NCBI RefSeq assembly: GCF_028705895.1 | Contig: NZ_JAQWCQ010000014.1 | Span: 609-64,608 of the forward strand | Reading direction: 5' to 3' | From: Massilibacteroides sp. | GTDB taxonomy: Bacteria > Bacteroidota > Bacteroidia > Bacteroidales > Tannerellaceae | Length of the DNA: 64,000 nt | Shown: piece after piece, positions 1 through 64,000 of the stretch | Layout of the letters: the number at the start of each line of letters is the position of its first letter | Numbering within the stretch: the first letter of the stretch is position 1 | The notes under the pieces: model-generated | Databases searched by the model: none | What the model saw: the letters and a program-made list of their open reading frames with translations, nothing else | What the model was told of the DNA's origin: nothing | Program-made: the position numbers and the translations under genes

Positions 1-2712
1 AAATCGAAATCTTTATAACCTACATCAATGCTTCCACCGTAAATAATGTCCGGCCAGGGACTTCCTATATAAGTTTTATCAGCATCAGACAGAATGCCGT
101 CTTTATTTATATCTCTATATTTGAAGTCACCAGCTTGCGCATTGGGTTGAAATTTTGGATCAATTTCACTGTCCGTTTGATATATCCCGTCAACAATATA
201 TCCTTTAAAATAACCAATCTCACGTCCTACTTCTGTATAAGTGGCTGGTAATGATTTGTACCCAGTTACGCTGGCGCCAGTAATAGGTAGTCCAACACCA
301 AGGCTTTTTACCTTATTATCTAAAGTCGATAAATTTCCTGAAATATTCCAAGAAAAATCACCAACAGAACCTGTATAACCTAAGACAAATTCAAATCCTT
401 TGTTTTCTACTGTACCTCCATTGATAGATGGTGCAGATTGGAAACCTGCTTCATAAGAAACTGGTAACGAAACAAGCATATCTTTTGTCGTTTTTACATA
501 GTAATCAACACTCGCTGTGACTTTTCCTCTGAAGAAAGAAGCGTCAATACCTACGTTTGTTTGTTCGCTTGCTTCCCATTTTAAATCTGGATTACCAGGT
601 CTTAAAATTGATGCACCTACGGCTTGACCTTGCGGTATCCCAAAGATGTAATTATCTCCATTATTTCCAATGCGAATTGTACTATAGTAACCAAATGACC
701 CGATATTGTCATTCCCTAATTGACCCCAACTTCCACGCACTTTAAGTGAATTTACAAAAGATACTTCTTGCATGAAGCTCTCTTCGGAGATATTCCAACC
801 AATAGACGTTGCAGGAAACACCCCCCATTTATTATTCGTGCCAAAATTAGATGAACCATCTCGCCTAAGACTTGCGGAGATCATATATCGATCTTTGTAG
901 GAATAGTTTATTCTTCCTAAGTAAGACGCCAATGCGTATTCACCTTTTGTTCCTGTAGAAGTTCTTTCACTTGATTTACTGCCATTGATAACTTGTATCG
1001 TTTCATTCAGGAAGTCTTTTCCTGTCGAAGACAATTGATCAGTTGTGTTTTTCTGTGCAGTTTGCCCAACTAAAGCAGTAATACGATGATCATCAAATAC
1101 TCCTGAATAAGTTAACGTGTTTTCTATAATCCAATTTAAGCCACCATTTCTTCCTTCTGTCAGGGTTGCCTGAAGATTGCGATAATGTCCTCTTTGTACT
1201 TTAGGTTCCCATGTAGTGTTTTTGGTGTTGTAAGCGTCAAAACCAATAGATGATTTAAATTTTAGCCCCTTTATGAGTTCAAGTTCTGCAAATGCATTTC
1301 CGTAAAGTCGTAAGTTAGACATTCTGTTGTCAATAGATTTTTGCTCTTAATACTGGGTTGTCAGCCTGAGATGTAAAATATTTAGCGGAATCATCTATAA
1401 CATCGTCTATCCCAAGATTTGGATACATTTGTTGTGCAAGATTAAATATTCCGATTCTCAAGTCGCTATTTCTTTGACCTTTAGCTCCTGTATGTGTAAA
1501 CGCTAATGTAGAACCGAATTTTAAATAATCATTGGCAACTAAATCGACAGTTAAACGTCCTGTGTATCTTTTATACCAGGTCTCAATAAGTGTACCATCC
1601 TGATCTAAATAACCTAAAGACAAAGATGCTTTTGCGTTTTTTGTTCCACCTGAGATGGATAGATCATGATTTTGCATAAATGCATCTTTGAATACAGCAT
1701 CAATCCAATCTGTCCCTTTTCCTAAAGATTCAGGATTTGCAAATTCTTCAATAGGATCCATTCCTGAGTTTGCGTATAATTCATTCGCTAATGTTGCAAA
1801 TTGTGTAGCATTTAAGAATTTAGGTTTTTTCCATAATTGTTGTACCCCAACATAAGTATTATAATTAACCTTGGCTAATCCTTCACTTCCTCTTTTTGTT
1901 GTTATAATGATAACACCATTTGCGGCTCTTGCTCCGTATATAGCTGCCGCTGCTGCATCTTTAAGGACTTCAATTGATTCTATATCATTCGGGTTAATGA
2001 TAGAAAGACCACTTACGTTGTCTCCGCTTCCACTAATACTCATGTTGCTACCGCCAATAGGTAATCCATCCACAACATAAAGAGGCTCATTACCTCCTGT
2101 AGTACCAACACCACGAATTCTGACAGAAGCGCCTGCACCAGGAGCTCCACTTGATTGATTAATCTGCACGCCTGGAATCTTTCCTTGAATAGAATTAGTG
2201 AAAGAATTTGTTGCTACTTTTATGATATCTCCGGATTTGAGAGAAGTCACTGAACCTGTTAATTCTTTCTTTCGTTGTGTACCATAACCTACTACCACTA
2301 CTTCTTCAAGTATTTGATCATCACCTATAAGAGTAATGTTGAAGACTCTTTGATTTTGAACTTTTAACTCTTGAGTCAAATATCCAATGTATGATACAAC
2401 AAGTATATCATTTTCTTCTACATTCGAAAGTTCAAAGTTTCCATCAATATCTGTAATGCCGCCATTCGTTGTTCCTTTAATGACGATATTAGCTCCGATA
2501 ATAACTTCTCCGTTCACATCTTTTATTACACCGGATATTTTATTCCCTGTTTGAGAACTTGAAGAAGATATTAAGTTTTCAATATTTTCCTGCCCATGTT
2601 TTTCTTTTGCTCCGACTGAAGTGGAAACACTTAGAAGCAAGAAAAGTACCAATAAGCACATTGACTTAAAATGAGTAAGTAAATAATACTTACTTTTACT
2701 CGGACCATTCAT
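1..2712 (-). pseudogene. SusC/RagA-family TonB-dependent outer-membrane transporter, split by a frameshift (N-terminal part 2712..1330; barrel continues in another frame from 1328 to beyond position 1)
   Basis: The ORF-track ORF 1330..2874 has SusC hallmarks: a carboxypeptidase-regulatory-like N-domain (ISGVIKDVNGEVIIGANIVIKGTTNGGITDIDGNFEL) and plug motifs (EEVVVVGYGTQRKKELTGSV; IESIEVLKDAAAAAIYGARAANGVIIITTKRG). The likely true start is ATG 2712 (MNGPSKSKYY plus a hydrophobic signal). The ORF stops at TGA 1332..1330. My hand translation of the minus strand from 1328 to 1, one base out of frame, is open and SusC-barrel-like (NRMSNLRLYGNAFAELELIKGLKFKSSIGFD...LRRDGSSNFGTNNKWGVFPATSIGWNISEE...NPDLKWE). 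Confidence 0.75.
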
Positions 2713-2967
2713 TTTGTTCTTTAATTTAAGGTTAATATTTACACTCTCATCAAAGAAGTTTAAGAGACCGCGGATATAAACTTTTTCTTTAATGAAATCA
2801 ATCTGTTTTCCGAAGAAAAATAATTTAAAAGGTGTTCTCCTGCGTATGAATTTTATCCAATTACGCATAGACAAATGTAGAAGTTCAAAAAGGAGAATAT
2901 ATCACATTTTGCGAATATTAGACCTCATTATGCGTAAATAAAACATTGAAGATCACTTTTGTGAGTC

Positions 2968-3795
2968 TTATTCTAAATCGAAGAGTGTGTAATCGGCTGA
3001 GGGGAAGTCTTTGATTATTTCTTTGGTAATAGTATCGGGAGTGATTACGAATGTGGTGGAAAGGATTTCTGCTTCTATGGGGTTGGCTGTCTTTACTGAA
3101 ACGATCTTTTTTCTTTCAAGGTAATGGCTGGTGTGAGGATCTATTATATGTTTAGGATGTGTGGGGGTATTGCCGGAAGTGGAAAGGCTACTGTCTTTTA
3201 AATTAACAATGTGTAGTGTTTCTTTCGGCTTGTATGGATTCTCTATCCCGATTGGCCAGGTATCTCCATAGGGGTGAGTGCCGATTCCTAAAACTGAGCT
3301 GTTCCCAAAGTTTATTAATGCACACTGAATATCATGACGTATTACTATCTGCTTAATTTTAGCTAAGGCATATCCCTTACCTAAAGCTCCCAAATCGAGT
3401 TCTGTTTCGTTGGCCGTAAATGCGATTGTTTGGGTTTTAGTATCTAACAGAACTGTATTATAGTCTTTCAGGGTAATGTCAAAATATCCTTTGGTTAGTG
3501 TATGATATCGTTTGCAATCAATCAAAAGTTGCCATAATTCATCGCTTACTTTTATCGGTTGCCGGCTTGCCGCTTTATTTATCTTATAAAGTTCACTCTC
3601 GGGGTTAAACTTACTGAATAGACTTTCTAAGCGACAAGTTTCTGCAAGTATTTCTTCCCAGCAAGACTCTGCGCTCTCTTGTCGGCTGTCCACTATCAAT
3701 ACATCCAACCTTGTCCCCATCAGTTTTACTGCCCAGCCATGTAGTAAGTTGGCTGCTTTGTTATACGTAAAATGTGAATCGGGGATAGGTTGCAT
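2968..3795 (-). CDS. apbE: FAD:protein FMN transferase (ApbE family), no recognisable signal peptide
   Basis: 275-aa ORF with ApbE-type motifs in order: KLMGT, FSKFNPESELYKIN, TKGYFDIT, LDLGALGKGYA, WPIGIENP, STSGN, HIIDPHT. Confidence 0.75.
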   Translation of the reverse strand: MQPIPDSHFTYNKAANLLHGWAVKLMGTRLDVLIVDSRQESAESCWEEILAETCRLESLFSKFNPESELYKINKAASRQPIKVSDELWQLLIDCKRYHTLTKGYFDITLKDYNTVLLDTKTQTIAFTANETELDLGALGKGYALAKIKQIVIRHDIQCALINFGNSSVLGIGTHPYGDTWPIGIENPYKPKETLHIVNLKDSSLSTSGNTPTHPKHIIDPHTSHYLERKKIVSVKTANPIEAEILSTTFVITPDTITKEIIKDFPSADYTLFDLE

Positions 3796-3807
3796 CTGTT
3801 TGTGGGA

Positions 3808-4050
3808 TTAGCCTTTCTTTTTGAAAAAAGTCTTTTTAATTAAGGCAAATAGTAATCTGAGAACTAATAATAGTCCGTAGATAGCTATGCTAAGGATAAA
3901 AACCCATAAAAGTTGGGTGTACAACTCTTTAAACTCTGTTTTATAAATAATGATGGAGGCAAGATTCAGTAGAAATGTAAAAACGAAGCAAGCTATCCAA
4001 ATCTTTATTTCTGTCAGTTGCCTTTTAGTTGTTATTGTGATATCTTTCAT
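3808..4050 (-). CDS. Small membrane protein (two hydrophobic helices), unknown function
   Basis: 80-aa ORF packed between the ApbE-like gene and the oxidoreductase gene (12-13 nt gaps). It has two long hydrophobic segments and a basic C-terminus (KKTFFKKKG). No family recognised. Confidence 0.4.
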   Translation of the reverse strand: MKDITITTKRQLTEIKIWIACFVFTFLLNLASIIIYKTEFKELYTQLLWVFILSIAIYGLLLVLRLLFALIKKTFFKKKG

Positions 4051-4063
4051 TGTGCAATAATTC

Positions 4064-5362
4064 TTACAAGTAGGGAATTACATATTCTTGAGGGAATTCA
4101 AGTACTCTTTTTTCTTCCATCGCTTTATTCCCAAGCAATGCTAATATGGATGAATAGTAAGCTTCTTCAACCAGCATAGGCATAGATTTACCGGTAATTA
4201 CGGCAGTACAAAAAGAGGAAACAAGTTCTAAAGACCCGTCATCAGCGGCTCCGGTTGTATTTGATCCGTCATGCGTTTTTATATGGTCTAATATCGGCTC
4301 ACCTTTGGTCGTAGATGCTGTTTCCGGTACCCAACTTGGTCCGGCAAAAGAAACATTGTCGAAAATATTATGCTCTATCTGATTAATCAGTTGTTGTATT
4401 CCCGGGGCAGGTTTCGGTTCTTCCTTATAAAGAAGACCCTGACTCAATTCTAATGTCCCTTTGTTTCCCAGAATCTGTTCGTCCATCCCGTAATGCTTAT
4501 TGGAAATGATGGATTCGAAAGTCATTCTCAAACCGTTTGGATAATGATAAATAACGCTGACACTATCAAAAACCTCGCGACCGTCTTTCCAGAAGATAAT
4601 ATCACCAAAACCGGTGATATAATCCGGTAGAGATTTATAGAGCCAGGTTCCCATCTGAAGTTGGTGAGCCCCTAATTCAGTCATCAGTCCACCCGAACTC
4701 TCACGATATAGCCTCCAGTTTATTTGTTTTTCTAACGAAGGTTCGGGTACAGGCCTTCTCCAGTCGTTATTTCTGTACCAGAAATTTCTAATATCAACAA
4801 CCTCTCCGATTTCTCCCTGATGAATAAGTTCCATTGCCTTCAAATACTTCGGATCGAATAACCGTTGTAATCCAATATAAAGAACCTTTCCTGATTCTTT
4901 ATAAACATCATACATCTCCTTGCATTGTTCGATTGTTCTGGCCATAGCCTTTTCACAAAAGACATGTTTCCCGGCTTTCAATCCTGCTATTGTTATAGGA
5001 GCATGTTCATGCAAAGGAGCAGCAATCAGAATACCATCCACGTTTTTATCCGCAATAGCTTCGTGATAATTCTTATACTGCTTCGCCTTGGGACAAAGGG
5101 CAGCTGCATTGTCTAAATGCGGTTGATATATATCACACAATGCAACAATTTCCGCATGTTTAATCTTAAGTAAATGATTAATGTGATAAAGCCCTCTCGA
5201 GCCTGTTCCGATAATAGCCAAACGAGCTTTTTGTCCTTCAATCAGGTTCTTCTCGTTAGCGTTAGATTGAAAAAAGGGAAAGGAGGATAAGACTAATCCT
5301 CCACCACTCAGAATCCCTACATTTTTAATAAAATCTCTACGTGTCAACAAATCTGTATTCAT
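4064..5362 (-). CDS. Gfo/Idh/MocA-family oxidoreductase with twin-arginine (Tat) signal
   Basis: 432-aa ORF. N-terminus is LTRRDFIKNVGILSGGG (Tat consensus). It has a Rossmann start RLAIIGTGSRG and a family-typical GKHVFCEKAMA motif. Confidence 0.85.
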   Translation of the reverse strand: MNTDLLTRRDFIKNVGILSGGGLVLSSFPFFQSNANEKNLIEGQKARLAIIGTGSRGLYHINHLLKIKHAEIVALCDIYQPHLDNAAALCPKAKQYKNYHEAIADKNVDGILIAAPLHEHAPITIAGLKAGKHVFCEKAMARTIEQCKEMYDVYKESGKVLYIGLQRLFDPKYLKAMELIHQGEIGEVVDIRNFWYRNNDWRRPVPEPSLEKQINWRLYRESSGGLMTELGAHQLQMGTWLYKSLPDYITGFGDIIFWKDGREVFDSVSVIYHYPNGLRMTFESIISNKHYGMDEQILGNKGTLELSQGLLYKEEPKPAPGIQQLINQIEHNIFDNVSFAGPSWVPETASTTKGEPILDHIKTHDGSNTTGAADDGSLELVSSFCTAVITGKSMPMLVEEAYYSSILALLGNKAMEEKRVLEFPQEYVIPYL

Positions 5363-5364
5363 TA

Positions 5365-6699
5365 CTAATAAGTCATTTTTTTCTTTTTAGGCGTCCAAGT
5401 TAGAATTTTATATCCATAAAAAGCGAAAAAAATCAGATAAATATAACATGGAATCAAAATCCAGTATGCTTTTTGTAAACTCCAGATATCCGCATAATAG
5501 CCGTAGATAATCGGCATAATTGCATTTCCACTTAGCCCCATAATTAATAAAGAAGAACCTACTTTGGTAAATCGGCCTAATCCATGTATTGAAAGTGGCC
5601 ATATGCCTGCATAAATCAAAGAATTTGGAAGTCCCAATGCACACAAGAACCAAATAGAAAGATTACTTGCGTGTCCGAGAACAACCACTTCTTTATTTAC
5701 AAGTATTATTGCGATGGAGAAAATCAAGCCCAACGAGCAACAAACTTGTAAAGCTCTTGTTTGCGAAATAAAACGGGGTATAAGAAAAATACCGGCCATA
5801 TAACCAATGATCGTGGCCGTCAGCGTATAAGAAGGGAAGGTTTTTGCTTCAAATAAGTCCATCCCCATTGATCCGGCGTAACTTATAACGGTGTCGATTG
5901 CAACAACCTGCGTGCCAACGTGCAGGAAAAGAGCTACCGCGCCTAAGATCAGATAAGGGAATTGCATTATTGATGTCTTGTGTGTTTCAGAGCCGGTTTC
6001 CTTATTTGTCTCTTCCGGATTAATCTCGGGAAGAACGGAGTAACGTATATAAATTCCGAATGCTAAAAGCCCGGCAGACAGAATAGCATAAGGCTTTATC
6101 ACACGTCTGATCAGTTCATCTAACATCATGTTTTTCGAAACTTCATCTAACGTTCCCGAATCTAAAAGAGTAAACATTTCACTATCTGTGACACGAAGCA
6201 CAACGGCGGCAAAGATTAATGGAGATATAATACCGGCAAATTTATTACATATCCCCATTATGCTTATTCGCCTTGCTGCACTTTCGATCGGCCCGATAAT
6301 AGTAATGTACGGATTAGCCGCAGATTGTAGAATGGTAAGTCCCGCTCCGATAACGAATAATCCGGTTAGAAATATCCAATAGGTACGGGCAAGAGCCGCA
6401 GGGATAAATAATGCCGCTCCCACCGACATACAGATGAAACCATACATTATACCTCGCTTATAACCGATCTTATTTAACAAATAAGCTGCCGGTATAGACA
6501 AACAGAAATAAGCAATATAAAATGCAAAGGCTACGAAATAGGACTCGAAATGAGTCAGCTCACATGCAATTTTGAAATAAGGTATCAGAATCGCATTTAC
6601 CCACGAAACCAATCCGAAAATAAAAAACATGATTCCGATAATAACAATAGCGGCTATCGTATTTCGTTTACTGCCTAATTGATTTTGCACTGGTTCCAT
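5365..6699 (-). CDS. MFS sugar:H+ symporter of the FucP/GluP/NagP (glucose-galactose porter) family; context suggests a GlcNAc/hexosamine importer
   Basis: 444-aa polytopic ORF that aligns by eye along its length to FucP/GluP-type transporters (e.g. GAGLTILQSAANPYITIIGP). It lies between the oxidoreductase genes, downstream of nagA/nagB in the same operon. Confidence 0.8.
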   Translation of the reverse strand: MEPVQNQLGSKRNTIAAIVIIGIMFFIFGLVSWVNAILIPYFKIACELTHFESYFVAFAFYIAYFCLSIPAAYLLNKIGYKRGIMYGFICMSVGAALFIPAALARTYWIFLTGLFVIGAGLTILQSAANPYITIIGPIESAARRISIMGICNKFAGIISPLIFAAVVLRVTDSEMFTLLDSGTLDEVSKNMMLDELIRRVIKPYAILSAGLLAFGIYIRYSVLPEINPEETNKETGSETHKTSIMQFPYLILGAVALFLHVGTQVVAIDTVISYAGSMGMDLFEAKTFPSYTLTATIIGYMAGIFLIPRFISQTRALQVCCSLGLIFSIAIILVNKEVVVLGHASNLSIWFLCALGLPNSLIYAGIWPLSIHGLGRFTKVGSSLLIMGLSGNAIMPIIYGYYADIWSLQKAYWILIPCYIYLIFFAFYGYKILTWTPKKKKMTY

Positions 6700-6748
6700 G
6701 TAGAGTCTGTATTTGTTTTTATAGTTAGTAATAGCTTAAAAGAGAATA

Positions 6749-8089
6749 TTATAATTTCATTTCCCAGCCTTTTTCATACTCTCTGCTCCAGTATTCGATT
6801 GCTTCAGCATCTCGTAGGATACGCCCATTAGCAGGATCAATCCGTAAAGAACGACCTACGCGTTGCGAAATATTACCTAATTGCATGGATAATGTGCTTT
6901 TATGACCGGAAACGATATCAGAATTAAGTTGTGCGCTCTTTCTTATTCCGTCAAAGAAATTATTAATATGTAACGCATCTAAGCTTTCTGCCGGATTCAT
7001 CAGATTACGAGGATCAATGGCTAACTTACTGTTTTGTTCTTTTATTACGTTGTTTTTTTCGTCGAATATTTTATAACTATCACCTCCTGTAATTAACAGA
7101 CTTCCTTTATCTCCATAGAATAAAGCGCCGACGCTGCTATCTTCTATCGTTCTTCCGTTACAACTACGTCCTTCCCAAGAAATTGATTTGGTATTACCAT
7201 ATTCCAGATTAATAATCTGTGTATCCGGCGTTTCCCAGTCGTCTTTATAATAATAACGTCCGCCTGCAGAATTAACCATCGTCGGATATTCCAGATCCAT
7301 TCCCCAACGAAGGATATCCACCATATGTGTTCCATTATTAAGAGATTCGGCTGTTCCCCAACGCCAGAACCAATGCCAGTTGTAATGGATATAATTATCT
7401 TTAAAGGCTACACGTGGCGCAGGTCCCTGCCATAAATCCCAGTCCAACCATTCGGGAACGGGAACTTCTTTTCCGATACCGATCGACGGTCTGTTATTGG
7501 TGTACCAGGCCTTTCCAAAATGCACATTGCCGATTACTCCTTCTTTTATGGACTGAATCCCTTCAATGACATTCGGCCACGAACGCCTTTGATTTCCCAT
7601 TTGTAACACCCGTTTGTATTTAGCCACACCCTGTATCAATATTTCGCCTTCTTCCGGAGCATAACTACAGGGTTTCTCCAGATATACATGCTTTCCAGCC
7701 TGCATCGCTAATAAAGCAGCCGGAGCATGCCAGTGATCGGGAGTCGCAATGACAACAGCATCAATGTCTTTATTCTCTAAAGCCTTTCTGAAATCTTTTT
7801 CGCCTTTGGGTTTACTTTTTTGTACTTTGGCTACTTCGTCACAACATTTGGCTATGGCACGATTGTCAACATCGCAGATACAGGAAACTTCGCAACCTTC
7901 TTGCTTTGCAAAATTAACGGCTAAAGCTCTACCTCTGGAATTAACACCTATGACGGCAACTCTTATTTTATCGTTTGCGCCTTTTATGTTTGTATAACTT
8001 TTGGCACTTACTTCATTTACAAACCCTCCAAGAGAGAGAGTTGATACTCCCAGCGCTGCTGTTTTTATAAAATCACGTCTTGTACTCAT
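6749..8089 (-). CDS. Gfo/Idh/MocA-family oxidoreductase with twin-arginine (Tat) signal
   Basis: 446-aa ORF. N-terminus is STRRDFIKTAALGVSTLSLGG. It has a Rossmann start IRVAVIGVNSRG, then ATPDHWHA and GKHVYLEKPCS motifs. Confidence 0.85.
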   Translation of the reverse strand: MSTRRDFIKTAALGVSTLSLGGFVNEVSAKSYTNIKGANDKIRVAVIGVNSRGRALAVNFAKQEGCEVSCICDVDNRAIAKCCDEVAKVQKSKPKGEKDFRKALENKDIDAVVIATPDHWHAPAALLAMQAGKHVYLEKPCSYAPEEGEILIQGVAKYKRVLQMGNQRRSWPNVIEGIQSIKEGVIGNVHFGKAWYTNNRPSIGIGKEVPVPEWLDWDLWQGPAPRVAFKDNYIHYNWHWFWRWGTAESLNNGTHMVDILRWGMDLEYPTMVNSAGGRYYYKDDWETPDTQIINLEYGNTKSISWEGRSCNGRTIEDSSVGALFYGDKGSLLITGGDSYKIFDEKNNVIKEQNSKLAIDPRNLMNPAESLDALHINNFFDGIRKSAQLNSDIVSGHKSTLSMQLGNISQRVGRSLRIDPANGRILRDAEAIEYWSREYEKGWEMKL

Positions 8090-8126
8090 GGTAATTATAT
8101 TTTAATCGTTGGTATTCTGTCTGGTA

Positions 8127-8897
8127 TTATAAATAAGTTACTTCTTCCAATAGACTTGCACTATCCTTGTCCAAAAAAAGAATGGTCTGTTCTTTAGTTC
8201 TTAGGATAGAAGCCGGACAACGTTCCGAAATGTCACCATTCAATGTCTCATATACGGCTTTTGCCTTCCCTTTATAGGGTACTATACAATAGATGTAAGG
8301 TACGGATAATATTGTTGGGATGGTCAGCGTAAGTGCGTGCGTGGGCACTTTTGATATATCATCAAAACACTTATCATTGACTTGTTGCTGCCTGCACATG
8401 TGGTCCAACTCAACGGCCTTAACTACTTCCTGATCCTGGAAGTCGGCAACATGCGGATCATTAAACGCAATATGTCCGTTCTCTCCAATCCCAATACATG
8501 CAATATCAATAGGGTATTCTTTTAAAAGAGCTGTATAACGTTTGCATTCCTCGTTTAAAACATTACTCCCATCCAAATAAAACACGTTTCTGAATTTAAG
8601 CTGACCAAAAAGTTCTCTTTTCAGAAAATTACCGAATCGTTGAGGGGCGTTTTGTTCTAAACCAATATATTCATCTAAATGAAAAGCATTTACTCTATTC
8701 CAATCAATGTCTTTGTAATTCACCAATTGTCTGAAAAACTCTGATTGAGAGGGGGCGGCGGCAAACAATGCGTTGATCGTGTCTTTCTTTTCTAAAAGAG
8801 TCTTCATTCTCTCAGCAACCTGTGCTGCAGCAGCAATAGACATCTCTTTTGTTGTCGGGTATATCCTTACGTCCAACTTATCTTTAGTAATAACCAT
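8127..8897 (-). CDS. nagB: Glucosamine-6-phosphate deaminase/isomerase
   Basis: 256-aa ORF with the NagB/6-phosphogluconolactonase fold signature GIGENGHIAFNDP, immediately downstream of nagA. Confidence 0.85.
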   Translation of the reverse strand: MVITKDKLDVRIYPTTKEMSIAAAAQVAERMKTLLEKKDTINALFAAAPSQSEFFRQLVNYKDIDWNRVNAFHLDEYIGLEQNAPQRFGNFLKRELFGQLKFRNVFYLDGSNVLNEECKRYTALLKEYPIDIACIGIGENGHIAFNDPHVADFQDQEVVKAVELDHMCRQQQVNDKCFDDISKVPTHALTLTIPTILSVPYIYCIVPYKGKAKAVYETLNGDISERCPASILRTKEQTILFLDKDSASLLEEVTYL

Positions 8898-8902
8898 GTT
8901 TC

Positions 8903-10105
8903 TTATTTGTTTTTTGTATAAATTATTTCCCCTCCAACAATTGTATCTTGAACTGCAATGTCAGAACCAAAGATCACTAAATCTGCTTCTTTCCCAACTT
9001 CGAGTGTCCCTTTTCTTTTTTCAATGCCTAAAATACGTGCCGGATTCTGAGTCATCATCTTGATTGCTTCCGGTAATGATATGCCTGCCTGAGTAATCAT
9101 GGTGCGTATTAGCCTGTCAGCTGTTGCAACACTTCCCGCAAAGGCACTTTTGTCCGGTAGTTTAGCCACTCCATCTTCCACGATTACTTTTTGTCCTTTT
9201 TCTTTGCTTCCCAATAAATATTCCCCGTCAGGCATTCCGGCAGCTCTCATAGAATCTGTACATAAAGCAATCTTATCGTGTGCTTTAAACTTGCAGACAA
9301 ATTTTAGTAAGGGTTCGGGAACATGTATTCCGTCTGCAATGATTTCAACAGACATGTCATCGATCAGATAAGCAGCCTCGATCGCCCCCGCATAACGGAA
9401 AGCATTGCGACGAGTTATTGTTGACATGCAAGAATAGAGATGAGTTACGTGCGTAAACCCGCAATCGAATGCCTTTACTACTTCCTCGTAAATAGCATTT
9501 GTATGTCCAAGCGATACAAGGATATTTCTTCGATGTAGCTCTTTGCCCAATTCCAAAGCCCCTTCTAATTCAGGAGCAATACTCCATCGAACAATATCCT
9601 TTCCTCCGAGTTCTAACAACTCATTGTATTCCTCGGGGTGCGGGTTGCGAAGATATTTAGGATCCTGAGCTCCCCGTTGTGCATAAGAAAAATAAGGCCC
9701 TTCCAAATGCAATCCCAGAAAAGCAGCTCCCTTTGTGTTTTCTGCTTTTGCTTTTCGGTACACTTCGAGAGTCCTGACCAACTCTTCTTTCGTGCTTGCC
9801 AATGTAGTAGGAGTAAGGCTTGTTGTTCCATACCGGGCATGCGTTTGTGCAGCTTTGCAATAAGCTTCAACAGTATTATCCATGAAGTCATGTCCACCTG
9901 CACCATGTGTGTGTATGTCGATAAACCCGGGCGAAACATAATTCCCCTTTGCATCTATCTTTCTATCAGATGTCCTGCATTCTACACATTCTCCTTCCCC
10001 AATATGGGTAATAATACCTTTGCTACATATAATATATCCCGAATTGATAATCCTGTCAGGAAGAATTAATGTTGCGTTTTCTATGATAAGTCGTTTGTCC
10101 AGCAT
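8903..10105 (-). CDS. nagA: N-acetylglucosamine-6-phosphate deacetylase
   Basis: 400-aa amidohydrolase with the metal-binding start GFIDIHTHGAGGHDF and NagA-like length and organisation. It is coupled to nagB by a 5-nt gap. Confidence 0.9.
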   Translation of the reverse strand: MLDKRLIIENATLILPDRIINSGYIICSKGIITHIGEGECVECRTSDRKIDAKGNYVSPGFIDIHTHGAGGHDFMDNTVEAYCKAAQTHARYGTTSLTPTTLASTKEELVRTLEVYRKAKAENTKGAAFLGLHLEGPYFSYAQRGAQDPKYLRNPHPEEYNELLELGGKDIVRWSIAPELEGALELGKELHRRNILVSLGHTNAIYEEVVKAFDCGFTHVTHLYSCMSTITRRNAFRYAGAIEAAYLIDDMSVEIIADGIHVPEPLLKFVCKFKAHDKIALCTDSMRAAGMPDGEYLLGSKEKGQKVIVEDGVAKLPDKSAFAGSVATADRLIRTMITQAGISLPEAIKMMTQNPARILGIEKRKGTLEVGKEADLVIFGSDIAVQDTIVGGEIIYTKNK

Positions 10106-10183
10106 AATGTTCAGATCAGTAACCAGACTTCAAAAATATATGTTTGAGTTTTCTCTACAGGGATAGAATGCGAATGAAAGTTC

Positions 10184-11368
10184 TCATATGCCGTCAATTT
10201 CAGTGAAATCTTTCTTCTCTTTCTTGTATAGTTTTCGGTATTCAGCAGGAGATATCGACTTATATTTACGGAAAATGCGGGAAACATTCTTGTAATCGTC
10301 AAATCCTGATTGAATTGCAGCATCCGGCAGGTGAAGATCTGTACTCAAAAGAAGTTTAGTGAAATGATTGATCCGGTGGTCGAGTACGCATTGATAAATC
10401 GACGTTCCGATTGTGTCTTTAAAACGTTTCTCAAGAACTCGCCTTGAATAAGGAACAAGATCCACCAGATCATCCACCGAAATAGATTTGTTGAAGTTCT
10501 CTTTGATATGATTCAGAATCTTCTGAAGATATTCGTCAGAAACAGCATATTTCTCTGTTGAAGCTCTGTTTTCAATATATAAAGGTTCCACCACAATATT
10601 AAAAGCTTCTTTCGTTCCGCATTTAATCGATTGATACAATTGTTTAGCAGCCTGGTATCCTCCATTTTCCACATCTAAAACAATAGAAGAAAGCGTAGGT
10701 GAGGAGAGATTGCATAATAGTTCATCATTATCTACTCCGAGTAATGCAATTTCATCCGGAATACTAATATTTGTAATATTACATGTTTCCGATATTTGTA
10801 ATGCGTAATAATCATCGCAAGCAAAAAGGGCAACAGGTTTGGGTAGAGACTCCAGCCATTTACCGATTTGTTTTGTGTTGAACAACCATTCTTTTGTGTT
10901 CGGATTCTTATTCTCCAATATATCACATTGATATCCGGCTTTCTCGATCCGGTCTTTGTAACCCGCTCCTCTTTCTCGTGACCAGATCGCATTTTGGTAT
11001 CCGTAATAAGCAAAATTCCGGAAACCTTTATTCAGGAAAAAATCGGCAGCCATCACTCCGGTATTGTAATAATCCCCTGTCAGGTTAGATATATACTTAC
11101 TCCGTTCATGGTAATTCTGTACGATAATAGGAATATCAAGCGTATTAAGCTCTTCCAGATTAATGTCTCTCAACTGGGCAATGATAGCATCCGCTTTCCA
11201 TTTTTTCGCAAAAGACACTACCGCATCTTCGCCGTGCATCATTTGATAATACACCGGCATTCTCAGGAAAGACCAGGTTCCAACCTCTCTTGAATAGCGG
11301 ATGATACCCTCTAATAATCGCCTGCTATACCCACTGGAAAAATCTGTAAGAACAAGTATCTTCAACAT
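10184..11368 (-). CDS. XylR-like regulator: periplasmic-binding-protein-fold sugar sensor domain fused to an AraC-type HTH
   Basis: 394-aa ORF. The N-terminal ~270 aa look LacI/PBP-like (LFACDDYYALQ, LLGVDNDELLC). The C-terminal ~100 aa form an AraC HTH (SVDDLVDLVPYSRRVLEKRFK...YKNVSRIFRKYKSISPAEYRK). Confidence 0.8.
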   Translation of the reverse strand: MLKILVLTDFSSGYSRRLLEGIIRYSREVGTWSFLRMPVYYQMMHGEDAVVSFAKKWKADAIIAQLRDINLEELNTLDIPIIVQNYHERSKYISNLTGDYYNTGVMAADFFLNKGFRNFAYYGYQNAIWSRERGAGYKDRIEKAGYQCDILENKNPNTKEWLFNTKQIGKWLESLPKPVALFACDDYYALQISETCNITNISIPDEIALLGVDNDELLCNLSSPTLSSIVLDVENGGYQAAKQLYQSIKCGTKEAFNIVVEPLYIENRASTEKYAVSDEYLQKILNHIKENFNKSISVDDLVDLVPYSRRVLEKRFKDTIGTSIYQCVLDHRINHFTKLLLSTDLHLPDAAIQSGFDDYKNVSRIFRKYKSISPAEYRKLYKKEKKDFTEIDGI

Positions 11369-11981
11369 AATAACTCTTTTCTTTTATCATCGTATTCCTA
11401 AACAGACAAGTCGTTTTGTGGCGGAATTCAACATGTCTGGAGCTTGATGACGCTATAAAACTACTATAAAAATAAAAAGAAACATCTACAATAGACTTGT
11501 TTTGCTCCGGTCTTTAACATATTCCATATAGAAAACTTTATTTATGTGATATTACTTATTGAAATGTATTCCGTAAAAACGTCAGAAATTGCGAATATCG
11601 AAAAGAAATAGGGTTGTAGTTGTTGAAAACGAAAAAGAACCTTGCGCTGTTTGTTTTTTTGTTCTTCTAATCGTTGATCGATTAGAAAACAGCTGCTGAG
11701 ATAGAATGAAAAAAGAATATATGTTGTTTGTAAAGCCACTTATATGTTGTTCTGGAGGTCTATCTTTGCTTATATAAATTCATAATAGTAAAATAAATAG
11801 TTCATAATTGAGTTTTATCACTAGTTGACTTAAATCAGGGGAAAGAAACAGGAATTACGTGAGTAATGCCTGTTTTTGTTTTTATGTACATACGAATTCT
11901 CGTTCGTTGTCTTTATCTTTGTTCTTTTCTTTATTCTAATTATATACAACAGGGATTTAAGTTTAAGACCAAATATTCATA

Positions 11982-14288
11982 ATGATGAAATTAAAAGACA
12001 AAACTTTTGCAGGGCTGCTTGGCGTTGCCTTATGTGGTGGATTTGTATTGAGTGGACTGACTTCATGCAAACAAGAAGCAGTTATTGAGAATACGCCCAA
12101 TTTTACACAATATGTAGATCCTTACATCGGAACAGGAGATCATGGCCATGTTTTCTTAGGAGCTAACGTACCTTTTGGTGCCGTACAATTAGGCCCGTCT
12201 AATATTACTCAGGGATGGGACTGGTGTTCTGGTTATCATATTACTGATTCTACGATTCTGGGTTTTGCTCATACGCATTTGAGCGGAACAGGTATTGGCG
12301 ATTTAGGAGATATTGTTTTTATGCCTCTGACCGGAGATCCGGTTCTGAAAAGAGGAGTACCCGGTGATCAATCATCGGGATTATATTCTTTATTCAGAAG
12401 AGAAACCGAAAAAGTAAAACCGGGGTATTATGCCGTACACCTTGACCGTTATGATGTAGATGTAGAATTAACAGCAACCAAACGTGTAGGTTTCCATAAA
12501 TATACCTATCAGCCTGCTTCGGCTGCTGATCCGAGATTGGTTATAGATCTGACTGCCGGTATTGGTTGGGATACCCCGATGGAAGGTCATTTAGTTCAGG
12601 AAAATGATTCTGTAGTTTCGGGCTATCGTTTTTCTAAAGGTTGGGCGAATGATCAACGCATCTATTTTTCTGCCGTTTTTTCTGAACCGATAACTTCCTT
12701 CGCTGTTTATGATACAACGTCGGTTCAGGAAGGAAACAGTATTACTGCACGCAGAGCTTATGGTGTGATTAAGTTTGCCGCTGCAGATGAACCCAAAGAG
12801 GTATATGCCAAAGTGGCTGTCTCTCCTGTAAGTGTTGCCGGAGCTAAAGCAAATCTCGCGGCTGAACTTCCGGGTTGGAATTTTGAAGAAACAATTGTGG
12901 CCGCCGATAAAGCCTGGAACGAAGAATTGAGCAAGGTTCAGGTTACATCGAATGATGCTTCGGTTATGCGTACTTTCTATACGGCGTTGTACCATACAAT
13001 GATTGCACCTTCTGAATTCTGTGATGTAGATGGTTCTTATTTCGGTACGGATAAGGTAGTGCATGCAAATGATGGATTTAAGAATTATACTACTTTTTCT
13101 CTTTGGGATACTTACCGTGCGGCTCACCCATTGATGACCATTATTCATCCGGAAAAAATGCCGGACATAATCAATACAATGCTTCATATCTACAAACAAC
13201 AAGGAAAACTCCCTGTATGGCATCTTATGGCAAACGAGACCGATTGTATGGTCGGTAATCCGGGCATTCCTGTTGTAGCTGATGCGTATCTGAAAGGTTT
13301 CGGTGGTTTTGACAAGGATCTGGCATATGAAGCGATGAAAACATCGGCTTTATTGGATGAAAGAGGATTGGACTACTATAAAGAGTTAGGCTATATTCCT
13401 TATGACAAGCAAAACGAGTCGGTTGCAAAAGGACTTGAATATGCCTTAGCCGACTGGGCATTAGCACAGGTGGCAAAAGAACGAGATGAGACAGAAGACT
13501 ATAATTACTTCCTGTTGAGGAGTAATTCTTTTGTGTATTATTTTGATTCAAGTATAAACTTTGTGAGAGGAATCGATTCAAAAGGAAATTTCAGATCAGA
13601 GCCTCTTGATCCATTTAAATCCGTTCACCGTATAAATGATTATACAGAAGGAAATGCCTGGCAATATACCTGGTTAGTTCCACAAAATGTACAAGACCTG
13701 ATTGACTTGTTCGGCAGTGAAGAGAAATTTATTTCCAAATTGGATTCACTCTTTATTGTACAGGGAGATATGGGAGACGAAGCGTCTCCGGATATCAGCG
13801 GATTGATTGGGCAGTATGCACATGGAAATGAACCGAGCCATCACGTGCTGTATCTTTATCCCTATGTAGGTCAGCCTTGGAAAACAGCAGATAGAGTACG
13901 TGAAACAATGACAACACTTTACCATGATGCTCCGGCAGGACTATGCGGAAATGAAGATGTCGGTCAGATGTCGGCTTGGTATGTTCTCTCTGCCCTTGGC
14001 TTTTATCAGGTTGCGCCTGCAGGAGGTGTTTATGTCTTTGGTAGTCCTATCGTAAATGAAGCAGTTATAAAGGTCGGTTCCGGCAAGACGTTTACGGTAA
14101 AAGCAAATAACAATAGTGCAGACAATAAATACATCCAGAGCGTAACGCTTAACGGACAACCATATAGTAAATCCTATATCGACTTTAAGGATATTACCGC
14201 AGGAGGCGAATTAATTTTCGATATGGGAAACACCCCATCTGAAACATTTGGTGTTGCCCCTGAAGATCGTCCGCAGACGGTACAATAA
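11982..14288 (+). CDS. GH92 alpha-mannosidase, lipoprotein signal
   Basis: 768-aa ORF. The signal ends in a lipobox-like LTSC. GH92-typical blocks are present: YVDPYIGTG, FAHTHLSGTG, SLWDTYRA, GNEPSHH, CGNEDVGQMSAWY. Confidence 0.9.
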   Translation: MMKLKDKTFAGLLGVALCGGFVLSGLTSCKQEAVIENTPNFTQYVDPYIGTGDHGHVFLGANVPFGAVQLGPSNITQGWDWCSGYHITDSTILGFAHTHLSGTGIGDLGDIVFMPLTGDPVLKRGVPGDQSSGLYSLFRRETEKVKPGYYAVHLDRYDVDVELTATKRVGFHKYTYQPASAADPRLVIDLTAGIGWDTPMEGHLVQENDSVVSGYRFSKGWANDQRIYFSAVFSEPITSFAVYDTTSVQEGNSITARRAYGVIKFAAADEPKEVYAKVAVSPVSVAGAKANLAAELPGWNFEETIVAADKAWNEELSKVQVTSNDASVMRTFYTALYHTMIAPSEFCDVDGSYFGTDKVVHANDGFKNYTTFSLWDTYRAAHPLMTIIHPEKMPDIINTMLHIYKQQGKLPVWHLMANETDCMVGNPGIPVVADAYLKGFGGFDKDLAYEAMKTSALLDERGLDYYKELGYIPYDKQNESVAKGLEYALADWALAQVAKERDETEDYNYFLLRSNSFVYYFDSSINFVRGIDSKGNFRSEPLDPFKSVHRINDYTEGNAWQYTWLVPQNVQDLIDLFGSEEKFISKLDSLFIVQGDMGDEASPDISGLIGQYAHGNEPSHHVLYLYPYVGQPWKTADRVRETMTTLYHDAPAGLCGNEDVGQMSAWYVLSALGFYQVAPAGGVYVFGSPIVNEAVIKVGSGKTFTVKANNNSADNKYIQSVTLNGQPYSKSYIDFKDITAGGELIFDMGNTPSETFGVAPEDRPQTVQ

Positions 14289-14334
14289 AGTCAGCTTTGA
14301 AGCCTTTAAATTTTCATGGAATTTAAGGGTGAAA

Positions 14335-14398
14335 AAATATAAAGGTTATTTTCGGAAATATAAAGGATGTTTTTGCAAAAATATCCTTTATATTTTTT
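14335..14398. repeat. Copy R1 of the dispersed palindromic repeat family (core TATAAAGGATAT/ATATCCTTTATA)
   Basis: An upstream half-site AAATATAAAGGTTATTTTCGG (14335..14355) is followed by the palindrome 14356..14395 (19-bp arms, one G.T, centre GC at 14375..14376) and a T-run. It lies between the convergent GH92 and carbonic anhydrase genes. Confidence 0.8.
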
Positions 14399-14431
14399 CA
14401 TATATTAGTATGCGTATTTTTTCTTTGATTT

Positions 14432-15145
14432 TCAATCTTTATTTTCGAGGGCTGTTTGGGTGAATTTTACAGCCCCTTTTTTCATGTCGTAGATGCCTCC
14501 GATAATGTCTATATCTCCTTTTTCCTTCATCTCTTTTAGTATGCTGCTTTTGTCTAAGATTTCCCGGATGGAGAGTTGTACATTACAAAGGCAAACTTTA
14601 TCCATGAATAATTCGTTTTTTGATGTTTGTTCTCCTTCGAAGTCTTGTTTGGCCAAGGCTACGGCGGGACGAATTTTGTTTAGCAGCTGAGTTATATTAC
14701 CCATTTCAAGATTGTCTATCGTAGATTTTATGGCACTGCAGTATTCATGCCCTAAGACAAGGATTAGTTTTGCTCCTGATACTTTACAGGCGATTTCCAG
14801 ACTTCCCAATATATCATCATTTACGATATTTCCGGCAACACGGGCTACAAATAAATCGCCGATTCCACAGTGGAAAATATCTTCCACAGGAACTCGGGAA
14901 TCAAGACAGGATAACACAACAGCCATAGGGTATTGCCCTAAAGACGCATTTCGTATCCTCCCGGAGTTGTTACGGACAGTTAAATGGTCTCTGACGAAGT
15001 CTTGATTCCCTTTTTTGAGAATGTCTAATACTAAGTGTGGGGTAAGTTTTGCTTGCTCTTCAGCAGTCAGGACATGGCCTGAGAGAATATCCTTTTTAGG
15101 GATGTGTTCCATTCTGTTTCCTTTTAAATTACTTACAGAAAACAT
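14432..15145 (-). CDS. Beta-class carbonic anhydrase
   Basis: 237-aa ORF with the beta-CA zinc ligand motifs CLDSR and GHEYC. The start is uncertain (M1 or the internal MEHIPKK). Confidence 0.8.
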   Translation of the reverse strand: MFSVSNLKGNRMEHIPKKDILSGHVLTAEEQAKLTPHLVLDILKKGNQDFVRDHLTVRNNSGRIRNASLGQYPMAVVLSCLDSRVPVEDIFHCGIGDLFVARVAGNIVNDDILGSLEIACKVSGAKLILVLGHEYCSAIKSTIDNLEMGNITQLLNKIRPAVALAKQDFEGEQTSKNELFMDKVCLCNVQLSIREILDKSSILKEMKEKGDIDIIGGIYDMKKGAVKFTQTALENKD

Positions 15146-15291
15146 TTAAAAAGAAAAGATTGTTCGGAGAAAACAACACGAAGATGATAAAACAGTATTT
15201 TTGTTAAATGAATGTAGATAGTTTGATTTTTAGATAACTTTCAGTTTATTTGTAGTGTTATATAGTATATAATCGTAAAAAGAGAAAAGGT

Positions 15292-15879
15292 ATGAAAAAG
15301 TGTATAGGTTTTCTTTTGGCAATGTTGTTGTTGAGTGTCGCTTCGGCGTCTGCTCAGATAGCATTTGGGGTGAAAGGAGGGCTGAATATATCAAAAGTTC
15401 ATTTTAATAGTGATCTGATTGATAGTGATAATCTTACCGGATTCCAGATTGGTCCTATGATGGAATTTATTGCTCCTGCAGCTGGTGTAGGGATGGATGT
15501 TGCATTGATTTATTCGCAGAAAGGACTTGAACTTAAATCAGAAAATTTAAAAACCGATTATTTAGATATTCCGGTTAACCTGAAATGGAAGTTTGGTCTT
15601 CCTGTATTTAAAGGTTATGTGTCAGCGGGGCCTTACGCTTCGTTCCGAATCGGTGGTGATAAGGTGTGGAAAGTAGTTGACCAACAAATCAAAGCTAAAA
15701 ACTTTGGTGCAGGCCTGAATTTTGGTGCAGGTGTTGAGGTGATTAAGCATTTACAGGTTGGTGTGAATTATGATTTGGGACTGACGAATAATTACAGCGC
15801 AGGAATCGGACTTTCTGATGCCGATAAAGCTGCGGGAAAATTAAGAGGCTGGTCTGTTACGGCTGCTATTTTATTCTGA
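15292..15879 (+). CDS. Outer-membrane beta-barrel (porin-family / OmpA-N-like) protein
   Basis: 195-aa ORF with a signal peptide ending ASAQ, alternating amphipathic beta-strand pattern and a C-terminal aromatic residue (AAILF). Confidence 0.65.
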   Translation: MKKCIGFLLAMLLLSVASASAQIAFGVKGGLNISKVHFNSDLIDSDNLTGFQIGPMMEFIAPAAGVGMDVALIYSQKGLELKSENLKTDYLDIPVNLKWKFGLPVFKGYVSAGPYASFRIGGDKVWKVVDQQIKAKNFGAGLNFGAGVEVIKHLQVGVNYDLGLTNNYSAGIGLSDADKAAGKLRGWSVTAAILF

Positions 15880-15900
15880 CCGTATAAAAGATAAGGAAAA

Positions 15901-15930
15901 GGCCGGACTCGTATAGTCCGGCCTTTTTTT
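15901..15930 (+). terminator. Intrinsic terminator
   Basis: GGCCGGACT (15901..15909) pairs perfectly with AGTCCGGCC (15915..15923) across a 5-nt loop, followed by T7 (15924..15930). It lies 22 nt after the OMP stop. Confidence 0.8.
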
Positions 15931-15960
15931 GTTACTTTTGGCAGTATAAAATGTGAGTGT

Positions 15961-18426
15961 ATGACTTATGCCGATGTAATACTTCCTCTTTCCTTAGAGA
16001 ATAGCTATACGTACCGTGTTCCGGAAGATTTGGAGAAATCCATAGCTCCGGGTTGTCGTGTAATTGTTCATTTCGGGAAGAAACGTTATTATACAGCTAT
16101 TGTGATTCATGTGCATCAACGAGAACCGGACTCATCTTATGAAATAAAAACGATTCATAGTCTGTTAGACGTTACTCCGATATTACGCCGCCCGCAATTA
16201 AAGTTCTGGCAATGGATTGCTTCTTATTATTTATGCAAATTAGGAGATGTCTATAAAGCGGCTTTACCTGCCGGATTAAAGCTGGAGAGCGAAACTGTTA
16301 TTATGCTGAACGACGCTTTCGAAGCAAAGCTACCCTTACGGGCCAGTGAAGGAAAGGTGTTGGATGCTTTACGAGTGGGAGAGAAGTTGACCATTTCCGA
16401 TTTGGAAAAACGAACAGGAGTACGCAATGTGCTGCCTGTCTTGTCTTCTCTGTTATCTCTTGGGGCTATTGAAGTAAATGAAGAATTAAAACGTGGCTTT
16501 ACACCTAAGATGCAAACCTTTATTCGCTTGGCGGAGGGGTTTAAAACTGAAGAACGATTGCATGAGGCTTTTACTGATCTAAAACGTGCAAAGAAACAGG
16601 AAGAACTTCTGATCACTTATTTAGAATTGAGCCATGCCTTGAATCCGGCTTTATTTAAGGAGGTTTCTCAAAAAGAATTAGTAGAAAGTGCCGATGCAAA
16701 ACTAACTACCTTAAAGGAATTGTTTAAAAAGGGGATTCTCGAAGGTTACGAAAAAGAAATCGGCCGATTGCAAGTGCCTGTTTGTCGTTTGAAACCTCCA
16801 AAAGTTTTAACTGAGGCGCAACTTACTGCCTATAATGCAATCCACAGCAACTTTGAAACCCATGATGTCTGTCTTCTTTACGGAGCAACATCGAGCGGGA
16901 AAACAGAAATACATATTCATCTGATTGAGGAAGTGATGAAGATGGGAAGACAAGCCCTTTACCTGCTTCCTGAGATAGCGATAACAACTCAAATCACAGA
17001 ACGATTAGCCGCTCATTTTGGCGACCGTTTGCTGGTTTATCATTCTCGCTTTTCTGACAACGAACGTGTGGAAGTCTGGAATAAACTCTTATACGCGAAT
17101 GAGCCTTTGTTGATAGTCGGAGTACGTTCGTCGTTGTTTTTGCCGTTTAAAGATTTAGGGCTGATTATCGTTGATGAGGAACATGAAAATTCTTACAAAC
17201 AACAAGATCCCTCTCCTCGCTATAATGCTCGTAATGCATCTATCGTCTTAGCCAATATGCACGGAGCAAAAACTCTTTTAGCATCAGCTAGCCCGTCGAT
17301 TGACTCCTATTATAATGCTTTGACTGCAAAATATGGTTTGGTGGAACTTCCGACGCGCTATTCCAATACCCCTTCACCGGAAATTATTCCGGTTGACCTT
17401 AAGGAACTCAAACGCAAAAAGAAGATGAAGAAAGAGGCTTTGTTCTCTCCTTTGTTAATTGAAAAAATGGAACAAGCGCTGGCAAAAAAAGAACAAGTTA
17501 TTTTATTTCAGAATCGGCGTGGGTTTGCTCCCTTAGTAGAATGTAAAGATTGTGGTTATGTTCCCCATTGTTTGAATTGCGATGTAAGTCTTACCTATCA
17601 CAAACGACAGGGACGATTGGTCTGTCATTATTGTGGTTATTCTATCCATCTCAAAGAAGAATGTCCGGAATGTAAAGGAACGGATATACGGATGATGGGT
17701 TTTGGAACAGAAAAAGTGGAGGAAGAAATCGCCTCGTTGTTTCCCGCTGCCAAAACAGACCGTTTGGACTTTGATACGACGCGAACAAAAACGGCCTATG
17801 AACGTATATTGGCTGATTTCGATTCGGGAAAGACACAAATACTGATCGGAACGCAGATGATTTCAAAAGGGTTGGATTTCGCAAATGTGAGTGTGGTTGG
17901 AATTATCAATGCCGACAGCCTGATGAATTTCCCCGACTTTCGGGCGCATGAACGTGCTTATCAACTGATGGCGCAGGTCAGTGGACGAGCCGGACGACGA
18001 GAAACACCGGGAATGGTCGTACTGCAAACTTCCCAACCAGAACACCCACTCATCCGAATGGTCATGCGGTCGGCCTACAAAGAGATGGTAAAACTGCAAT
18101 TAAGTGAACGAAGCATGTTTAAATACCCACCTTACTATCGCTTGATTACTCTTGTTTTACGTAGCAGAAATGAAACCGCATTACGGGAATGTGCGACACT
18201 CTATGCAGACAAACTGCGTTTACTATTTGGCGATCGGGTCTTAGGCCCGGTTATTCCCGTTGTAACCCGCGTTCAGACACTTTACCTGCGAAATATCGTA
18301 TTAAAGATAGAAATAGCAGCCTCAATAGCCTCAACACGAGAGTTGTTGGAAAAAGTTTATACAGAGATGCAATCGGTCCCTTCTTTCAGACAGATCATTT
18401 TTCATTATGATGTTGACCCGGTATAA
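15961..18426 (+). CDS. priA: Primosomal protein N' (replication restart helicase)
   Basis: 821-aa ORF with Walker A GATSSGKTE, DEEH box (IIVDEEHENSYKQQD) and Cys-rich zinc-binding insert (CKDCGYVPHCLNCDVSLTYH...CHYCGY...CPECKG). Confidence 0.95.
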   Translation: MTYADVILPLSLENSYTYRVPEDLEKSIAPGCRVIVHFGKKRYYTAIVIHVHQREPDSSYEIKTIHSLLDVTPILRRPQLKFWQWIASYYLCKLGDVYKAALPAGLKLESETVIMLNDAFEAKLPLRASEGKVLDALRVGEKLTISDLEKRTGVRNVLPVLSSLLSLGAIEVNEELKRGFTPKMQTFIRLAEGFKTEERLHEAFTDLKRAKKQEELLITYLELSHALNPALFKEVSQKELVESADAKLTTLKELFKKGILEGYEKEIGRLQVPVCRLKPPKVLTEAQLTAYNAIHSNFETHDVCLLYGATSSGKTEIHIHLIEEVMKMGRQALYLLPEIAITTQITERLAAHFGDRLLVYHSRFSDNERVEVWNKLLYANEPLLIVGVRSSLFLPFKDLGLIIVDEEHENSYKQQDPSPRYNARNASIVLANMHGAKTLLASASPSIDSYYNALTAKYGLVELPTRYSNTPSPEIIPVDLKELKRKKKMKKEALFSPLLIEKMEQALAKKEQVILFQNRRGFAPLVECKDCGYVPHCLNCDVSLTYHKRQGRLVCHYCGYSIHLKEECPECKGTDIRMMGFGTEKVEEEIASLFPAAKTDRLDFDTTRTKTAYERILADFDSGKTQILIGTQMISKGLDFANVSVVGIINADSLMNFPDFRAHERAYQLMAQVSGRAGRRETPGMVVLQTSQPEHPLIRMVMRSAYKEMVKLQLSERSMFKYPPYYRLITLVLRSRNETALRECATLYADKLRLLFGDRVLGPVIPVVTRVQTLYLRNIVLKIEIAASIASTRELLEKVYTEMQSVPSFRQIIFHYDVDPV

Positions 18427-18488
18427 CCTGATTTTTATTAATATTGTAAGTTAATTCACTCACTTATATTATAATACGAAAATTTGTT

Positions 18489-19469
18489 ATGAAAAAGAAC
18501 TATCTGCTAATCCTGTTTTCAATTTTAGTTTTCCAAATGAATGGACAAACGCCTGCTATGATGTACGGAGATACAACGAGAGTAGGAGTTCCTTATTCAA
18601 AAGATCCGCATGTGGTTAAGTTTAAAGGGCGCTATTTAATGTATCATTCGTTACCTCCTCAAAATTGGGATACGCAGAATAGTGGATGGATAATCGGAGT
18701 GGCAGAAAGCAATGATTTGGTGAATTGGCAGAAAGTTGGGGAAATTACTCCTCAGCCGGGATTAGATTATGAGAAAAAAGGGATGTGTGCTCCCGGCGCT
18801 TTGGTCAGAGACGGAAAAGTACACCTCTTTTATCAAACCTATGGCAACGGGAAAAAAGATGCCATCTGTCATGCTGTTTCAGAAGACGGAGTGAATTTTA
18901 AAAGAAACCCGACTAATCCGATCTTTAATCCGACCGGTGACTGGACATGCGGACGGGCTATCGATGCTGAAGTCTGCCAGTTTAAAGACAAATACTTCCT
19001 TTATTTTGCTACGAGGGATAAGGATTTTAAAATACAAATGCAAGGAGTGGCTATTGCTCCTGAAACAACTGATTTTAATAAGGAAGATTGGGCGCAGGCA
19101 ACAAACAAACCTATTTTATCTCCCGAATTACCTTGGGAAGGCGAATGTGTGGAAGGAGCATCTATTGTGGAAAAAAAAGGAAGATTAGTTATGTTTTATG
19201 CCGGAGCATATAATAACAAACCGCAACAGATCGGAATAGCAGAAAGTAAAGACGGTATTGTCTGGGCTCGTCTTTCAAACGAACCATTTTTACGTAACGG
19301 AAAACCGGGAGAATGGAATTCAAGTGAATCCGGTCATCCGCATATCTTTGCTGATTCTGACGGAAGAACTTACCTGTTTTATCAGGGTAATAATGATAAC
19401 GGAAAGACATGGTTTCTGACTCAACAAGAAGTTGTCTGGAAAGATGGAAAGCCGGTTTTAAAACGCTGA
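18489..19469 (+). CDS. Secreted five-bladed beta-propeller glycoside-hydrolase-like protein (GH43/GH117/GH130-type fold; family not resolved by eye)
   Basis: 326-aa ORF with a signal peptide. It has repeated blade-like segments (DPHVVKFKGRYLMYHS; GKVHLFYQTYG; DKYFLYFATRD; GRLVMFYAG; GRTYLFYQGNN). Confidence 0.5.
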   Translation: MKKNYLLILFSILVFQMNGQTPAMMYGDTTRVGVPYSKDPHVVKFKGRYLMYHSLPPQNWDTQNSGWIIGVAESNDLVNWQKVGEITPQPGLDYEKKGMCAPGALVRDGKVHLFYQTYGNGKKDAICHAVSEDGVNFKRNPTNPIFNPTGDWTCGRAIDAEVCQFKDKYFLYFATRDKDFKIQMQGVAIAPETTDFNKEDWAQATNKPILSPELPWEGECVEGASIVEKKGRLVMFYAGAYNNKPQQIGIAESKDGIVWARLSNEPFLRNGKPGEWNSSESGHPHIFADSDGRTYLFYQGNNDNGKTWFLTQQEVVWKDGKPVLKR

Positions 19470-19551
19470 TAATAAATCTGAAGTTCATATTGCTTTATGG
19501 ACTCTTTTCCCTGAAAAATATAAAATATTATATCTAAACTAAATAACTAAT

Positions 19552-20706
19552 ATGAAAAGACGAAATTTCTTTAAAGCTGTAGCAGCGGGAGGCTTGAGTA
19601 CTGCTTTTGCTCCGGTAATTAAAGCCGTTCCGGCAGAGAACCCGATAAAAACGTCCGACAAGCCTGAAACAAATATTGCAGAGGCAATGGCTGTGCCGCG
19701 AACGAAAGATTCTATGCCGGGATTATTTCCTGGAAACGTTGTGCGTGTAAATCATCCGAATTGTGTGATAGATGGTAAACCTTCTGATGAGGCTGCCTAT
19801 GAAATGCTTAAAAGCTCCATGTTGGCACTGACGGGAAAGAAATCCCTGAAAAAAGCCTGGAGGATGTTTGTAGGGCCGAAAGATATTATTGGACTGAAAG
19901 TAAACCCTGTGGCGGGAAAGTTATTGACTACCTCTCATGCTGTAACCGGAGCTATTGTGCGTCAACTTGAGGAGGCAGGTATTCCGCGTAAAAATATGGT
20001 GATATGGGATAGGCGAGAGATGCAGTTGCACGAAACAGGCTATACGGAAGAAAACTATCCGGGGATTCGTATTACAGGTACAGAATGTCAGGATGCGGAA
20101 GGGGGCTTCTATGCGGAAAATGGTAAACTTTACAGTGATGACCGTGTTGACAAGTCCCAGTTCTTATTTGCAGACGTTGAAGGAGAATACGATGCCTATA
20201 CGATGCCCTATATGGTGAATGGAGGAGTTAATTCCTACTTTACCCGAATCTGTACAGAAGAAGTGTCTAAGATTATCAATGTTCCTATTTTGAAAAATGC
20301 CGGATCGGCGGTGACTCTATGTATGAAGAATCTGGCTTTCGGGGCAATCTCCAATACCGGTCGTTTACATCAAAACCTCTGGCATGAGACTTGCGCTTAT
20401 GCCTGTGCCTTTCCTCCGCTTCGGGATAAAGTGGTGTTGAATATCGTTGACGGACTGCGTGGTTGTTTTGATGGAGGTCCGGCTGCTAATCCACAATTTA
20501 TATGTAATTATAATACCATGTTGGTCGGATCTGACCCGGTGGCTGTAGATCGTGTGGGGCATGATATTGTTATTAAAAAGCGAGTTGACGAAGAGATACA
20601 GAAGGAAGACAAGCCAACCTCATTACGCTTTATGCAATTAGCCGAAGAACTCAAATTAGGTGTTGCGGATATAAATAAAATAGACTTAAAAGAAATCAAC
20701 CTGTAA
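19552..20706 (+). CDS. Tat-signal DUF362-like protein
   Basis: 384-aa ORF with N-terminus KRRNFFKAVAAGGLSTAFA. The C-terminal block IVDGLRGCFDGGPAANP...LVGSDPVAVDRVGHDIV resembles DUF362 as I remember the family. Confidence 0.55.
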   Translation: MKRRNFFKAVAAGGLSTAFAPVIKAVPAENPIKTSDKPETNIAEAMAVPRTKDSMPGLFPGNVVRVNHPNCVIDGKPSDEAAYEMLKSSMLALTGKKSLKKAWRMFVGPKDIIGLKVNPVAGKLLTTSHAVTGAIVRQLEEAGIPRKNMVIWDRREMQLHETGYTEENYPGIRITGTECQDAEGGFYAENGKLYSDDRVDKSQFLFADVEGEYDAYTMPYMVNGGVNSYFTRICTEEVSKIINVPILKNAGSAVTLCMKNLAFGAISNTGRLHQNLWHETCAYACAFPPLRDKVVLNIVDGLRGCFDGGPAANPQFICNYNTMLVGSDPVAVDRVGHDIVIKKRVDEEIQKEDKPTSLRFMQLAEELKLGVADINKIDLKEINL

Positions 20707-20707
20707 A

Positions 20708-21472
20708 ATGAAGTACTGCTTATATCTGCTTTCTTTCTTTTTAATGCTGCCTTTATGTAGTAAGGCGGAAGATATTACAGTGAAGAGAGAGCGTGTTTTT
20801 ACAGGAACCGGTTTGTATGGTTTTATGAACGGAGGTGCAGATTTGTTCTTAGAATATGGAGTGCAGAAGTTGACTACCCGTGATCTTGTATATCTTGATG
20901 AAGAATATATTTTGGATATTTACGAAATGCCTACGCCTGAAGATGCTTTTGGTATTTATTCTGTTCATACGTTCAAATGTATTGAGGCGGACAGGGGAGA
21001 GGGGATAAACTGTCTTTCTGCATATCAGTTGCAATGTGTGATAGGTAATCAATATGTGTCTTTGGTATTTACATCTGGTTCAGACAAGGCTAAAGCAAAT
21101 GCGGATCAGGTGATGGCTTTTTTTACGGCTGACTTAAATAAGGATGAGGTGTCCTTTCCGGAACAGATAGCAATACCGAAACCCTATTCGGGAGTTGTTA
21201 AATTCCTGCGGGGACAGATCTCTCTTTCCGCCGCTTGTCTTTCATTAGCAACCTTATTAAAAGAAATTCCCTATACATGTGTATGGCTCTTACCTTCAGA
21301 AGAACAAGATGAGAAATACGCTCTTATTTGTTTCGATAATAAGGAAAAAGTAACTGAAACAGGTAAAAAAATGGAGAAAAAGGATGTGTTAAGTAAAGGT
21401 GAAGACTGGCTTTATGTACGGATTCGCGAAGATAAACAAATAGAAGAAGATTACGGGCCGTTTGGTTTTTGA
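20708..21472 (+). CDS. Secreted protein of unknown function, translationally coupled to the DUF362-like gene
   Basis: 254-aa ORF with a signal peptide. Its ATG is 1 nt after the upstream TAA. No family recognised with confidence. Confidence 0.45.
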   Translation: MKYCLYLLSFFLMLPLCSKAEDITVKRERVFTGTGLYGFMNGGADLFLEYGVQKLTTRDLVYLDEEYILDIYEMPTPEDAFGIYSVHTFKCIEADRGEGINCLSAYQLQCVIGNQYVSLVFTSGSDKAKANADQVMAFFTADLNKDEVSFPEQIAIPKPYSGVVKFLRGQISLSAACLSLATLLKEIPYTCVWLLPSEEQDEKYALICFDNKEKVTETGKKMEKKDVLSKGEDWLYVRIREDKQIEEDYGPFGF

Positions 21473-21529
21473 AGAAAAATATTTTCTATTTTTGCTTTTG
21501 GTTGACAAAACGAAGTTTAAAAAGAAAAT

Positions 21530-22408
21530 ATGATGACAAAAACAAACTCTGCTCCAGGTAAAGCTACCTTGTTAATATATTCGCCAGACCGTTCGGGTTT
21601 AGTGGCTGCCGTAACAGATTTCATAAGTGTAAATCGTGGCAATATTCTTTATTTAGAACAACATGTTGATAGACATGAAGGTATATTTTTTATGCGTGTT
21701 GAATGGGATTTGACCGATTTCCTTATACCGCAAGAAAAGATCGGGGAATACTTTCAGACACTCTATGCACAGCAATACGAGATGACATTCCGTTTGTACT
21801 TTAGCGATTATAGGCCGCGAATGGCTGTCTTTGTTTCTAAAATGTCTCATTGCCTGTTTGATATTCTTGCACGCTATACTGCGGGTGAGTGGAAAGTGGA
21901 TTTGCCGGTAATTATCAGTAATCACGAAGATTTGCGATGGGTGGCTGATAAATTTGGAATCGAATACTACGTGTTCGATATGAAAAAAGGGCAGAAAGAA
22001 GAGGTGGAAGCTGCTCAGATGGCATTGCTAAAAGAGAAGAAAATCGACTTTATCGTACTTGCACGTTATATGCAAATCATTTCCGAAAACTTTATCAAAT
22101 CATATCCTAACCGTATCATTAATATTCACCATTCATTCCTGCCTGCTTTCGTCGGAGCCAAGCCTTATCATGCTGCTTACGAGAGAGGGGTAAAGATAAT
22201 TGGTGCTACGAGTCATTATGTGACAACCGAATTGGATGCCGGACCGATTATAGAACAAGACGTAACCCGCATTACGCACAAGAATTCAGTTGAAGATCTT
22301 ATTCAGAAAGGAAAAGACTTGGAAAAGATCGTTCTTTCCCGTGCAATAGAGAACCATATTAACCGAAGGATTCTGGTTTATAAAAACAAAACAGTCGTGT
22401 TTTCTTAA
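21530..22408 (+). CDS. purU: Formyltetrahydrofolate deformylase
   Basis: 292-aa ORF with an N-terminal ACT-like domain plus formyltransferase core (INIHHSFLPAFVGAKPYHAAYERGVKIIGATSHYVTTELDAGPIIEQDV). Confidence 0.9.
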   Translation: MMTKTNSAPGKATLLIYSPDRSGLVAAVTDFISVNRGNILYLEQHVDRHEGIFFMRVEWDLTDFLIPQEKIGEYFQTLYAQQYEMTFRLYFSDYRPRMAVFVSKMSHCLFDILARYTAGEWKVDLPVIISNHEDLRWVADKFGIEYYVFDMKKGQKEEVEAAQMALLKEKKIDFIVLARYMQIISENFIKSYPNRIINIHHSFLPAFVGAKPYHAAYERGVKIIGATSHYVTTELDAGPIIEQDVTRITHKNSVEDLIQKGKDLEKIVLSRAIENHINRRILVYKNKTVVFS

Positions 22409-22410
22409 AC

Positions 22411-23775
22411 TTACAGTTTTCCCAATTCGGTTCCCTGACGGATGCGGTCAGCCATACCAATTCCGCCTTTGATGTTGCCTGCTAAATGGAGACCGGGATA
22501 GAGGCGTTCGATTGTTTCGATCGTTTTAAACCGTTCTCCGCTATTGAGTTCATACTGTGGAATAGCACGGGGATGACGAAAGATATGAAGCATATCCGGT
22601 TTTGTCCCCTTCGGAAATTTAAGCATATCGTGAAGTTCACGTTCAATAAGGGCTTTCAATTCGCCGTCGGTCAATTCTGTTAAGTCTTTGTGGTTTACAC
22701 CACCGATAAAAAAGGAAAACAAAGCTCCTTTTTCCGGTGCTCTACCCGGGAAACAGGCGGAGGGATAAAGAATGCCTAATACGTTTTTCTTTTCACAAGA
22801 TGGAACTAATCCGCCAAAACCATTGAACTGTAATTTTCCCGTGTCCTTGATTCCGACCGACACTTGTACGATAGGGGCATACTTCAGGTTACTGATCTTT
22901 TGTATATCTTCTTTTAGAATGAAAGGTAGGAGAGCAGGCAGACTGTAAGCCCCAACAGTTGTAATTATCTTGTCGGCCTGTATTCTTTGATTGCCATTTT
23001 CGTCTGCATAAACGACCTCCCACCCTGTATTTCCTGGCTTTATCTGTATGTCTGCTGCAGATAAGATAATATGATCCTCTCCGATTCGCTTCGTTAATGC
23101 TGCCGATAATTCACCCAAACCTCCTTCGGCAGAAAAAACTTGTTTGGTGGCCAAGCGGTCACGATCCGTTTTGGGTAGCTTCGCTTTGGCTATTGTCCCG
23201 CGGATAAACCCTCCGTATTGTTGTTCTAAATTATAGAGCTTAGGAAGTGCATAACGGGTCACTAATTTCATCGGATCTCCGGCATAAACTCCCGAAAGAA
23301 ATGGATCTACTGCATAGTTAAGGTAAGATTTACCTAATCTTCGACGAGCAAGTTCACCAACCGATTCATCGGGATCCGTACCTTTTGCACGAAACGGTTC
23401 TCCAAGAATCCGGAATTTATCCGTAAAAGAGAATAAAGGAGTAAACAAGGCTGAGAACAACCCGGATGGCAGTTCCCTGAAATGATCCCCTTTCCATATA
23501 TAACGACGCTTAGCCTCTTCACGGGCTGTCTGCAATTTGCAATCAGGAGTTAATGCAGCAAATAACTCGGCCACTTCCGGATAAGAAATAACTCCGGTGT
23601 TCGGTCCGCTTTCATACGTAAAACCATCTTTCTGATAAGTATGTATTTGTCCGCCTGTACGATTTGAACGCTCAAGGAGTAAAACATTCTTTCCTCTTTG
23701 TTTTAAATAAAAAGCCGCGGTCAACCCGGTTAGCCCGGCACCGACAATCACTACATCAACCTGCCTTACATGCAT
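22411..23775 (-). CDS. hemY: FAD-dependent protoporphyrinogen/coproporphyrinogen oxidase (HemY type)
   Basis: 454-aa ORF with the dinucleotide fold VVIVGAGLTGLTAAFYL. It aligns by eye with B. subtilis HemY blocks (GGQIHTYQKDGFTYESGPN; LSGVYAGDPMKL; PQYELN...GLHLAGN). Confidence 0.75.
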   Translation of the reverse strand: MHVRQVDVVIVGAGLTGLTAAFYLKQRGKNVLLLERSNRTGGQIHTYQKDGFTYESGPNTGVISYPEVAELFAALTPDCKLQTAREEAKRRYIWKGDHFRELPSGLFSALFTPLFSFTDKFRILGEPFRAKGTDPDESVGELARRRLGKSYLNYAVDPFLSGVYAGDPMKLVTRYALPKLYNLEQQYGGFIRGTIAKAKLPKTDRDRLATKQVFSAEGGLGELSAALTKRIGEDHIILSAADIQIKPGNTGWEVVYADENGNQRIQADKIITTVGAYSLPALLPFILKEDIQKISNLKYAPIVQVSVGIKDTGKLQFNGFGGLVPSCEKKNVLGILYPSACFPGRAPEKGALFSFFIGGVNHKDLTELTDGELKALIERELHDMLKFPKGTKPDMLHIFRHPRAIPQYELNSGERFKTIETIERLYPGLHLAGNIKGGIGMADRIRQGTELGKL

Positions 23776-23851
23776 CTCTTTCTGTCTATATGTTTATGCA
23801 AATTTACGGAAAAATCTTTTTTTTGCCTATCTTTGTGTAATAGGAATAAAA

Positions 23852-25621
23852 ATGCAGGAAATGGACAATTATATTGTATCAGCAAGAAAGTACCGCCCAT
23901 CAACTTTTCGTAGTGTAGTTGGACAGAAATCATTGACTACTACTTTGAAAAATGCTATACAAACAAATAAATTAGCCCATGCTTATTTGTTCTGTGGGCC
24001 GCGCGGCGTAGGTAAAACATCCTGCGCGCGTATTTTTGCCAAAACGATCAACTGTCTCCACTTAACGCCTGAAGGAGATGCTTGTAACGAATGCGAATCG
24101 TGCAAGGCGTTTAACGAACAGCGTTCCTATAATATACATGAATTAGATGCTGCTTCTAATAATTCTGTGGACGATATTCGTTCGTTGATCGATCAGGTAC
24201 GTATCCCTCCCGCTATCGGAAAATATAAGGTGTTTATCATTGATGAGGTGCATATGTTAAGCTCTGCTGCTTTCAATGCATTTCTGAAAACATTGGAAGA
24301 ACCGCCCCATCACGCTTTATTTATTTTAGCGACAACTGAAAAACATAAAGTACTGCCTACAATACTTTCCCGTTGTCAGATTTATGATTTCGCACGTATC
24401 TCTATTGCCGATATGGTAGAGCATCTGGAATATGTGGCCTCTTGTGAAGGAATAACAGCTGAACCGGAAGCTCTGAATGTAATTGCGCAAAAGGCAGACG
24501 GCGGAATGCGTGATGCTTTGTCTATCTTTGATCAGGTAGCCAGTTTCAGTGGTGGTAATATCACTTATAAATCGGTTATTGATAACCTGAACGTTTTAGA
24601 TTATGAATACTATTTCCGTTTGACCGATGCCATAGTAGCCGGAAATGTACGGGAAGCAATGCTTATTCTTAACGATATCTTAGGTAAAGGTTTTGACGGA
24701 CAAAATATTATAACCGGATTGGCTTCTCATTTCCGTGATTTATTGGTCTGCCGCGATGAGGCAACGCTAATTCTGTTTGAAGTCGGTTCTTCTATCCGCG
24801 AACGTTACAAAGAAATGGCTAAACGTTGTTCTGAATCACTGTTATATAAAGCAATTGAATTAGCGAATGGTGCAGACCTGAATTATCGTACAAGTAGAAA
24901 TAAACGATTGCTTCTGGAGTTAACGCTAATTCAGTTATGTCAGTTAACGGTTGCCGCAACTGAAGATAGTAAAAAAAAAGGCCTGATTGAACCGCTGCCT
25001 AACCAAGCAGATCAACAATACCGGGCTTCTCAGCCTGTTTCCAAACCTGCAGTATCAAATGCTGCTGCTCAACCGCAGGTAATAACAACTAAAATGCCTG
25101 CTGATACGCCCGTTTCCGCTGCTCCCGAGAGGCCGACGGAAACTCCGGTAAAGAAAAATGCAGCTCGTCCGCCAATGGGAATCTCTTTAAAGGAGATAGT
25201 GAAAGAGAAACCTCAGGAAGAAGTAAATACGAATACACAAGTTGTAGGAAAAGTACTGAGCACGCCTTTTGAAGAAGAGAGCCTGATCAGGTATTGGGAT
25301 GAATTTTCAACCCAGATAGATAAGAAAGTCTATCTGAAGAATACGATGATTAATTGTAAACCGGTTTTGCAGGAAAACTTTTATTTTGAGGTGGCAGTTC
25401 ATAATCCCGGACAACAGGATGAGTTGGCTACAAACAGTGTCGATATCTTAACCTTTTTACGTTCAAAACTGAACAATACGCAAATACAAATGCGCATCCG
25501 GATTGTTGAAACAAATGAAAAGCATCTTGCTTATACAGCAACCGAGCGATATGAACATTTGTTAAAAGAAAACCCTGTTCTCGCCCGGTTGAAAGAGGAG
25601 TTTAATCTAAGAATAGATTAA
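23852..25621 (+). CDS. dnaX: DNA polymerase III subunits gamma/tau
   Basis: 589-aa ORF with YRPSTF, Walker A GPRGVGKTS, zinc module CNECESC, DEVHML and SRC motifs, and a low-complexity Pro/Ala/Gln-rich linker after aa ~376. Confidence 0.95.
   Translation: MQEMDNYIVSARKYRPSTFRSVVGQKSLTTTLKNAIQTNKLAHAYLFCGPRGVGKTSCARIFAKTINCLHLTPEGDACNECESCKAFNEQRSYNIHELDAASNNSVDDIRSLIDQVRIPPAIGKYKVFIIDEVHMLSSAAFNAFLKTLEEPPHHALFILATTEKHKVLPTILSRCQIYDFARISIADMVEHLEYVASCEGITAEPEALNVIAQKADGGMRDALSIFDQVASFSGGNITYKSVIDNLNVLDYEYYFRLTDAIVAGNVREAMLILNDILGKGFDGQNIITGLASHFRDLLVCRDEATLILFEVGSSIRERYKEMAKRCSESLLYKAIELANGADLNYRTSRNKRLLLELTLIQLCQLTVAATEDSKKKGLIEPLPNQADQQYRASQPVSKPAVSNAAAQPQVITTKMPADTPVSAAPERPTETPVKKNAARPPMGISLKEIVKEKPQEEVNTNTQVVGKVLSTPFEEESLIRYWDEFSTQIDKKVYLKNTMINCKPVLQENFYFEVAVHNPGQQDELATNSVDILTFLRSKLNNTQIQMRIRIVETNEKHLAYTATERYEHLLKENPVLARLKEEFNLRID
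24971..24979 (+). other. A9 homopolymer (three in-frame AAA codons) in dnaX; candidate recoding/slippage site for a truncated gamma product
   Basis: The run is codons 374-376 (KKK), directly after the conserved clamp-loader core. Reading A10 gives KKKRPD then TGA. Reading A8 gives KKKA then TGA. Confidence 0.45.
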
Positions 25622-25630
25622 ACGAAAATA

Positions 25631-26422
25631 TTATAATTCCCTGATCCAGATATTACGGAAACTGATCGCTTCGCTTGGGTCTCCATGATCTTGCAGGATA
25701 AGTGGTCCCGCTCCATGTTTTTTAACCTGCGGAAAACCAATATACTCGGTAGTACCAAGAATTGTTGTGTTATTTTGTAGCACGATACCATTCTGGATAA
25801 CCGTTACGCGAGGAGGAACACGGTATGTACCATCTTCTTTAAATACCGGAGCACTGTAAATAATGTCATATACATTCCATTCACCCGGTTTGCGCATAGC
25901 GTTTGCCAAAGGAGGAGTTTGCTTGTACACACTACCTGTCTGACCGTTCACATAAGTTTCATTATTGTAGCAGTCTAATATCTGTATCTCATATAATCCT
26001 TGAAGAAATACGCCACTATTACCGCGCGCCTGACTTTTTCCTGTGATTCCTTCCGGAATGCGCCATTCAATATGCAACTGAAAACTATCAAACTTTTGTT
26101 TCGTTTGAATATCACCGGTACCCTTCACTACCGTAAATGCACCATCCTGAACTTTCCATTTTGCTTCTCCTCCTTTAGCACTTTCCCAAGCAGAGAGGTC
26201 TTTTCCATCAAATAAAACTACAGCGTCTGATGGCGCCGAAAGAAAAGCATTTGAATTTGTATTTCCCGGAGTAACGATTGACGGCTGTGGTGTCCAATAC
26301 TCTGACATGCCCGGAGTCATCTTTTCTTGTTTTGGGTATTCTTTCTGAGCAGAAAGCGTGCCACAAGCAGCACAAGCCAATACCAAAAGACCTGCCTTTG
26401 TTGTTAAGTTTCTTTTCAACAT
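25631..26422 (-). CDS. DUF1080 (3-keto-disaccharide hydrolase-like, concanavalin-fold) secreted protein
   Basis: 263-aa ORF with a signal peptide. The family-typical C-terminus is PLILQDHGDPSEAISFRNIWIREL, with an internal block GNSGVFLQGLYEIQILD. Confidence 0.8.
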   Translation of the reverse strand: MLKRNLTTKAGLLVLACAACGTLSAQKEYPKQEKMTPGMSEYWTPQPSIVTPGNTNSNAFLSAPSDAVVLFDGKDLSAWESAKGGEAKWKVQDGAFTVVKGTGDIQTKQKFDSFQLHIEWRIPEGITGKSQARGNSGVFLQGLYEIQILDCYNNETYVNGQTGSVYKQTPPLANAMRKPGEWNVYDIIYSAPVFKEDGTYRVPPRVTVIQNGIVLQNNTTILGTTEYIGFPQVKKHGAGPLILQDHGDPSEAISFRNIWIREL

Positions 26423-26481
26423 GATATTATTATTAAAATTCGTAATTAACGTATATACAAAAGTACATTTTTTGATGACAT

Positions 26482-26937
26482 CTATTGATTGTGATTAAAT
26501 AATCTTTTTTCAGATAATGTCTCATATTTAGTTGCCGGACGCCCATAATTACAATACGGATAAATACTTATACCCCCTCTCGGAGTAAATATACCTGTCA
26601 CCTCAATATACTTAGGATCCATCAACCTGATCAGATCTTTCATGATAATATTTACACAATCTTCGTGAAACGCACCATGATTGCGAAAACTAAACAGATA
26701 TAGCTTCAGACTTTTGCTCTCCACCATCTTTATATCAGGAATATAATCAATGTGTATTGTTGCAAAATCCGGTTGTCCGGTAATAGGGCATAGACTGGTA
26801 AATTCCGGACAGTTAAATCGTACCCAATAATCATTCTCCGGATGCTTGTTTGTAAAAGCCTCCAATACTTCGGGGGCGTAGTCCTGTTTGTAAACCGTAT
26901 CGTTACCTAATAAATGTAATTCTTCACTTTCTTTCAT
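26482..26937 (-). CDS. queF: NADPH-dependent 7-cyano-7-deazaguanine (preQ0) reductase
   Basis: 151-aa ORF with the QueF motifs [14 protein letters not shown] and [20 protein letters not shown]. Confidence 0.9.
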
Positions 26938-27120
26938 CTGATGTTCTTTTTTAATTTATAGAATTGCTGTATTATCCGAACAAACTTATAAAAAATATGA
27001 TGGATATATTTCTTGATGAATGAAAATCCGTCACAGAATCTTAATATGAAATTAACTGCCTTTTTATCTTGTTGGCTTTCCTTTGCGCACGAAAACAAGG
27101 ACTTAATATTAATTGAAACT

Positions 27121-30100
27121 ATGCAAAAAAAATTACTCTCATCTCGATTAAGACATTTTTTCGAGCAGAAAAAAAAGAGTTATTTCTCTTTAAGCTTATG
27201 GATGCTTCTTCTGTTGTTGTCGGTAAATGCCAATAGCCAAGGCGTTAACGGTTCAATAACGGGGACAGTGAATGACGAAAAAGGCGAACCTGTAATCGGA
27301 GCGTCTGTAATAGTTCCCAGAACAAGATTTATGACAATTACCGATATCGATGGAAAGTTTACGCTAAGTGATATTCCTGCCGGAAAAGTTTCTGTACAGA
27401 TAAGTTATATCTCATTTGAAACAATGGTGATGAATGATGTTCAGGTGTTTGATGGTAAAACTTCCACTCTGGATATTGTGCTGAAAGAAGGAACGCAACT
27501 TTTGGACGAGGTGGTTGTTGTGGGTTATGGCACAATGCGTCGTAAGGATGTAACGAGTTCGATTACAACGATACAGTCTGATGACCTGAATCAAGGAGTT
27601 TATACTGATCCGGCTCAGTTATTGCAAGGTAAGGTGGCGGGTTTGACTATTACGCAGTCAAGCGACCCGAACAGTTCTCCGGCAATTATGCTTCGTGGTG
27701 CTTCTACACTTCGTGAAGGATCAGCTATGCAACCCTATTATATTATAGATGGTGTGCCGGGAGTTGACCTTTCCTTAGTTGCTCCGGATGATATTGCGAC
27801 TATTGATGTGCTGAGAGATGCAACGGCAACAGCAATCTACGGATCGAAAGCGGCTAATGGAGTTATTATTATTACCACCAAACGAGGTAAGAAAGGACAG
27901 GCAAATGTGAGCTATAATGGTTATGTTGCTTTCGATAAGATTTCTAAAAATCTTGATCTGATGAGTGCAGAGGAGTTGCGTAATTATGCAGCAGCAAACA
28001 ATTTTACTTTACCTAACGATGAAGGGGCTGATACTGATTGGCAAAAGGAAATACAACGCACGGGAGTTTCCTATAACCACCACGTGGCTGTGAGCGGAGG
28101 TAACGATAAATCCAATTATAATATCGGTTTGAACTATATGGACCAACAGGGAGCCATACTGGGAACTGATAAAGAGCGCCTGAGCGGAAGAGCTTTGGCG
28201 CAGTCTAAAATACTGAAAGATCGCTTGACATTGTCACTCGGGGTTAATGCGAGTCAATCTACACACGAAGGTGTTGTTATGAATGATGGTGGAGGTAGTG
28301 TAACAGATGCGATGAACTACTATTCGCCGACTCAACCGGTAAAGAACGCGGATGGTTCATGGTATGAGTCTTTTGGCGTAACACAGTATTTTAATCCCTT
28401 ATCAATGATTAACGAAGACATTCAAAAGACGGTCTATAAAAAAATGATGATCACCGGTAAGGCTGACCTTAATCTGTTCAAGGGGTTGACCTGGAGTGCA
28501 AACTATTCATATATGAACGATCAGAGTACATATAGCGAATACCATACTACAAAATCCCAGTATGTTAGAAATAACGGACAGGCTACACGTAATACCTACT
28601 TTGGCAACAAGAGTGTGTTTGAAACGTATGCTAATTACGAAACCGTTCTGGCAGATGCACACCGTATCGGAGCAATGGCCGGATATTCATGGGAAGAAAC
28701 GAATAGTAACGACGGCTTTGGGGTGACTGTGAAAGATTTTTATAACGACTATGTAAAATATTATAACCTCACATACGCGAATGTAATTGATGGCATTGAC
28801 GGGGTAGAGAGTGGGGCAGAATCTACTTTGCGAATGATTTCTTTTTACGGACGTTTGAATTATGCTTATAATGGTAAATATAGTTTGCAGGCTACGTTAC
28901 GTCGTGATGGATCTTCTGCTTTCGGAAAGAATAATCGTTGGGCAACGTTCCCTTCTGTTTCAGTAGCATGGCGGTTAGGCGAAGAAGACTTTATTAAGAA
29001 TACAGGGGTGTTTGATGATTTGAAATTACGTGTAGGGTATGGCGTGAGTGGTAACTCGTTAGGATTTGATGCCTATACCGCCATCAAAACTTATGGTGAG
29101 TCCGGTTGGTTCAGCTATACGGATGCTGATGGAAATACATCTAACAAACATACATTGGCTGCAACCAATAACTCCAATCCGGATTTGAAATGGGAGAAGA
29201 CGGGGATGTTCAATGTCGGTCTGGATTTTGCATTTCTGAATAGCCGCCTGAACGGTACGATCGAGTATTACGACAAGCGTACAAGCGACTTGATTTATTA
29301 CTATCCCGTGTCAACGAATCGCTATCCCTTTGGTACGATGACTGCAAATGTGGGCGATATCAGTAATAAAGGTATTGAGTTTACACTAAATGCAATACCG
29401 GTACGTACAAAGGAATTTGAATGGAGCTCAACGATCAACCTGGCGCACAACAAGAATGTGGTAGAAAAACTATCTAACGAGACTTTCTCTGTCGATTATC
29501 AGAACATTGCTTATCCTTCTATTGCCGGAAATAGTGGCGTTTACGTGCAACGCCTGATGGAGGGATCGCCTATCGGACAATTCTATACATATGAGTGGGC
29601 TGGATATAATGAAGAAGGCGTTTCCCAATTTTACGAACGCGATCCGGAAACAGGCGAACGTACGGGTGAAATGACAACCTCCCCTAAAGATTCTGACCGG
29701 ACAAAGACAGGAAGTGCACAACCTAAACTGACTTATGGGTGGAATAATACATTGAACTACAAGAACCTGTCATTAAGTATGTTTTTCCAGGGTGTATTAG
29801 GAAATAAAATATTTAATGCCTTGCGGGCACAATACAACTCCATCTCATTGATATCGTCAGGAAAGAATGTGCTGAAAGAAGTGGCGACAGATCAGAAATT
29901 TACGGATGTGAATGCACAGACTCCTTCAGATCGCTATATAGAAAATGGAAGCTATCTGCGTCTGGCTACTCTGTCATTAGCATACAACTTCGGGAATCTG
30001 GATGGTTGGATCAATAACCTGACACTTTACGCCACTTGCAACAATGTATTCACGCTGACTGAATATAAAGGTTCTGACCCCGAAGTGCAATTGGGTGGAC

Positions 30101-30180
30101 TCACTCCCGGCATCGAATGGAGAGAAAACTACTATCCGCGTACGCGTACATTCATGGTAGGAATGAAAGTTAACTTCTAA
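27121..30180 (+). CDS. SusC/RagA-family TonB-dependent transporter
   Basis: The ORF-track ORF starts at a TTG at 27013. ATG 27121 (MQKKLLSS...signal...ANSQ) is the more plausible start. It has a carboxypeptidase-regulatory-like domain ([18 protein letters not shown]), a plug ([51 protein letters not shown]) and a terminal F. Confidence 0.9.
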   Translation: [1019 protein letters not shown]

Positions 30181-30198
30181 AATTAAACAAAAAACAAG

Positions 30199-31815
30199 AT
30201 GAAGAATAATATCAAACTATTTATAGCAGCAGGCGTTTTTAGTCTGACTACCGGTTGCACGGATCTTGATGTTGATGTTAAGTCGAAGTACATAGAATAT
30301 CCATCAACCTCAGAAGTGGCAATTGAAGCAAAAATGGCAGATGTCTATTATGCATTCCGTGAGGCTCTCGGGGGGATTTATAATCGTACACAAACTTTGT
30401 CGTCTGATGAAGCTACAGGGATTAGTTTTGACGGAGACTACTACGATGGTGGTGTAAACAGCCATCCTTCACTGCATAACTTTATGGCGAATGATAACGG
30501 GCTGGCTTATTGGAGTGATCTGTCAAGTGGTATTACGAAATGTAATCAGATTATTGTTGACCTGGGTGGTGATGAGGCTGATCCTGCGAATATCGCTCCC
30601 GCAAGAGTTATGAGAGCTTTCTATCATTTTATTCTGATGGATAGTTTTGGTGACGTACCCGTGCTGGATGGAATTCCCGACGAAGATGAAGCTATAGAAC
30701 GTAAACCCCGTAAAGAAGTCGCTGAATTTATAGAAAATGAACTGATTGAATCTTTGCCGTACCTCTCTGATAAAAACAATGCAGCAACCTATGGTAAACC
30801 GAATCAATGGATGGCAAAGGCTTTATTGGTAAAACTTTACATCAATTGGACTGTATATACAAGTAGCGACGTTACGGCATATAGCCCAAGTACGGCTAAC
30901 GGAAAACTTAACGACTGTGTGAAGTATTGTGATGAAATTATTAAGAGTGGCCTCTTTGATCTGAGTGACAGTTTCCGTAAGAAATTCTTCCCGGATAATG
31001 GCGTGCATATCAAGGATTTTATTTATGCTATGCCCTTTGATAGCCGTTCAGCAAAGGGGATGTACTATGGTCGCTTTCGTACTTTTCGTCGTATTGATGA
31101 CGGTAATGGCGGATACTATGGAGGGAAAATGGGTAATTCGTGTGCAGGAAACTATGCCATGAACCCCGAATTTGCCGACTTATTCAGCCTGGAAGGAGAC
31201 GAACGAAACAATGCGGTGCTCGGTGGCGAAGTATATATATATGATGCTTCAACCTACGAACCCACAGCAGTTCCTTTTATTTACAAGGAAACATCTCCGT
31301 TAGTATTTTCCAAGACAATTACGCTAAAGGCTGAGAACGAGCAGCTCAATACAGGTGCCGACTTCAATGGATGGCGTCAGGGCTATCGTTCGATAAAGTT
31401 TTATCCGGATCCAACGGAATACAGAGAGTATAGCCGTAACCAAAGTAACGATGTGCCTGTCTTCCGTTTTGCAGATATTCTTCTGACTAAGGCAGAAGCC
31501 ATTCTGCGTGGAGCATCAGCAACCAACGGCGACACTCCCGAGTCTTTGTTTAATCAGATACGTGCGTACGTAAAGGCTCCTGCATTTGATGGTACGCTTA
31601 CATTTCAGGAACTTTTAGACGAACGCGGACGTGAATTCTTTGATGAAAACTGGCGTCGCAACGATATGATACGTTTCGGAACGTATGAAAACGAATATGG
31701 ATTTCATAAACAAGGATTTCCTACTGCACGCTTCGACAAAGAATGTCGCATACTACCCGTCCCCCAAAGCGTATTGGATGAGAACAAAAACTGGAAACAA
31801 AACCCCGGTTATTAA
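30199..31815 (+). CDS. SusD/RagB-family outer-membrane glycan-binding lipoprotein
   Basis: 538-aa ORF 18 nt after SusC with a lipoprotein signal (LTTGC). The SusD-like C-terminal region is ELLDERGREFFDENWRRNDMIRFG ... LPVPQSVLDENKNWKQNPGY. Confidence 0.9.
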   Translation: MKNNIKLFIAAGVFSLTTGCTDLDVDVKSKYIEYPSTSEVAIEAKMADVYYAFREALGGIYNRTQTLSSDEATGISFDGDYYDGGVNSHPSLHNFMANDNGLAYWSDLSSGITKCNQIIVDLGGDEADPANIAPARVMRAFYHFILMDSFGDVPVLDGIPDEDEAIERKPRKEVAEFIENELIESLPYLSDKNNAATYGKPNQWMAKALLVKLYINWTVYTSSDVTAYSPSTANGKLNDCVKYCDEIIKSGLFDLSDSFRKKFFPDNGVHIKDFIYAMPFDSRSAKGMYYGRFRTFRRIDDGNGGYYGGKMGNSCAGNYAMNPEFADLFSLEGDERNNAVLGGEVYIYDASTYEPTAVPFIYKETSPLVFSKTITLKAENEQLNTGADFNGWRQGYRSIKFYPDPTEYREYSRNQSNDVPVFRFADILLTKAEAILRGASATNGDTPESLFNQIRAYVKAPAFDGTLTFQELLDERGREFFDENWRRNDMIRFGTYENEYGFHKQGFPTARFDKECRILPVPQSVLDENKNWKQNPGY

Positions 31816-31871
31816 GCCCCAAAAAACGGCTTTTTTAGTTGTTGAAATTCAAATGAAATTGAGGACGAAAA

Positions 31872-31907
31872 ATATAAAGGATATTTTTGCAAAAATATCC
31901 TTTATAT
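31872..31907. repeat. Copy R2 of the palindromic repeat family (perfect 36-bp palindrome)
   Basis: The sequence is ATATAAAGGATATTTTT-GC-AAAAATATCCTTTATAT, with 17-bp perfectly complementary arms, 57 nt after the SusD stop. Confidence 0.85.
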
Positions 31908-32263
31908 GGATCAGTCCGAAACCCCGGTTGTTATTACACTTGGATTATGTCGTTTTTAATGGGATTACCTCGATAGGTTAAAACAAATCGTGGACAGCAA
32001 ATATAAAAAAGTGAAATAAAAAACAATATAATAGCAAAATTTGTCATTTTCAGACAAATTGTCGTCGGCCTCAACAGCGTTGTTTTAACGCGCTTTATTA
32101 AATAAAACGACAATATATATACCCGAAAAACAAACACCGAAAAACCACCCTTAAAACGAACGATACGGCATGCCCGTTTTTTTGAATTATCAAAATTGAA
32201 CAAAAAAAGGCAATGGATAAAATCTCCCTATTCTTTTTGGAAAAAGATTCTATTCTTTTTTTG

Positions 32264-32306
32264 AATATAAAGGATATTTTTCAGAAAATAACCTTTATAT
32301 TTTCGG
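32264..32306. repeat. Copy R3 of the palindromic repeat family
   Basis: The sequence is AATATAAAGGATATTTT-TCAG-AAAATAACCTTTATATT followed by TTTCGG. The stem has one A.A mismatch, and the right arm uses the GGTTAT/ATAACC variant also seen in R1. Confidence 0.75.
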
Positions 32307-32597
32307 TAAAAAACGGGCTATTTTAGTCTAAATACAATATTTATTGGTCTAAAACGATGCTATAAATCAAAAAACAAGGATGGACATTTTTTTACGCGTA
32401 AGTAAAAGGACGAAAAAAGTATCTATTTGTCAAAATAAAACAAAAAAATCAAAACTATTCGATTGATTTTAATGTATTGTAAATCAACAATATGAATGGG
32501 GTTGATTTTGTTGGAAGCCTCTGCTTAGCGTAGTCTCTAAAATGCCAGTTTGCAGTATAGACGTATCACGATGGATGATTACCATAACAACCCGATA

Positions 32598-32646
32598 TTT
32601 TGCCTGATCCTTTAATATTTCCGAAAATATCCTTTATATTTTTTTT
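32598..32646. repeat. Copy R4 of the repeat family (reverse orientation, truncated)
   Basis: The reverse complement (AAAAAAAATATAAAGGATATTTTCGGAAATATTAAAGGATCAGGCAAAATAT) aligns over ~45 nt with R1 14335..14384. The final arm is missing. It lies just 3' of the XRE gene stop (32673). Confidence 0.7.
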
Positions 32647-32672
32647 CTTATTACTATCCTTTAATTTTGACC

Positions 32673-33005
32673 TTACTTGTTAAGCAAATTAGTCCCTTCC
32701 TCACCAAATATAATTCGTAAAACTTCTTCTTCTTTTTTCCCGTTTAACTTAATTTGCAGAACTGTATCGGTAGAAACGTTCTCTTCTTTTTGAAGATGAT
32801 ATTTATCAGGATAAGTGATTATATCTATGACACTTACTTGTAAGACGTTTGCAATATGCAATAATGTGCGGTATTTTAATTCTCTTTCCCCAGACATTAT
32901 TAGGCTAAAACCTGCCTGTTTCATACCTATTTTTGAAGCGATGTATTCCTGAGAAAACCCCTTGTTACGCCTTATAATATCAATGTTTGTTAGTATTTTA
33001 TTCAT
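32673..33005 (-). CDS. XRE-family helix-turn-helix transcriptional regulator
   Basis: The ORF-track ORF is 32673..33038. The likely start is ATG 33005 (MNKILTNIDIIRRNKGFSQEYIASKIGMKQAGFSLIMSGERELKYRTLLHIANVLQVSV), a classical Cro/C1-type HTH. Confidence 0.7.
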   Translation of the reverse strand: MNKILTNIDIIRRNKGFSQEYIASKIGMKQAGFSLIMSGERELKYRTLLHIANVLQVSVIDIITYPDKYHLQKEENVSTDTVLQIKLNGKKEEEVLRIIFGEEGTNLLNK

Positions 33006-33084
33006 TAAAGCAAGAGCCAGTATGATTAGACTTTGCAATATATCAGTTGTATTTCATATCTGTTTTTTTATTTTGTAATAAAAA

Positions 33085-33127
33085 ATTACATTAACATTTG
33101 TTTGTATAACAAAATGTAATATATTTG
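33085..33127 (+). promoter_or_regulatory. Candidate Bacteroides-type promoter (TTTG-N19-TATATTTG) bracketed by an 8-bp inverted repeat
   Basis: The -33-like TTTG is at 33097..33100 and the -7 box TATATTTG (TAnnTTTG consensus) at 33120..33127, ~83 nt upstream of ATG 33210. The inverted repeat is ATTACATT (33085..33092) / AATGTAAT (33113..33120). Confidence 0.4.
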
Positions 33128-33209
33128 CGAATAAATGTATAAGAGACACCTTTCCTTCTGTTGAGAAGAGTGCGACTTTGTTAGCTTAAATTTATTAATA
33201 CTTATTGAT

Positions 33210-34406
33210 ATGGAAATGAAATTAACCACCCCAAAATTGCAGTTATCTGCAATGATGTTTGTGCAGTTTTTCATATGGGGAGCATGGTATGTTACTATGG
33301 GAACATATTTAGGCCAAACCTTGAATTTTACAGGTGTTCAGATCGGTCTTGCTTATGGTACAGCAGCTATTGCGTCAATGATCTCACCGTTTATAGTAGG
33401 GATGATAGCTGACCGTTTTTTTTCAGCAAACCATGTTATGGCATTCTTAAATCTGGTAGGTGCCGGTCTGCTGTTCTGGCTTACCCAAATCAAAGAATTT
33501 TCACTCTTTTTCCCCGTCTTGTTTATCTACACTATTTGCTACATGCCGACAACGGCGCTTTGTAACTCCATTTCTTTTGAAAACCTGAAAGATCCCGGAA
33601 AAGAATTTTCCCGAATCCGATTATTAGGCTCCATTGGCTGGATTGCTGCAGGCGTATTAGTTAGCGTACTAAATGTAGAACATCTATCTACCCCCTTCTT
33701 CGTTGCAGGGATTTCTTCAATAGGCGGTTTTGCGTTAGCGCTCATTCTGCCTTATAAGAAGCCGGAACGAAGCAAGGAGAAAGTTTCCTTTTTTAAAATG
33801 CTTGGTTTTGACGCTTTCAAATTAACGAAAGAACGTTCATTTTCCATGTTGCTTATTTTTTCTGCATTAACCTGTATCCCACTGGCATTCTACGATTCAT
33901 TTACAAACTTGTACTTAAATGATATTGGAATAAAGAATGCAGCCGCAGCAATGAGTCTGGGACAAATCGCAGAGATTTTTTTCTTATTTACTTTTCCTTT
34001 CTTTTTCTCAAAACTAAGGTATAAAGGCAGTATCGGCATCGCAATTTTTGTTTGGATGGCTTTATATGGCTTTTTCGCACTAGGCGCATCTACCGGAATG
34101 ACAGCGTTTATTTATGCAGCGCTTCCATTCCATGGCTTTTGTTTTACGTTCTTTTTTGTTTCCGGACAATTGTTTGTTGATGAAAAATCTCCATCCAATC
34201 TGCGTAATTCAGCACAAGGGCTTATAGCCTTTGCAACCTATGGGGTAGGAAAATATCTGGGAACTTTGGTTGCCGGAAATGTAGTTGACCGATATACCTC
34301 CAATGGTTCATACGAATGGGTATCTATCTGGATTGCTCCTTTGATTATGATCACTATTATATTCATTGGATTTATGATGTTTTTTAAAGAGAATAAAACA
34401 ACTTAG
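33210..34406 (+). CDS. MFS transporter of the nucleoside:H+ symporter (NupG/XapB/YegT, NHS) family
   Basis: 398-aa ORF that aligns by eye with E. coli NupG from the N-terminus (LQLSAMMFVQFFIWGAWYVTMGTYL vs LKILSFLQFCLWGSWLTTLGSYM) to the C-terminus. Confidence 0.8.
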   Translation: MEMKLTTPKLQLSAMMFVQFFIWGAWYVTMGTYLGQTLNFTGVQIGLAYGTAAIASMISPFIVGMIADRFFSANHVMAFLNLVGAGLLFWLTQIKEFSLFFPVLFIYTICYMPTTALCNSISFENLKDPGKEFSRIRLLGSIGWIAAGVLVSVLNVEHLSTPFFVAGISSIGGFALALILPYKKPERSKEKVSFFKMLGFDAFKLTKERSFSMLLIFSALTCIPLAFYDSFTNLYLNDIGIKNAAAAMSLGQIAEIFFLFTFPFFFSKLRYKGSIGIAIFVWMALYGFFALGASTGMTAFIYAALPFHGFCFTFFFVSGQLFVDEKSPSNLRNSAQGLIAFATYGVGKYLGTLVAGNVVDRYTSNGSYEWVSIWIAPLIMITIIFIGFMMFFKENKTT

Positions 34407-34529
34407 TATTAATTAAAAACATAATTGCTTATGACATAATTAGAAAACCACAATTATTAATCAAACATGGATACCTCAGAACTATCCAAAATTCAATAAG
34501 AGTTTAAAATCAAAATTTAATGAAAATCT

Positions 34530-37500
34530 ATGTTAACGAAACAAACAAAAAAGAATGGTAAAAGAACTGTTTCGTTCTTGTTTACCTTATTATTACTATT
34601 ATGTTGCGTACCCGGATTTGCCCAAAGTATTTCAATAAAAGGTACTGTTGTTGACGCTACAGGAGAACCGCTTATTGGCGTTAACGTTTCGGTAAAGGGA
34701 ACTACGATAGGTACGATCTCTGATTTAGATGGAAACTATACGCTTCAAGCGCCGAGTAGCACTTCCGTTATTGTATTCTCTTTTATTGGTTATAAAACGG
34801 AAGAAGTAACAGTCGGCTCTAATACTGTTATTGATATGACGTTGAAAGACGATACTCAATTGATTGATGAGGTCGTAGTCGTTGGTTATGGCGTGCAGAA
34901 GAAAGTGACTGTTACCGGAGCTGTAGCCAGTGTAGGAGGAGAGGAGCTCAAAGCTTCCCCAACCACAAACTTGTCAAATGCGATGGTTGGTCGTATGCCT
35001 GGTGTGATTGGTTGGCAACGCTCCGATGAGCCTGGCGGAGGCGGAACAACAATCCGTATTCGTGGTACAAATTCTTTGGGAAATAATGATCCGTTAGTTG
35101 TTATTGATGGTGTTCCGGGACGTACCGGCGGATTGAACCGTATAAACCCGAACGAAATCGAGTCTATGTCTGTCCTGAAAGATGCTGCAGCTGCAATTTA
35201 TGGTTCACGTGCTGCAAATGGTGTTATTCTTATTACTACAAAGCGAGGAAAGGAAGGAAAACCTACGGTTACCTACACCGGTAGTATGGGGTTTTCACAG
35301 CCAACACGTATTCCGGAATTAGCGAACGCTTTTGAATATGCTACTATGGTGAATGAAATTGATAAATACTCCGGACGTACTCCTCGTTATTCCGAAGAAG
35401 ATCTGCGTTTATATCAGGATGGTTCAGATCCTTGGGGACATCCGAATACAAACTGGTATGAAGAAACCGTTAAAGATTACTCTCCATTGTATCGTCATGA
35501 TTTGAGTATTTCAGGAGGAAGTGATCGATTTAAATTTTTTATGGCTTTGGCTGCCAATGGGGAAGATGGTATCTATAAGAAATCAGCAAACCGTTACGAC
35601 CAGTACAGCGTACGTGTTAATCTGGATATGAAAGTGAATGACTACTTGGATATAGCTTATGGTAGTGTGAACCGTTTACAGGTAACAAACTATCCGGCAC
35701 GTGGAGCTGGGGATATTTTTAGTTCTATGGTGCGAAGTAAACCTATTTTACCCGCTTACTGGCCTAGTGGTGAGCCTGGTCCGGATATTGAATATGGCGA
35801 CAACCCCGTAGTTCGTGCTACTCCTGCAACAGGTGAAGATATTTATAAAGAATATTTTATTCAGAACACCTTGAGGGCTACGTTGAAAGTTCCCGGAGTA
35901 GAAGGCTTGACACTTACCGGAACAGGTTCATACGACCAGCATTTTAAGAATCGCCGTCGTTTTGAAACGCCATTTACGCTTTATACATGGGATGGTAATC
36001 CGGAACATACGCTAACTCCGGCTTTAAAGGGTGTTTCTCAGCCTCAGCTGGAAGAAAGACGTGAAGAACAAAATGACTGGATGGCTAATTTGGTGGCTAC
36101 TTATGACCGTTCGTTTGGAGATCATAATTTCGGGGTTACTCTCGGTATCGAAGCGCAGGAGAACAACTGGCGGATGGTAAGGGCAACGCGTAAATACTTT
36201 ATCTCCGATGCTTTGGATGAAATCAATAATGGCTCTGTGACTGATATGGAAACAGAAGGTTACTCATGGAAGGAAAGCCGTATTAACTATTTCGGTCGTG
36301 CCAGCTATAACTATTTGGAAAAATATCTATTTGAATTTGTGTTCCGTTATGACGGATCTTATCGCTTCCCGAAAGAAAAGCGTTATGGTTTCTTTCCTGG
36401 TGTTTCTGCGGCATGGCGTGCCTCAGAAGAAGCATTTTGGCAGGAAAACCTCAGTTTTATCAATTACTTCAAACTGCGTGGATCTATATCACAAACAGGT
36501 AGTGACTATTTGGTTGATAGTGATGGGAATGTGGACAGAACGATTCAGTATCTAAATACTTACGGTTTTGGCACTGAATATATGTTTGGGACGACGTTCC
36601 AGAAAACATTGTATCCGACTCGTACGCCGAATCCCAATATTACATGGGAAGTGGGAACGACTTATGATATCGGCTTTGAATTCAAATTTCTCGATAACCG
36701 TTTAAGTCTCGAGTCTGACCTATTCTATCAGAAACGTACGAATATGTTGATCTATAGAAATGCGTCATTACCGGAAATATCCGGGATTTCGCTACCAAGA
36801 GAAAATATTGGTAAAATGGATAATAGAGGAATTGAGGCATTGGTTAACTGGAGCGACAGAGCCGGTAAAGTGGAGTATGATTTGTCTTTCAATATGACTT
36901 ATGCAAAGAATAAACTGTTATTCTGGGATGAAACTCCGGGTATTCCGGATTATCAGAAACGTACAGGCAAACGAGTAAATACAGAACTTTGGTACATTGC
37001 TGACGGGGTGTTTAATACGCAGGAAGAATTGGACAGTTATCCTCATTGGGCAAACGCCCGTACGGGAGATATAAAATATGTCGATGTCAATGATGACGGT
37101 GTTATAGATTCGGATGACCGTGTCCGTTCAAATAAAAACTCAGAACCACCTTTTGTGTTTGGTATTACTACGGCGCTTCGTTGGAATAATTTTGATTTCA
37201 AAGCTTTATTTCAAGGAGCTACGGGGGCTATTACCTATATTTGGCGTGAGAGAGCCGGAGAAGCTGGAAACTACTATAAATTTATGTACGATAATCGTTG
37301 GACGGAAGAAAACCCAATGGTAGAACATCCACGTGCATATAACCGTGAAAATGAATACTGGGCAAAGAATGGTACAGATCAAAAGAATACGTATTATCAG
37401 TTTAAAACGGATTATCTGCGTTTGAAAAATATTGAATTAGGATATACTTTTAATTTCCCAGCTATCCGTAATGCCGGAATTCAGGACTTGAGGTTATCTG

Positions 37501-37622
37501 TAACAGGAACGAACATCTTTACTATTGATGATGTGAAAGTGCAAGACCCGGAAGCGAACGATACCGGCCGTGAATATCCGCAGCGTCGTATCTGGAATCT
37601 CGGTGTTTCAGTAACATTCTAA
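34530..37622 (+). CDS. SusC/RagA-family TonB-dependent transporter
   Basis: 1030-aa ORF with signal peptide (GFAQS), N-domain [35 protein letters not shown], plug ([51 protein letters not shown]) and terminal F. Confidence 0.9.
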   Translation: [1030 protein letters not shown]

Positions 37623-37634
37623 ATTTAAGTGATT

Positions 37635-39533
37635 ATGAAAAATAGAAAACAAATAATAGCAGCAATCGTATTGAGTTCAGCTGTAGCGTTCAATTCTTGT
37701 TCGGATTTTATGGATGTTGTACCATCTACATCCTATACGGAGGAAATGGTGTTCACAGATGCTGCTTTGACACAGGCTTTTGTAAATGACTTGTATAATA
37801 ATATACATCCCGGAGCTAAAGAACACTCATTGGATGGCTTGACTGATGACGCATATTTTACACATAATTATGGTCAGAAAGATATCGTTGAAGCAACCTC
37901 TATTTCAGAGGGAAATCTTCGTTGGTACGATGATGATAATAATCCGTTTAAATGGAAGAAACGATATAATGGAATCCGTTTCGCAAATATAATTCTCAAT
38001 AATATTGACAAAGTTCCTCCTAAAATAGGATATGATCTGGATCGAATGAAAGGCGAAGCATTTTATATGCGTGCTCATATGTATCATGAATTGGTTCGTG
38101 GTTTCGGAGGTGTACCTATTGTGACTGAAAATTTCTCTTTAGATCAGGTTGAAGAAATGAAAAAACCGCGTAATACGATGCGTGAATGTCTTGATTTCAT
38201 AGTAAAAGACTTGGAAGAAGCGGAAAAATATCTGCCGGAAACAGTTGGCTCTTCAGAATGGGGACGTGTAACGAAATATGTAGCTATCGGATTAAAAGCA
38301 CGTATTTTATTGCATGTGGCTAGCCCATTATATGCAGATCGTACAGTTAACACTTTAAACGTGAATCAATTTGACGGAGATCGTGCGGCAACTTATCGTG
38401 CAGCTAAAGACGCGGCAATAAAGGTTATTAACGAAGGTCCTTTCAGCTTGATTGATTGTAGGGGTGGAATTAATACTGAAAGAGCGGAAAAGTTTAAAGC
38501 GATTATGACCGATGTTCAGAACAGTGAACAAATGTTTGTGCGTAACTATCATACCTCTATTGGTAACGCCAATAACATGGGGTTATGGCATGGTCCTAAT
38601 GGTTATCACAACTGGGCTGGTACTACTCCGACTCAAGATTTGGTTATGGCCTTTGAATTTGAAGATGGAACAATGCCTGAAGGTATGACGAAACCCGGAG
38701 AATTCCAAAAAGGTAATCCTTATAATGGTCGTGAGCCGCGCTTTTATGCAACAGTTGCGACAGATGGTAATACCTGGGGGCGTCCTCGCCCTTCTGATGC
38801 TGCAACATTAGATCCGACTCCACTTGGTCGTTTACAAGCTGGCAAATATGAGGTCACTAATGGTGATACTGAAATAGAATATCGTGATGGTGTAACAAGA
38901 ACTTCAATGTGGGGAGTTGATACCCGACAGGGGCCTATTGAGGATTGGAATGGCTCGTGGACGGGTTATTATGAAAAGAAACTAATCGATACCTCCATAG
39001 ATGCGCAATACTTCAGACAGACAGTACCTCATGTTTACATGCGTTTAGCTGAAATGTATTTGATTGCGGCAGAAGCATGTGTTGAATTAAACGAATTGGA
39101 TGAAGCTGCTAAATGGATGGATGTTTTGCGTGATCGTATTGATTTGACAGATACTAAAACTGCATTGGCTGCTCGCGGAAAACAATTTAATCAGGCAGAC
39201 TTGCGTGATTTTATTCGTCAACAACGTCGTGTGGAGTTTGCGTATGAACAGCATCGTTATTTTGATGTTCGCCGTTGGATGATAGCTGATGAATGTGGAA
39301 ATAAGCCTTTGACAGGCATTGTTGTTGAAGGTATATTAAAGCCGGGGAAAACGTCTTACAAACCTTATATTCATGATGAAGAAAAATATGATTATTACTA
39401 TTATGTAAATGATCTTTCCAGTCTTGAAAAGAGAAAGTGGATGGATAAAATGTATTTTGCCCCTATAAGTCAGGATGAAATCAGGCGTAATCCGAATTTA
39501 GTTCAAAATCCGGGCATGAGTATAGATAAATAA
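37635..39533 (+). CDS. SusD/RagB-family outer-membrane glycan-binding lipoprotein
   Basis: The ORF-track start is GTG 37629. ATG 37635 (MKNRKQIIAAIVLSSAVAFNSC lipobox) is preferred. SusD-like blocks are present: AFYMRAHMYHELVRGFGGVPIV; YLIAAEA; RRVEFAYEQHRYFDVRRW; PISQDEIRRNPNLVQNPG. Confidence 0.9.
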   Translation: MKNRKQIIAAIVLSSAVAFNSCSDFMDVVPSTSYTEEMVFTDAALTQAFVNDLYNNIHPGAKEHSLDGLTDDAYFTHNYGQKDIVEATSISEGNLRWYDDDNNPFKWKKRYNGIRFANIILNNIDKVPPKIGYDLDRMKGEAFYMRAHMYHELVRGFGGVPIVTENFSLDQVEEMKKPRNTMRECLDFIVKDLEEAEKYLPETVGSSEWGRVTKYVAIGLKARILLHVASPLYADRTVNTLNVNQFDGDRAATYRAAKDAAIKVINEGPFSLIDCRGGINTERAEKFKAIMTDVQNSEQMFVRNYHTSIGNANNMGLWHGPNGYHNWAGTTPTQDLVMAFEFEDGTMPEGMTKPGEFQKGNPYNGREPRFYATVATDGNTWGRPRPSDAATLDPTPLGRLQAGKYEVTNGDTEIEYRDGVTRTSMWGVDTRQGPIEDWNGSWTGYYEKKLIDTSIDAQYFRQTVPHVYMRLAEMYLIAAEACVELNELDEAAKWMDVLRDRIDLTDTKTALAARGKQFNQADLRDFIRQQRRVEFAYEQHRYFDVRRWMIADECGNKPLTGIVVEGILKPGKTSYKPYIHDEEKYDYYYYVNDLSSLEKRKWMDKMYFAPISQDEIRRNPNLVQNPGMSIDK

Positions 39534-39573
39534 TATAGGTAGCCTCATTATATAAACATAACGAATAGTTAAA

Positions 39574-39646
39574 AAAATCCTCTCATTGAGTTAGAGTCTG
39601 TTTGATTTTTTATAATAGACAGGTAAAATACCGATGAGAGGATTTT
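39574..39646 (+). terminator. Long-range hairpin after SusD (possible terminator or structured 3' element)
   Basis: AAAATCCTCTCAT (39574..39586) pairs perfectly with ATGAGAGGATTTT (39634..39646) across a 47-nt loop, followed by ATTAATT. Confidence 0.3.
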
Positions 39647-39870
39647 ATTAATTAGATATTGAATGAATGTTTTAAGTTTCTTTTTGATTAAAACTTAATA
39701 AAGGATAAATATGAAAACTCATGCTACATAAAATGGGTAGTTTTACGTAAAACAGGTGTTTTCCGCTTGCCGAGAATATGAATAGTTCTTGGAATTTTTT
39801 ATATTTGTGCAATCCTCTGTTTATTTTACTTTATAAGCAGCTTTGTTACATTTAAACTTATTGATATATC

Positions 39871-41037
39871 ATGAAAAACAGAAAATTAAGAATGGGTATG
39901 GTCGGAGGTGGTTCCGATGCGTTTATCGGTGCTATACACCGTTGTGGCGCTTTTATGGACAACCAGATTGAACTGGTGTGCGGATGCTTTAGTGTGAATC
40001 CTGAAATTTCACGTAGTTCCGGCCTATCATATTATCTTCCGGAGGATCGTATTTATAGTACTTATCAGGAAATGTTTGAACATGAGTTGACCCTTCCTGA
40101 AGGTGAAAGAATGGATTTTGTAACGATCGTTACACCTAATAAATGGCATTTTGAGCCGGCTATGATGGCTCTTGAAAGAGGTTTTCATGTGGTAATTGAT
40201 AAGCCGATTACATTCTCGCTTGAGGAAGCAAAGGAATTACAGAAAAAAGTAGAAGAGACCGGTCTGGTGCTTGCTTTGACGCATGTATATACGGGGTATC
40301 CAGCTGTAAAGGATATGAAAGCGCGTATTGCTGCAGGTGAATTGGGTAAAATACGTCGCGTGTACGTAGAATATTGTCAGGGTTGGCTTTCTGAAAGAAT
40401 AGAACTGTTAAGTGGTAATAATGCCGGGTGGCGTACTGATCCTAAACGCTCTGGTAAAGCCGGTTGTATTGGAGATATCGGAACGCATGCATGGCATCTA
40501 AGCGAATATGTGTTAGGACAAAAAGTAACCGAACTTTGCGGTGACTTGACTTCGTTTGTCCCTAATCGTCCGATTGACGATGATGGAACAGCGTTCCTTA
40601 AATATGATGGAGGAGCTAAGGGAGTACTTGTTTCTTCGCAAATTTGCGCGGGTGAAGAAAATAATATTCGTATTCGTGTATATGGAGAAAAAGGAGGCTT
40701 GGAATGGAGACAGGAGGAACCGAATTCTGTTTATGCGAAATGGATTGACAAACCAAAAGAGATTTATCGCGTAGGTAACGGAGGATATATGGCTCCGATC
40801 GCCAAATACAATGCCCGGACTCCGGGTGGACATCCGGAAGGATTTATTGAGTCGTTTGCAAATATTTACCGTAATTTTTCGGCAACGGTAAGAGCTATTG
40901 CCGAAGGACGTAAGGCAACCGAAGAAGAATTGGACTTCCCGACTGTTTATGATGGTGTTAGAGGAATGCAATTCATTGAAACAATGGTTGAAGCAGGGCA
41001 TAATGACTCTCAGAAATGGCAGAAATGGATTGATTAA
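39871..41037 (+). CDS. Gfo/Idh/MocA-family oxidoreductase, cytoplasmic (no signal peptide)
   Basis: 388-aa ORF with Rossmann start LRMGMVGGGSDAFIGAIH, then VTPNKWHFEPAMMALERGFHVVIDKP. A TATATTTG box lies at 39800..39807 upstream. Confidence 0.85.
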   Translation: MKNRKLRMGMVGGGSDAFIGAIHRCGAFMDNQIELVCGCFSVNPEISRSSGLSYYLPEDRIYSTYQEMFEHELTLPEGERMDFVTIVTPNKWHFEPAMMALERGFHVVIDKPITFSLEEAKELQKKVEETGLVLALTHVYTGYPAVKDMKARIAAGELGKIRRVYVEYCQGWLSERIELLSGNNAGWRTDPKRSGKAGCIGDIGTHAWHLSEYVLGQKVTELCGDLTSFVPNRPIDDDGTAFLKYDGGAKGVLVSSQICAGEENNIRIRVYGEKGGLEWRQEEPNSVYAKWIDKPKEIYRVGNGGYMAPIAKYNARTPGGHPEGFIESFANIYRNFSATVRAIAEGRKATEEELDFPTVYDGVRGMQFIETMVEAGHNDSQKWQKWID

Positions 41038-41046
41038 ATGAACTAA

Positions 41047-44160
<3,114 letters not shown>

Positions 44161-44190
44161 TAAGAAATATGAATTATAGATAAATATAGG

Positions 44191-44236
44191 AAGAAGAGAT
44201 TGGTGATGTTATGTTGCCTCTCTCTTCTTTATTTAT
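44191..44236 (+). terminator. Possible intrinsic terminator after the GH2 gene
   Basis: AAGAAGAGA (44191..44199) pairs with TCTCTTCTT (44221..44229) across a 21-nt loop, followed by a T-rich tail TATTTATT. Confidence 0.3.
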
Positions 44237-44362
44237 TATTGAAAATTGTTTAATAGAGGCGGTTCTACTTTTCTAACAATAAAAAAAACATTATTTTTAG
44301 GCCTTATTCAGCTTTTTGATGTGTTTAGTTGTGTTACTGTTAACAGATTACCATAAAAACAA

Positions 44363-45940
44363 ATGACAAATAAAAATTCTTATTCAAACTCTCAAAAGAA
44401 AAAAAGCTTTTTTCGCGGAAAAACTTTCATTCTACTATTAGGCGTCGGGCTTGGTGTTGCTGCGATGATCGGTATTTATCAAACTTCAGTTTATTTTTCG
44501 ACAGACGAATCCTGTATGATGTGTCATGTGCATCCCCATGCAGAGGAAACATGGAAAATAGGGAAACATGTCAATAACAGCAGTGGCGTTAAGGTTCATT
44601 GTGTAGATTGCCACCTTCCTCCAAAACATGATACTTGGGCGCACTATACAGCCAAGGCTAAATTAGGAGCTAAGGATCTTTGGGGATATTTAACGAAAGA
44701 CAGTGCTGACTTCGATTGGGAAACTAAATCTCAATTGGAACATGCCATTAAGTTTATCCCTAATGAATCCTGTAAGGAATGCCATCAGAATTTATTTCCC
44801 GAAGGAATTAACAATGACGGTATTACAGCCCATCTTTATTATGAAGAAAATGAAAAAAAATTAGACCTGCAATGTATTAGTTGCCACCTTGACGCAGGAC
44901 ATTATAATCCGGATTATACACACGGACAATTAGAAGGAATTCCGACAATGTCATCAGCTACTGTAGATACCAGTCTCTTCTTTAAAGAATCAACTGCGGT
45001 AACTTCCTTTAGTGATTATGTTGAACAGATTCCGGGCACGATGATTTCTTTCAAAATGGTTGCTGTTCCGGGTGGATCTTTTAAAATGGGTAGTTCTTCA
45101 AAAGAAGCATTCCATAAAGCAGATGAAGCTCCCGTTCGTAATGTAACTCTTACTCCTTTCTTTATGGCTGAAGTTGAAGCTACGTGGGATCAGTATTGGG
45201 CATTCTACGGACAAACAATGAGTGAGGGGCGTACTCCTCCCGAAACAGTTTATGCCAATAATAGTAATCCTGAAGTAGATGCGATTTCGGGTCCAACTCC
45301 TCCGTTTGGATTCCCAGACCAAGGATGGGGTGGAGGTGATCGCCCTGCAATTACGATGACGCATTATGCTGCGGAAACATTTTGCCAGTGGCTTTCACAA
45401 AAAACAGGAAAGAAATACCGTTTGCCTACAGAAGCTGAATGGGAATATGCTGCTCGTGGCGGTGTTGAAACTCCGTATTTTTTTGAAGGAAATCCAAAAG
45501 ACTTTTCGGATGAAGGTTTCTGGCGCAAACTTTTCAGTGCTAAAACCGAACCGATCAGTAATTATATCATTTATAATAAGAATAGTAAGAATAAGACACA
45601 AGAACCATCTGCCGTGCAGGCTAATCCGTTCGGCTTAAAGAATATGTTAGGAAACGTGATGGAATATTGTGCGGACAAATATGATCCTGAAGCCTATTCG
45701 AAAACAGATGAGAATGTGACAAATCCATTGGTGACGAGTGGTGACGAATGGGTTGTAAGAGGAGGTAACTATACTTCCGATGCTGCGGATGTGAGAAGTG
45801 CTGCCCGTGATTATTCAAAACATGACATCTGGCTGAAGACCGACCCGCAACAACCTAAAAGTATCTGGTGGTATTCAGACATTCGCGGAATCGGCTTCCG
45901 TGTAGTTTGTGAACCGGATGCATCAATCAATGCAAATTAA
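44363..45940 (+). CDS. Fusion protein: membrane-anchored NapC/NirT-type tetrahaem cytochrome c (aa ~1-190) plus an FGE/SUMF1-fold domain (aa ~225-520)
   Basis: 525-aa ORF with a TM helix at aa 21-39. It has four CxxCH motifs: CMMCH (aa 51, nt 44513), CVDCH (aa 80), CKECH (aa 137) and CISCH (aa 171). FGE-fold blocks are VAVPGGSFKMGS, YRLPTEAEWEYAARGG, GNVMEYCAD, VVRGGNY (nt 45752) and GFRVVCE. Confidence 0.8.
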   Translation: MTNKNSYSNSQKKKSFFRGKTFILLLGVGLGVAAMIGIYQTSVYFSTDESCMMCHVHPHAEETWKIGKHVNNSSGVKVHCVDCHLPPKHDTWAHYTAKAKLGAKDLWGYLTKDSADFDWETKSQLEHAIKFIPNESCKECHQNLFPEGINNDGITAHLYYEENEKKLDLQCISCHLDAGHYNPDYTHGQLEGIPTMSSATVDTSLFFKESTAVTSFSDYVEQIPGTMISFKMVAVPGGSFKMGSSSKEAFHKADEAPVRNVTLTPFFMAEVEATWDQYWAFYGQTMSEGRTPPETVYANNSNPEVDAISGPTPPFGFPDQGWGGGDRPAITMTHYAAETFCQWLSQKTGKKYRLPTEAEWEYAARGGVETPYFFEGNPKDFSDEGFWRKLFSAKTEPISNYIIYNKNSKNKTQEPSAVQANPFGLKNMLGNVMEYCADKYDPEAYSKTDENVTNPLVTSGDEWVVRGGNYTSDAADVRSAARDYSKHDIWLKTDPQQPKSIWWYSDIRGIGFRVVCEPDASINAN

Positions 45941-45970
45941 TAATATAAACACTTTAAATATTTTTTTATC

Positions 45971-47365
45971 ATGAAAAAAGAAAACAGTATCAGTAGGAGA
46001 TCATTCCTGAAAAGTTCTGCAATGGCAGGTGCTCTTGGTGCAATTGGCACAGGCGGAGCAGCAACAGTATTAACTTCTTGTGGTGGTGGAGCTGCGGAAA
46101 GTGCTTCTGCTACAAAACCGCTTAAAGAACCTGGAACATATTATATTCCTGAATTGCCTGATTTAGCAACAGACGGACAAGAATTGAAAGCTGGTGTTAT
46201 TGGTTGCGGCGGTCGTGGTTCTGGTGCTGCATTTGACTTCTTAAATGCCGCAAACGGAGTAACTATCGTTGCGCTTGGAGATACTTTCCAGGAAAGAGTC
46301 GATGGATTAGCTGATAAATTGAAAAAAGAAAAGAATATTGATGTTCCTGCTGACAAGCGTTTTGTTGGTCTGGATGCTTATAAACAAGTAATCGAAAGTG
46401 GTGTAGATGTAGTTATCGTTGCAACTCCTCCTTGTTTCCGCCCGACTCATTTCCAGTATGCAACGGAAAAAGGCAAACATTCATTCCTGGAAAAACCTAT
46501 CTGTGTAGATCCTGTTGGATATAAAACAATTGTAGCAACAGCTAAACAAGCTCAGGCTAAAGGTCTTCGTGTAGTTACAGGAACACAACGTCATCATCAA
46601 CGTAACTATGTTGAGTCTTACAAAAAGATCATGGAAGGTGCAATTGGTGAGATTACAGGCGGTGTGGTTTACTGGAACCAGAATATGCTTTGGTATCGCG
46701 AACGTCAACAAGGCTGGAACGATTGTGAATGGATGATTAAGGACTGGGTAAACTGGAAATGGCTGTCAGGAGATCATATCGTAGAACAACATGTTCATAA
46801 TATTGATGTGTTTACATGGTTTAGCGGTCTTAAACCTGTAAAAGCTGTTGGCTTTGGTTCTCGTCAACGTCGTCTGACCGGAGACCAATATGATAATTTC
46901 AGCATTGACTTTACGATGGAAAATGGAATTCACCTGCACAGTATGTGTCGTCAGATTGACGGTTGTGTAAATAATGTAAGTGAATTTATTCAAGGAACAA
47001 AAGGTTCTTGGTCAACAGCTAATGGTGAAACAGTGATCAAAGACCTGGCTGGAAATGAAATCTGGAAGTTTGACAAGGAAGCAGAAAAAGCAAGCTTTAA
47101 ACAAACAAATCCGTATGTACTTGAACACGTAAACTGGATTAACAGCATTCGTGGTAAGAAAGAAATAGAACAAGCTTCTGAAACTGCCATTTCTAATATG
47201 GCTGCAATCATGGGACGTGAATCAGCTTATTCTGGCGCTGAAGTAACATGGGATGCAATGAGTGCTTCTAATCTTGATTATATACCTAAAGATTTGAATC
47301 TTGGAAAGATGGATATGAGCGGTTTCGTTGTTCCTGTTCCGGGAAAACCTATTGACAAGAAATAA
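45971..47365 (+). CDS. Gfo/Idh/MocA-family oxidoreductase, Tat-exported lipoprotein
   Basis: 464-aa ORF with the Tat motif SRRSFLK followed by the lipobox LTSCGG. It has a Rossmann start LKAGVIGCGGRG, then ATPPCFRPTHFQYATEKGKHSFLEKP. Confidence 0.85.
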   Translation: MKKENSISRRSFLKSSAMAGALGAIGTGGAATVLTSCGGGAAESASATKPLKEPGTYYIPELPDLATDGQELKAGVIGCGGRGSGAAFDFLNAANGVTIVALGDTFQERVDGLADKLKKEKNIDVPADKRFVGLDAYKQVIESGVDVVIVATPPCFRPTHFQYATEKGKHSFLEKPICVDPVGYKTIVATAKQAQAKGLRVVTGTQRHHQRNYVESYKKIMEGAIGEITGGVVYWNQNMLWYRERQQGWNDCEWMIKDWVNWKWLSGDHIVEQHVHNIDVFTWFSGLKPVKAVGFGSRQRRLTGDQYDNFSIDFTMENGIHLHSMCRQIDGCVNNVSEFIQGTKGSWSTANGETVIKDLAGNEIWKFDKEAEKASFKQTNPYVLEHVNWINSIRGKKEIEQASETAISNMAAIMGRESAYSGAEVTWDAMSASNLDYIPKDLNLGKMDMSGFVVPVPGKPIDKK

Positions 47366-47373
47366 TTATAATT

Positions 47374-48300
47374 ATGTCACTCAATAGAAGAAACTTTTTA
47401 AGAACCGGTCTTGTAGGTGCTGCAGCAACAGCTGTCGGCACCTCATGGGCGGGCTGTACTTCTGCTCCGGCAAGTCAAAGCAGTGCTGAAACGACCAAAA
47501 GTAAGGCTGAATTAAAGCTTTCTTTTCAGGAAGGTATAGCACCAGGTAAAGACTTAAATGAAAAGTTCGATCTTTTCGAAAAATTAGGAATTGTCGGTTT
47601 TGAACCGGGCGGTAGAGGTTTAGCTGATCGTGTAGGTGAAATAAAAGATGCCTTAAAAGGACGTAATATAAAGGTTAGTGCTATTTGTGCCGGTTTCCAG
47701 GGCTTTATGCTTGCCGAAGATGAAGCAGTGCGTAACCAATGTCGTGATACTATGCAGGAAATCATTACTGCTGCCGGAGAACTCGAGTCAACGGGAGTAA
47801 TTATTGTACCTGCATTTAATCATCAAACGCCGGCGATGCCGCATACTCAGGAAACGCGTGATTTCCTTTGTAAATGGTTTGACGAACTGGGTACTTTTGC
47901 TGCACAACATGGTACGACTGTAATCTTTGAGCCGCTAAACCGTAAAGAAGCGTTTTATTTGCGTCAGGTAGCTGATGCAGCATCAATTTGCCGTGATATC
48001 AACAATCCGGGAGTTCGTTGTATGGGCGACTTCTGGCATATGACTTGGGAAGAAACCTGTGATATGGGAGCATTCCTTTCTGCCGGAGAATACTTGCAGC
48101 ATGTTCATATTGCAAGTCGGAAACGTAGAAGTATGCCAAGTGAAGATGGAGAAGCGGATAACTACATCACCGGTTTCAAAGGCCTGAAGATGTTAGGATA
48201 TGATAAATACGTAAGTTTTGAATGCGGCTGTCAGGGTGACCGTAATGTGGTTGTTCCTGCAGCAGTAGAACTTTTACGCAAACAATGGGAAGAAGCATAA
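47374..48300 (+). CDS. Xylose-isomerase-like TIM-barrel (sugar phosphate isomerase/epimerase family) protein, Tat-exported lipoprotein
   Basis: 308-aa ORF with the Tat motif NRRNFLR and lipobox WAGCTS. Family-typical metal-site blocks are VIFEPLNRKEAFYL, MGDFWHMTWEE, HVHIASRKRR and VSFECG. Confidence 0.8.
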   Translation: MSLNRRNFLRTGLVGAAATAVGTSWAGCTSAPASQSSAETTKSKAELKLSFQEGIAPGKDLNEKFDLFEKLGIVGFEPGGRGLADRVGEIKDALKGRNIKVSAICAGFQGFMLAEDEAVRNQCRDTMQEIITAAGELESTGVIIVPAFNHQTPAMPHTQETRDFLCKWFDELGTFAAQHGTTVIFEPLNRKEAFYLRQVADAASICRDINNPGVRCMGDFWHMTWEETCDMGAFLSAGEYLQHVHIASRKRRSMPSEDGEADNYITGFKGLKMLGYDKYVSFECGCQGDRNVVVPAAVELLRKQWEEA

Positions 48301-48301
48301 T

Positions 48302-49015
48302 ATGCCGTTGATATATTCAAATATGCAATTGAGTGAGGTTGTGGAAGAACACACCTCACTCATTCCTGTTATTAACAGGTTTGGTATCCGTCTTGGATTA
48401 GGGGATAAGTCGGTAAAAGATATCTGTAGTGAACATCAAATAGATCTGGATTTTCTACTTGTGGTGATCAATACTTTCCTTAATGAAGAATATTTTCCGG
48501 AAAAGAGGCTGCAGACATTCCACACTTCGCAGATTATTGATTACCTAACCAAAACAAATTCGGACTATCAGAGACACCAATTACCTAATATCGAACGTCA
48601 TCTGGGATCATTCATATCACTTAGTGCAGCTTCCGGAAACAATTCACTTGCGGTAATTGGTAAATTCTTTGCTTCATTTAAAGCCAAGTTAACCGACAGG
48701 ATAGAAAAAGATACGAATGAATGGTTTCCGTATTGCCTGAGCCTGAGTGAGAAGCTGGGAAAGTTGCAGACAGATAAACAAGAAGCTTTTATCCTGAATT
48801 TACCAGAACATAAAATAGACAATTCGTTAGAAGCCTTGCTTACCGACCTGAAAAGTTTGATGATCAAACATATCTCGGGAGAATACAATGAAAATCTATG
48901 TTATGCGGTGATCTTCGCAATCAGCAGTCTGGAAAAAGATATACGCCAACAAGATCGTATTCGCTTCCGTATATTAGCTCCGATGGTATCTGCAATGGAA
49001 AAGCTAAGTTTATAA
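48302..49015 (+). CDS. Hemerythrin-like / RIC (ScdA/YtfE)-like domain protein, function unknown
   Basis: 237-aa ORF whose ATG lies 1 nt after the upstream TAA. The N-terminus (MQLSEVVEEHTSLIPVINRFGIRLGLGDKSVKDICSEHQIDLDFLL) resembles the ScdA_N domain. The block IIDYLTKTNSDYQRHQLPNIERHL resembles the YtfE hemerythrin start, but with several His positions replaced. Confidence 0.35.
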   Translation: MPLIYSNMQLSEVVEEHTSLIPVINRFGIRLGLGDKSVKDICSEHQIDLDFLLVVINTFLNEEYFPEKRLQTFHTSQIIDYLTKTNSDYQRHQLPNIERHLGSFISLSAASGNNSLAVIGKFFASFKAKLTDRIEKDTNEWFPYCLSLSEKLGKLQTDKQEAFILNLPEHKIDNSLEALLTDLKSLMIKHISGEYNENLCYAVIFAISSLEKDIRQQDRIRFRILAPMVSAMEKLSL

Positions 49016-49028
49016 TCTTCTCAATCTT

Positions 49029-49610
49029 ATGCACAAAAGTAAGCAAATAGCGATTATACTTACTGACACTTTACAAAGCGCCGGCCTTCAATCTATCCTT
49101 GTGGATTATTTCCCTCCTGTTTCAATCTCTGTTTTTTCTTCATTTAACAGAATGGAGGAAAACGGGACAGATCAATTTGATTATTTCTTTATTCCATCTG
49201 AAACCTTTGTGCTTTATTCCGAATTTTTTCTGCCTCGAAGAAATAAAACGATTGTTTTAACTTCAGACGGTGAAATGAAGGAAGCTGCCAATGTGCTTAC
49301 ATCGAACTTTTACCTTAACACAACAAACTCTCTCGAACTGATTATAGATCGTTTGCAACAATTATTCAGTTACGAAAGTAACGGTGCTGAAACAAATAAA
49401 GGCTTATCTATACGCGAGACAGATGTGCTGCAGCTGATCGTAAAAGGTATTACGAACAAGGAAATTGCAGACAAACTAAATATTAGTTTGAATACGGTGT
49501 TGAGTCATCGTAAAAACATAACATCCAAATTAGGCATTAAAACAGTTTCAGGATTAACTTATTATGCTATAATGAACGGACTTATCTCGGCTGACGAAAT
49601 AGAACTGTAA
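49029..49610 (+). CDS. LuxR/FixJ-type HTH regulator with an atypical (pseudo-receiver-like) N-terminal domain
   Basis: 193-aa ORF with the C-terminal LuxR HTH LSIRETDVLQLIVKGITNKEIADKLNISLNTVLSHRKNITSKLGIKT. The N-terminal ~125 aa has receiver-like beta-alpha rhythm (IAIILTDTLQSAGL) but lacks the canonical acidic DD pair. Confidence 0.7.
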   Translation: MHKSKQIAIILTDTLQSAGLQSILVDYFPPVSISVFSSFNRMEENGTDQFDYFFIPSETFVLYSEFFLPRRNKTIVLTSDGEMKEAANVLTSNFYLNTTNSLELIIDRLQQLFSYESNGAETNKGLSIRETDVLQLIVKGITNKEIADKLNISLNTVLSHRKNITSKLGIKTVSGLTYYAIMNGLISADEIEL

Positions 49611-49660
49611 CTTTTTCTTTCTTCACGTTGTTATATGTCAGTCATACCAAAGAGTACTAC

Positions 49661-50311
49661 ATGGCCAGAGAACGGAAATATACAAAAAATGAAGAACTAT
49701 GGAATGCGTCTTCGCATGCATTCGGGATTCTACTTGGAGTGGTTGCCGGATATTATTTGCTCAAAGCTGCTTCCGGAAATAGTTGGGCGGTAGGTAGCGT
49801 CTTGGTTTACCTGTTTGGTATGTTAACCTGTTATGTACTTTCTACCTCTTATCATGCAACAGTAAATGAAAAAAGAAAACAATTGTTGCAGAAATTCGAC
49901 CATGCCTCCATTTATCTTCATATAGCAGCCTCCTATACTCCCTTTACATTGGTTACTTTACGAAACGAAGGTTATTGGGGATGGGGTATCTTTGCCTTTG
50001 TCTGGCTGGCAGCGATTATCGGAGTAGTTCTCAGTTTTCGGAAATATGAAAAGCACAATTATTTCGAGACTATTTGTTATATCGTGATGGGTTGCTCCAT
50101 ACTTGTCGCATTGAATCCGCTGTTAGCTGCATTTACAGCTACGGGTAAAATAGAGGCCTTCTATTGGCTGATTGCCGGCGGAGTATCTTATATCGTAGGA
50201 GCATTATTCTATTCCTTTGCGAAATTACGTTATATGCACACCGTTTTTCATTTCTTCGTTTTGGGTGGAAGTGTGTGCCATATCTTGGCTATTTATTTAG
50301 TTGTCGCTTGA
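49661..50311 (+). CDS. Hemolysin III / PAQR-family membrane protein
   Basis: The ORF-track start is TTG 49628. ATG 49661 (MARERKYTKNEELWNASSHAFG) is preferred. It has seven hydrophobic segments and the motifs NASSHAFG, YHA, DHASIYLHIAASYTPF and HTVFHFFVLGGSVCH. Confidence 0.85.
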   Translation: MARERKYTKNEELWNASSHAFGILLGVVAGYYLLKAASGNSWAVGSVLVYLFGMLTCYVLSTSYHATVNEKRKQLLQKFDHASIYLHIAASYTPFTLVTLRNEGYWGWGIFAFVWLAAIIGVVLSFRKYEKHNYFETICYIVMGCSILVALNPLLAAFTATGKIEAFYWLIAGGVSYIVGALFYSFAKLRYMHTVFHFFVLGGSVCHILAIYLVVA

Positions 50312-50339
50312 TAATCGGATTCTTCCTTTAACTTGTAAA

Positions 50340-50388
50340 AATCACTACATATAGTGATTGTAGCACCGATTGTTTCAGGATAATTTTG
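50340..50388 (+). promoter_or_regulatory. Palindromic operator (AATCACTACATATAGTGATT) overlapping a Bacteroides-type promoter (ATTG-N20-TAATTTTG); copy A
   Basis: The palindrome is at 50340..50359 (9 of 10 pairs complementary), the -33-like ATTG at 50357..50360 and the -7 box TAATTTTG at 50381..50388. The gene ATG is at 50417. The same architecture is found at 55116..55164. Confidence 0.55.
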
Positions 50389-50416
50389 CGGTATGAACTA
50401 AAATCATACCCATAAG

Positions 50417-52705
50417 ATGAAACGGTGTTTACCCTATTTACTTTTTGTATCAACTTTTCTTTCTGTTGATTTTCTTTACGCGAACGAACCGGTGTTGAAT
50501 GATACAGTCAAAACATACACGATTGGTGAAGTAGTTGTTACCTCTTCTACAAAAGAGACAAATCAATTCCGATATATACCGGCCGCAGCTTCTGTCCTGA
50601 CTCCACAAGGAATTGCTGCGCGACAGATTGAATCACTGAAAGATATTAGCTTCTATGTACCCAATTTGTATATGCCGGATTACGGTTCCAAATATACATC
50701 CGCCATCTATATACGTGGCATAGGCGCGCGTAGTAGTGGACAGTCGGTTGGGCTTTATGTAGATGATATACCTTATCAGGACAAAAGTACGTTTGATTTT
50801 GAATTGATGGATATCCAGCGGATTGAAGTCCTGCGCGGTCCGCAAGGAACTTTATACGGACGAAATGCCATGAGTGGTATTATTAATGTCTATACCCTGT
50901 CTCCATTATCGTATCAAGGAACCAAGCTAAGTCTAAGTAGTGGTAATTATGGCTTGTTTAAAGTCCGTGCATCTCATTATGCAAAATTAGCCGAGAATAT
51001 GGGACTTTCCGTCGGAGGGTATTACGACCGCAATGATGGTTTCTTTACAAATGAATATAATGGAAAGAAAGCGGATAAGGAAGAATCTGCCGGAGGAAGG
51101 GTAAAGTTTGAATGGCTAATAACCCCTAATCTTACGCTTAATTACGGGGTAAATATAGATTACACAGATCAGGGAGCTTTTCCATACCGACTATACAATC
51201 CGCAGGACGGGTCATTGCAGCCTGTAAACTATAACGACCGGAATACCTACACCCGGACGATGCTGGCGAATAATCTCCAGTTGGCTTATAAGGGACAAGA
51301 CTATACGTTGACAAGCACAACCGGATATCAATATTTCAAAGATAATATGTGGTTAGATCAGGATTTTACCGATTCTACCATGTTTACTCTCAATCAGAAA
51401 CAAAAACAACACGCGATCAGTGAAGAATTAGCCGTTAGAAGTACAACGGCAAATAATTATCAATGGTCTTTCGGTGCTTATGGCTTCTATCAAAATCTGC
51501 GTACCGAAGCTCCAGTTGCGTTCAAAGAAGATGGTATTAAATACATTCTCCAATCTACTTTTGATCGTTTATCTGAAATATACCCTACAATGCCTGATTT
51601 TGTCGTGTTGGACGAACAGTTGGAAATACCCGGTACATTTAAGACCCCCTATTATGGAGCTGCGTTGTTCCATCAGTCAACATATAATAACTTGTTTACC
51701 GAAGGACTTTCGCTTACTGCGGGATTGCGATTGGATTATGAAAAACAGGAAATGCGCTATAACTCTGAGGCTTTGATGCGATTGGGAATGTTACGTGCTC
51801 CCAATATGCCTCCTGTGGAAATTCCATTAGACCCTTCAGTCGTAAATGAGCATCTTTCGCAGGATTTCTGGCAATTATTACCTCGTATCAGTCTGAAATA
51901 TGCCTGTACGGATCGAACTTTTACATACCTTTCCGTTGCTAAGGGATATAAAACAGGAGGATATAATTTTCAAATGTCGGCAGACTATATGCAAGGACAG
52001 ATGCAATACGATATGATGAATAAGTATATGCCTTCTATGGCTGTTGAGCCTATGCCAATCGATAGCATTGCTTCTTATAAACCGGAACAGAGTTGGAATT
52101 ATGAGGCCGGGATCAGAAGTGAACTGATTGAGAATGTGCTGAAGGCTGAACTAACGCTTTTTTATATGGATATTAAAGATATACAGTTGACGCAGTTCGT
52201 AGCAAGTGGTCACGGACGAATCCTTACTAATGCCGGAAAAGCCAAAAGCTATGGCGCGGAATTATCCGTGCAAGCCAATTTACTACCGGGACTGAATGCG
52301 GATGTAAATTATGGTTATACTCATGCCACTTTCCGCAACTATAATGATGGGCAGAACGATTTTAAAGGACATTATGTCCCTTACACCCCGCGCCATACAT
52401 TTAGCCTTGGGTTGAATTATAATAAATTGTTTACCTCCGGCTGGATCGATCAACTCTTTGCCTCAGCACAATATGGCGGAGCAGGTAAAATTTACTGGAC
52501 GGAACAGAATGATATATCTCAATCCCTTTACGGCACATTGAATATGAAATTCGGTTTCCGTAAAGGGAATATACGAGTTGATCTATGGGGACGTAACCTG
52601 ACTGATAAAGATTATTCCGTATTTTATTTTAGTTCGCGGAATAACTCATTCTTGCAACAAGGTAAGCCGGTTCAGTTTGGAGCCGAAATAACTTGGGTGT
52701 TTTAA
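50417..52705 (+). CDS. TonB-dependent outer-membrane receptor (non-SusC type)
   Basis: 762-aa ORF with a signal peptide, TonB-box-like IGEVVVTSS, plug (IYIRGIGARSSGQSVGLYVDDIPY; IEVLRGPQGTLYGRNAMSGIINVYT) and a C-terminal barrel ending ...ITWVF. Confidence 0.9.
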   Translation: MKRCLPYLLFVSTFLSVDFLYANEPVLNDTVKTYTIGEVVVTSSTKETNQFRYIPAAASVLTPQGIAARQIESLKDISFYVPNLYMPDYGSKYTSAIYIRGIGARSSGQSVGLYVDDIPYQDKSTFDFELMDIQRIEVLRGPQGTLYGRNAMSGIINVYTLSPLSYQGTKLSLSSGNYGLFKVRASHYAKLAENMGLSVGGYYDRNDGFFTNEYNGKKADKEESAGGRVKFEWLITPNLTLNYGVNIDYTDQGAFPYRLYNPQDGSLQPVNYNDRNTYTRTMLANNLQLAYKGQDYTLTSTTGYQYFKDNMWLDQDFTDSTMFTLNQKQKQHAISEELAVRSTTANNYQWSFGAYGFYQNLRTEAPVAFKEDGIKYILQSTFDRLSEIYPTMPDFVVLDEQLEIPGTFKTPYYGAALFHQSTYNNLFTEGLSLTAGLRLDYEKQEMRYNSEALMRLGMLRAPNMPPVEIPLDPSVVNEHLSQDFWQLLPRISLKYACTDRTFTYLSVAKGYKTGGYNFQMSADYMQGQMQYDMMNKYMPSMAVEPMPIDSIASYKPEQSWNYEAGIRSELIENVLKAELTLFYMDIKDIQLTQFVASGHGRILTNAGKAKSYGAELSVQANLLPGLNADVNYGYTHATFRNYNDGQNDFKGHYVPYTPRHTFSLGLNYNKLFTSGWIDQLFASAQYGGAGKIYWTEQNDISQSLYGTLNMKFGFRKGNIRVDLWGRNLTDKDYSVFYFSSRNNSFLQQGKPVQFGAEITWVF

Positions 52706-52719
52706 AACATAATTGCTTT

Positions 52720-53742
<1,023 letters not shown>

Positions 53743-53890
53743 TTATTGATTGAAACATCTTGTTCTTTTTTCTATTACAAATGTACGACATTATATCATT
53801 GTCTTAAATGACAAAAAATATGCAATTTCTGCCAAATTATATATGCGTAAAAAATAAATAACTACTTTTAAATCTTGAAATTATTTTCAT

Positions 53891-54904
53891 ATGGAAAAAC
53901 AGTTTAAAATAAGACATGTCGTTTTCTTAGTTGCTCCGAATACAACGTTATTGACTACAGTCAGCCCGTTGGAAGTGTTTTCAAAAGCCGTGGATTTATT
54001 TGATTCGATTCAGCCTGATGTCGATTTCAACTATCAGACACATGTTGTCTCTATGGGTAAGGGGAAACAAATCAGCACATCATCGGGCTTGCCGATAGTA
54101 AGTGAAGGTTCATATACGGGAATTGATTTTCCAATTGATACGCTTATTATAACAGGCTTCGCACGTTATCTTGAGCCTAAACGAAAGGCTCTTTTGTTGG
54201 AATGGATAAAAAATGAATCAAGGAATATCCGAAAGGTATGTTCCGTTTGCTCCGGTGCTTTTATGCTTGCAGAGGCTGGTCTTCTTGATGGAAAAAGAGC
54301 TACTGCACACTGGTCAAAAAACGAAGAATTTGCACAAGCTTTCCCTTGTGTTGATGTGCAGACAGCCCGCATATTTATTAAAGATGGTAATGTATATACT
54401 GCGGCAGGGATCACTTCTGGTATAGATTTAGCATTGGCCTTGCTTGAAGAAGATCTTGGGAGAACTTTTGCATTACATGTTGCCCGATGGTTGGTTTTCT
54501 ATTTGAAACGTCCGGGAAACCAATCTCAATTCAGTACGTATTTAGACTGTAAAAAAATAGGACATCCGACAATACGAACTATTTGTGAATGGATAATAGA
54601 TCATTTGCAGGAAGATATTGTTGTCGAGGATTTAGCGGAGCAGGCGGCTATGAGTCCGCGTAATTTTGCTCGTGTCTTTGTGAAAGAGTTACGAATTACT
54701 CCAGCCAGGTTCATTAATAAACTGCGTGTGGAAAATGCAGGACGACATCTTATTGAAACGCAATTGTCGATTGATGAAATAGCCTCTCAGTGCGGATTGA
54801 AAACCGGGGAGAATTTACGCCGCCAGTTCCTTAATTTTATGGAGACTACCCCGGCTCAGTACAGAAAGAATTTTCAATCTTCGTTTCCTGAAGCAAGTAT
54901 TTAG
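53891..54904 (+). CDS. GlxA-type regulator: DJ-1/PfpI (class I glutamine amidotransferase-like) domain fused to an AraC HTH
   Basis: 337-aa ORF with CSVCSGAFMLAEAGLLDGKRATAHW (DJ-1/PfpI nucleophile elbow) and a C-terminal AraC HTH (VEDLAEQAAMSPRNFARVF...IASQCGLKTGENLRRQFLNFMETTPAQYR). Confidence 0.85.
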   Translation: MEKQFKIRHVVFLVAPNTTLLTTVSPLEVFSKAVDLFDSIQPDVDFNYQTHVVSMGKGKQISTSSGLPIVSEGSYTGIDFPIDTLIITGFARYLEPKRKALLLEWIKNESRNIRKVCSVCSGAFMLAEAGLLDGKRATAHWSKNEEFAQAFPCVDVQTARIFIKDGNVYTAAGITSGIDLALALLEEDLGRTFALHVARWLVFYLKRPGNQSQFSTYLDCKKIGHPTIRTICEWIIDHLQEDIVVEDLAEQAAMSPRNFARVFVKELRITPARFINKLRVENAGRHLIETQLSIDEIASQCGLKTGENLRRQFLNFMETTPAQYRKNFQSSFPEASI

Positions 54905-55085
54905 AGCTTGTCTAAATTTTTATAGGATATTTCTTGAGGGCTTGTTTCGGTCTTATTTCGTCTTCTTTTTTGCTTATCTGCATCTCCGCATTCAATCACA
55001 TAGCCCGCTATGTTCATTCATGCGGATATACAACTAAACAAAAAATAAAACGAAATAAGCCACGAATAAAAATTTAAACAGGCTC
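54904..55085. mobile_element. MITE-like non-autonomous element (182 bp) with terminal inverted repeats GAGCYTGTYTAAATTTTTAT and a TTA target-site duplication
   Basis: The left end is GAGCTTGTCTAAATTTTTAT (54904..54923). The reverse complement of the right end is GAGCCTGTTTAAATTTTTAT (55085..55066), giving 18/20 identity. The flanks are TTA (54901..54903) and TTA (55086..55088). There is no coding capacity. The arms remain partly complementary further inward. Confidence 0.6.
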
Positions 55086-55115
55086 TTAGATTGTTAAATC
55101 TGTTTTTTTGTGAAA

Positions 55116-55164
55116 AATCACTACATGTAGTGATTGTCATAGCGATAACTTCACGGTAATTTTG
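55116..55164 (+). promoter_or_regulatory. Palindromic operator (AATCACTACATGTAGTGATT, perfect 20-bp palindrome) overlapping a Bacteroides-type promoter; copy B
   Basis: The palindrome is at 55116..55135, ATTG at 55133..55136 and TAATTTTG at 55157..55164. The conserved AACTAAAATTATAC lies at 55172..55185 (copy A has AACTAAAATCATAC at 50396..50409). Confidence 0.55.
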
Positions 55165-55334
55165 CGAAGCAAACTAAAATTATACATTTCCCTTTTTCCA
55201 CATATATGGAAAAACTTTTCCACAGTTATAGTAAAGTTTTTCGATAACTGTCGAACAACTTTACTACATATATGGAAAAAGCGAAACGTACGGGATACCA
55301 GAGAAAATATAGGTCAGAAAACAAATGCTAAAAG

Positions 55335-57416
55335 ATGAATATTAAAATACTACTATTTGTAATAATGGGGTGTCTATGTACTCCAATGCTAAAGGCAGAA
55401 GAAGCAGATACGACAAGAATCAACAATCAGATAGATCTGGATGAGGTGGTCATTCAGTCTTTTAAAGAAGACAGGAGTCTCAGTACCGCTCCCATAGCGG
55501 CGACGGCTGTGAACGGAACGATGCTTAGAAACCGTGAGGTGTTAAGTATAAAAGATGTCAGTTCGCTTATTCCTAATTTGTTTATTCCGGATTATGGCTC
55601 AAAATTGACTTCTCCCGTTTATATTCGTGGAATCGGATCGAGGATTAATGCACCTTCAGTCGGTTTATATATCGATGGGATGCCGTTTTTTGAGAAATCG
55701 GCGTTTGATTTTGATTTTTCGGAAATAGACCAGATCGAAGTGTTACGCGGGCCGCAGGGAACGCTTTACGGACGGAATACTATGGGGGGGATTATCAATG
55801 TTTACACGAAATCTCCCAAAAAATATCAGGGAACAAGCTTACGTTTTACAGGAGGAAATTATAATAATTATAATGGGACGGTATCTCATTATGGGAAATT
55901 ATCGGATCGTGTTGCTTTTGCCGTCTCCGGTGATGTGACAAGTAACGGCGGTTATTTTACAAACGAATATACAGGAAAGAAGGCCGATGATTTGTTTGCC
56001 GTTTCAGGACGTGTACGCCTCGAATGGGATATGACTGATCGACTATCTTTACGTTTGACGAGTAGTCTCGACTATACCGATCAGGGTGGCTATCCTTATG
56101 CTCCGTACGATACGGTTAAACAGGCTGCAGGGGCAGTGAATTATAACGATTATAGTTCCTATAAACGCTTAATGTCCACTTCTGGTGTTAATCTGGAGTA
56201 CCGCACGGATCTTTTTAGCGTTAATAGTCAGACTTCCTATCAGTATCTTTCAGATGATCAGGGGATTGATCAGGACTTTTCACCCATAGATAAGTATTTC
56301 GTTACCCAAGAACAAAAACAAAGTATGATTTCTGAGGAGTTAAATATCAAATCAACCGGAAACGAGGAGTATAAATGGTTATTCGGAGGGTTTGCGTTCT
56401 ATCAAGGTTTTGATAATACGGTACGAATGAACTATAAACTTTTAGGTTATCATACGCATAAAGAATACGATATGCCTACCTATGGGATGGCTTTGTATCA
56501 CCAATCAACCTTTGATAATTTGCTGACAGACGGATTGTCGCTTACGTTGGGACTTCGTTATGATTATGAACATGCGAAAAACGATTACGCTGCATTTAAG
56601 GAAATAGATGGAGAAAGGAATGAAACAGATCGTTTCGACTCCAAACTGAGTTTTAGTCAGCTTACCCCCAAGATCGCACTTCAATATACGTTGCCTTCAG
56701 GCGCTATGTTGTACGGAACGATCACGAAAGGGTATAAGACCGGAGGATTCAATACTTCTTTCAATACCGAAGAAGATCATACATTCAAACCTGAGTATAG
56801 TTGGAATTATGAACTTGGTACAAAACTTGATATTTGGGATCAGTACCTTAGTGCGGAACTGGCTCTTTTTTATATCGATTGGCGTAAACAGCAAATCTAC
56901 CAACCGATTGCAAGCGGACAAGGTTTTATGTTGAAGAATGCGGGTAAATCAGAGAGTAAAGGTGTTGAACTCAGCTTGCATGGCCGTCCGTTCAGTGGGT
57001 TTCAATGGCAAATAAGCTATGGATATACTCATGCTAAATTTAAAGAATACAAACGTAGCGAAACGTTAGATTATTCCGGTAATTACCTTCCGATGGTACC
57101 CGCTAATACTTTAAATGTAAGTGCGGACTATACGATCTCTTCGTTATTCGATGTCTTAGACCGTATGACTTTCAGTTTGTCTTATACCGGTACGGGAGAT
57201 ATTTATTGGACAGAAGTGAATACGGCTACACAATCCTGGTATGGACTGTTGAATGGGAAAGTTTCAATGACCAAGGGAATCGCATCTTTGTCTGTCTGGG
57301 CAAAAAATATCACAAATACAGATTATACTGCTTTTTATTTCGAAGCATTGGGGAGTCGTTTTGCACAGAAGGGAAAACCGTTTACCTTTGGGGGCAGTAT
57401 AGCGATGACTTTTTAA
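55335..57416 (+). CDS. TonB-dependent outer-membrane receptor, paralogue of 50417..52705
   Basis: 693-aa ORF with a signal peptide, LDEVVIQSF, plug (VYIRGIGSRINAPSVGLYIDGMPF; IEVLRGPQGTLYGRNTMGGIINVYT) and an ending ...IAMTF. It is collinear with the other receptor by eye. Confidence 0.9.
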   Translation: MNIKILLFVIMGCLCTPMLKAEEADTTRINNQIDLDEVVIQSFKEDRSLSTAPIAATAVNGTMLRNREVLSIKDVSSLIPNLFIPDYGSKLTSPVYIRGIGSRINAPSVGLYIDGMPFFEKSAFDFDFSEIDQIEVLRGPQGTLYGRNTMGGIINVYTKSPKKYQGTSLRFTGGNYNNYNGTVSHYGKLSDRVAFAVSGDVTSNGGYFTNEYTGKKADDLFAVSGRVRLEWDMTDRLSLRLTSSLDYTDQGGYPYAPYDTVKQAAGAVNYNDYSSYKRLMSTSGVNLEYRTDLFSVNSQTSYQYLSDDQGIDQDFSPIDKYFVTQEQKQSMISEELNIKSTGNEEYKWLFGGFAFYQGFDNTVRMNYKLLGYHTHKEYDMPTYGMALYHQSTFDNLLTDGLSLTLGLRYDYEHAKNDYAAFKEIDGERNETDRFDSKLSFSQLTPKIALQYTLPSGAMLYGTITKGYKTGGFNTSFNTEEDHTFKPEYSWNYELGTKLDIWDQYLSAELALFYIDWRKQQIYQPIASGQGFMLKNAGKSESKGVELSLHGRPFSGFQWQISYGYTHAKFKEYKRSETLDYSGNYLPMVPANTLNVSADYTISSLFDVLDRMTFSLSYTGTGDIYWTEVNTATQSWYGLLNGKVSMTKGIASLSVWAKNITNTDYTAFYFEALGSRFAQKGKPFTFGGSIAMTF

Positions 57417-57422
57417 ACCAAT

Positions 57423-58628
57423 ATGATAGAAAAGAAGAAAGTATATAACTTGGGCACTTTCTTTGCCCTTTATATTGCTCAATCCATTCCGATGAGCTTT
57501 TTCTCAACAGTATTACCTGTTATGATGCGACAAGAAAATTTTTCTTTAGCATCAATCGGATTGTTGCAGTTGATCAAGTTGCCCTGGATATTCAAATTTC
57601 TATGGTCGCCGATTGTGGATAGAAATTGTCTGACCACAAATCAATTTAAATTATGGATATATTCTTCAGAACTATTGTATGCCGGGTTAATTTTTGGGGT
57701 GGCTTTTCTCGATTTTAAAACAGATTTTTATCTGATTCTTGTTCTCATCATCCTTTCTTTCATTGCTTCTGCTACGCAGGATATTGCAACCGACGCATTG
57801 GCCGTGTTGTCCTTTAACCGGAAAGATAAGAGTTTGGCGAATAGTATGCAATCTATGGGAAGCTTTGCCGGTTCTATGATCGGAAGCGGCTTGATGTTGC
57901 TGCTTTTCCGGCAGATGGGGTGGAATAACCTGTTGCCTTGTCTGGCACTGTTTGTTTTTATAGCCTTGTTACCGCTTTCATTGAATAAAGGGTTGGAGAT
58001 TCAGATACCCGATAGTTCTGTTAAAGCAAAGAAAGCTGATTTTATTTATTTTTTCAATCAAAAAGGAATATGGAAACAGGTTGGTTTCTTATTCTTATAT
58101 TATTCTGGATTGATTGGTACGCTGGCTATGATTAAACCTTATATGGTTGACCATGATTATGATATGAAAGAAATCGGATTGATGTATGGTATAGTGGGGA
58201 CTTCTGTGGGGGCTATTGCTTCTTTTTCTGCCGGCTTTATCGTTCGCAAAATAGGTCGTCATGCTTCGAGGGTGCTTTTTGCATTCGTTATCTTTATCAC
58301 AGCGGTTTTCTTTACCTTTATCACCTGGATGAACCCTACGCCGCCTGTGTTGTTTGCCGGTATATTTCTTATCTGGGGTAGTTATGGTATGGCCACCATT
58401 ATTGTTTATACTACGGCAATGGACTGCGTGCGTCCGGGACGGGAGGGGACAGATTTTACCGTACAAACCGTTATTACGCATTTGAGTAGTATGTGTATTG
58501 CAATCCTGAGTGGAAAATTGGCTGATATGTGGGGGTATCAGGGCTTGTTCTGTTTTCAGGCAACCATGGCGCTGACCTCATTAGTCTATGTATTAACGGT
58601 CTTCAAAGGAGAAAAACGTATCGATTAA
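57423..58628 (+). CDS. MFS transporter of the AmpG/PAT (peptide-acetyl-CoA transporter) type
   Basis: 401-aa polytopic ORF with the AmpG-family signature PWIFKFLWSPIVDR after TM2. It starts 6 nt after the receptor stop. Confidence 0.65.
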   Translation: MIEKKKVYNLGTFFALYIAQSIPMSFFSTVLPVMMRQENFSLASIGLLQLIKLPWIFKFLWSPIVDRNCLTTNQFKLWIYSSELLYAGLIFGVAFLDFKTDFYLILVLIILSFIASATQDIATDALAVLSFNRKDKSLANSMQSMGSFAGSMIGSGLMLLLFRQMGWNNLLPCLALFVFIALLPLSLNKGLEIQIPDSSVKAKKADFIYFFNQKGIWKQVGFLFLYYSGLIGTLAMIKPYMVDHDYDMKEIGLMYGIVGTSVGAIASFSAGFIVRKIGRHASRVLFAFVIFITAVFFTFITWMNPTPPVLFAGIFLIWGSYGMATIIVYTTAMDCVRPGREGTDFTVQTVITHLSSMCIAILSGKLADMWGYQGLFCFQATMALTSLVYVLTVFKGEKRID

Positions 58629-58629
58629 A

Positions 58630-59997
58630 ATGAAACAAACAATTCTTGAAAAATATAATGTTCCGGTGCCACGTTATACCAGTTATCCGCCGGCAAATCA
58701 TTTTACTGATTCTTTTACATCGGCAGATTACGAAGCTGCAATAGCTGTTTCTAATCATGCAAAGCCTAATCATATTTCATTTTATCTTCACATGCCGTTT
58801 TGCCGGAGTCTTTGTCATTACTGCGGATGCAATGCTTACGCAATGCAAAAACCGGAAATGGTTGAAAAGTATATTTCTGCTCTTCATGCGGAGATTGATC
58901 TGGTGATAAAGAAACTGGATTCCCATCGTAAGATTGCGCAGATACATTATGGCGGAGGTACGCCAACGGCTATGCCTTCTCGTTATATACGTGAATTGAA
59001 TGAACATTTGCTTTCTGCCTTCGATTGTATTGAACAGCCTGAAATAGCTATTGAGTGTCATCCGGGTTATGCTGATGAGGCGTATTGGCAGGAACTTCTT
59101 GAAGCGGGATTCAATCGTTTTAGTCTTGGTATTCAGGATTTTGACGAGAAGGTGTTGAAGACGGTTAACCGTAAACCTTCTTTGCTGCCGGTTGATCAAA
59201 TCTTTCATCAGTTGAAATCGCAAGGAGCGAAGGTCAATATGGATTTTATTTACGGATTGCCTTTGCAAACAGCGGATAGCTTTGAACAAACGATTCGTAA
59301 AGCCGTAGCTTTGAGTCCTGATAGGTTGGTAACCTTTTCTTATGCGCATATTCCGACTATTTATAAACGCCAACTGATTTTAGAAAAAGCAGGTCTGCCC
59401 ATAAGCGACGAAAAGAGCTGTATGTATGCTGCTGCCAGTGAGGTTCTTGCTGCTGCCGGATACGAACGGATCGGTTTGGATCATTTTGTGAAACCTGATG
59501 ATGAGCTTTATGAAGCGTTAACGAATGGTCGTCTGCATCGTAATTTTCAGGGGTATTGTACGCGTCGTACGACCGGGCAGGTTTATGCTTTCGGTGTAAC
59601 CGGTATCAGCCAGCTTTCGGATGCTTATTGCCAGAATACAAAGAGTATTGCCGAGTACATTGAACGGGTAGGGAAGGGGGAACTTCCTGTGATCAAAGGT
59701 TATAAATTGAATCGGACGGAACAGCTTACGCGTGAAGTGATCGAAACTCTTATGTGTAATTACTGTATCGATTGGTGGGGCTTGGCTGATCATCTGTCGA
59801 TTCCGGTACAAGAGCTGAAGCAGTCTATTGGGTACGATGATGTGCGCATGAAGGAGTTTGAAGTGGACGGCTTAATTGAATTCAGCTCCGATTATTTAAA
59901 AATCACTACAGAGGGACGACTTTTTGTTCGTAATGTTGCTGCTTCTATGGATGTGCTGATGAAGAATACGGATAAGGTTTTCTCTAAGCCGGTATAA
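58630..59997 (+). CDS. hemN: Oxygen-independent coproporphyrinogen III oxidase (radical SAM, HemN type)
   Basis: 455-aa ORF whose N-terminus KYNVPVPRYTSYPPANHF matches the E. coli HemN KYNYSGPRYTSYPTALEF. The radical-SAM cluster motif is CRSLCHYCGC. Its ATG lies 1 nt after the MFS stop. Confidence 0.9.
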   Translation: MKQTILEKYNVPVPRYTSYPPANHFTDSFTSADYEAAIAVSNHAKPNHISFYLHMPFCRSLCHYCGCNAYAMQKPEMVEKYISALHAEIDLVIKKLDSHRKIAQIHYGGGTPTAMPSRYIRELNEHLLSAFDCIEQPEIAIECHPGYADEAYWQELLEAGFNRFSLGIQDFDEKVLKTVNRKPSLLPVDQIFHQLKSQGAKVNMDFIYGLPLQTADSFEQTIRKAVALSPDRLVTFSYAHIPTIYKRQLILEKAGLPISDEKSCMYAAASEVLAAAGYERIGLDHFVKPDDELYEALTNGRLHRNFQGYCTRRTTGQVYAFGVTGISQLSDAYCQNTKSIAEYIERVGKGELPVIKGYKLNRTEQLTREVIETLMCNYCIDWWGLADHLSIPVQELKQSIGYDDVRMKEFEVDGLIEFSSDYLKITTEGRLFVRNVAASMDVLMKNTDKVFSKPV

Positions 59998-60153
59998 GTT
60001 GAAAGAATACCTCCTCTGAGTTGAAAATTCATCCCTTTGTTTATTATCTATCTTTAACTCAAAATACGGCATCCACGATCAAGTCCTGGATGTTAGAGGC
60101 TTTTCCTGATCTTGCATTAGATGGGTTTATCAACAAAAAAAGTGATATTTAGA

Positions 60154-60191
60154 TGGTGATGTTAAAAGTGTGCTATTTTTATACATCACCA
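60154..60191. terminator. Hairpin between the convergent hemN and small-membrane-protein genes
   Basis: TGGTGATGT (60154..60162) pairs with ACATCACCA (60183..60191) across a 20-nt loop. There is no strong T-run. Confidence 0.25.
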
Positions 60192-60236
60192 CCTATTATT
60201 TAATTAAGGCCTTCTTCCACTTGTTCATCAAAAGTC

Positions 60237-60476
60237 CTATTCTTTTTTAAAAAAAGAGGGAATTACCGCCAACAAGATCAAGGAAGATGCGATTATCGTA
60301 GTTGTCATATCCGTTATTCCGGATATGACAGTTTGTGCGGAAAGAATGATTAATACAACTGTGAAAAGGATAAGTACAAACATCTTCTTATTGGATTGAC
60401 TTATCCTTTTTGAAAATATCACATAATTGTATATTATCGACAATAGTATGACTGTTATAATAACTGTAATATTCAT
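60237..60476 (-). CDS. Small hydrophobic membrane protein (about three TM segments), unknown function
   Basis: 79-aa ORF, 15 nt downstream of the Cys-rich lipoprotein gene on the same strand, in a visibly AT-rich stretch. Confidence 0.4.
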   Translation of the reverse strand: MNITVIITVILLSIIYNYVIFSKRISQSNKKMFVLILFTVVLIILSAQTVISGITDMTTTIIASSLILLAVIPSFFKKE

Positions 60477-60491
60477 TGTTTTGCAATTAGA

Positions 60492-61115
60492 TTATTCGCA
60501 ATAAATTTTGTAGCAGAAATACACACAAGCAGGGTAAGCCCAAACTGTAACGGGAGCTACAGCACAAGCAATTGTGCAAGCGACAAATTCTCCACTTGCT
60601 TGACAGCCACTACTACCAGGTTCCTCAGCTTTTGGTTCTGCTCGTTCGTCGGTTATTGGCGCATTCCGTAGTCGCATAAATAAGGCTATATCTTTTTTCT
60701 TTTCTGATAGTAACTTTAATAGCATAATAGGATCAGTTTCGCATTCGACACATTTACGTTCTTCTCTCTTGATTATTTCTCTTTTAATTATTGGATATTT
60801 AGTCATTATACTTTGAGCAGAAGATTTTATTTTTCCCTCTATCTCTGCCATCTGACTAATGCTTAACCCAAGCATATCCGATATTTTTTCTTCATCATTT
60901 TCAAGAACCGCTTCTTCTAATTTTGCAATATCCAAATGTTCTATTCTGCTAAATATTTCAGCATTTATTTGGTTTAAATACTCGAAGTCTGCGTCAGTAT
61001 ATATTGAATTTAAGTCTTTTTGGGTATCAAAAATATCATTTGCTTTGTTGCACCCAGAGAGGACTAAAATAATACAAAAAAAACAACAATAATTAGCATT
61101 TTTTAATTTTTTCAT
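60492..61115 (-). CDS. Lipoprotein-signal protein with an acidic helical middle and a hydrophobic Cys-rich C-terminus; unknown function
   Basis: 207-aa ORF with the lipobox LVLSGC and a central CVEC. The last ~40 aa are GCQASGEFVACTIACAVAPVTVWAYPACVYFCYKIYCE (7 Cys). No family recognised. Confidence 0.45.
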   Translation of the reverse strand: MKKLKNANYCCFFCIILVLSGCNKANDIFDTQKDLNSIYTDADFEYLNQINAEIFSRIEHLDIAKLEEAVLENDEEKISDMLGLSISQMAEIEGKIKSSAQSIMTKYPIIKREIIKREERKCVECETDPIMLLKLLSEKKKDIALFMRLRNAPITDERAEPKAEEPGSSGCQASGEFVACTIACAVAPVTVWAYPACVYFCYKIYCE

Positions 61116-61418
61116 ACTGAATAGATTTAATTGTGATTACTATGATTTAATTAAACAAAAAACAAAAATTCTACTATGAAAACTGAAGTCATGACTTTAA
61201 TGATATCGCAATATAATACAATTAAATTAAATAGATATATATTAAATAATGTTGTAAAACAGAGGAGCGTTGATATAAAACGACATGGACGAGGAAAATG
61301 TTTATCCCCCAATATTTTAATCTCAATTTATTCTTCTTTAGTTGGAAGTATTGATTTCTCAAATAATATACCCATAACCCATTGACAGAATTATAAATCT
61401 CAGCAATTGATAATTAAT

Positions 61419-61696
61419 AGCCTGTTTAAATATTCCTCAATAATAATTTTATAGCAGCGATTTTGACCATTTCCTCAGCCGAATCGAATTTTAGCTCATA
61501 ATTTCGGCAAAGCCTTCTGTCATTATCAAACCAGGGCAAAGTTCTTTCTACAATCCATCCAAATCATGCATAAATCATATCGTTATATTAGTCTGATACA
61601 TCTTTATTGTTAGTTTAGTCACTTCAAATAAAGCGATGTGAAGACTAAGACGGAAACATTCTTAATCTTTTATTTCTATAAAATTTAAACAGGCTC
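61419..61696 (-). mobile_element. Internally deleted IS5-family insertion sequence remnant (~278 bp) bounded by the same terminal repeat as the MITE at 54904..55085
   Basis: The left end is AGCCTGTTTAAATATT (61419..61434). The right end is AAATTTAAACAGGCTC (61681..61696; reverse complement GAGCCTGTTTAAATTT). The element encloses only the last 45 codons of a transposase. Confidence 0.6.
61426..61563 (-). pseudogene. C-terminal fragment of an IS5-family (IS1031/IS427-like) DDE transposase
   Basis: Hand translation of the minus strand gives FGWIVERTLPWFDNDRRLCRNYELKFDSAEEMVKIAAIKLLLRNI followed by a stop. This matches the conserved ...VERTFxWLxxxRRLxxDYE...IRLxLRR C-terminus of this IS group. 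An in-frame TGA lies immediately upstream (61566..61564), and the stop codon lies inside the terminal repeat. Confidence 0.65.
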
Positions 61697-61745
61697 ATGG
61701 AGTAATACATCAAACATTTTTATATTTGTGGAAATTGTTATTTAA

Positions 61746-62243
61746 ATGGTTCTTGATATACTTTTAATTTCTCTTGGTGTTATTTTCATGCTTATTGGTA
61801 TAATTGGGTGTATCGCTCCGATGTTGCCGGGTATTCCTTTAAGCTATATTGGCATTCTGCTTCTGCATTTTACATCAGAAGTGCAGTTTTCGACAGAGTT
61901 TTTAATCTTCTGGGGTGTTATGGTTGTAATCATTCAACTGCTCGATTACTATATTCCGATATGGGGAACTCAAAAACTTGGAGGTGGTAGTAAAGGGGCG
62001 TGGGGAAGTACTGTCGGAGTAGTGGCAGGAATGTTTCTATTTCCGCCGTTGGGTATAATTATTTTTCCTTTTGTTGGTGCTGTTATTGGAGAGCTTCTTG
62101 ATGAAAAGGATTTTAAAACAGCCTTAAAAGCAGGGTTTGGTGCTTTCCTTGGTTTTGTTGCCGGCACGTTGATGAAACTGGCTGTCGCCATAATACTTAC
62201 TTTCTATTTCATAAGAGAAGTTGTACGGATATTTATAGAATAA
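61746..62243 (+). CDS. DUF456-family membrane protein
   Basis: 165-aa ORF with four hydrophobic segments and Gly-rich motifs (WGTQKLGGGSKGAWGSTVG; FPFVGAVIGELL) as I remember for DUF456. A TATATTTG box lies at 61721..61728. Confidence 0.6.
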   Translation: MVLDILLISLGVIFMLIGIIGCIAPMLPGIPLSYIGILLLHFTSEVQFSTEFLIFWGVMVVIIQLLDYYIPIWGTQKLGGGSKGAWGSTVGVVAGMFLFPPLGIIIFPFVGAVIGELLDEKDFKTALKAGFGAFLGFVAGTLMKLAVAIILTFYFIREVVRIFIE

Positions 62244-62288
62244 AATACATAATAATGTTAGTAAAGCATAAGAAATAGTTTTGTTAAT

Positions 62289-62801
62289 ATGGGAAGAGCT
62301 ACAACCAAAACAGAATTGATATCCGCTGGTGAAGAAAACTTCGGTAAACTATTTTCACTTATCAATTCGTTGACAGAAACAGAGCAGGAAAGTCTTTTTG
62401 AATTTGAAGATAGGGATCGTAATATTCGGGATGTGTTGGTGCATCTTTATGAGTGGCATCAACTATTGTTAAAATGGGTCACCGCTAATCAAATGGGAAA
62501 ACCTGCAAGTTTCTTGCCTGAACCTTATAATTGGAAGACTTATCCGCAGATGAATATCGAGTTTTGGGAAAAACATCAGAAAACATCTTTGGATGAAGCG
62601 GTTGGGATGCTGAATAAATCTCATATGGATGTAATGAGTTTGATTAGTGGTTTTTCGGATGGGGAGCTATTTACGAAAAAACATTTCTCATGGACAGGAA
62701 CTACAAGTCTGGGTAGCTATTGTGTTTCCGCTACATCCAGTCATTACGATTGGGCTATTAAAAAGATCAAAATGCATAAGAAAAGTCTTAGTAAGACGTG
62801 A
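62289..62801 (+). CDS. ClbS/DfsB-family (DUF1706) four-helix-bundle protein
   Basis: 170-aa ORF with family-like blocks NIRDVLVHLYEWHQLLLKW, YNWKTYPQMN, SHMDVMSLISGFSDGELF and WTGTTSLGSYCVSATSSHYDWA. Confidence 0.65.
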   Translation: MGRATTKTELISAGEENFGKLFSLINSLTETEQESLFEFEDRDRNIRDVLVHLYEWHQLLLKWVTANQMGKPASFLPEPYNWKTYPQMNIEFWEKHQKTSLDEAVGMLNKSHMDVMSLISGFSDGELFTKKHFSWTGTTSLGSYCVSATSSHYDWAIKKIKMHKKSLSKT

Positions 62802-62879
62802 AAGTTATGAAACTAAAAAACTCTATTTTGTTAACAATTTTATTTCTGCTTTTTGGTCAAGTTGTGAATAAAACGGCAT

Positions 62880-62925
62880 AAAAAATATAAAGGATATGAT
62901 TACAAAACTATCCTTTATATTTTTT
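62880..62925. repeat. Copy R5 of the palindromic repeat family
   Basis: AAAAAATATAAAGGATA (62880..62896) pairs with TATCCTTTATATTTTTT (62909..62925), giving 17 bp with a 12-nt loop. It lies between the convergent ClbS-like and GH92 genes. Confidence 0.8.
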
Positions 62926-62976
62926 TATTACTATTGAAATTAATTTATCCCTTAGGTATATTATATATGCCTTCTT

Positions 62977-64000
62977 TTACTTTTTTATTTCTTTGCTGAA
63001 AGAATAGGGTAAATCAGCTTCGGTGATACCTCTTTTAGTATTGGGTGTAGCCGACATATCGAATGTTAGTGTAGCCCCTTTCATGATATCCTCGTGCGTG
63101 ATATAATTCTTGGTATAGTTTTTACCGTTTAGTTTCATTGTGGAGATGTAACGGTTTTCATTAGAGTTGTTTTTGGTGTTAATTTTTAATTGTTTGCCAT
63201 TCTCTAACTTGACTGTTACGGATTTGAATAAGGGTGATCCCATGATATATTGATCTGTTCCCGGGCAAACAGGATAGAAACCTAATGCCGAGAAAACATA
63301 CCAGGCGGATGTCTGTCCGTTATCTTCGTCCCCACAATACCCGTCAGGACCATCTGTGTATAGTTTATCCATTACTTCACGTAGCCAATACTGACTTTTC
63401 CAGGGTTCGCCGGAATAATTATACAGATAAATCATATGTTGGATTGGTTGGTTCCCGTGTGCATATTGTCCCATGTTCATCACTTGCATTTCGCGCATTT
63501 CATGAATCATCCTTCTGCTGCTCATTCCTTCCATACCGGGAACAATAAATACGGAGTCCAACATGGTGTTAAACATGTTCTTTCCTCCCATAAGGTCTAT
63601 CAAACCTTGTGGATCGTGAAAGACCGACCAACTATAATGCCAACTGTTTCCTTCGGTAAAGTCACGACTCCAGTCTGTCGGATTGAATTTCCCCTCAAAA
63701 GTTCCATTTTTGCTCTTGCCACGCATCAGATTATATTTTGGGTCAAAGAGATTCTTATAATTCATTGCCCTTTTAGCATAAATGTCTATTTCCGAAGCCG
63801 GTTTTCCCAAGGCTTTTCCAAGTTGGTAAATTGTCCAGTCGTCGTAAGCATATTCTAATGTACGGGCTACATTCTGACTTATCTCCGTATCATTTGGAAT
63901 ATACCCGTATTCATTATAGTAATTATAACCCGCACGACCGGAAGCCTGTACGGTAGGGTGAACATTGTTTGCTCCATGTTTGAGCGCCTCCCATAGTGTT
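62977..64000 (-). CDS. GH92 alpha-mannosidase, C-terminal ~340 aa (gene continues beyond the right edge)
   Basis: The ORF-track ORF 62977..63810 starts at an internal TTG. My translation stays open up to 63999 (TLWEALKHGANNVHPTVQASGRAGYNYYNEYGYIPNDTEISQNVARTLEYAYDDWTIYQLGKALGKPASE...). GH92 blocks are present: GNSWHYSW, HGNQPIQH, CGDEDNGQTSAWY. Confidence 0.9.
   Translation of the reverse strand, partial: TLWEALKHGANNVHPTVQASGRAGYNYYNEYGYIPNDTEISQNVARTLEYAYDDWTIYQLGKALGKPASEIDIYAKRAMNYKNLFDPKYNLMRGKSKNGTFEGKFNPTDWSRDFTEGNSWHYSWSVFHDPQGLIDLMGGKNMFNTMLDSVFIVPGMEGMSSRRMIHEMREMQVMNMGQYAHGNQPIQHMIYLYNYSGEPWKSQYWLREVMDKLYTDGPDGYCGDEDNGQTSAWYVFSALGFYPVCPGTDQYIMGSPLFKSVTVKLENGKQLKINTKNNSNENRYISTMKLNGKNYTKNYITHEDIMKGATLTFDMSATPNTKRGITEADLPYSFSKEIKK

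Follow-up and report, generated by a model that had tools for sequence, protein, structure and literature searches.

Periplasmic sugar oxidation has been described in several bacteria. LacABC of Caulobacter and ThuAB of Agrobacterium and Sinorhizobium convert glycosides to 3-keto-glycosides in the periplasm and pass the electrons on via a c-type cytochrome to the respiratory chain; as PMC8121099 describes them, the two systems are unrelated to each other, and both lack an FGE-like subunit and a NapC/NirT anchor. The BT2156–BT2160 pathway for 3-keto-glycosides in Bacteroides thetaiotaomicron, with BT2158 as its glycoside 3-dehydrogenase, places a Tat-exported GFO/IDH/MocA (GFO) oxidoreductase and a sugar-isomerase-type TIM barrel in the Bacteroidales periplasm, with no cytochrome and no FGE-like gene in the BT2158 operon (PMC8121099). 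The BT2158 electron acceptor was called "as yet unidentified", its authors proposed a second sugar as the acceptor, and cytochrome-c-dependent dehydrogenases were deemed unlikely in Bacteroides (PMC8121099). Tat-exported GFO dehydrogenases bring NAD(P) into a periplasm that has no nucleotide pool for recycling it, and how this cofactor gets re-oxidized is an open problem.

TorC/DorC and NrfH/CymA combine an N-terminal transmembrane anchor with a periplasmic tetrahaem NapC/NirT module that exchanges electrons with the quinone pool, and TorC carries an extra C-terminal domain. The known substrates of the flavin transferase ApbE, among them the FMN_bind domains of NqrC, RnfG and NosR as well as DUF2271 and DUF3570, are extracytosolic, cluster with ApbE genes or are sometimes fused to ApbE, and have a presumed role in electron transfer, sometimes together with cytochromes (PMC8238504). 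Their sites follow the canonical motif D-x-x-[S/T]-G-A-[S/T], in which the modified Thr or Ser comes last (PMC12052999).

In a 64,000-nucleotide stretch of DNA (the window), we examined a gene that fuses a NapC/NirT-type tetrahaem cytochrome to a domain of the formylglycine-generating enzyme (FGE) fold (Table 1). The fusion protein resembles TorC and NrfH in its anchor and haem module, and its extra domain, like that of TorC, would be dedicated to a single redox partner in the periplasm. Unlike in TorC, that domain has an FGE fold, predicted to bear covalent FMN, in place of a fifth haem domain. The partner, in contrast to those of TorC and NrfH, is a GFO dehydrogenase that depends on NAD(P), and the expected direction of electron flow is therefore into the quinone pool and not out of it. 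The proposed function of the operon is that of LacABC and ThuAB carried out by different proteins, with a Tat-exported GFO holding predicted bound NAD(P) as the dehydrogenase. We put at about 60% the probability that the fusion is an FMN- and haem-containing subunit that transfers electrons from the Tat-exported GFO (Tat-GFO) to menaquinone. The locus would then offer a concrete, testable answer to the re-oxidation problem, a flavin–haem wire to menaquinone.

Table 1. Features of the fusion gene, its operon and the distal ApbE-like gene in the window.
Feature	Position	Strand	Basis
ApbE-family gene, candidate flavin transferase (uncertain)	2968..3795	-	PF02424, E = 2.9e-41
Terminator-like hairpin with U-rich tail, 3' of GH2 gene	44190..44230	+	RNA fold
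NapC/NirT tetrahaem cytochrome–FGE-like fusion gene	44363..45940	+	ATG start, 525 aa; Pfam PF03264 + PF03781
N-terminal transmembrane anchor, aa ~21-39	44423..44479	+	Hydropathy scan; model helix 20-45
Haem c motifs CMMCH (aa 51), CVDCH (aa 80), CKECH (aa 137), CISCH (aa 171)	44513..44887	+	Regular expression on translation
FGE-fold domain, GFO/ApbE-linked subfamily, aa ~213-520	44999..45922	+	PF03781; alignment A1; model; Foldseek
Predicted ApbE flavinylation site D306-A-I-S-G-P-T312	45278..45298	+	Motif, alignment; Thr312 codon 45296..45298
Cys-less loop RGGNYTSDAADVRSAAR, aa 466-482, in place of FGE copper-binding Cys pair	45758..45808	+	Translation, alignments
Subfamily tail signature DPQQPKSIWW, aa 494-503	45842..45871	+	Alignments A1, A2
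Tat-exported GFO/IDH/MocA oxidoreductase, 464 aa, proposed electron donor	45971..47365	+	PF01408, PF22725, PF02894, PF10518
Tat-exported xylose-isomerase-like TIM-barrel enzyme, 308 aa	47374..48300	+	PF01261, PF10518
237-aa ORF and LuxR-type regulator, Tannerellaceae operon accessories	48302..49610	+	Synteny; GerE HTH

The architecture that the original prediction had read from the letters alone, one transmembrane helix and four CxxCH motifs followed by a second domain, was borne out in full. A hydropathy scan finds one hydrophobic stretch in the fusion protein (aa ~20–40), a regular-expression search finds no CxxCH beyond the four, and a profile search matches both PF03264 and PF03781. The PF03264 match covers aa 21–184 (E = 5.5e-24, 85.3 bits where 24.1 is the cutoff) and profile positions 9–173 of 174. 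All four haem motifs are kept in 123 of 125 full-length fusion homologues, so their presence is not a matter of chance. NrfH (PDB 2J7A) is the sole solved relative of the haem domain in a search of the PDB, and the NCBIfam orthologue models all score below cutoff (TIGR02161, 40 against 311; TIGR03153 for NrfH, 67 against 134; TIGR02162 for TorC, 52 against 478). By these profile scores, the module belongs to the NapC/NirT family and lies outside the named NapC/NirT, NrfH and TorC orthologue groups. A basic cytoplasmic tail precedes the anchor and thereby places the rest of the protein on the periplasmic side, where the N-terminal helix is predicted to hold the tetrahaem module at the membrane face. 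The FGE-like domain follows the anchor and also the haem c module, whose maturation takes place in the periplasm, and so is extracytosolic.

RNA folding and the open-reading-frame coordinates reproduced the hairpin upstream of the gene and the short gaps of 30 and 8 nt to the next two genes, both features of the original prediction. The hairpin (ΔG of −20.2 kcal/mol, z = −4.8, with none of 200 shuffled sequences as stable) sets the cytochrome operon apart from the GH2 gene. The GFO and the TIM-barrel products both have twin-arginine signals, and the fusion gene heads an operon with these two enzymes, as the original prediction had it. A sigma-70 promoter scan was uninformative (19 matches against 17 expected), and the 200-nt gap upstream of the fusion gene contains no Bacteroides-type TAnnTTTG motif. 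The Tat-GFO itself keeps the GCGGRG and EKP motifs and has a possible lipobox Cys past its RR signal. It is not a glycoside 3-dehydrogenase of the BT2158 type but a member of another subfamily, scoring 24.6 bits against the NF058561 cutoff of 750.

The fusion has more than 7,400 homologues, gut Parabacteroides among them, and both domains are present in 120 of 120 fusion homologues among the matches listed. It is widespread and, as had been supposed, without a characterized example: our literature search found no paper on a NapC/NirT–FGE fusion or on FGE-fold flavinylation. The order of fusion gene then Tat-GFO gene holds in all 78 Bacteroidales loci whose DNA extends beyond the fusion gene, and a GFO gene comes next after the fusion or FGE-like gene in five of five distant relatives examined. 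This gene order is consistent with the proposal, made at the outset, that the haem module may link the Tat-GFO to the menaquinone pool.

The FGE-like domain belongs to a subfamily of about 8,000 members, chiefly stand-alone proteins of Planctomycetota, and a hydrophobic, signal-like N-terminal stretch is present in 89 of 108 stand-alone members. Its genes nearly always sit immediately upstream of a Tat-GFO gene. The co-occurrence with Tat-GFO that the original prediction had proposed to check extends to this subfamily. Within 3 kb, a GFO gene is found at 20 of 28 subfamily loci and at none of 51 control FGE loci (p = 1.2e-12), and an ApbE gene at 11 of 28 against 0 of 51 (p = 2.4e-6), the loci in both sets not being phylogenetically independent. 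An RR signal is present in 27 of the 29 GFO homologues at the subfamily loci, adjacent partners and extra copies combined. Precomputed Pfam matches show a divergent ApbE gene followed by FGE-like and GFO genes in three of three long planctomycete contigs, and three Dysgonomonas genomes encode a lipoprotein ApbE immediately ahead of the fusion gene; neither the window nor 77 of the 80 related Bacteroidales loci has an ApbE gene adjoining the fusion. Seven distinct clusters of ApbE–FGE-like fusions exist, all of which keep the predicted flavinylation site. The same FGE-like domain is also independently fused to other c-type cytochromes (P0243, with PSCyt1; L097 and L106, with CxxCH motifs). The window does contain an ApbE-like gene, which lies 40 kb from the fusion gene beside two more Tat-GFO genes, is short and has no evident signal peptide on its product. 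Orthology with the Dysgonomonas fusion-adjacent ApbE is not supported, there being no mutual BLASTP match at 1e-3.

A candidate attachment site for FMN is found at one aligned position of the subfamily as D-A-[IV]-[ST]-[G/R]-[A/P]-[T/S], which in the window reads DAISGPT. This flavinylation-type motif is confined to the GFO/ApbE-linked subfamily. Its Asp is invariant or nearly so and its terminal Thr or Ser is kept, in 14 of 14 members in alignment A1 and in 32 of 32 members. Some relatives have an exact canonical DAISGAT or DAITGAT at the same position, and the window site departs from it once, with Pro in place of Ala at −1. Planctomycete members have [T/S/A]-R-P-T here, which leaves the Asp and the terminal Thr as the sole positions conserved across the family. 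An adjoining ApbE accompanies 13 of 19 members with the RP or KP variant, five of eight with GP and none of eight with SGAT. In the AlphaFold2 model, pLDDT exceeds 90 across most of the FGE core, on which the motif forms a low-confidence loop; confidence is also low for the haem domain and the tail. According to this model, the motif loop and the tail are flexible. The GFO and TIM-barrel products were set aside as ApbE targets, as a flavinylation-like motif is absent from all 29 GFO homologues and from the TIM proteins.

These observations suggest, with somewhat better than even odds, that the FGE-fold subfamily is an unrecognized class of ApbE substrate whose tethered FMN would re-oxidize the tightly bound NAD(P)H of the Tat-GFO and pass electrons to c-type cytochromes, in Bacteroidota a fused NapC/NirT tetrahaem anchor, and on to the quinone pool. 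The subfamily differs from the established ApbE substrates in its unrelated fold (FGE/C-type-lectin-like) and in its site, where Pro at −1 and Arg or Gly at −2 replace G-A in most members; three signals of these kinds had also marked DUF2271 and DUF3570 as ApbE substrates before biochemistry confirmed them (PMC8238504). The flavinylation literature searched does not mention an FGE-like domain, the silence of the ApbE survey supplement being weak evidence. Thr312 is probably the residue of covalent FMN attachment, although the one-position departure of the window site from the canonical motif means that flavinylation here is a prediction.

Tight pairing of FGE-like and GFO genes would be predicted equally by a cofactor-less docking or ligand-binding module, similar to PorK/GldK or NirV, that keeps the GFO near the haems while electrons take another route. 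We consider such a module unlikely. It would suit the structural role of the FGE fold in PorK and GldK, themselves weak matches, the non-canonical SGPT of the window motif, and the lack of an adjoining ApbE in the window and most Bacteroidales loci. Docking leaves unexplained, however, the recurrent clustering and fusion with ApbE and the conservation of a Thr or Ser in a flavinylation-type motif, of which some members have the canonical form, and it offers nothing to mediate between NAD(P)H, which donates hydride, and the haems. Since NAD(P)H must give up its electrons in pairs and haems accept them one at a time, a flavin is the expected mediator. FMN on the FGE-like domain would act as the converter between the two, an element absent from the earlier docking model.

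In the mechanism that we favour, the fusion protein would be the subunit that transfers electrons, from its anchor in the membrane, within a quinone-linked dehydrogenase acting on sugars or glycosides in the periplasm. ApbE would place FMN on Thr312 of the flexible loop. The Tat-GFO, exported with tightly bound NAD(P), would oxidize a sugar hydroxyl, probably yielding a 3-keto-glycoside, and the hydride of the bound NAD(P)H would pass to the tethered FMN, from which two electrons would move singly to the four haems. The haems would reduce menaquinone, with the menaquinol pool re-oxidized by fumarate reductase or cytochrome bd, making periplasmic sugar oxidation respiratory. The Tat-exported TIM-barrel enzyme would then handle the keto-sugar by epimerization or elimination. 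The 3-keto chemistry is supported by the kinship of the TIM barrel to an epimerase (PDB 6WN6) and by the GCGGRG and EKP motifs of the GFO.

We infer the direction of electron flow, into menaquinone, from thermodynamics only: oxidation of a secondary alcohol with reduction of menaquinone (about −74 mV) is downhill. The opposite course, in which menaquinol would deliver electrons through the haems (and the flavin, if present) to a GFO that reduces a periplasmic keto-sugar or another oxidized substrate, has precedents, in that the characterized NapC/NirT members are quinol dehydrogenases feeding periplasmic reductases and GFO enzymes are reversible. Zymomonas GFOR, as cited in PMC8121099, reduces fructose with bound NADPH. 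This direction nevertheless appears distinctly improbable, since electron transfer from menaquinol to bound NAD(P)+ (about −320 mV) would be strongly uphill unless the potential of the cofactor were shifted greatly, and the setting of the locus among SusC/D, GH2 and a keto-sugar-type TIM barrel, that is, sugar uptake and catabolism, fits oxidation of the substrate.

We further compared the C-terminal domain with other proteins of its fold. PF03781 matches aa 231–484 (E = 6.8e-39), the RLPTEAEWE core motif is common to the window domain and other FGE-fold proteins, and the best Foldseek matches are FGE (2Q17, 1Z70 and 6MUJ) and PvdO, all with probability 1.0 and target-normalized TM-scores of 0.6–0.73. 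The NCBIfam equivalog scores exclude membership of the PvdO (83 against a cutoff of 500), GldK/PorK (93 for GldK against 350), GldJ (47 against 458) and EgtB (51 against 360) families. In contrast to EgtB, the domain has no invariant His set for an iron site, and unlike PorK and GldK it is no part of the T9SS; a DAxS/TxxT loop and a DPQxPKSxWW tail are signatures of its own, as is the GFO and ApbE context of its gene. In the tail, D494, P495, P498, S500 and W502 are invariant in alignments A1 and A2; the signature is not found in true FGEs and is of low confidence in the model.

The presence of PvdO among the best matches (5HHA, E = 1.2e-15; TM-score 0.72) raises the idea of catalysis by the FGE-like domain itself, which would oxidize a small periplasmic substrate, with the haems as the sink and the GFO acting separately in the same pathway. 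NCBIfam names PvdO dihydropyoverdine dehydrogenase, and PvdO is proposed to oxidize dihydropyoverdine. We judge this very improbable given the low score against the PvdO model; furthermore, alignments A1 and A2 reveal no invariant His or Cys across the subfamily that could form a metal site, and strict pairing with GFO and ApbE genes is not a trait of PvdO.

Catalysis of the FGE kind is contradicted more directly. The loop RGGNYTSDAADVRSAARDY, which starts at R466 (nt 45758), contains no Cys, the Cys pair is likewise absent from the loop in 14 of 14 diverse subfamily members (alignment A1), and PDB alignments to solved FGEs end at RGGNY or RGGSY, just short of the FGE Cys pair. The domain has, by these alignments, lost the FGE copper site. 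The original prediction thus holds as to the loss of the catalytic cysteines. Its view of the FGE-fold part as a passive docking or ligand-binding module is incomplete: ApbE clustering, ApbE fusion and the motif point to a redox-active module in place of a passive one. No sulfatase homologue is encoded in the window and a sulfatase lies within 7 kb in only two of 80 related Bacteroidales loci, as expected from the original claim of no sulfatase link; the conserved neighbour is the GFO gene. That the fusion joins a genuine FGE, a sulfatase maturase, to a cytochrome is effectively refuted by the missing cysteines and this neighbourhood, its sole support being the PF03781 match and labels in databases, for example 'formylglycine-generating enzyme required for sulfatase activity'.

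An electron route through a cytochrome–FGE fusion from an exported NAD-dependent sugar dehydrogenase to menaquinone, the most likely role of the protein, is not described in the literature searched. If the favoured mechanism is correct, a new fold would join the short list of ApbE substrates, and re-annotation would be possible for thousands of genes now wrongly named "formylglycine-generating enzyme" or "SUMF1/EgtB/PvdO nonheme iron enzyme". In Bacteroidota and Planctomycetota by the thousand, common gut Parabacteroides included, NAD-dependent periplasmic sugar oxidation would be respiratory, and it could serve energy conservation by anaerobic respiration in gut Parabacteroides, in Dysgonomonas and in many Planctomycetota. 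The TIM-barrel product matches PDB 3KWS (2e-154), a long-standing structural-genomics orphan that would thereby be placed in a pathway. Its second match, the 3-keto-D-glucoside 4-epimerase 6WN6 (1.3e-20), is by sequence the closest characterized relative, and the enzyme probably acts on the keto-sugar product. Downstream, the 237-aa ORF, which has no Pfam or PDB match, and the LuxR-type regulator keep their place in most of the 80 Bacteroidales loci.

The 525-residue fusion protein has the layout given in the original prediction: hydropathy analysis of the translation places a single hydrophobic helix at residues ~21–39 behind a basic N terminus, and exactly four CxxCH motifs lie at residues 51, 80, 137 and 171. 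Pfam recognizes both proposed domains, a NapC/NirT module (PF03264, residues 21–184, E = 5.5e-24) whose sole solved relative is the quinol dehydrogenase NrfH (2J7A), and an FGE-sulfatase domain (PF03781, residues 231–484, E = 6.8e-39). The claimed replacement of the FGE catalytic cysteines also held, as the loop RGGNYTSDAADVRSAARDY, from nucleotide 45758, contains no cysteine and alignments to solved FGEs reach RGGNY and end ahead of the cysteine pair. These results demonstrate the architecture and topology of the fusion protein and the loss of the FGE active site. By sequence, the protein belongs to the NapC/NirT Pfam family, and no named orthologue group fits it. NCBIfam models reject it as PvdO, GldK, GldJ or EgtB; nor is it a true FGE, because the fold is present but the defining FGE features fail. 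An AlphaFold2 model built on a 101-sequence alignment is confident across the FGE core (pLDDT above 90 over most of residues 210–490) and of low confidence in the loop that carries the motif described below (residues ~287–319), the tail (~490–510) and the haem domain, the last because haems are absent from the model. Foldseek matched FGE, PvdO, a Treponema variable protein, PorK, ToxD and EgtB, with no flavoprotein among its matches.

The surroundings of the gene agree with the original prediction in the hairpin that follows the GH2 gene (∆G −20.2 kcal/mol, z = −4.8 against shuffles, U-rich tail), in the gaps of 30 and 8 nt to the next two genes and in the lack of any sulfatase homologue in the 64-kb window. 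Genes for an MFS transporter, a SusC/SusD pair, a cytoplasmic GFO enzyme and a GH2 β-galactosidase-like enzyme lie 5′ of the fusion gene. The two genes that follow it encode a Tat-signal GFO/IDH/MocA oxidoreductase (Tat-GFO) and a Tat-signal xylose-isomerase-like TIM barrel, and 3′ of this core lie a 237-residue ORF and genes for a LuxR-type regulator, an HlyIII/PAQR protein and a TonB-dependent receptor. The nearest genome is that of Massilibacteroides vaginae (89% identity).

Features of the fusion operon and of a second Tat-GFO cluster in the window
Feature	Position (nt)	Strand	Remark
Fusion gene	44363..45940	+	ORF, 525 aa
Tat-GFO	45971..47365	+	
TIM barrel	47374..48300	+	
237-aa ORF	within 48302..49610		
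HlyIII/PAQR (TrhA-like) gene	49628..50311		membrane protein; right after operon
Second cluster	2968..11368	-	ApbE-family gene, two Tat-signal GFO genes and others
ApbE-family gene	2968..3795	-	40 kb from fusion gene; short; no evident signal peptide
Tat-signal GFO oxidoreductase	4064..5362	-	second cluster
Tat-signal GFO oxidoreductase	6749..8089	-	second cluster

Homologues of the fusion number more than 7,400 proteins, a lower bound, with both Pfam domains in 120 of 120 among the matches listed, and NCBI labels them only as “SUMF1/EgtB/PvdO family nonheme iron enzyme”. Their hosts are Parabacteroides distasonis, P. goldsteinii, P. gordonii, Dysgonomonas, Tannerellaceae and a few Bacteroides and Prevotella. 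All four CxxCH motifs are kept in 123 of 125 full-length homologues, and an exhaustive search of cluster representatives recovered distant full-length fusions at 40–48% identity. Across 80 species-representative loci, Tat-GFO follows the fusion gene wherever the contig runs beyond it (78/78), the TIM barrel comes next in nearly all loci that reach far enough, and the GH2 and cytoplasmic GFO genes 5′ of the fusion vary. The 237-residue ORF and LuxR gene come next in most of the 80, as in most Tannerellaceae loci, and may act together as sensor and regulator of the operon; neither Pfam nor PDB matches the ORF, whose only NCBIfam match, RIC/ScdA-like, is weak (5.9e-10).

The cluster-representative search also found the FGE-like domain alone behind a signal peptide, behind an FG-GAP-type N terminus, and fused to ApbE (PF02424) or to the planctomycete cytochrome c domain PSCyt1, demonstrating independent fusions to different cytochrome c modules. 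Judged by its signatures, the domain is a separate subfamily, with at least ~8,000 members in a profile search at E ≤ 1e-30. Most stand alone, come from Pirellulales, Thermogutta and Gemmataceae and are annotated as “formylglycine-generating enzyme family protein”. Members share a tail that is missing from true FGEs, LRSAxR...DPQxPKSxWW...GFRVV, and a loop motif, D-A-[IV]-[ST]-[G/R]-[A/P]-[T/S]-x-P-[YWF], that is absent from ~100 large multi-FGE-domain proteins in the same search. In 14/14 diverse and 32/32 metagenomic members the Asp is invariant and the final Thr/Ser is present, the latter a conserved residue in a flavinylation-type motif by sequence. ApbE attaches FMN to the last residue of D-x-x-[S/T]-G-A-[S/T] (PMC12052999), and several relatives carry exact matches (DAISGAT or DAITGAT). 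The window protein has DAISGPT (residues 306–312), with Pro in place of Ala at −1, and D[AG][IV][ST]GPTPPFG recurs in 78 of 80 Bacteroidales loci. As the planctomycete branch has [T/S/A]-R-P-T, only the Asp and terminal Thr are common family-wide.

Gene neighbourhoods link this subfamily to both GFO enzymes and ApbE. A GFO gene came next in 5/5 of the first distant members examined, and ApbE was adjacent or fused in 3/5. Among metagenomic loci recovered with the domain profile, a GFO gene lay within 3 kb in 20/28 subfamily loci and 0/51 control FGE-type loci (Fisher p = 1.2e-12), the count missing two more subfamily loci in which the GFO gene overlaps the FGE-like ORF call; for ApbE the figures were 11/28 and 0/51 (p = 2.4e-6), the controls having longer flanking DNA. 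The GFO homologues of these loci carry a twin-arginine signal in 27/29 cases and a flavinylation-like motif in 0/29. Precomputed Pfam annotation gives a divergent ApbE gene, then FGE-like→GFO, in 3/3 planctomycete members on long contigs, and a lipoprotein ApbE lies immediately 5′ of the fusion gene in three Dysgonomonas genomes. ApbE–FGE-like fusions recur in four data sources as seven separate clusters (59–64% identity), all retaining the site, and are not an artefact. Collectively, these observations demonstrate recurrent ApbE clustering and fusion and a conserved pairing of the FGE-like gene with Tat-GFO. ApbE adjacency differs by site (RP/KP 13/19, GP 5/8, canonical SGAT 0/8), as a need for a dedicated transferase at non-canonical sites would predict, with lineage as a confounder.

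Two side branches break the pattern, having no GFO neighbour: loci L094 and L099 encode DAISQPT with a long insertion, 3′ of a TonB-dependent receptor gene (a sulfatase comes next in L099), and loci L102 and L107 encode DAVTAPS (a PQQ β-propeller gene comes next in L107). Both keep the Thr/Ser, and here the module may work with different partners.

Tat-GFO retains an EKP motif and, for dinucleotide binding, GCGGRG; among solved structures it is closest to inositol dehydrogenases and the C-glycoside 3-oxidoreductase DgpA, and NCBIfam rejects BT2158-family membership. The TIM barrel is near-identical to 3KWS (E = 2e-154), a structural-genomics ‘putative sugar isomerase’, and its closest characterized relative is the 3-keto-D-glucoside 4-epimerase 6WN6. 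Together with a 3-keto-disaccharide hydrolase gene close by in planctomycete loci (L165), these relatives point to 3-keto-sugar as the predicted chemistry, and the operon context supplies a pathway hypothesis for the orphan structure 3KWS. A lipobox-like Cys follows the twin-arginine signal of each enzyme (VLTSC and SWAGC), and both are possible Tat-exported lipoproteins, tethered to the membrane close to the cytochrome.

DUF2271 and DUF3570 were recognized as ApbE substrates from their clustering and fusion with ApbE and from a conserved motif, both were confirmed biochemically, and further substrates remain to be identified (Méheust et al., PMC8238504). By the same reasoning, we propose that the FGE-like domain is a candidate for flavinylation. 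ApbE would place FMN on Thr312, and the tethered flavin would take hydride from the GFO-bound NAD(P)H, filling the role of second ‘substrate’ in a ping-pong cycle similar to that of Zymomonas GFOR; single electrons would then pass through the four haems to menaquinone, and menaquinol would be re-oxidized by fumarate reductase or cytochrome bd. The FGE-like–GFO contact, the substrate class and the route of the electrons into the quinone pool are predictions. NAD(P)H donates electrons strictly in pairs and haems accept them one at a time, so a flavin would be expected between them; energetically, menaquinone reduction by alcohol oxidation runs downhill. The fusion would be the quinone-linked part of a periplasmic dehydrogenase, with an unprecedented predicted flavin-carrier domain. 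Like it, TorC-type NapC/NirT cytochromes carry an extra partner-specific domain, and the cytochrome-c-dependent glucoside 3-dehydrogenases LacABC and ThuAB are alike at the system level but built from different parts. Our literature search turned up no account of this fusion, of the subfamily or of an FGE fold that is flavinylated. The locus offers a direct test of the open question of how GFO enzymes with bound NAD are re-oxidized in the periplasm (PMC8121099).

No ApbE gene adjoins the fusion gene in the window, and the window’s ApbE-family gene is not orthologous to that beside the Dysgonomonas fusions. Its cluster also holds an MFS transporter, NagB-like and NagA-like genes and an AraC/PBP-type regulator. 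As this cluster has no FGE-like gene, its Tat-GFOs might share the cytochrome of the fusion protein. In three distant, environmental Bacteroidota-like fusion loci (L103, L104 and L105), two to five Tat-GFO genes surround one cytochrome–FGE-like gene, which suggests that a single electron-transfer subunit can be shared by several dehydrogenases.

The planctomycete ApbE clade to which the ApbE–FGE-like fusions belong also contains fusions of ApbE to PF06439 3-keto-disaccharide hydrolase domains, a PQQ dehydrogenase and α-L-fucosidase domains (proteins P0498, P0503, P0506, P0501, P0474 and P0494), which suggests wider ties of flavinylation to periplasmic sugar oxidation. HlyIII/PAQR genes, present right after the operon in the window, also lie at a distance of 2–3 kb from the three genes (ApbE and FGE-like→GFO) in the planctomycete loci L165 (2960..3622) and L166 (3251..3949); this recurring neighbour could be a coincidence or a conserved accessory gene.
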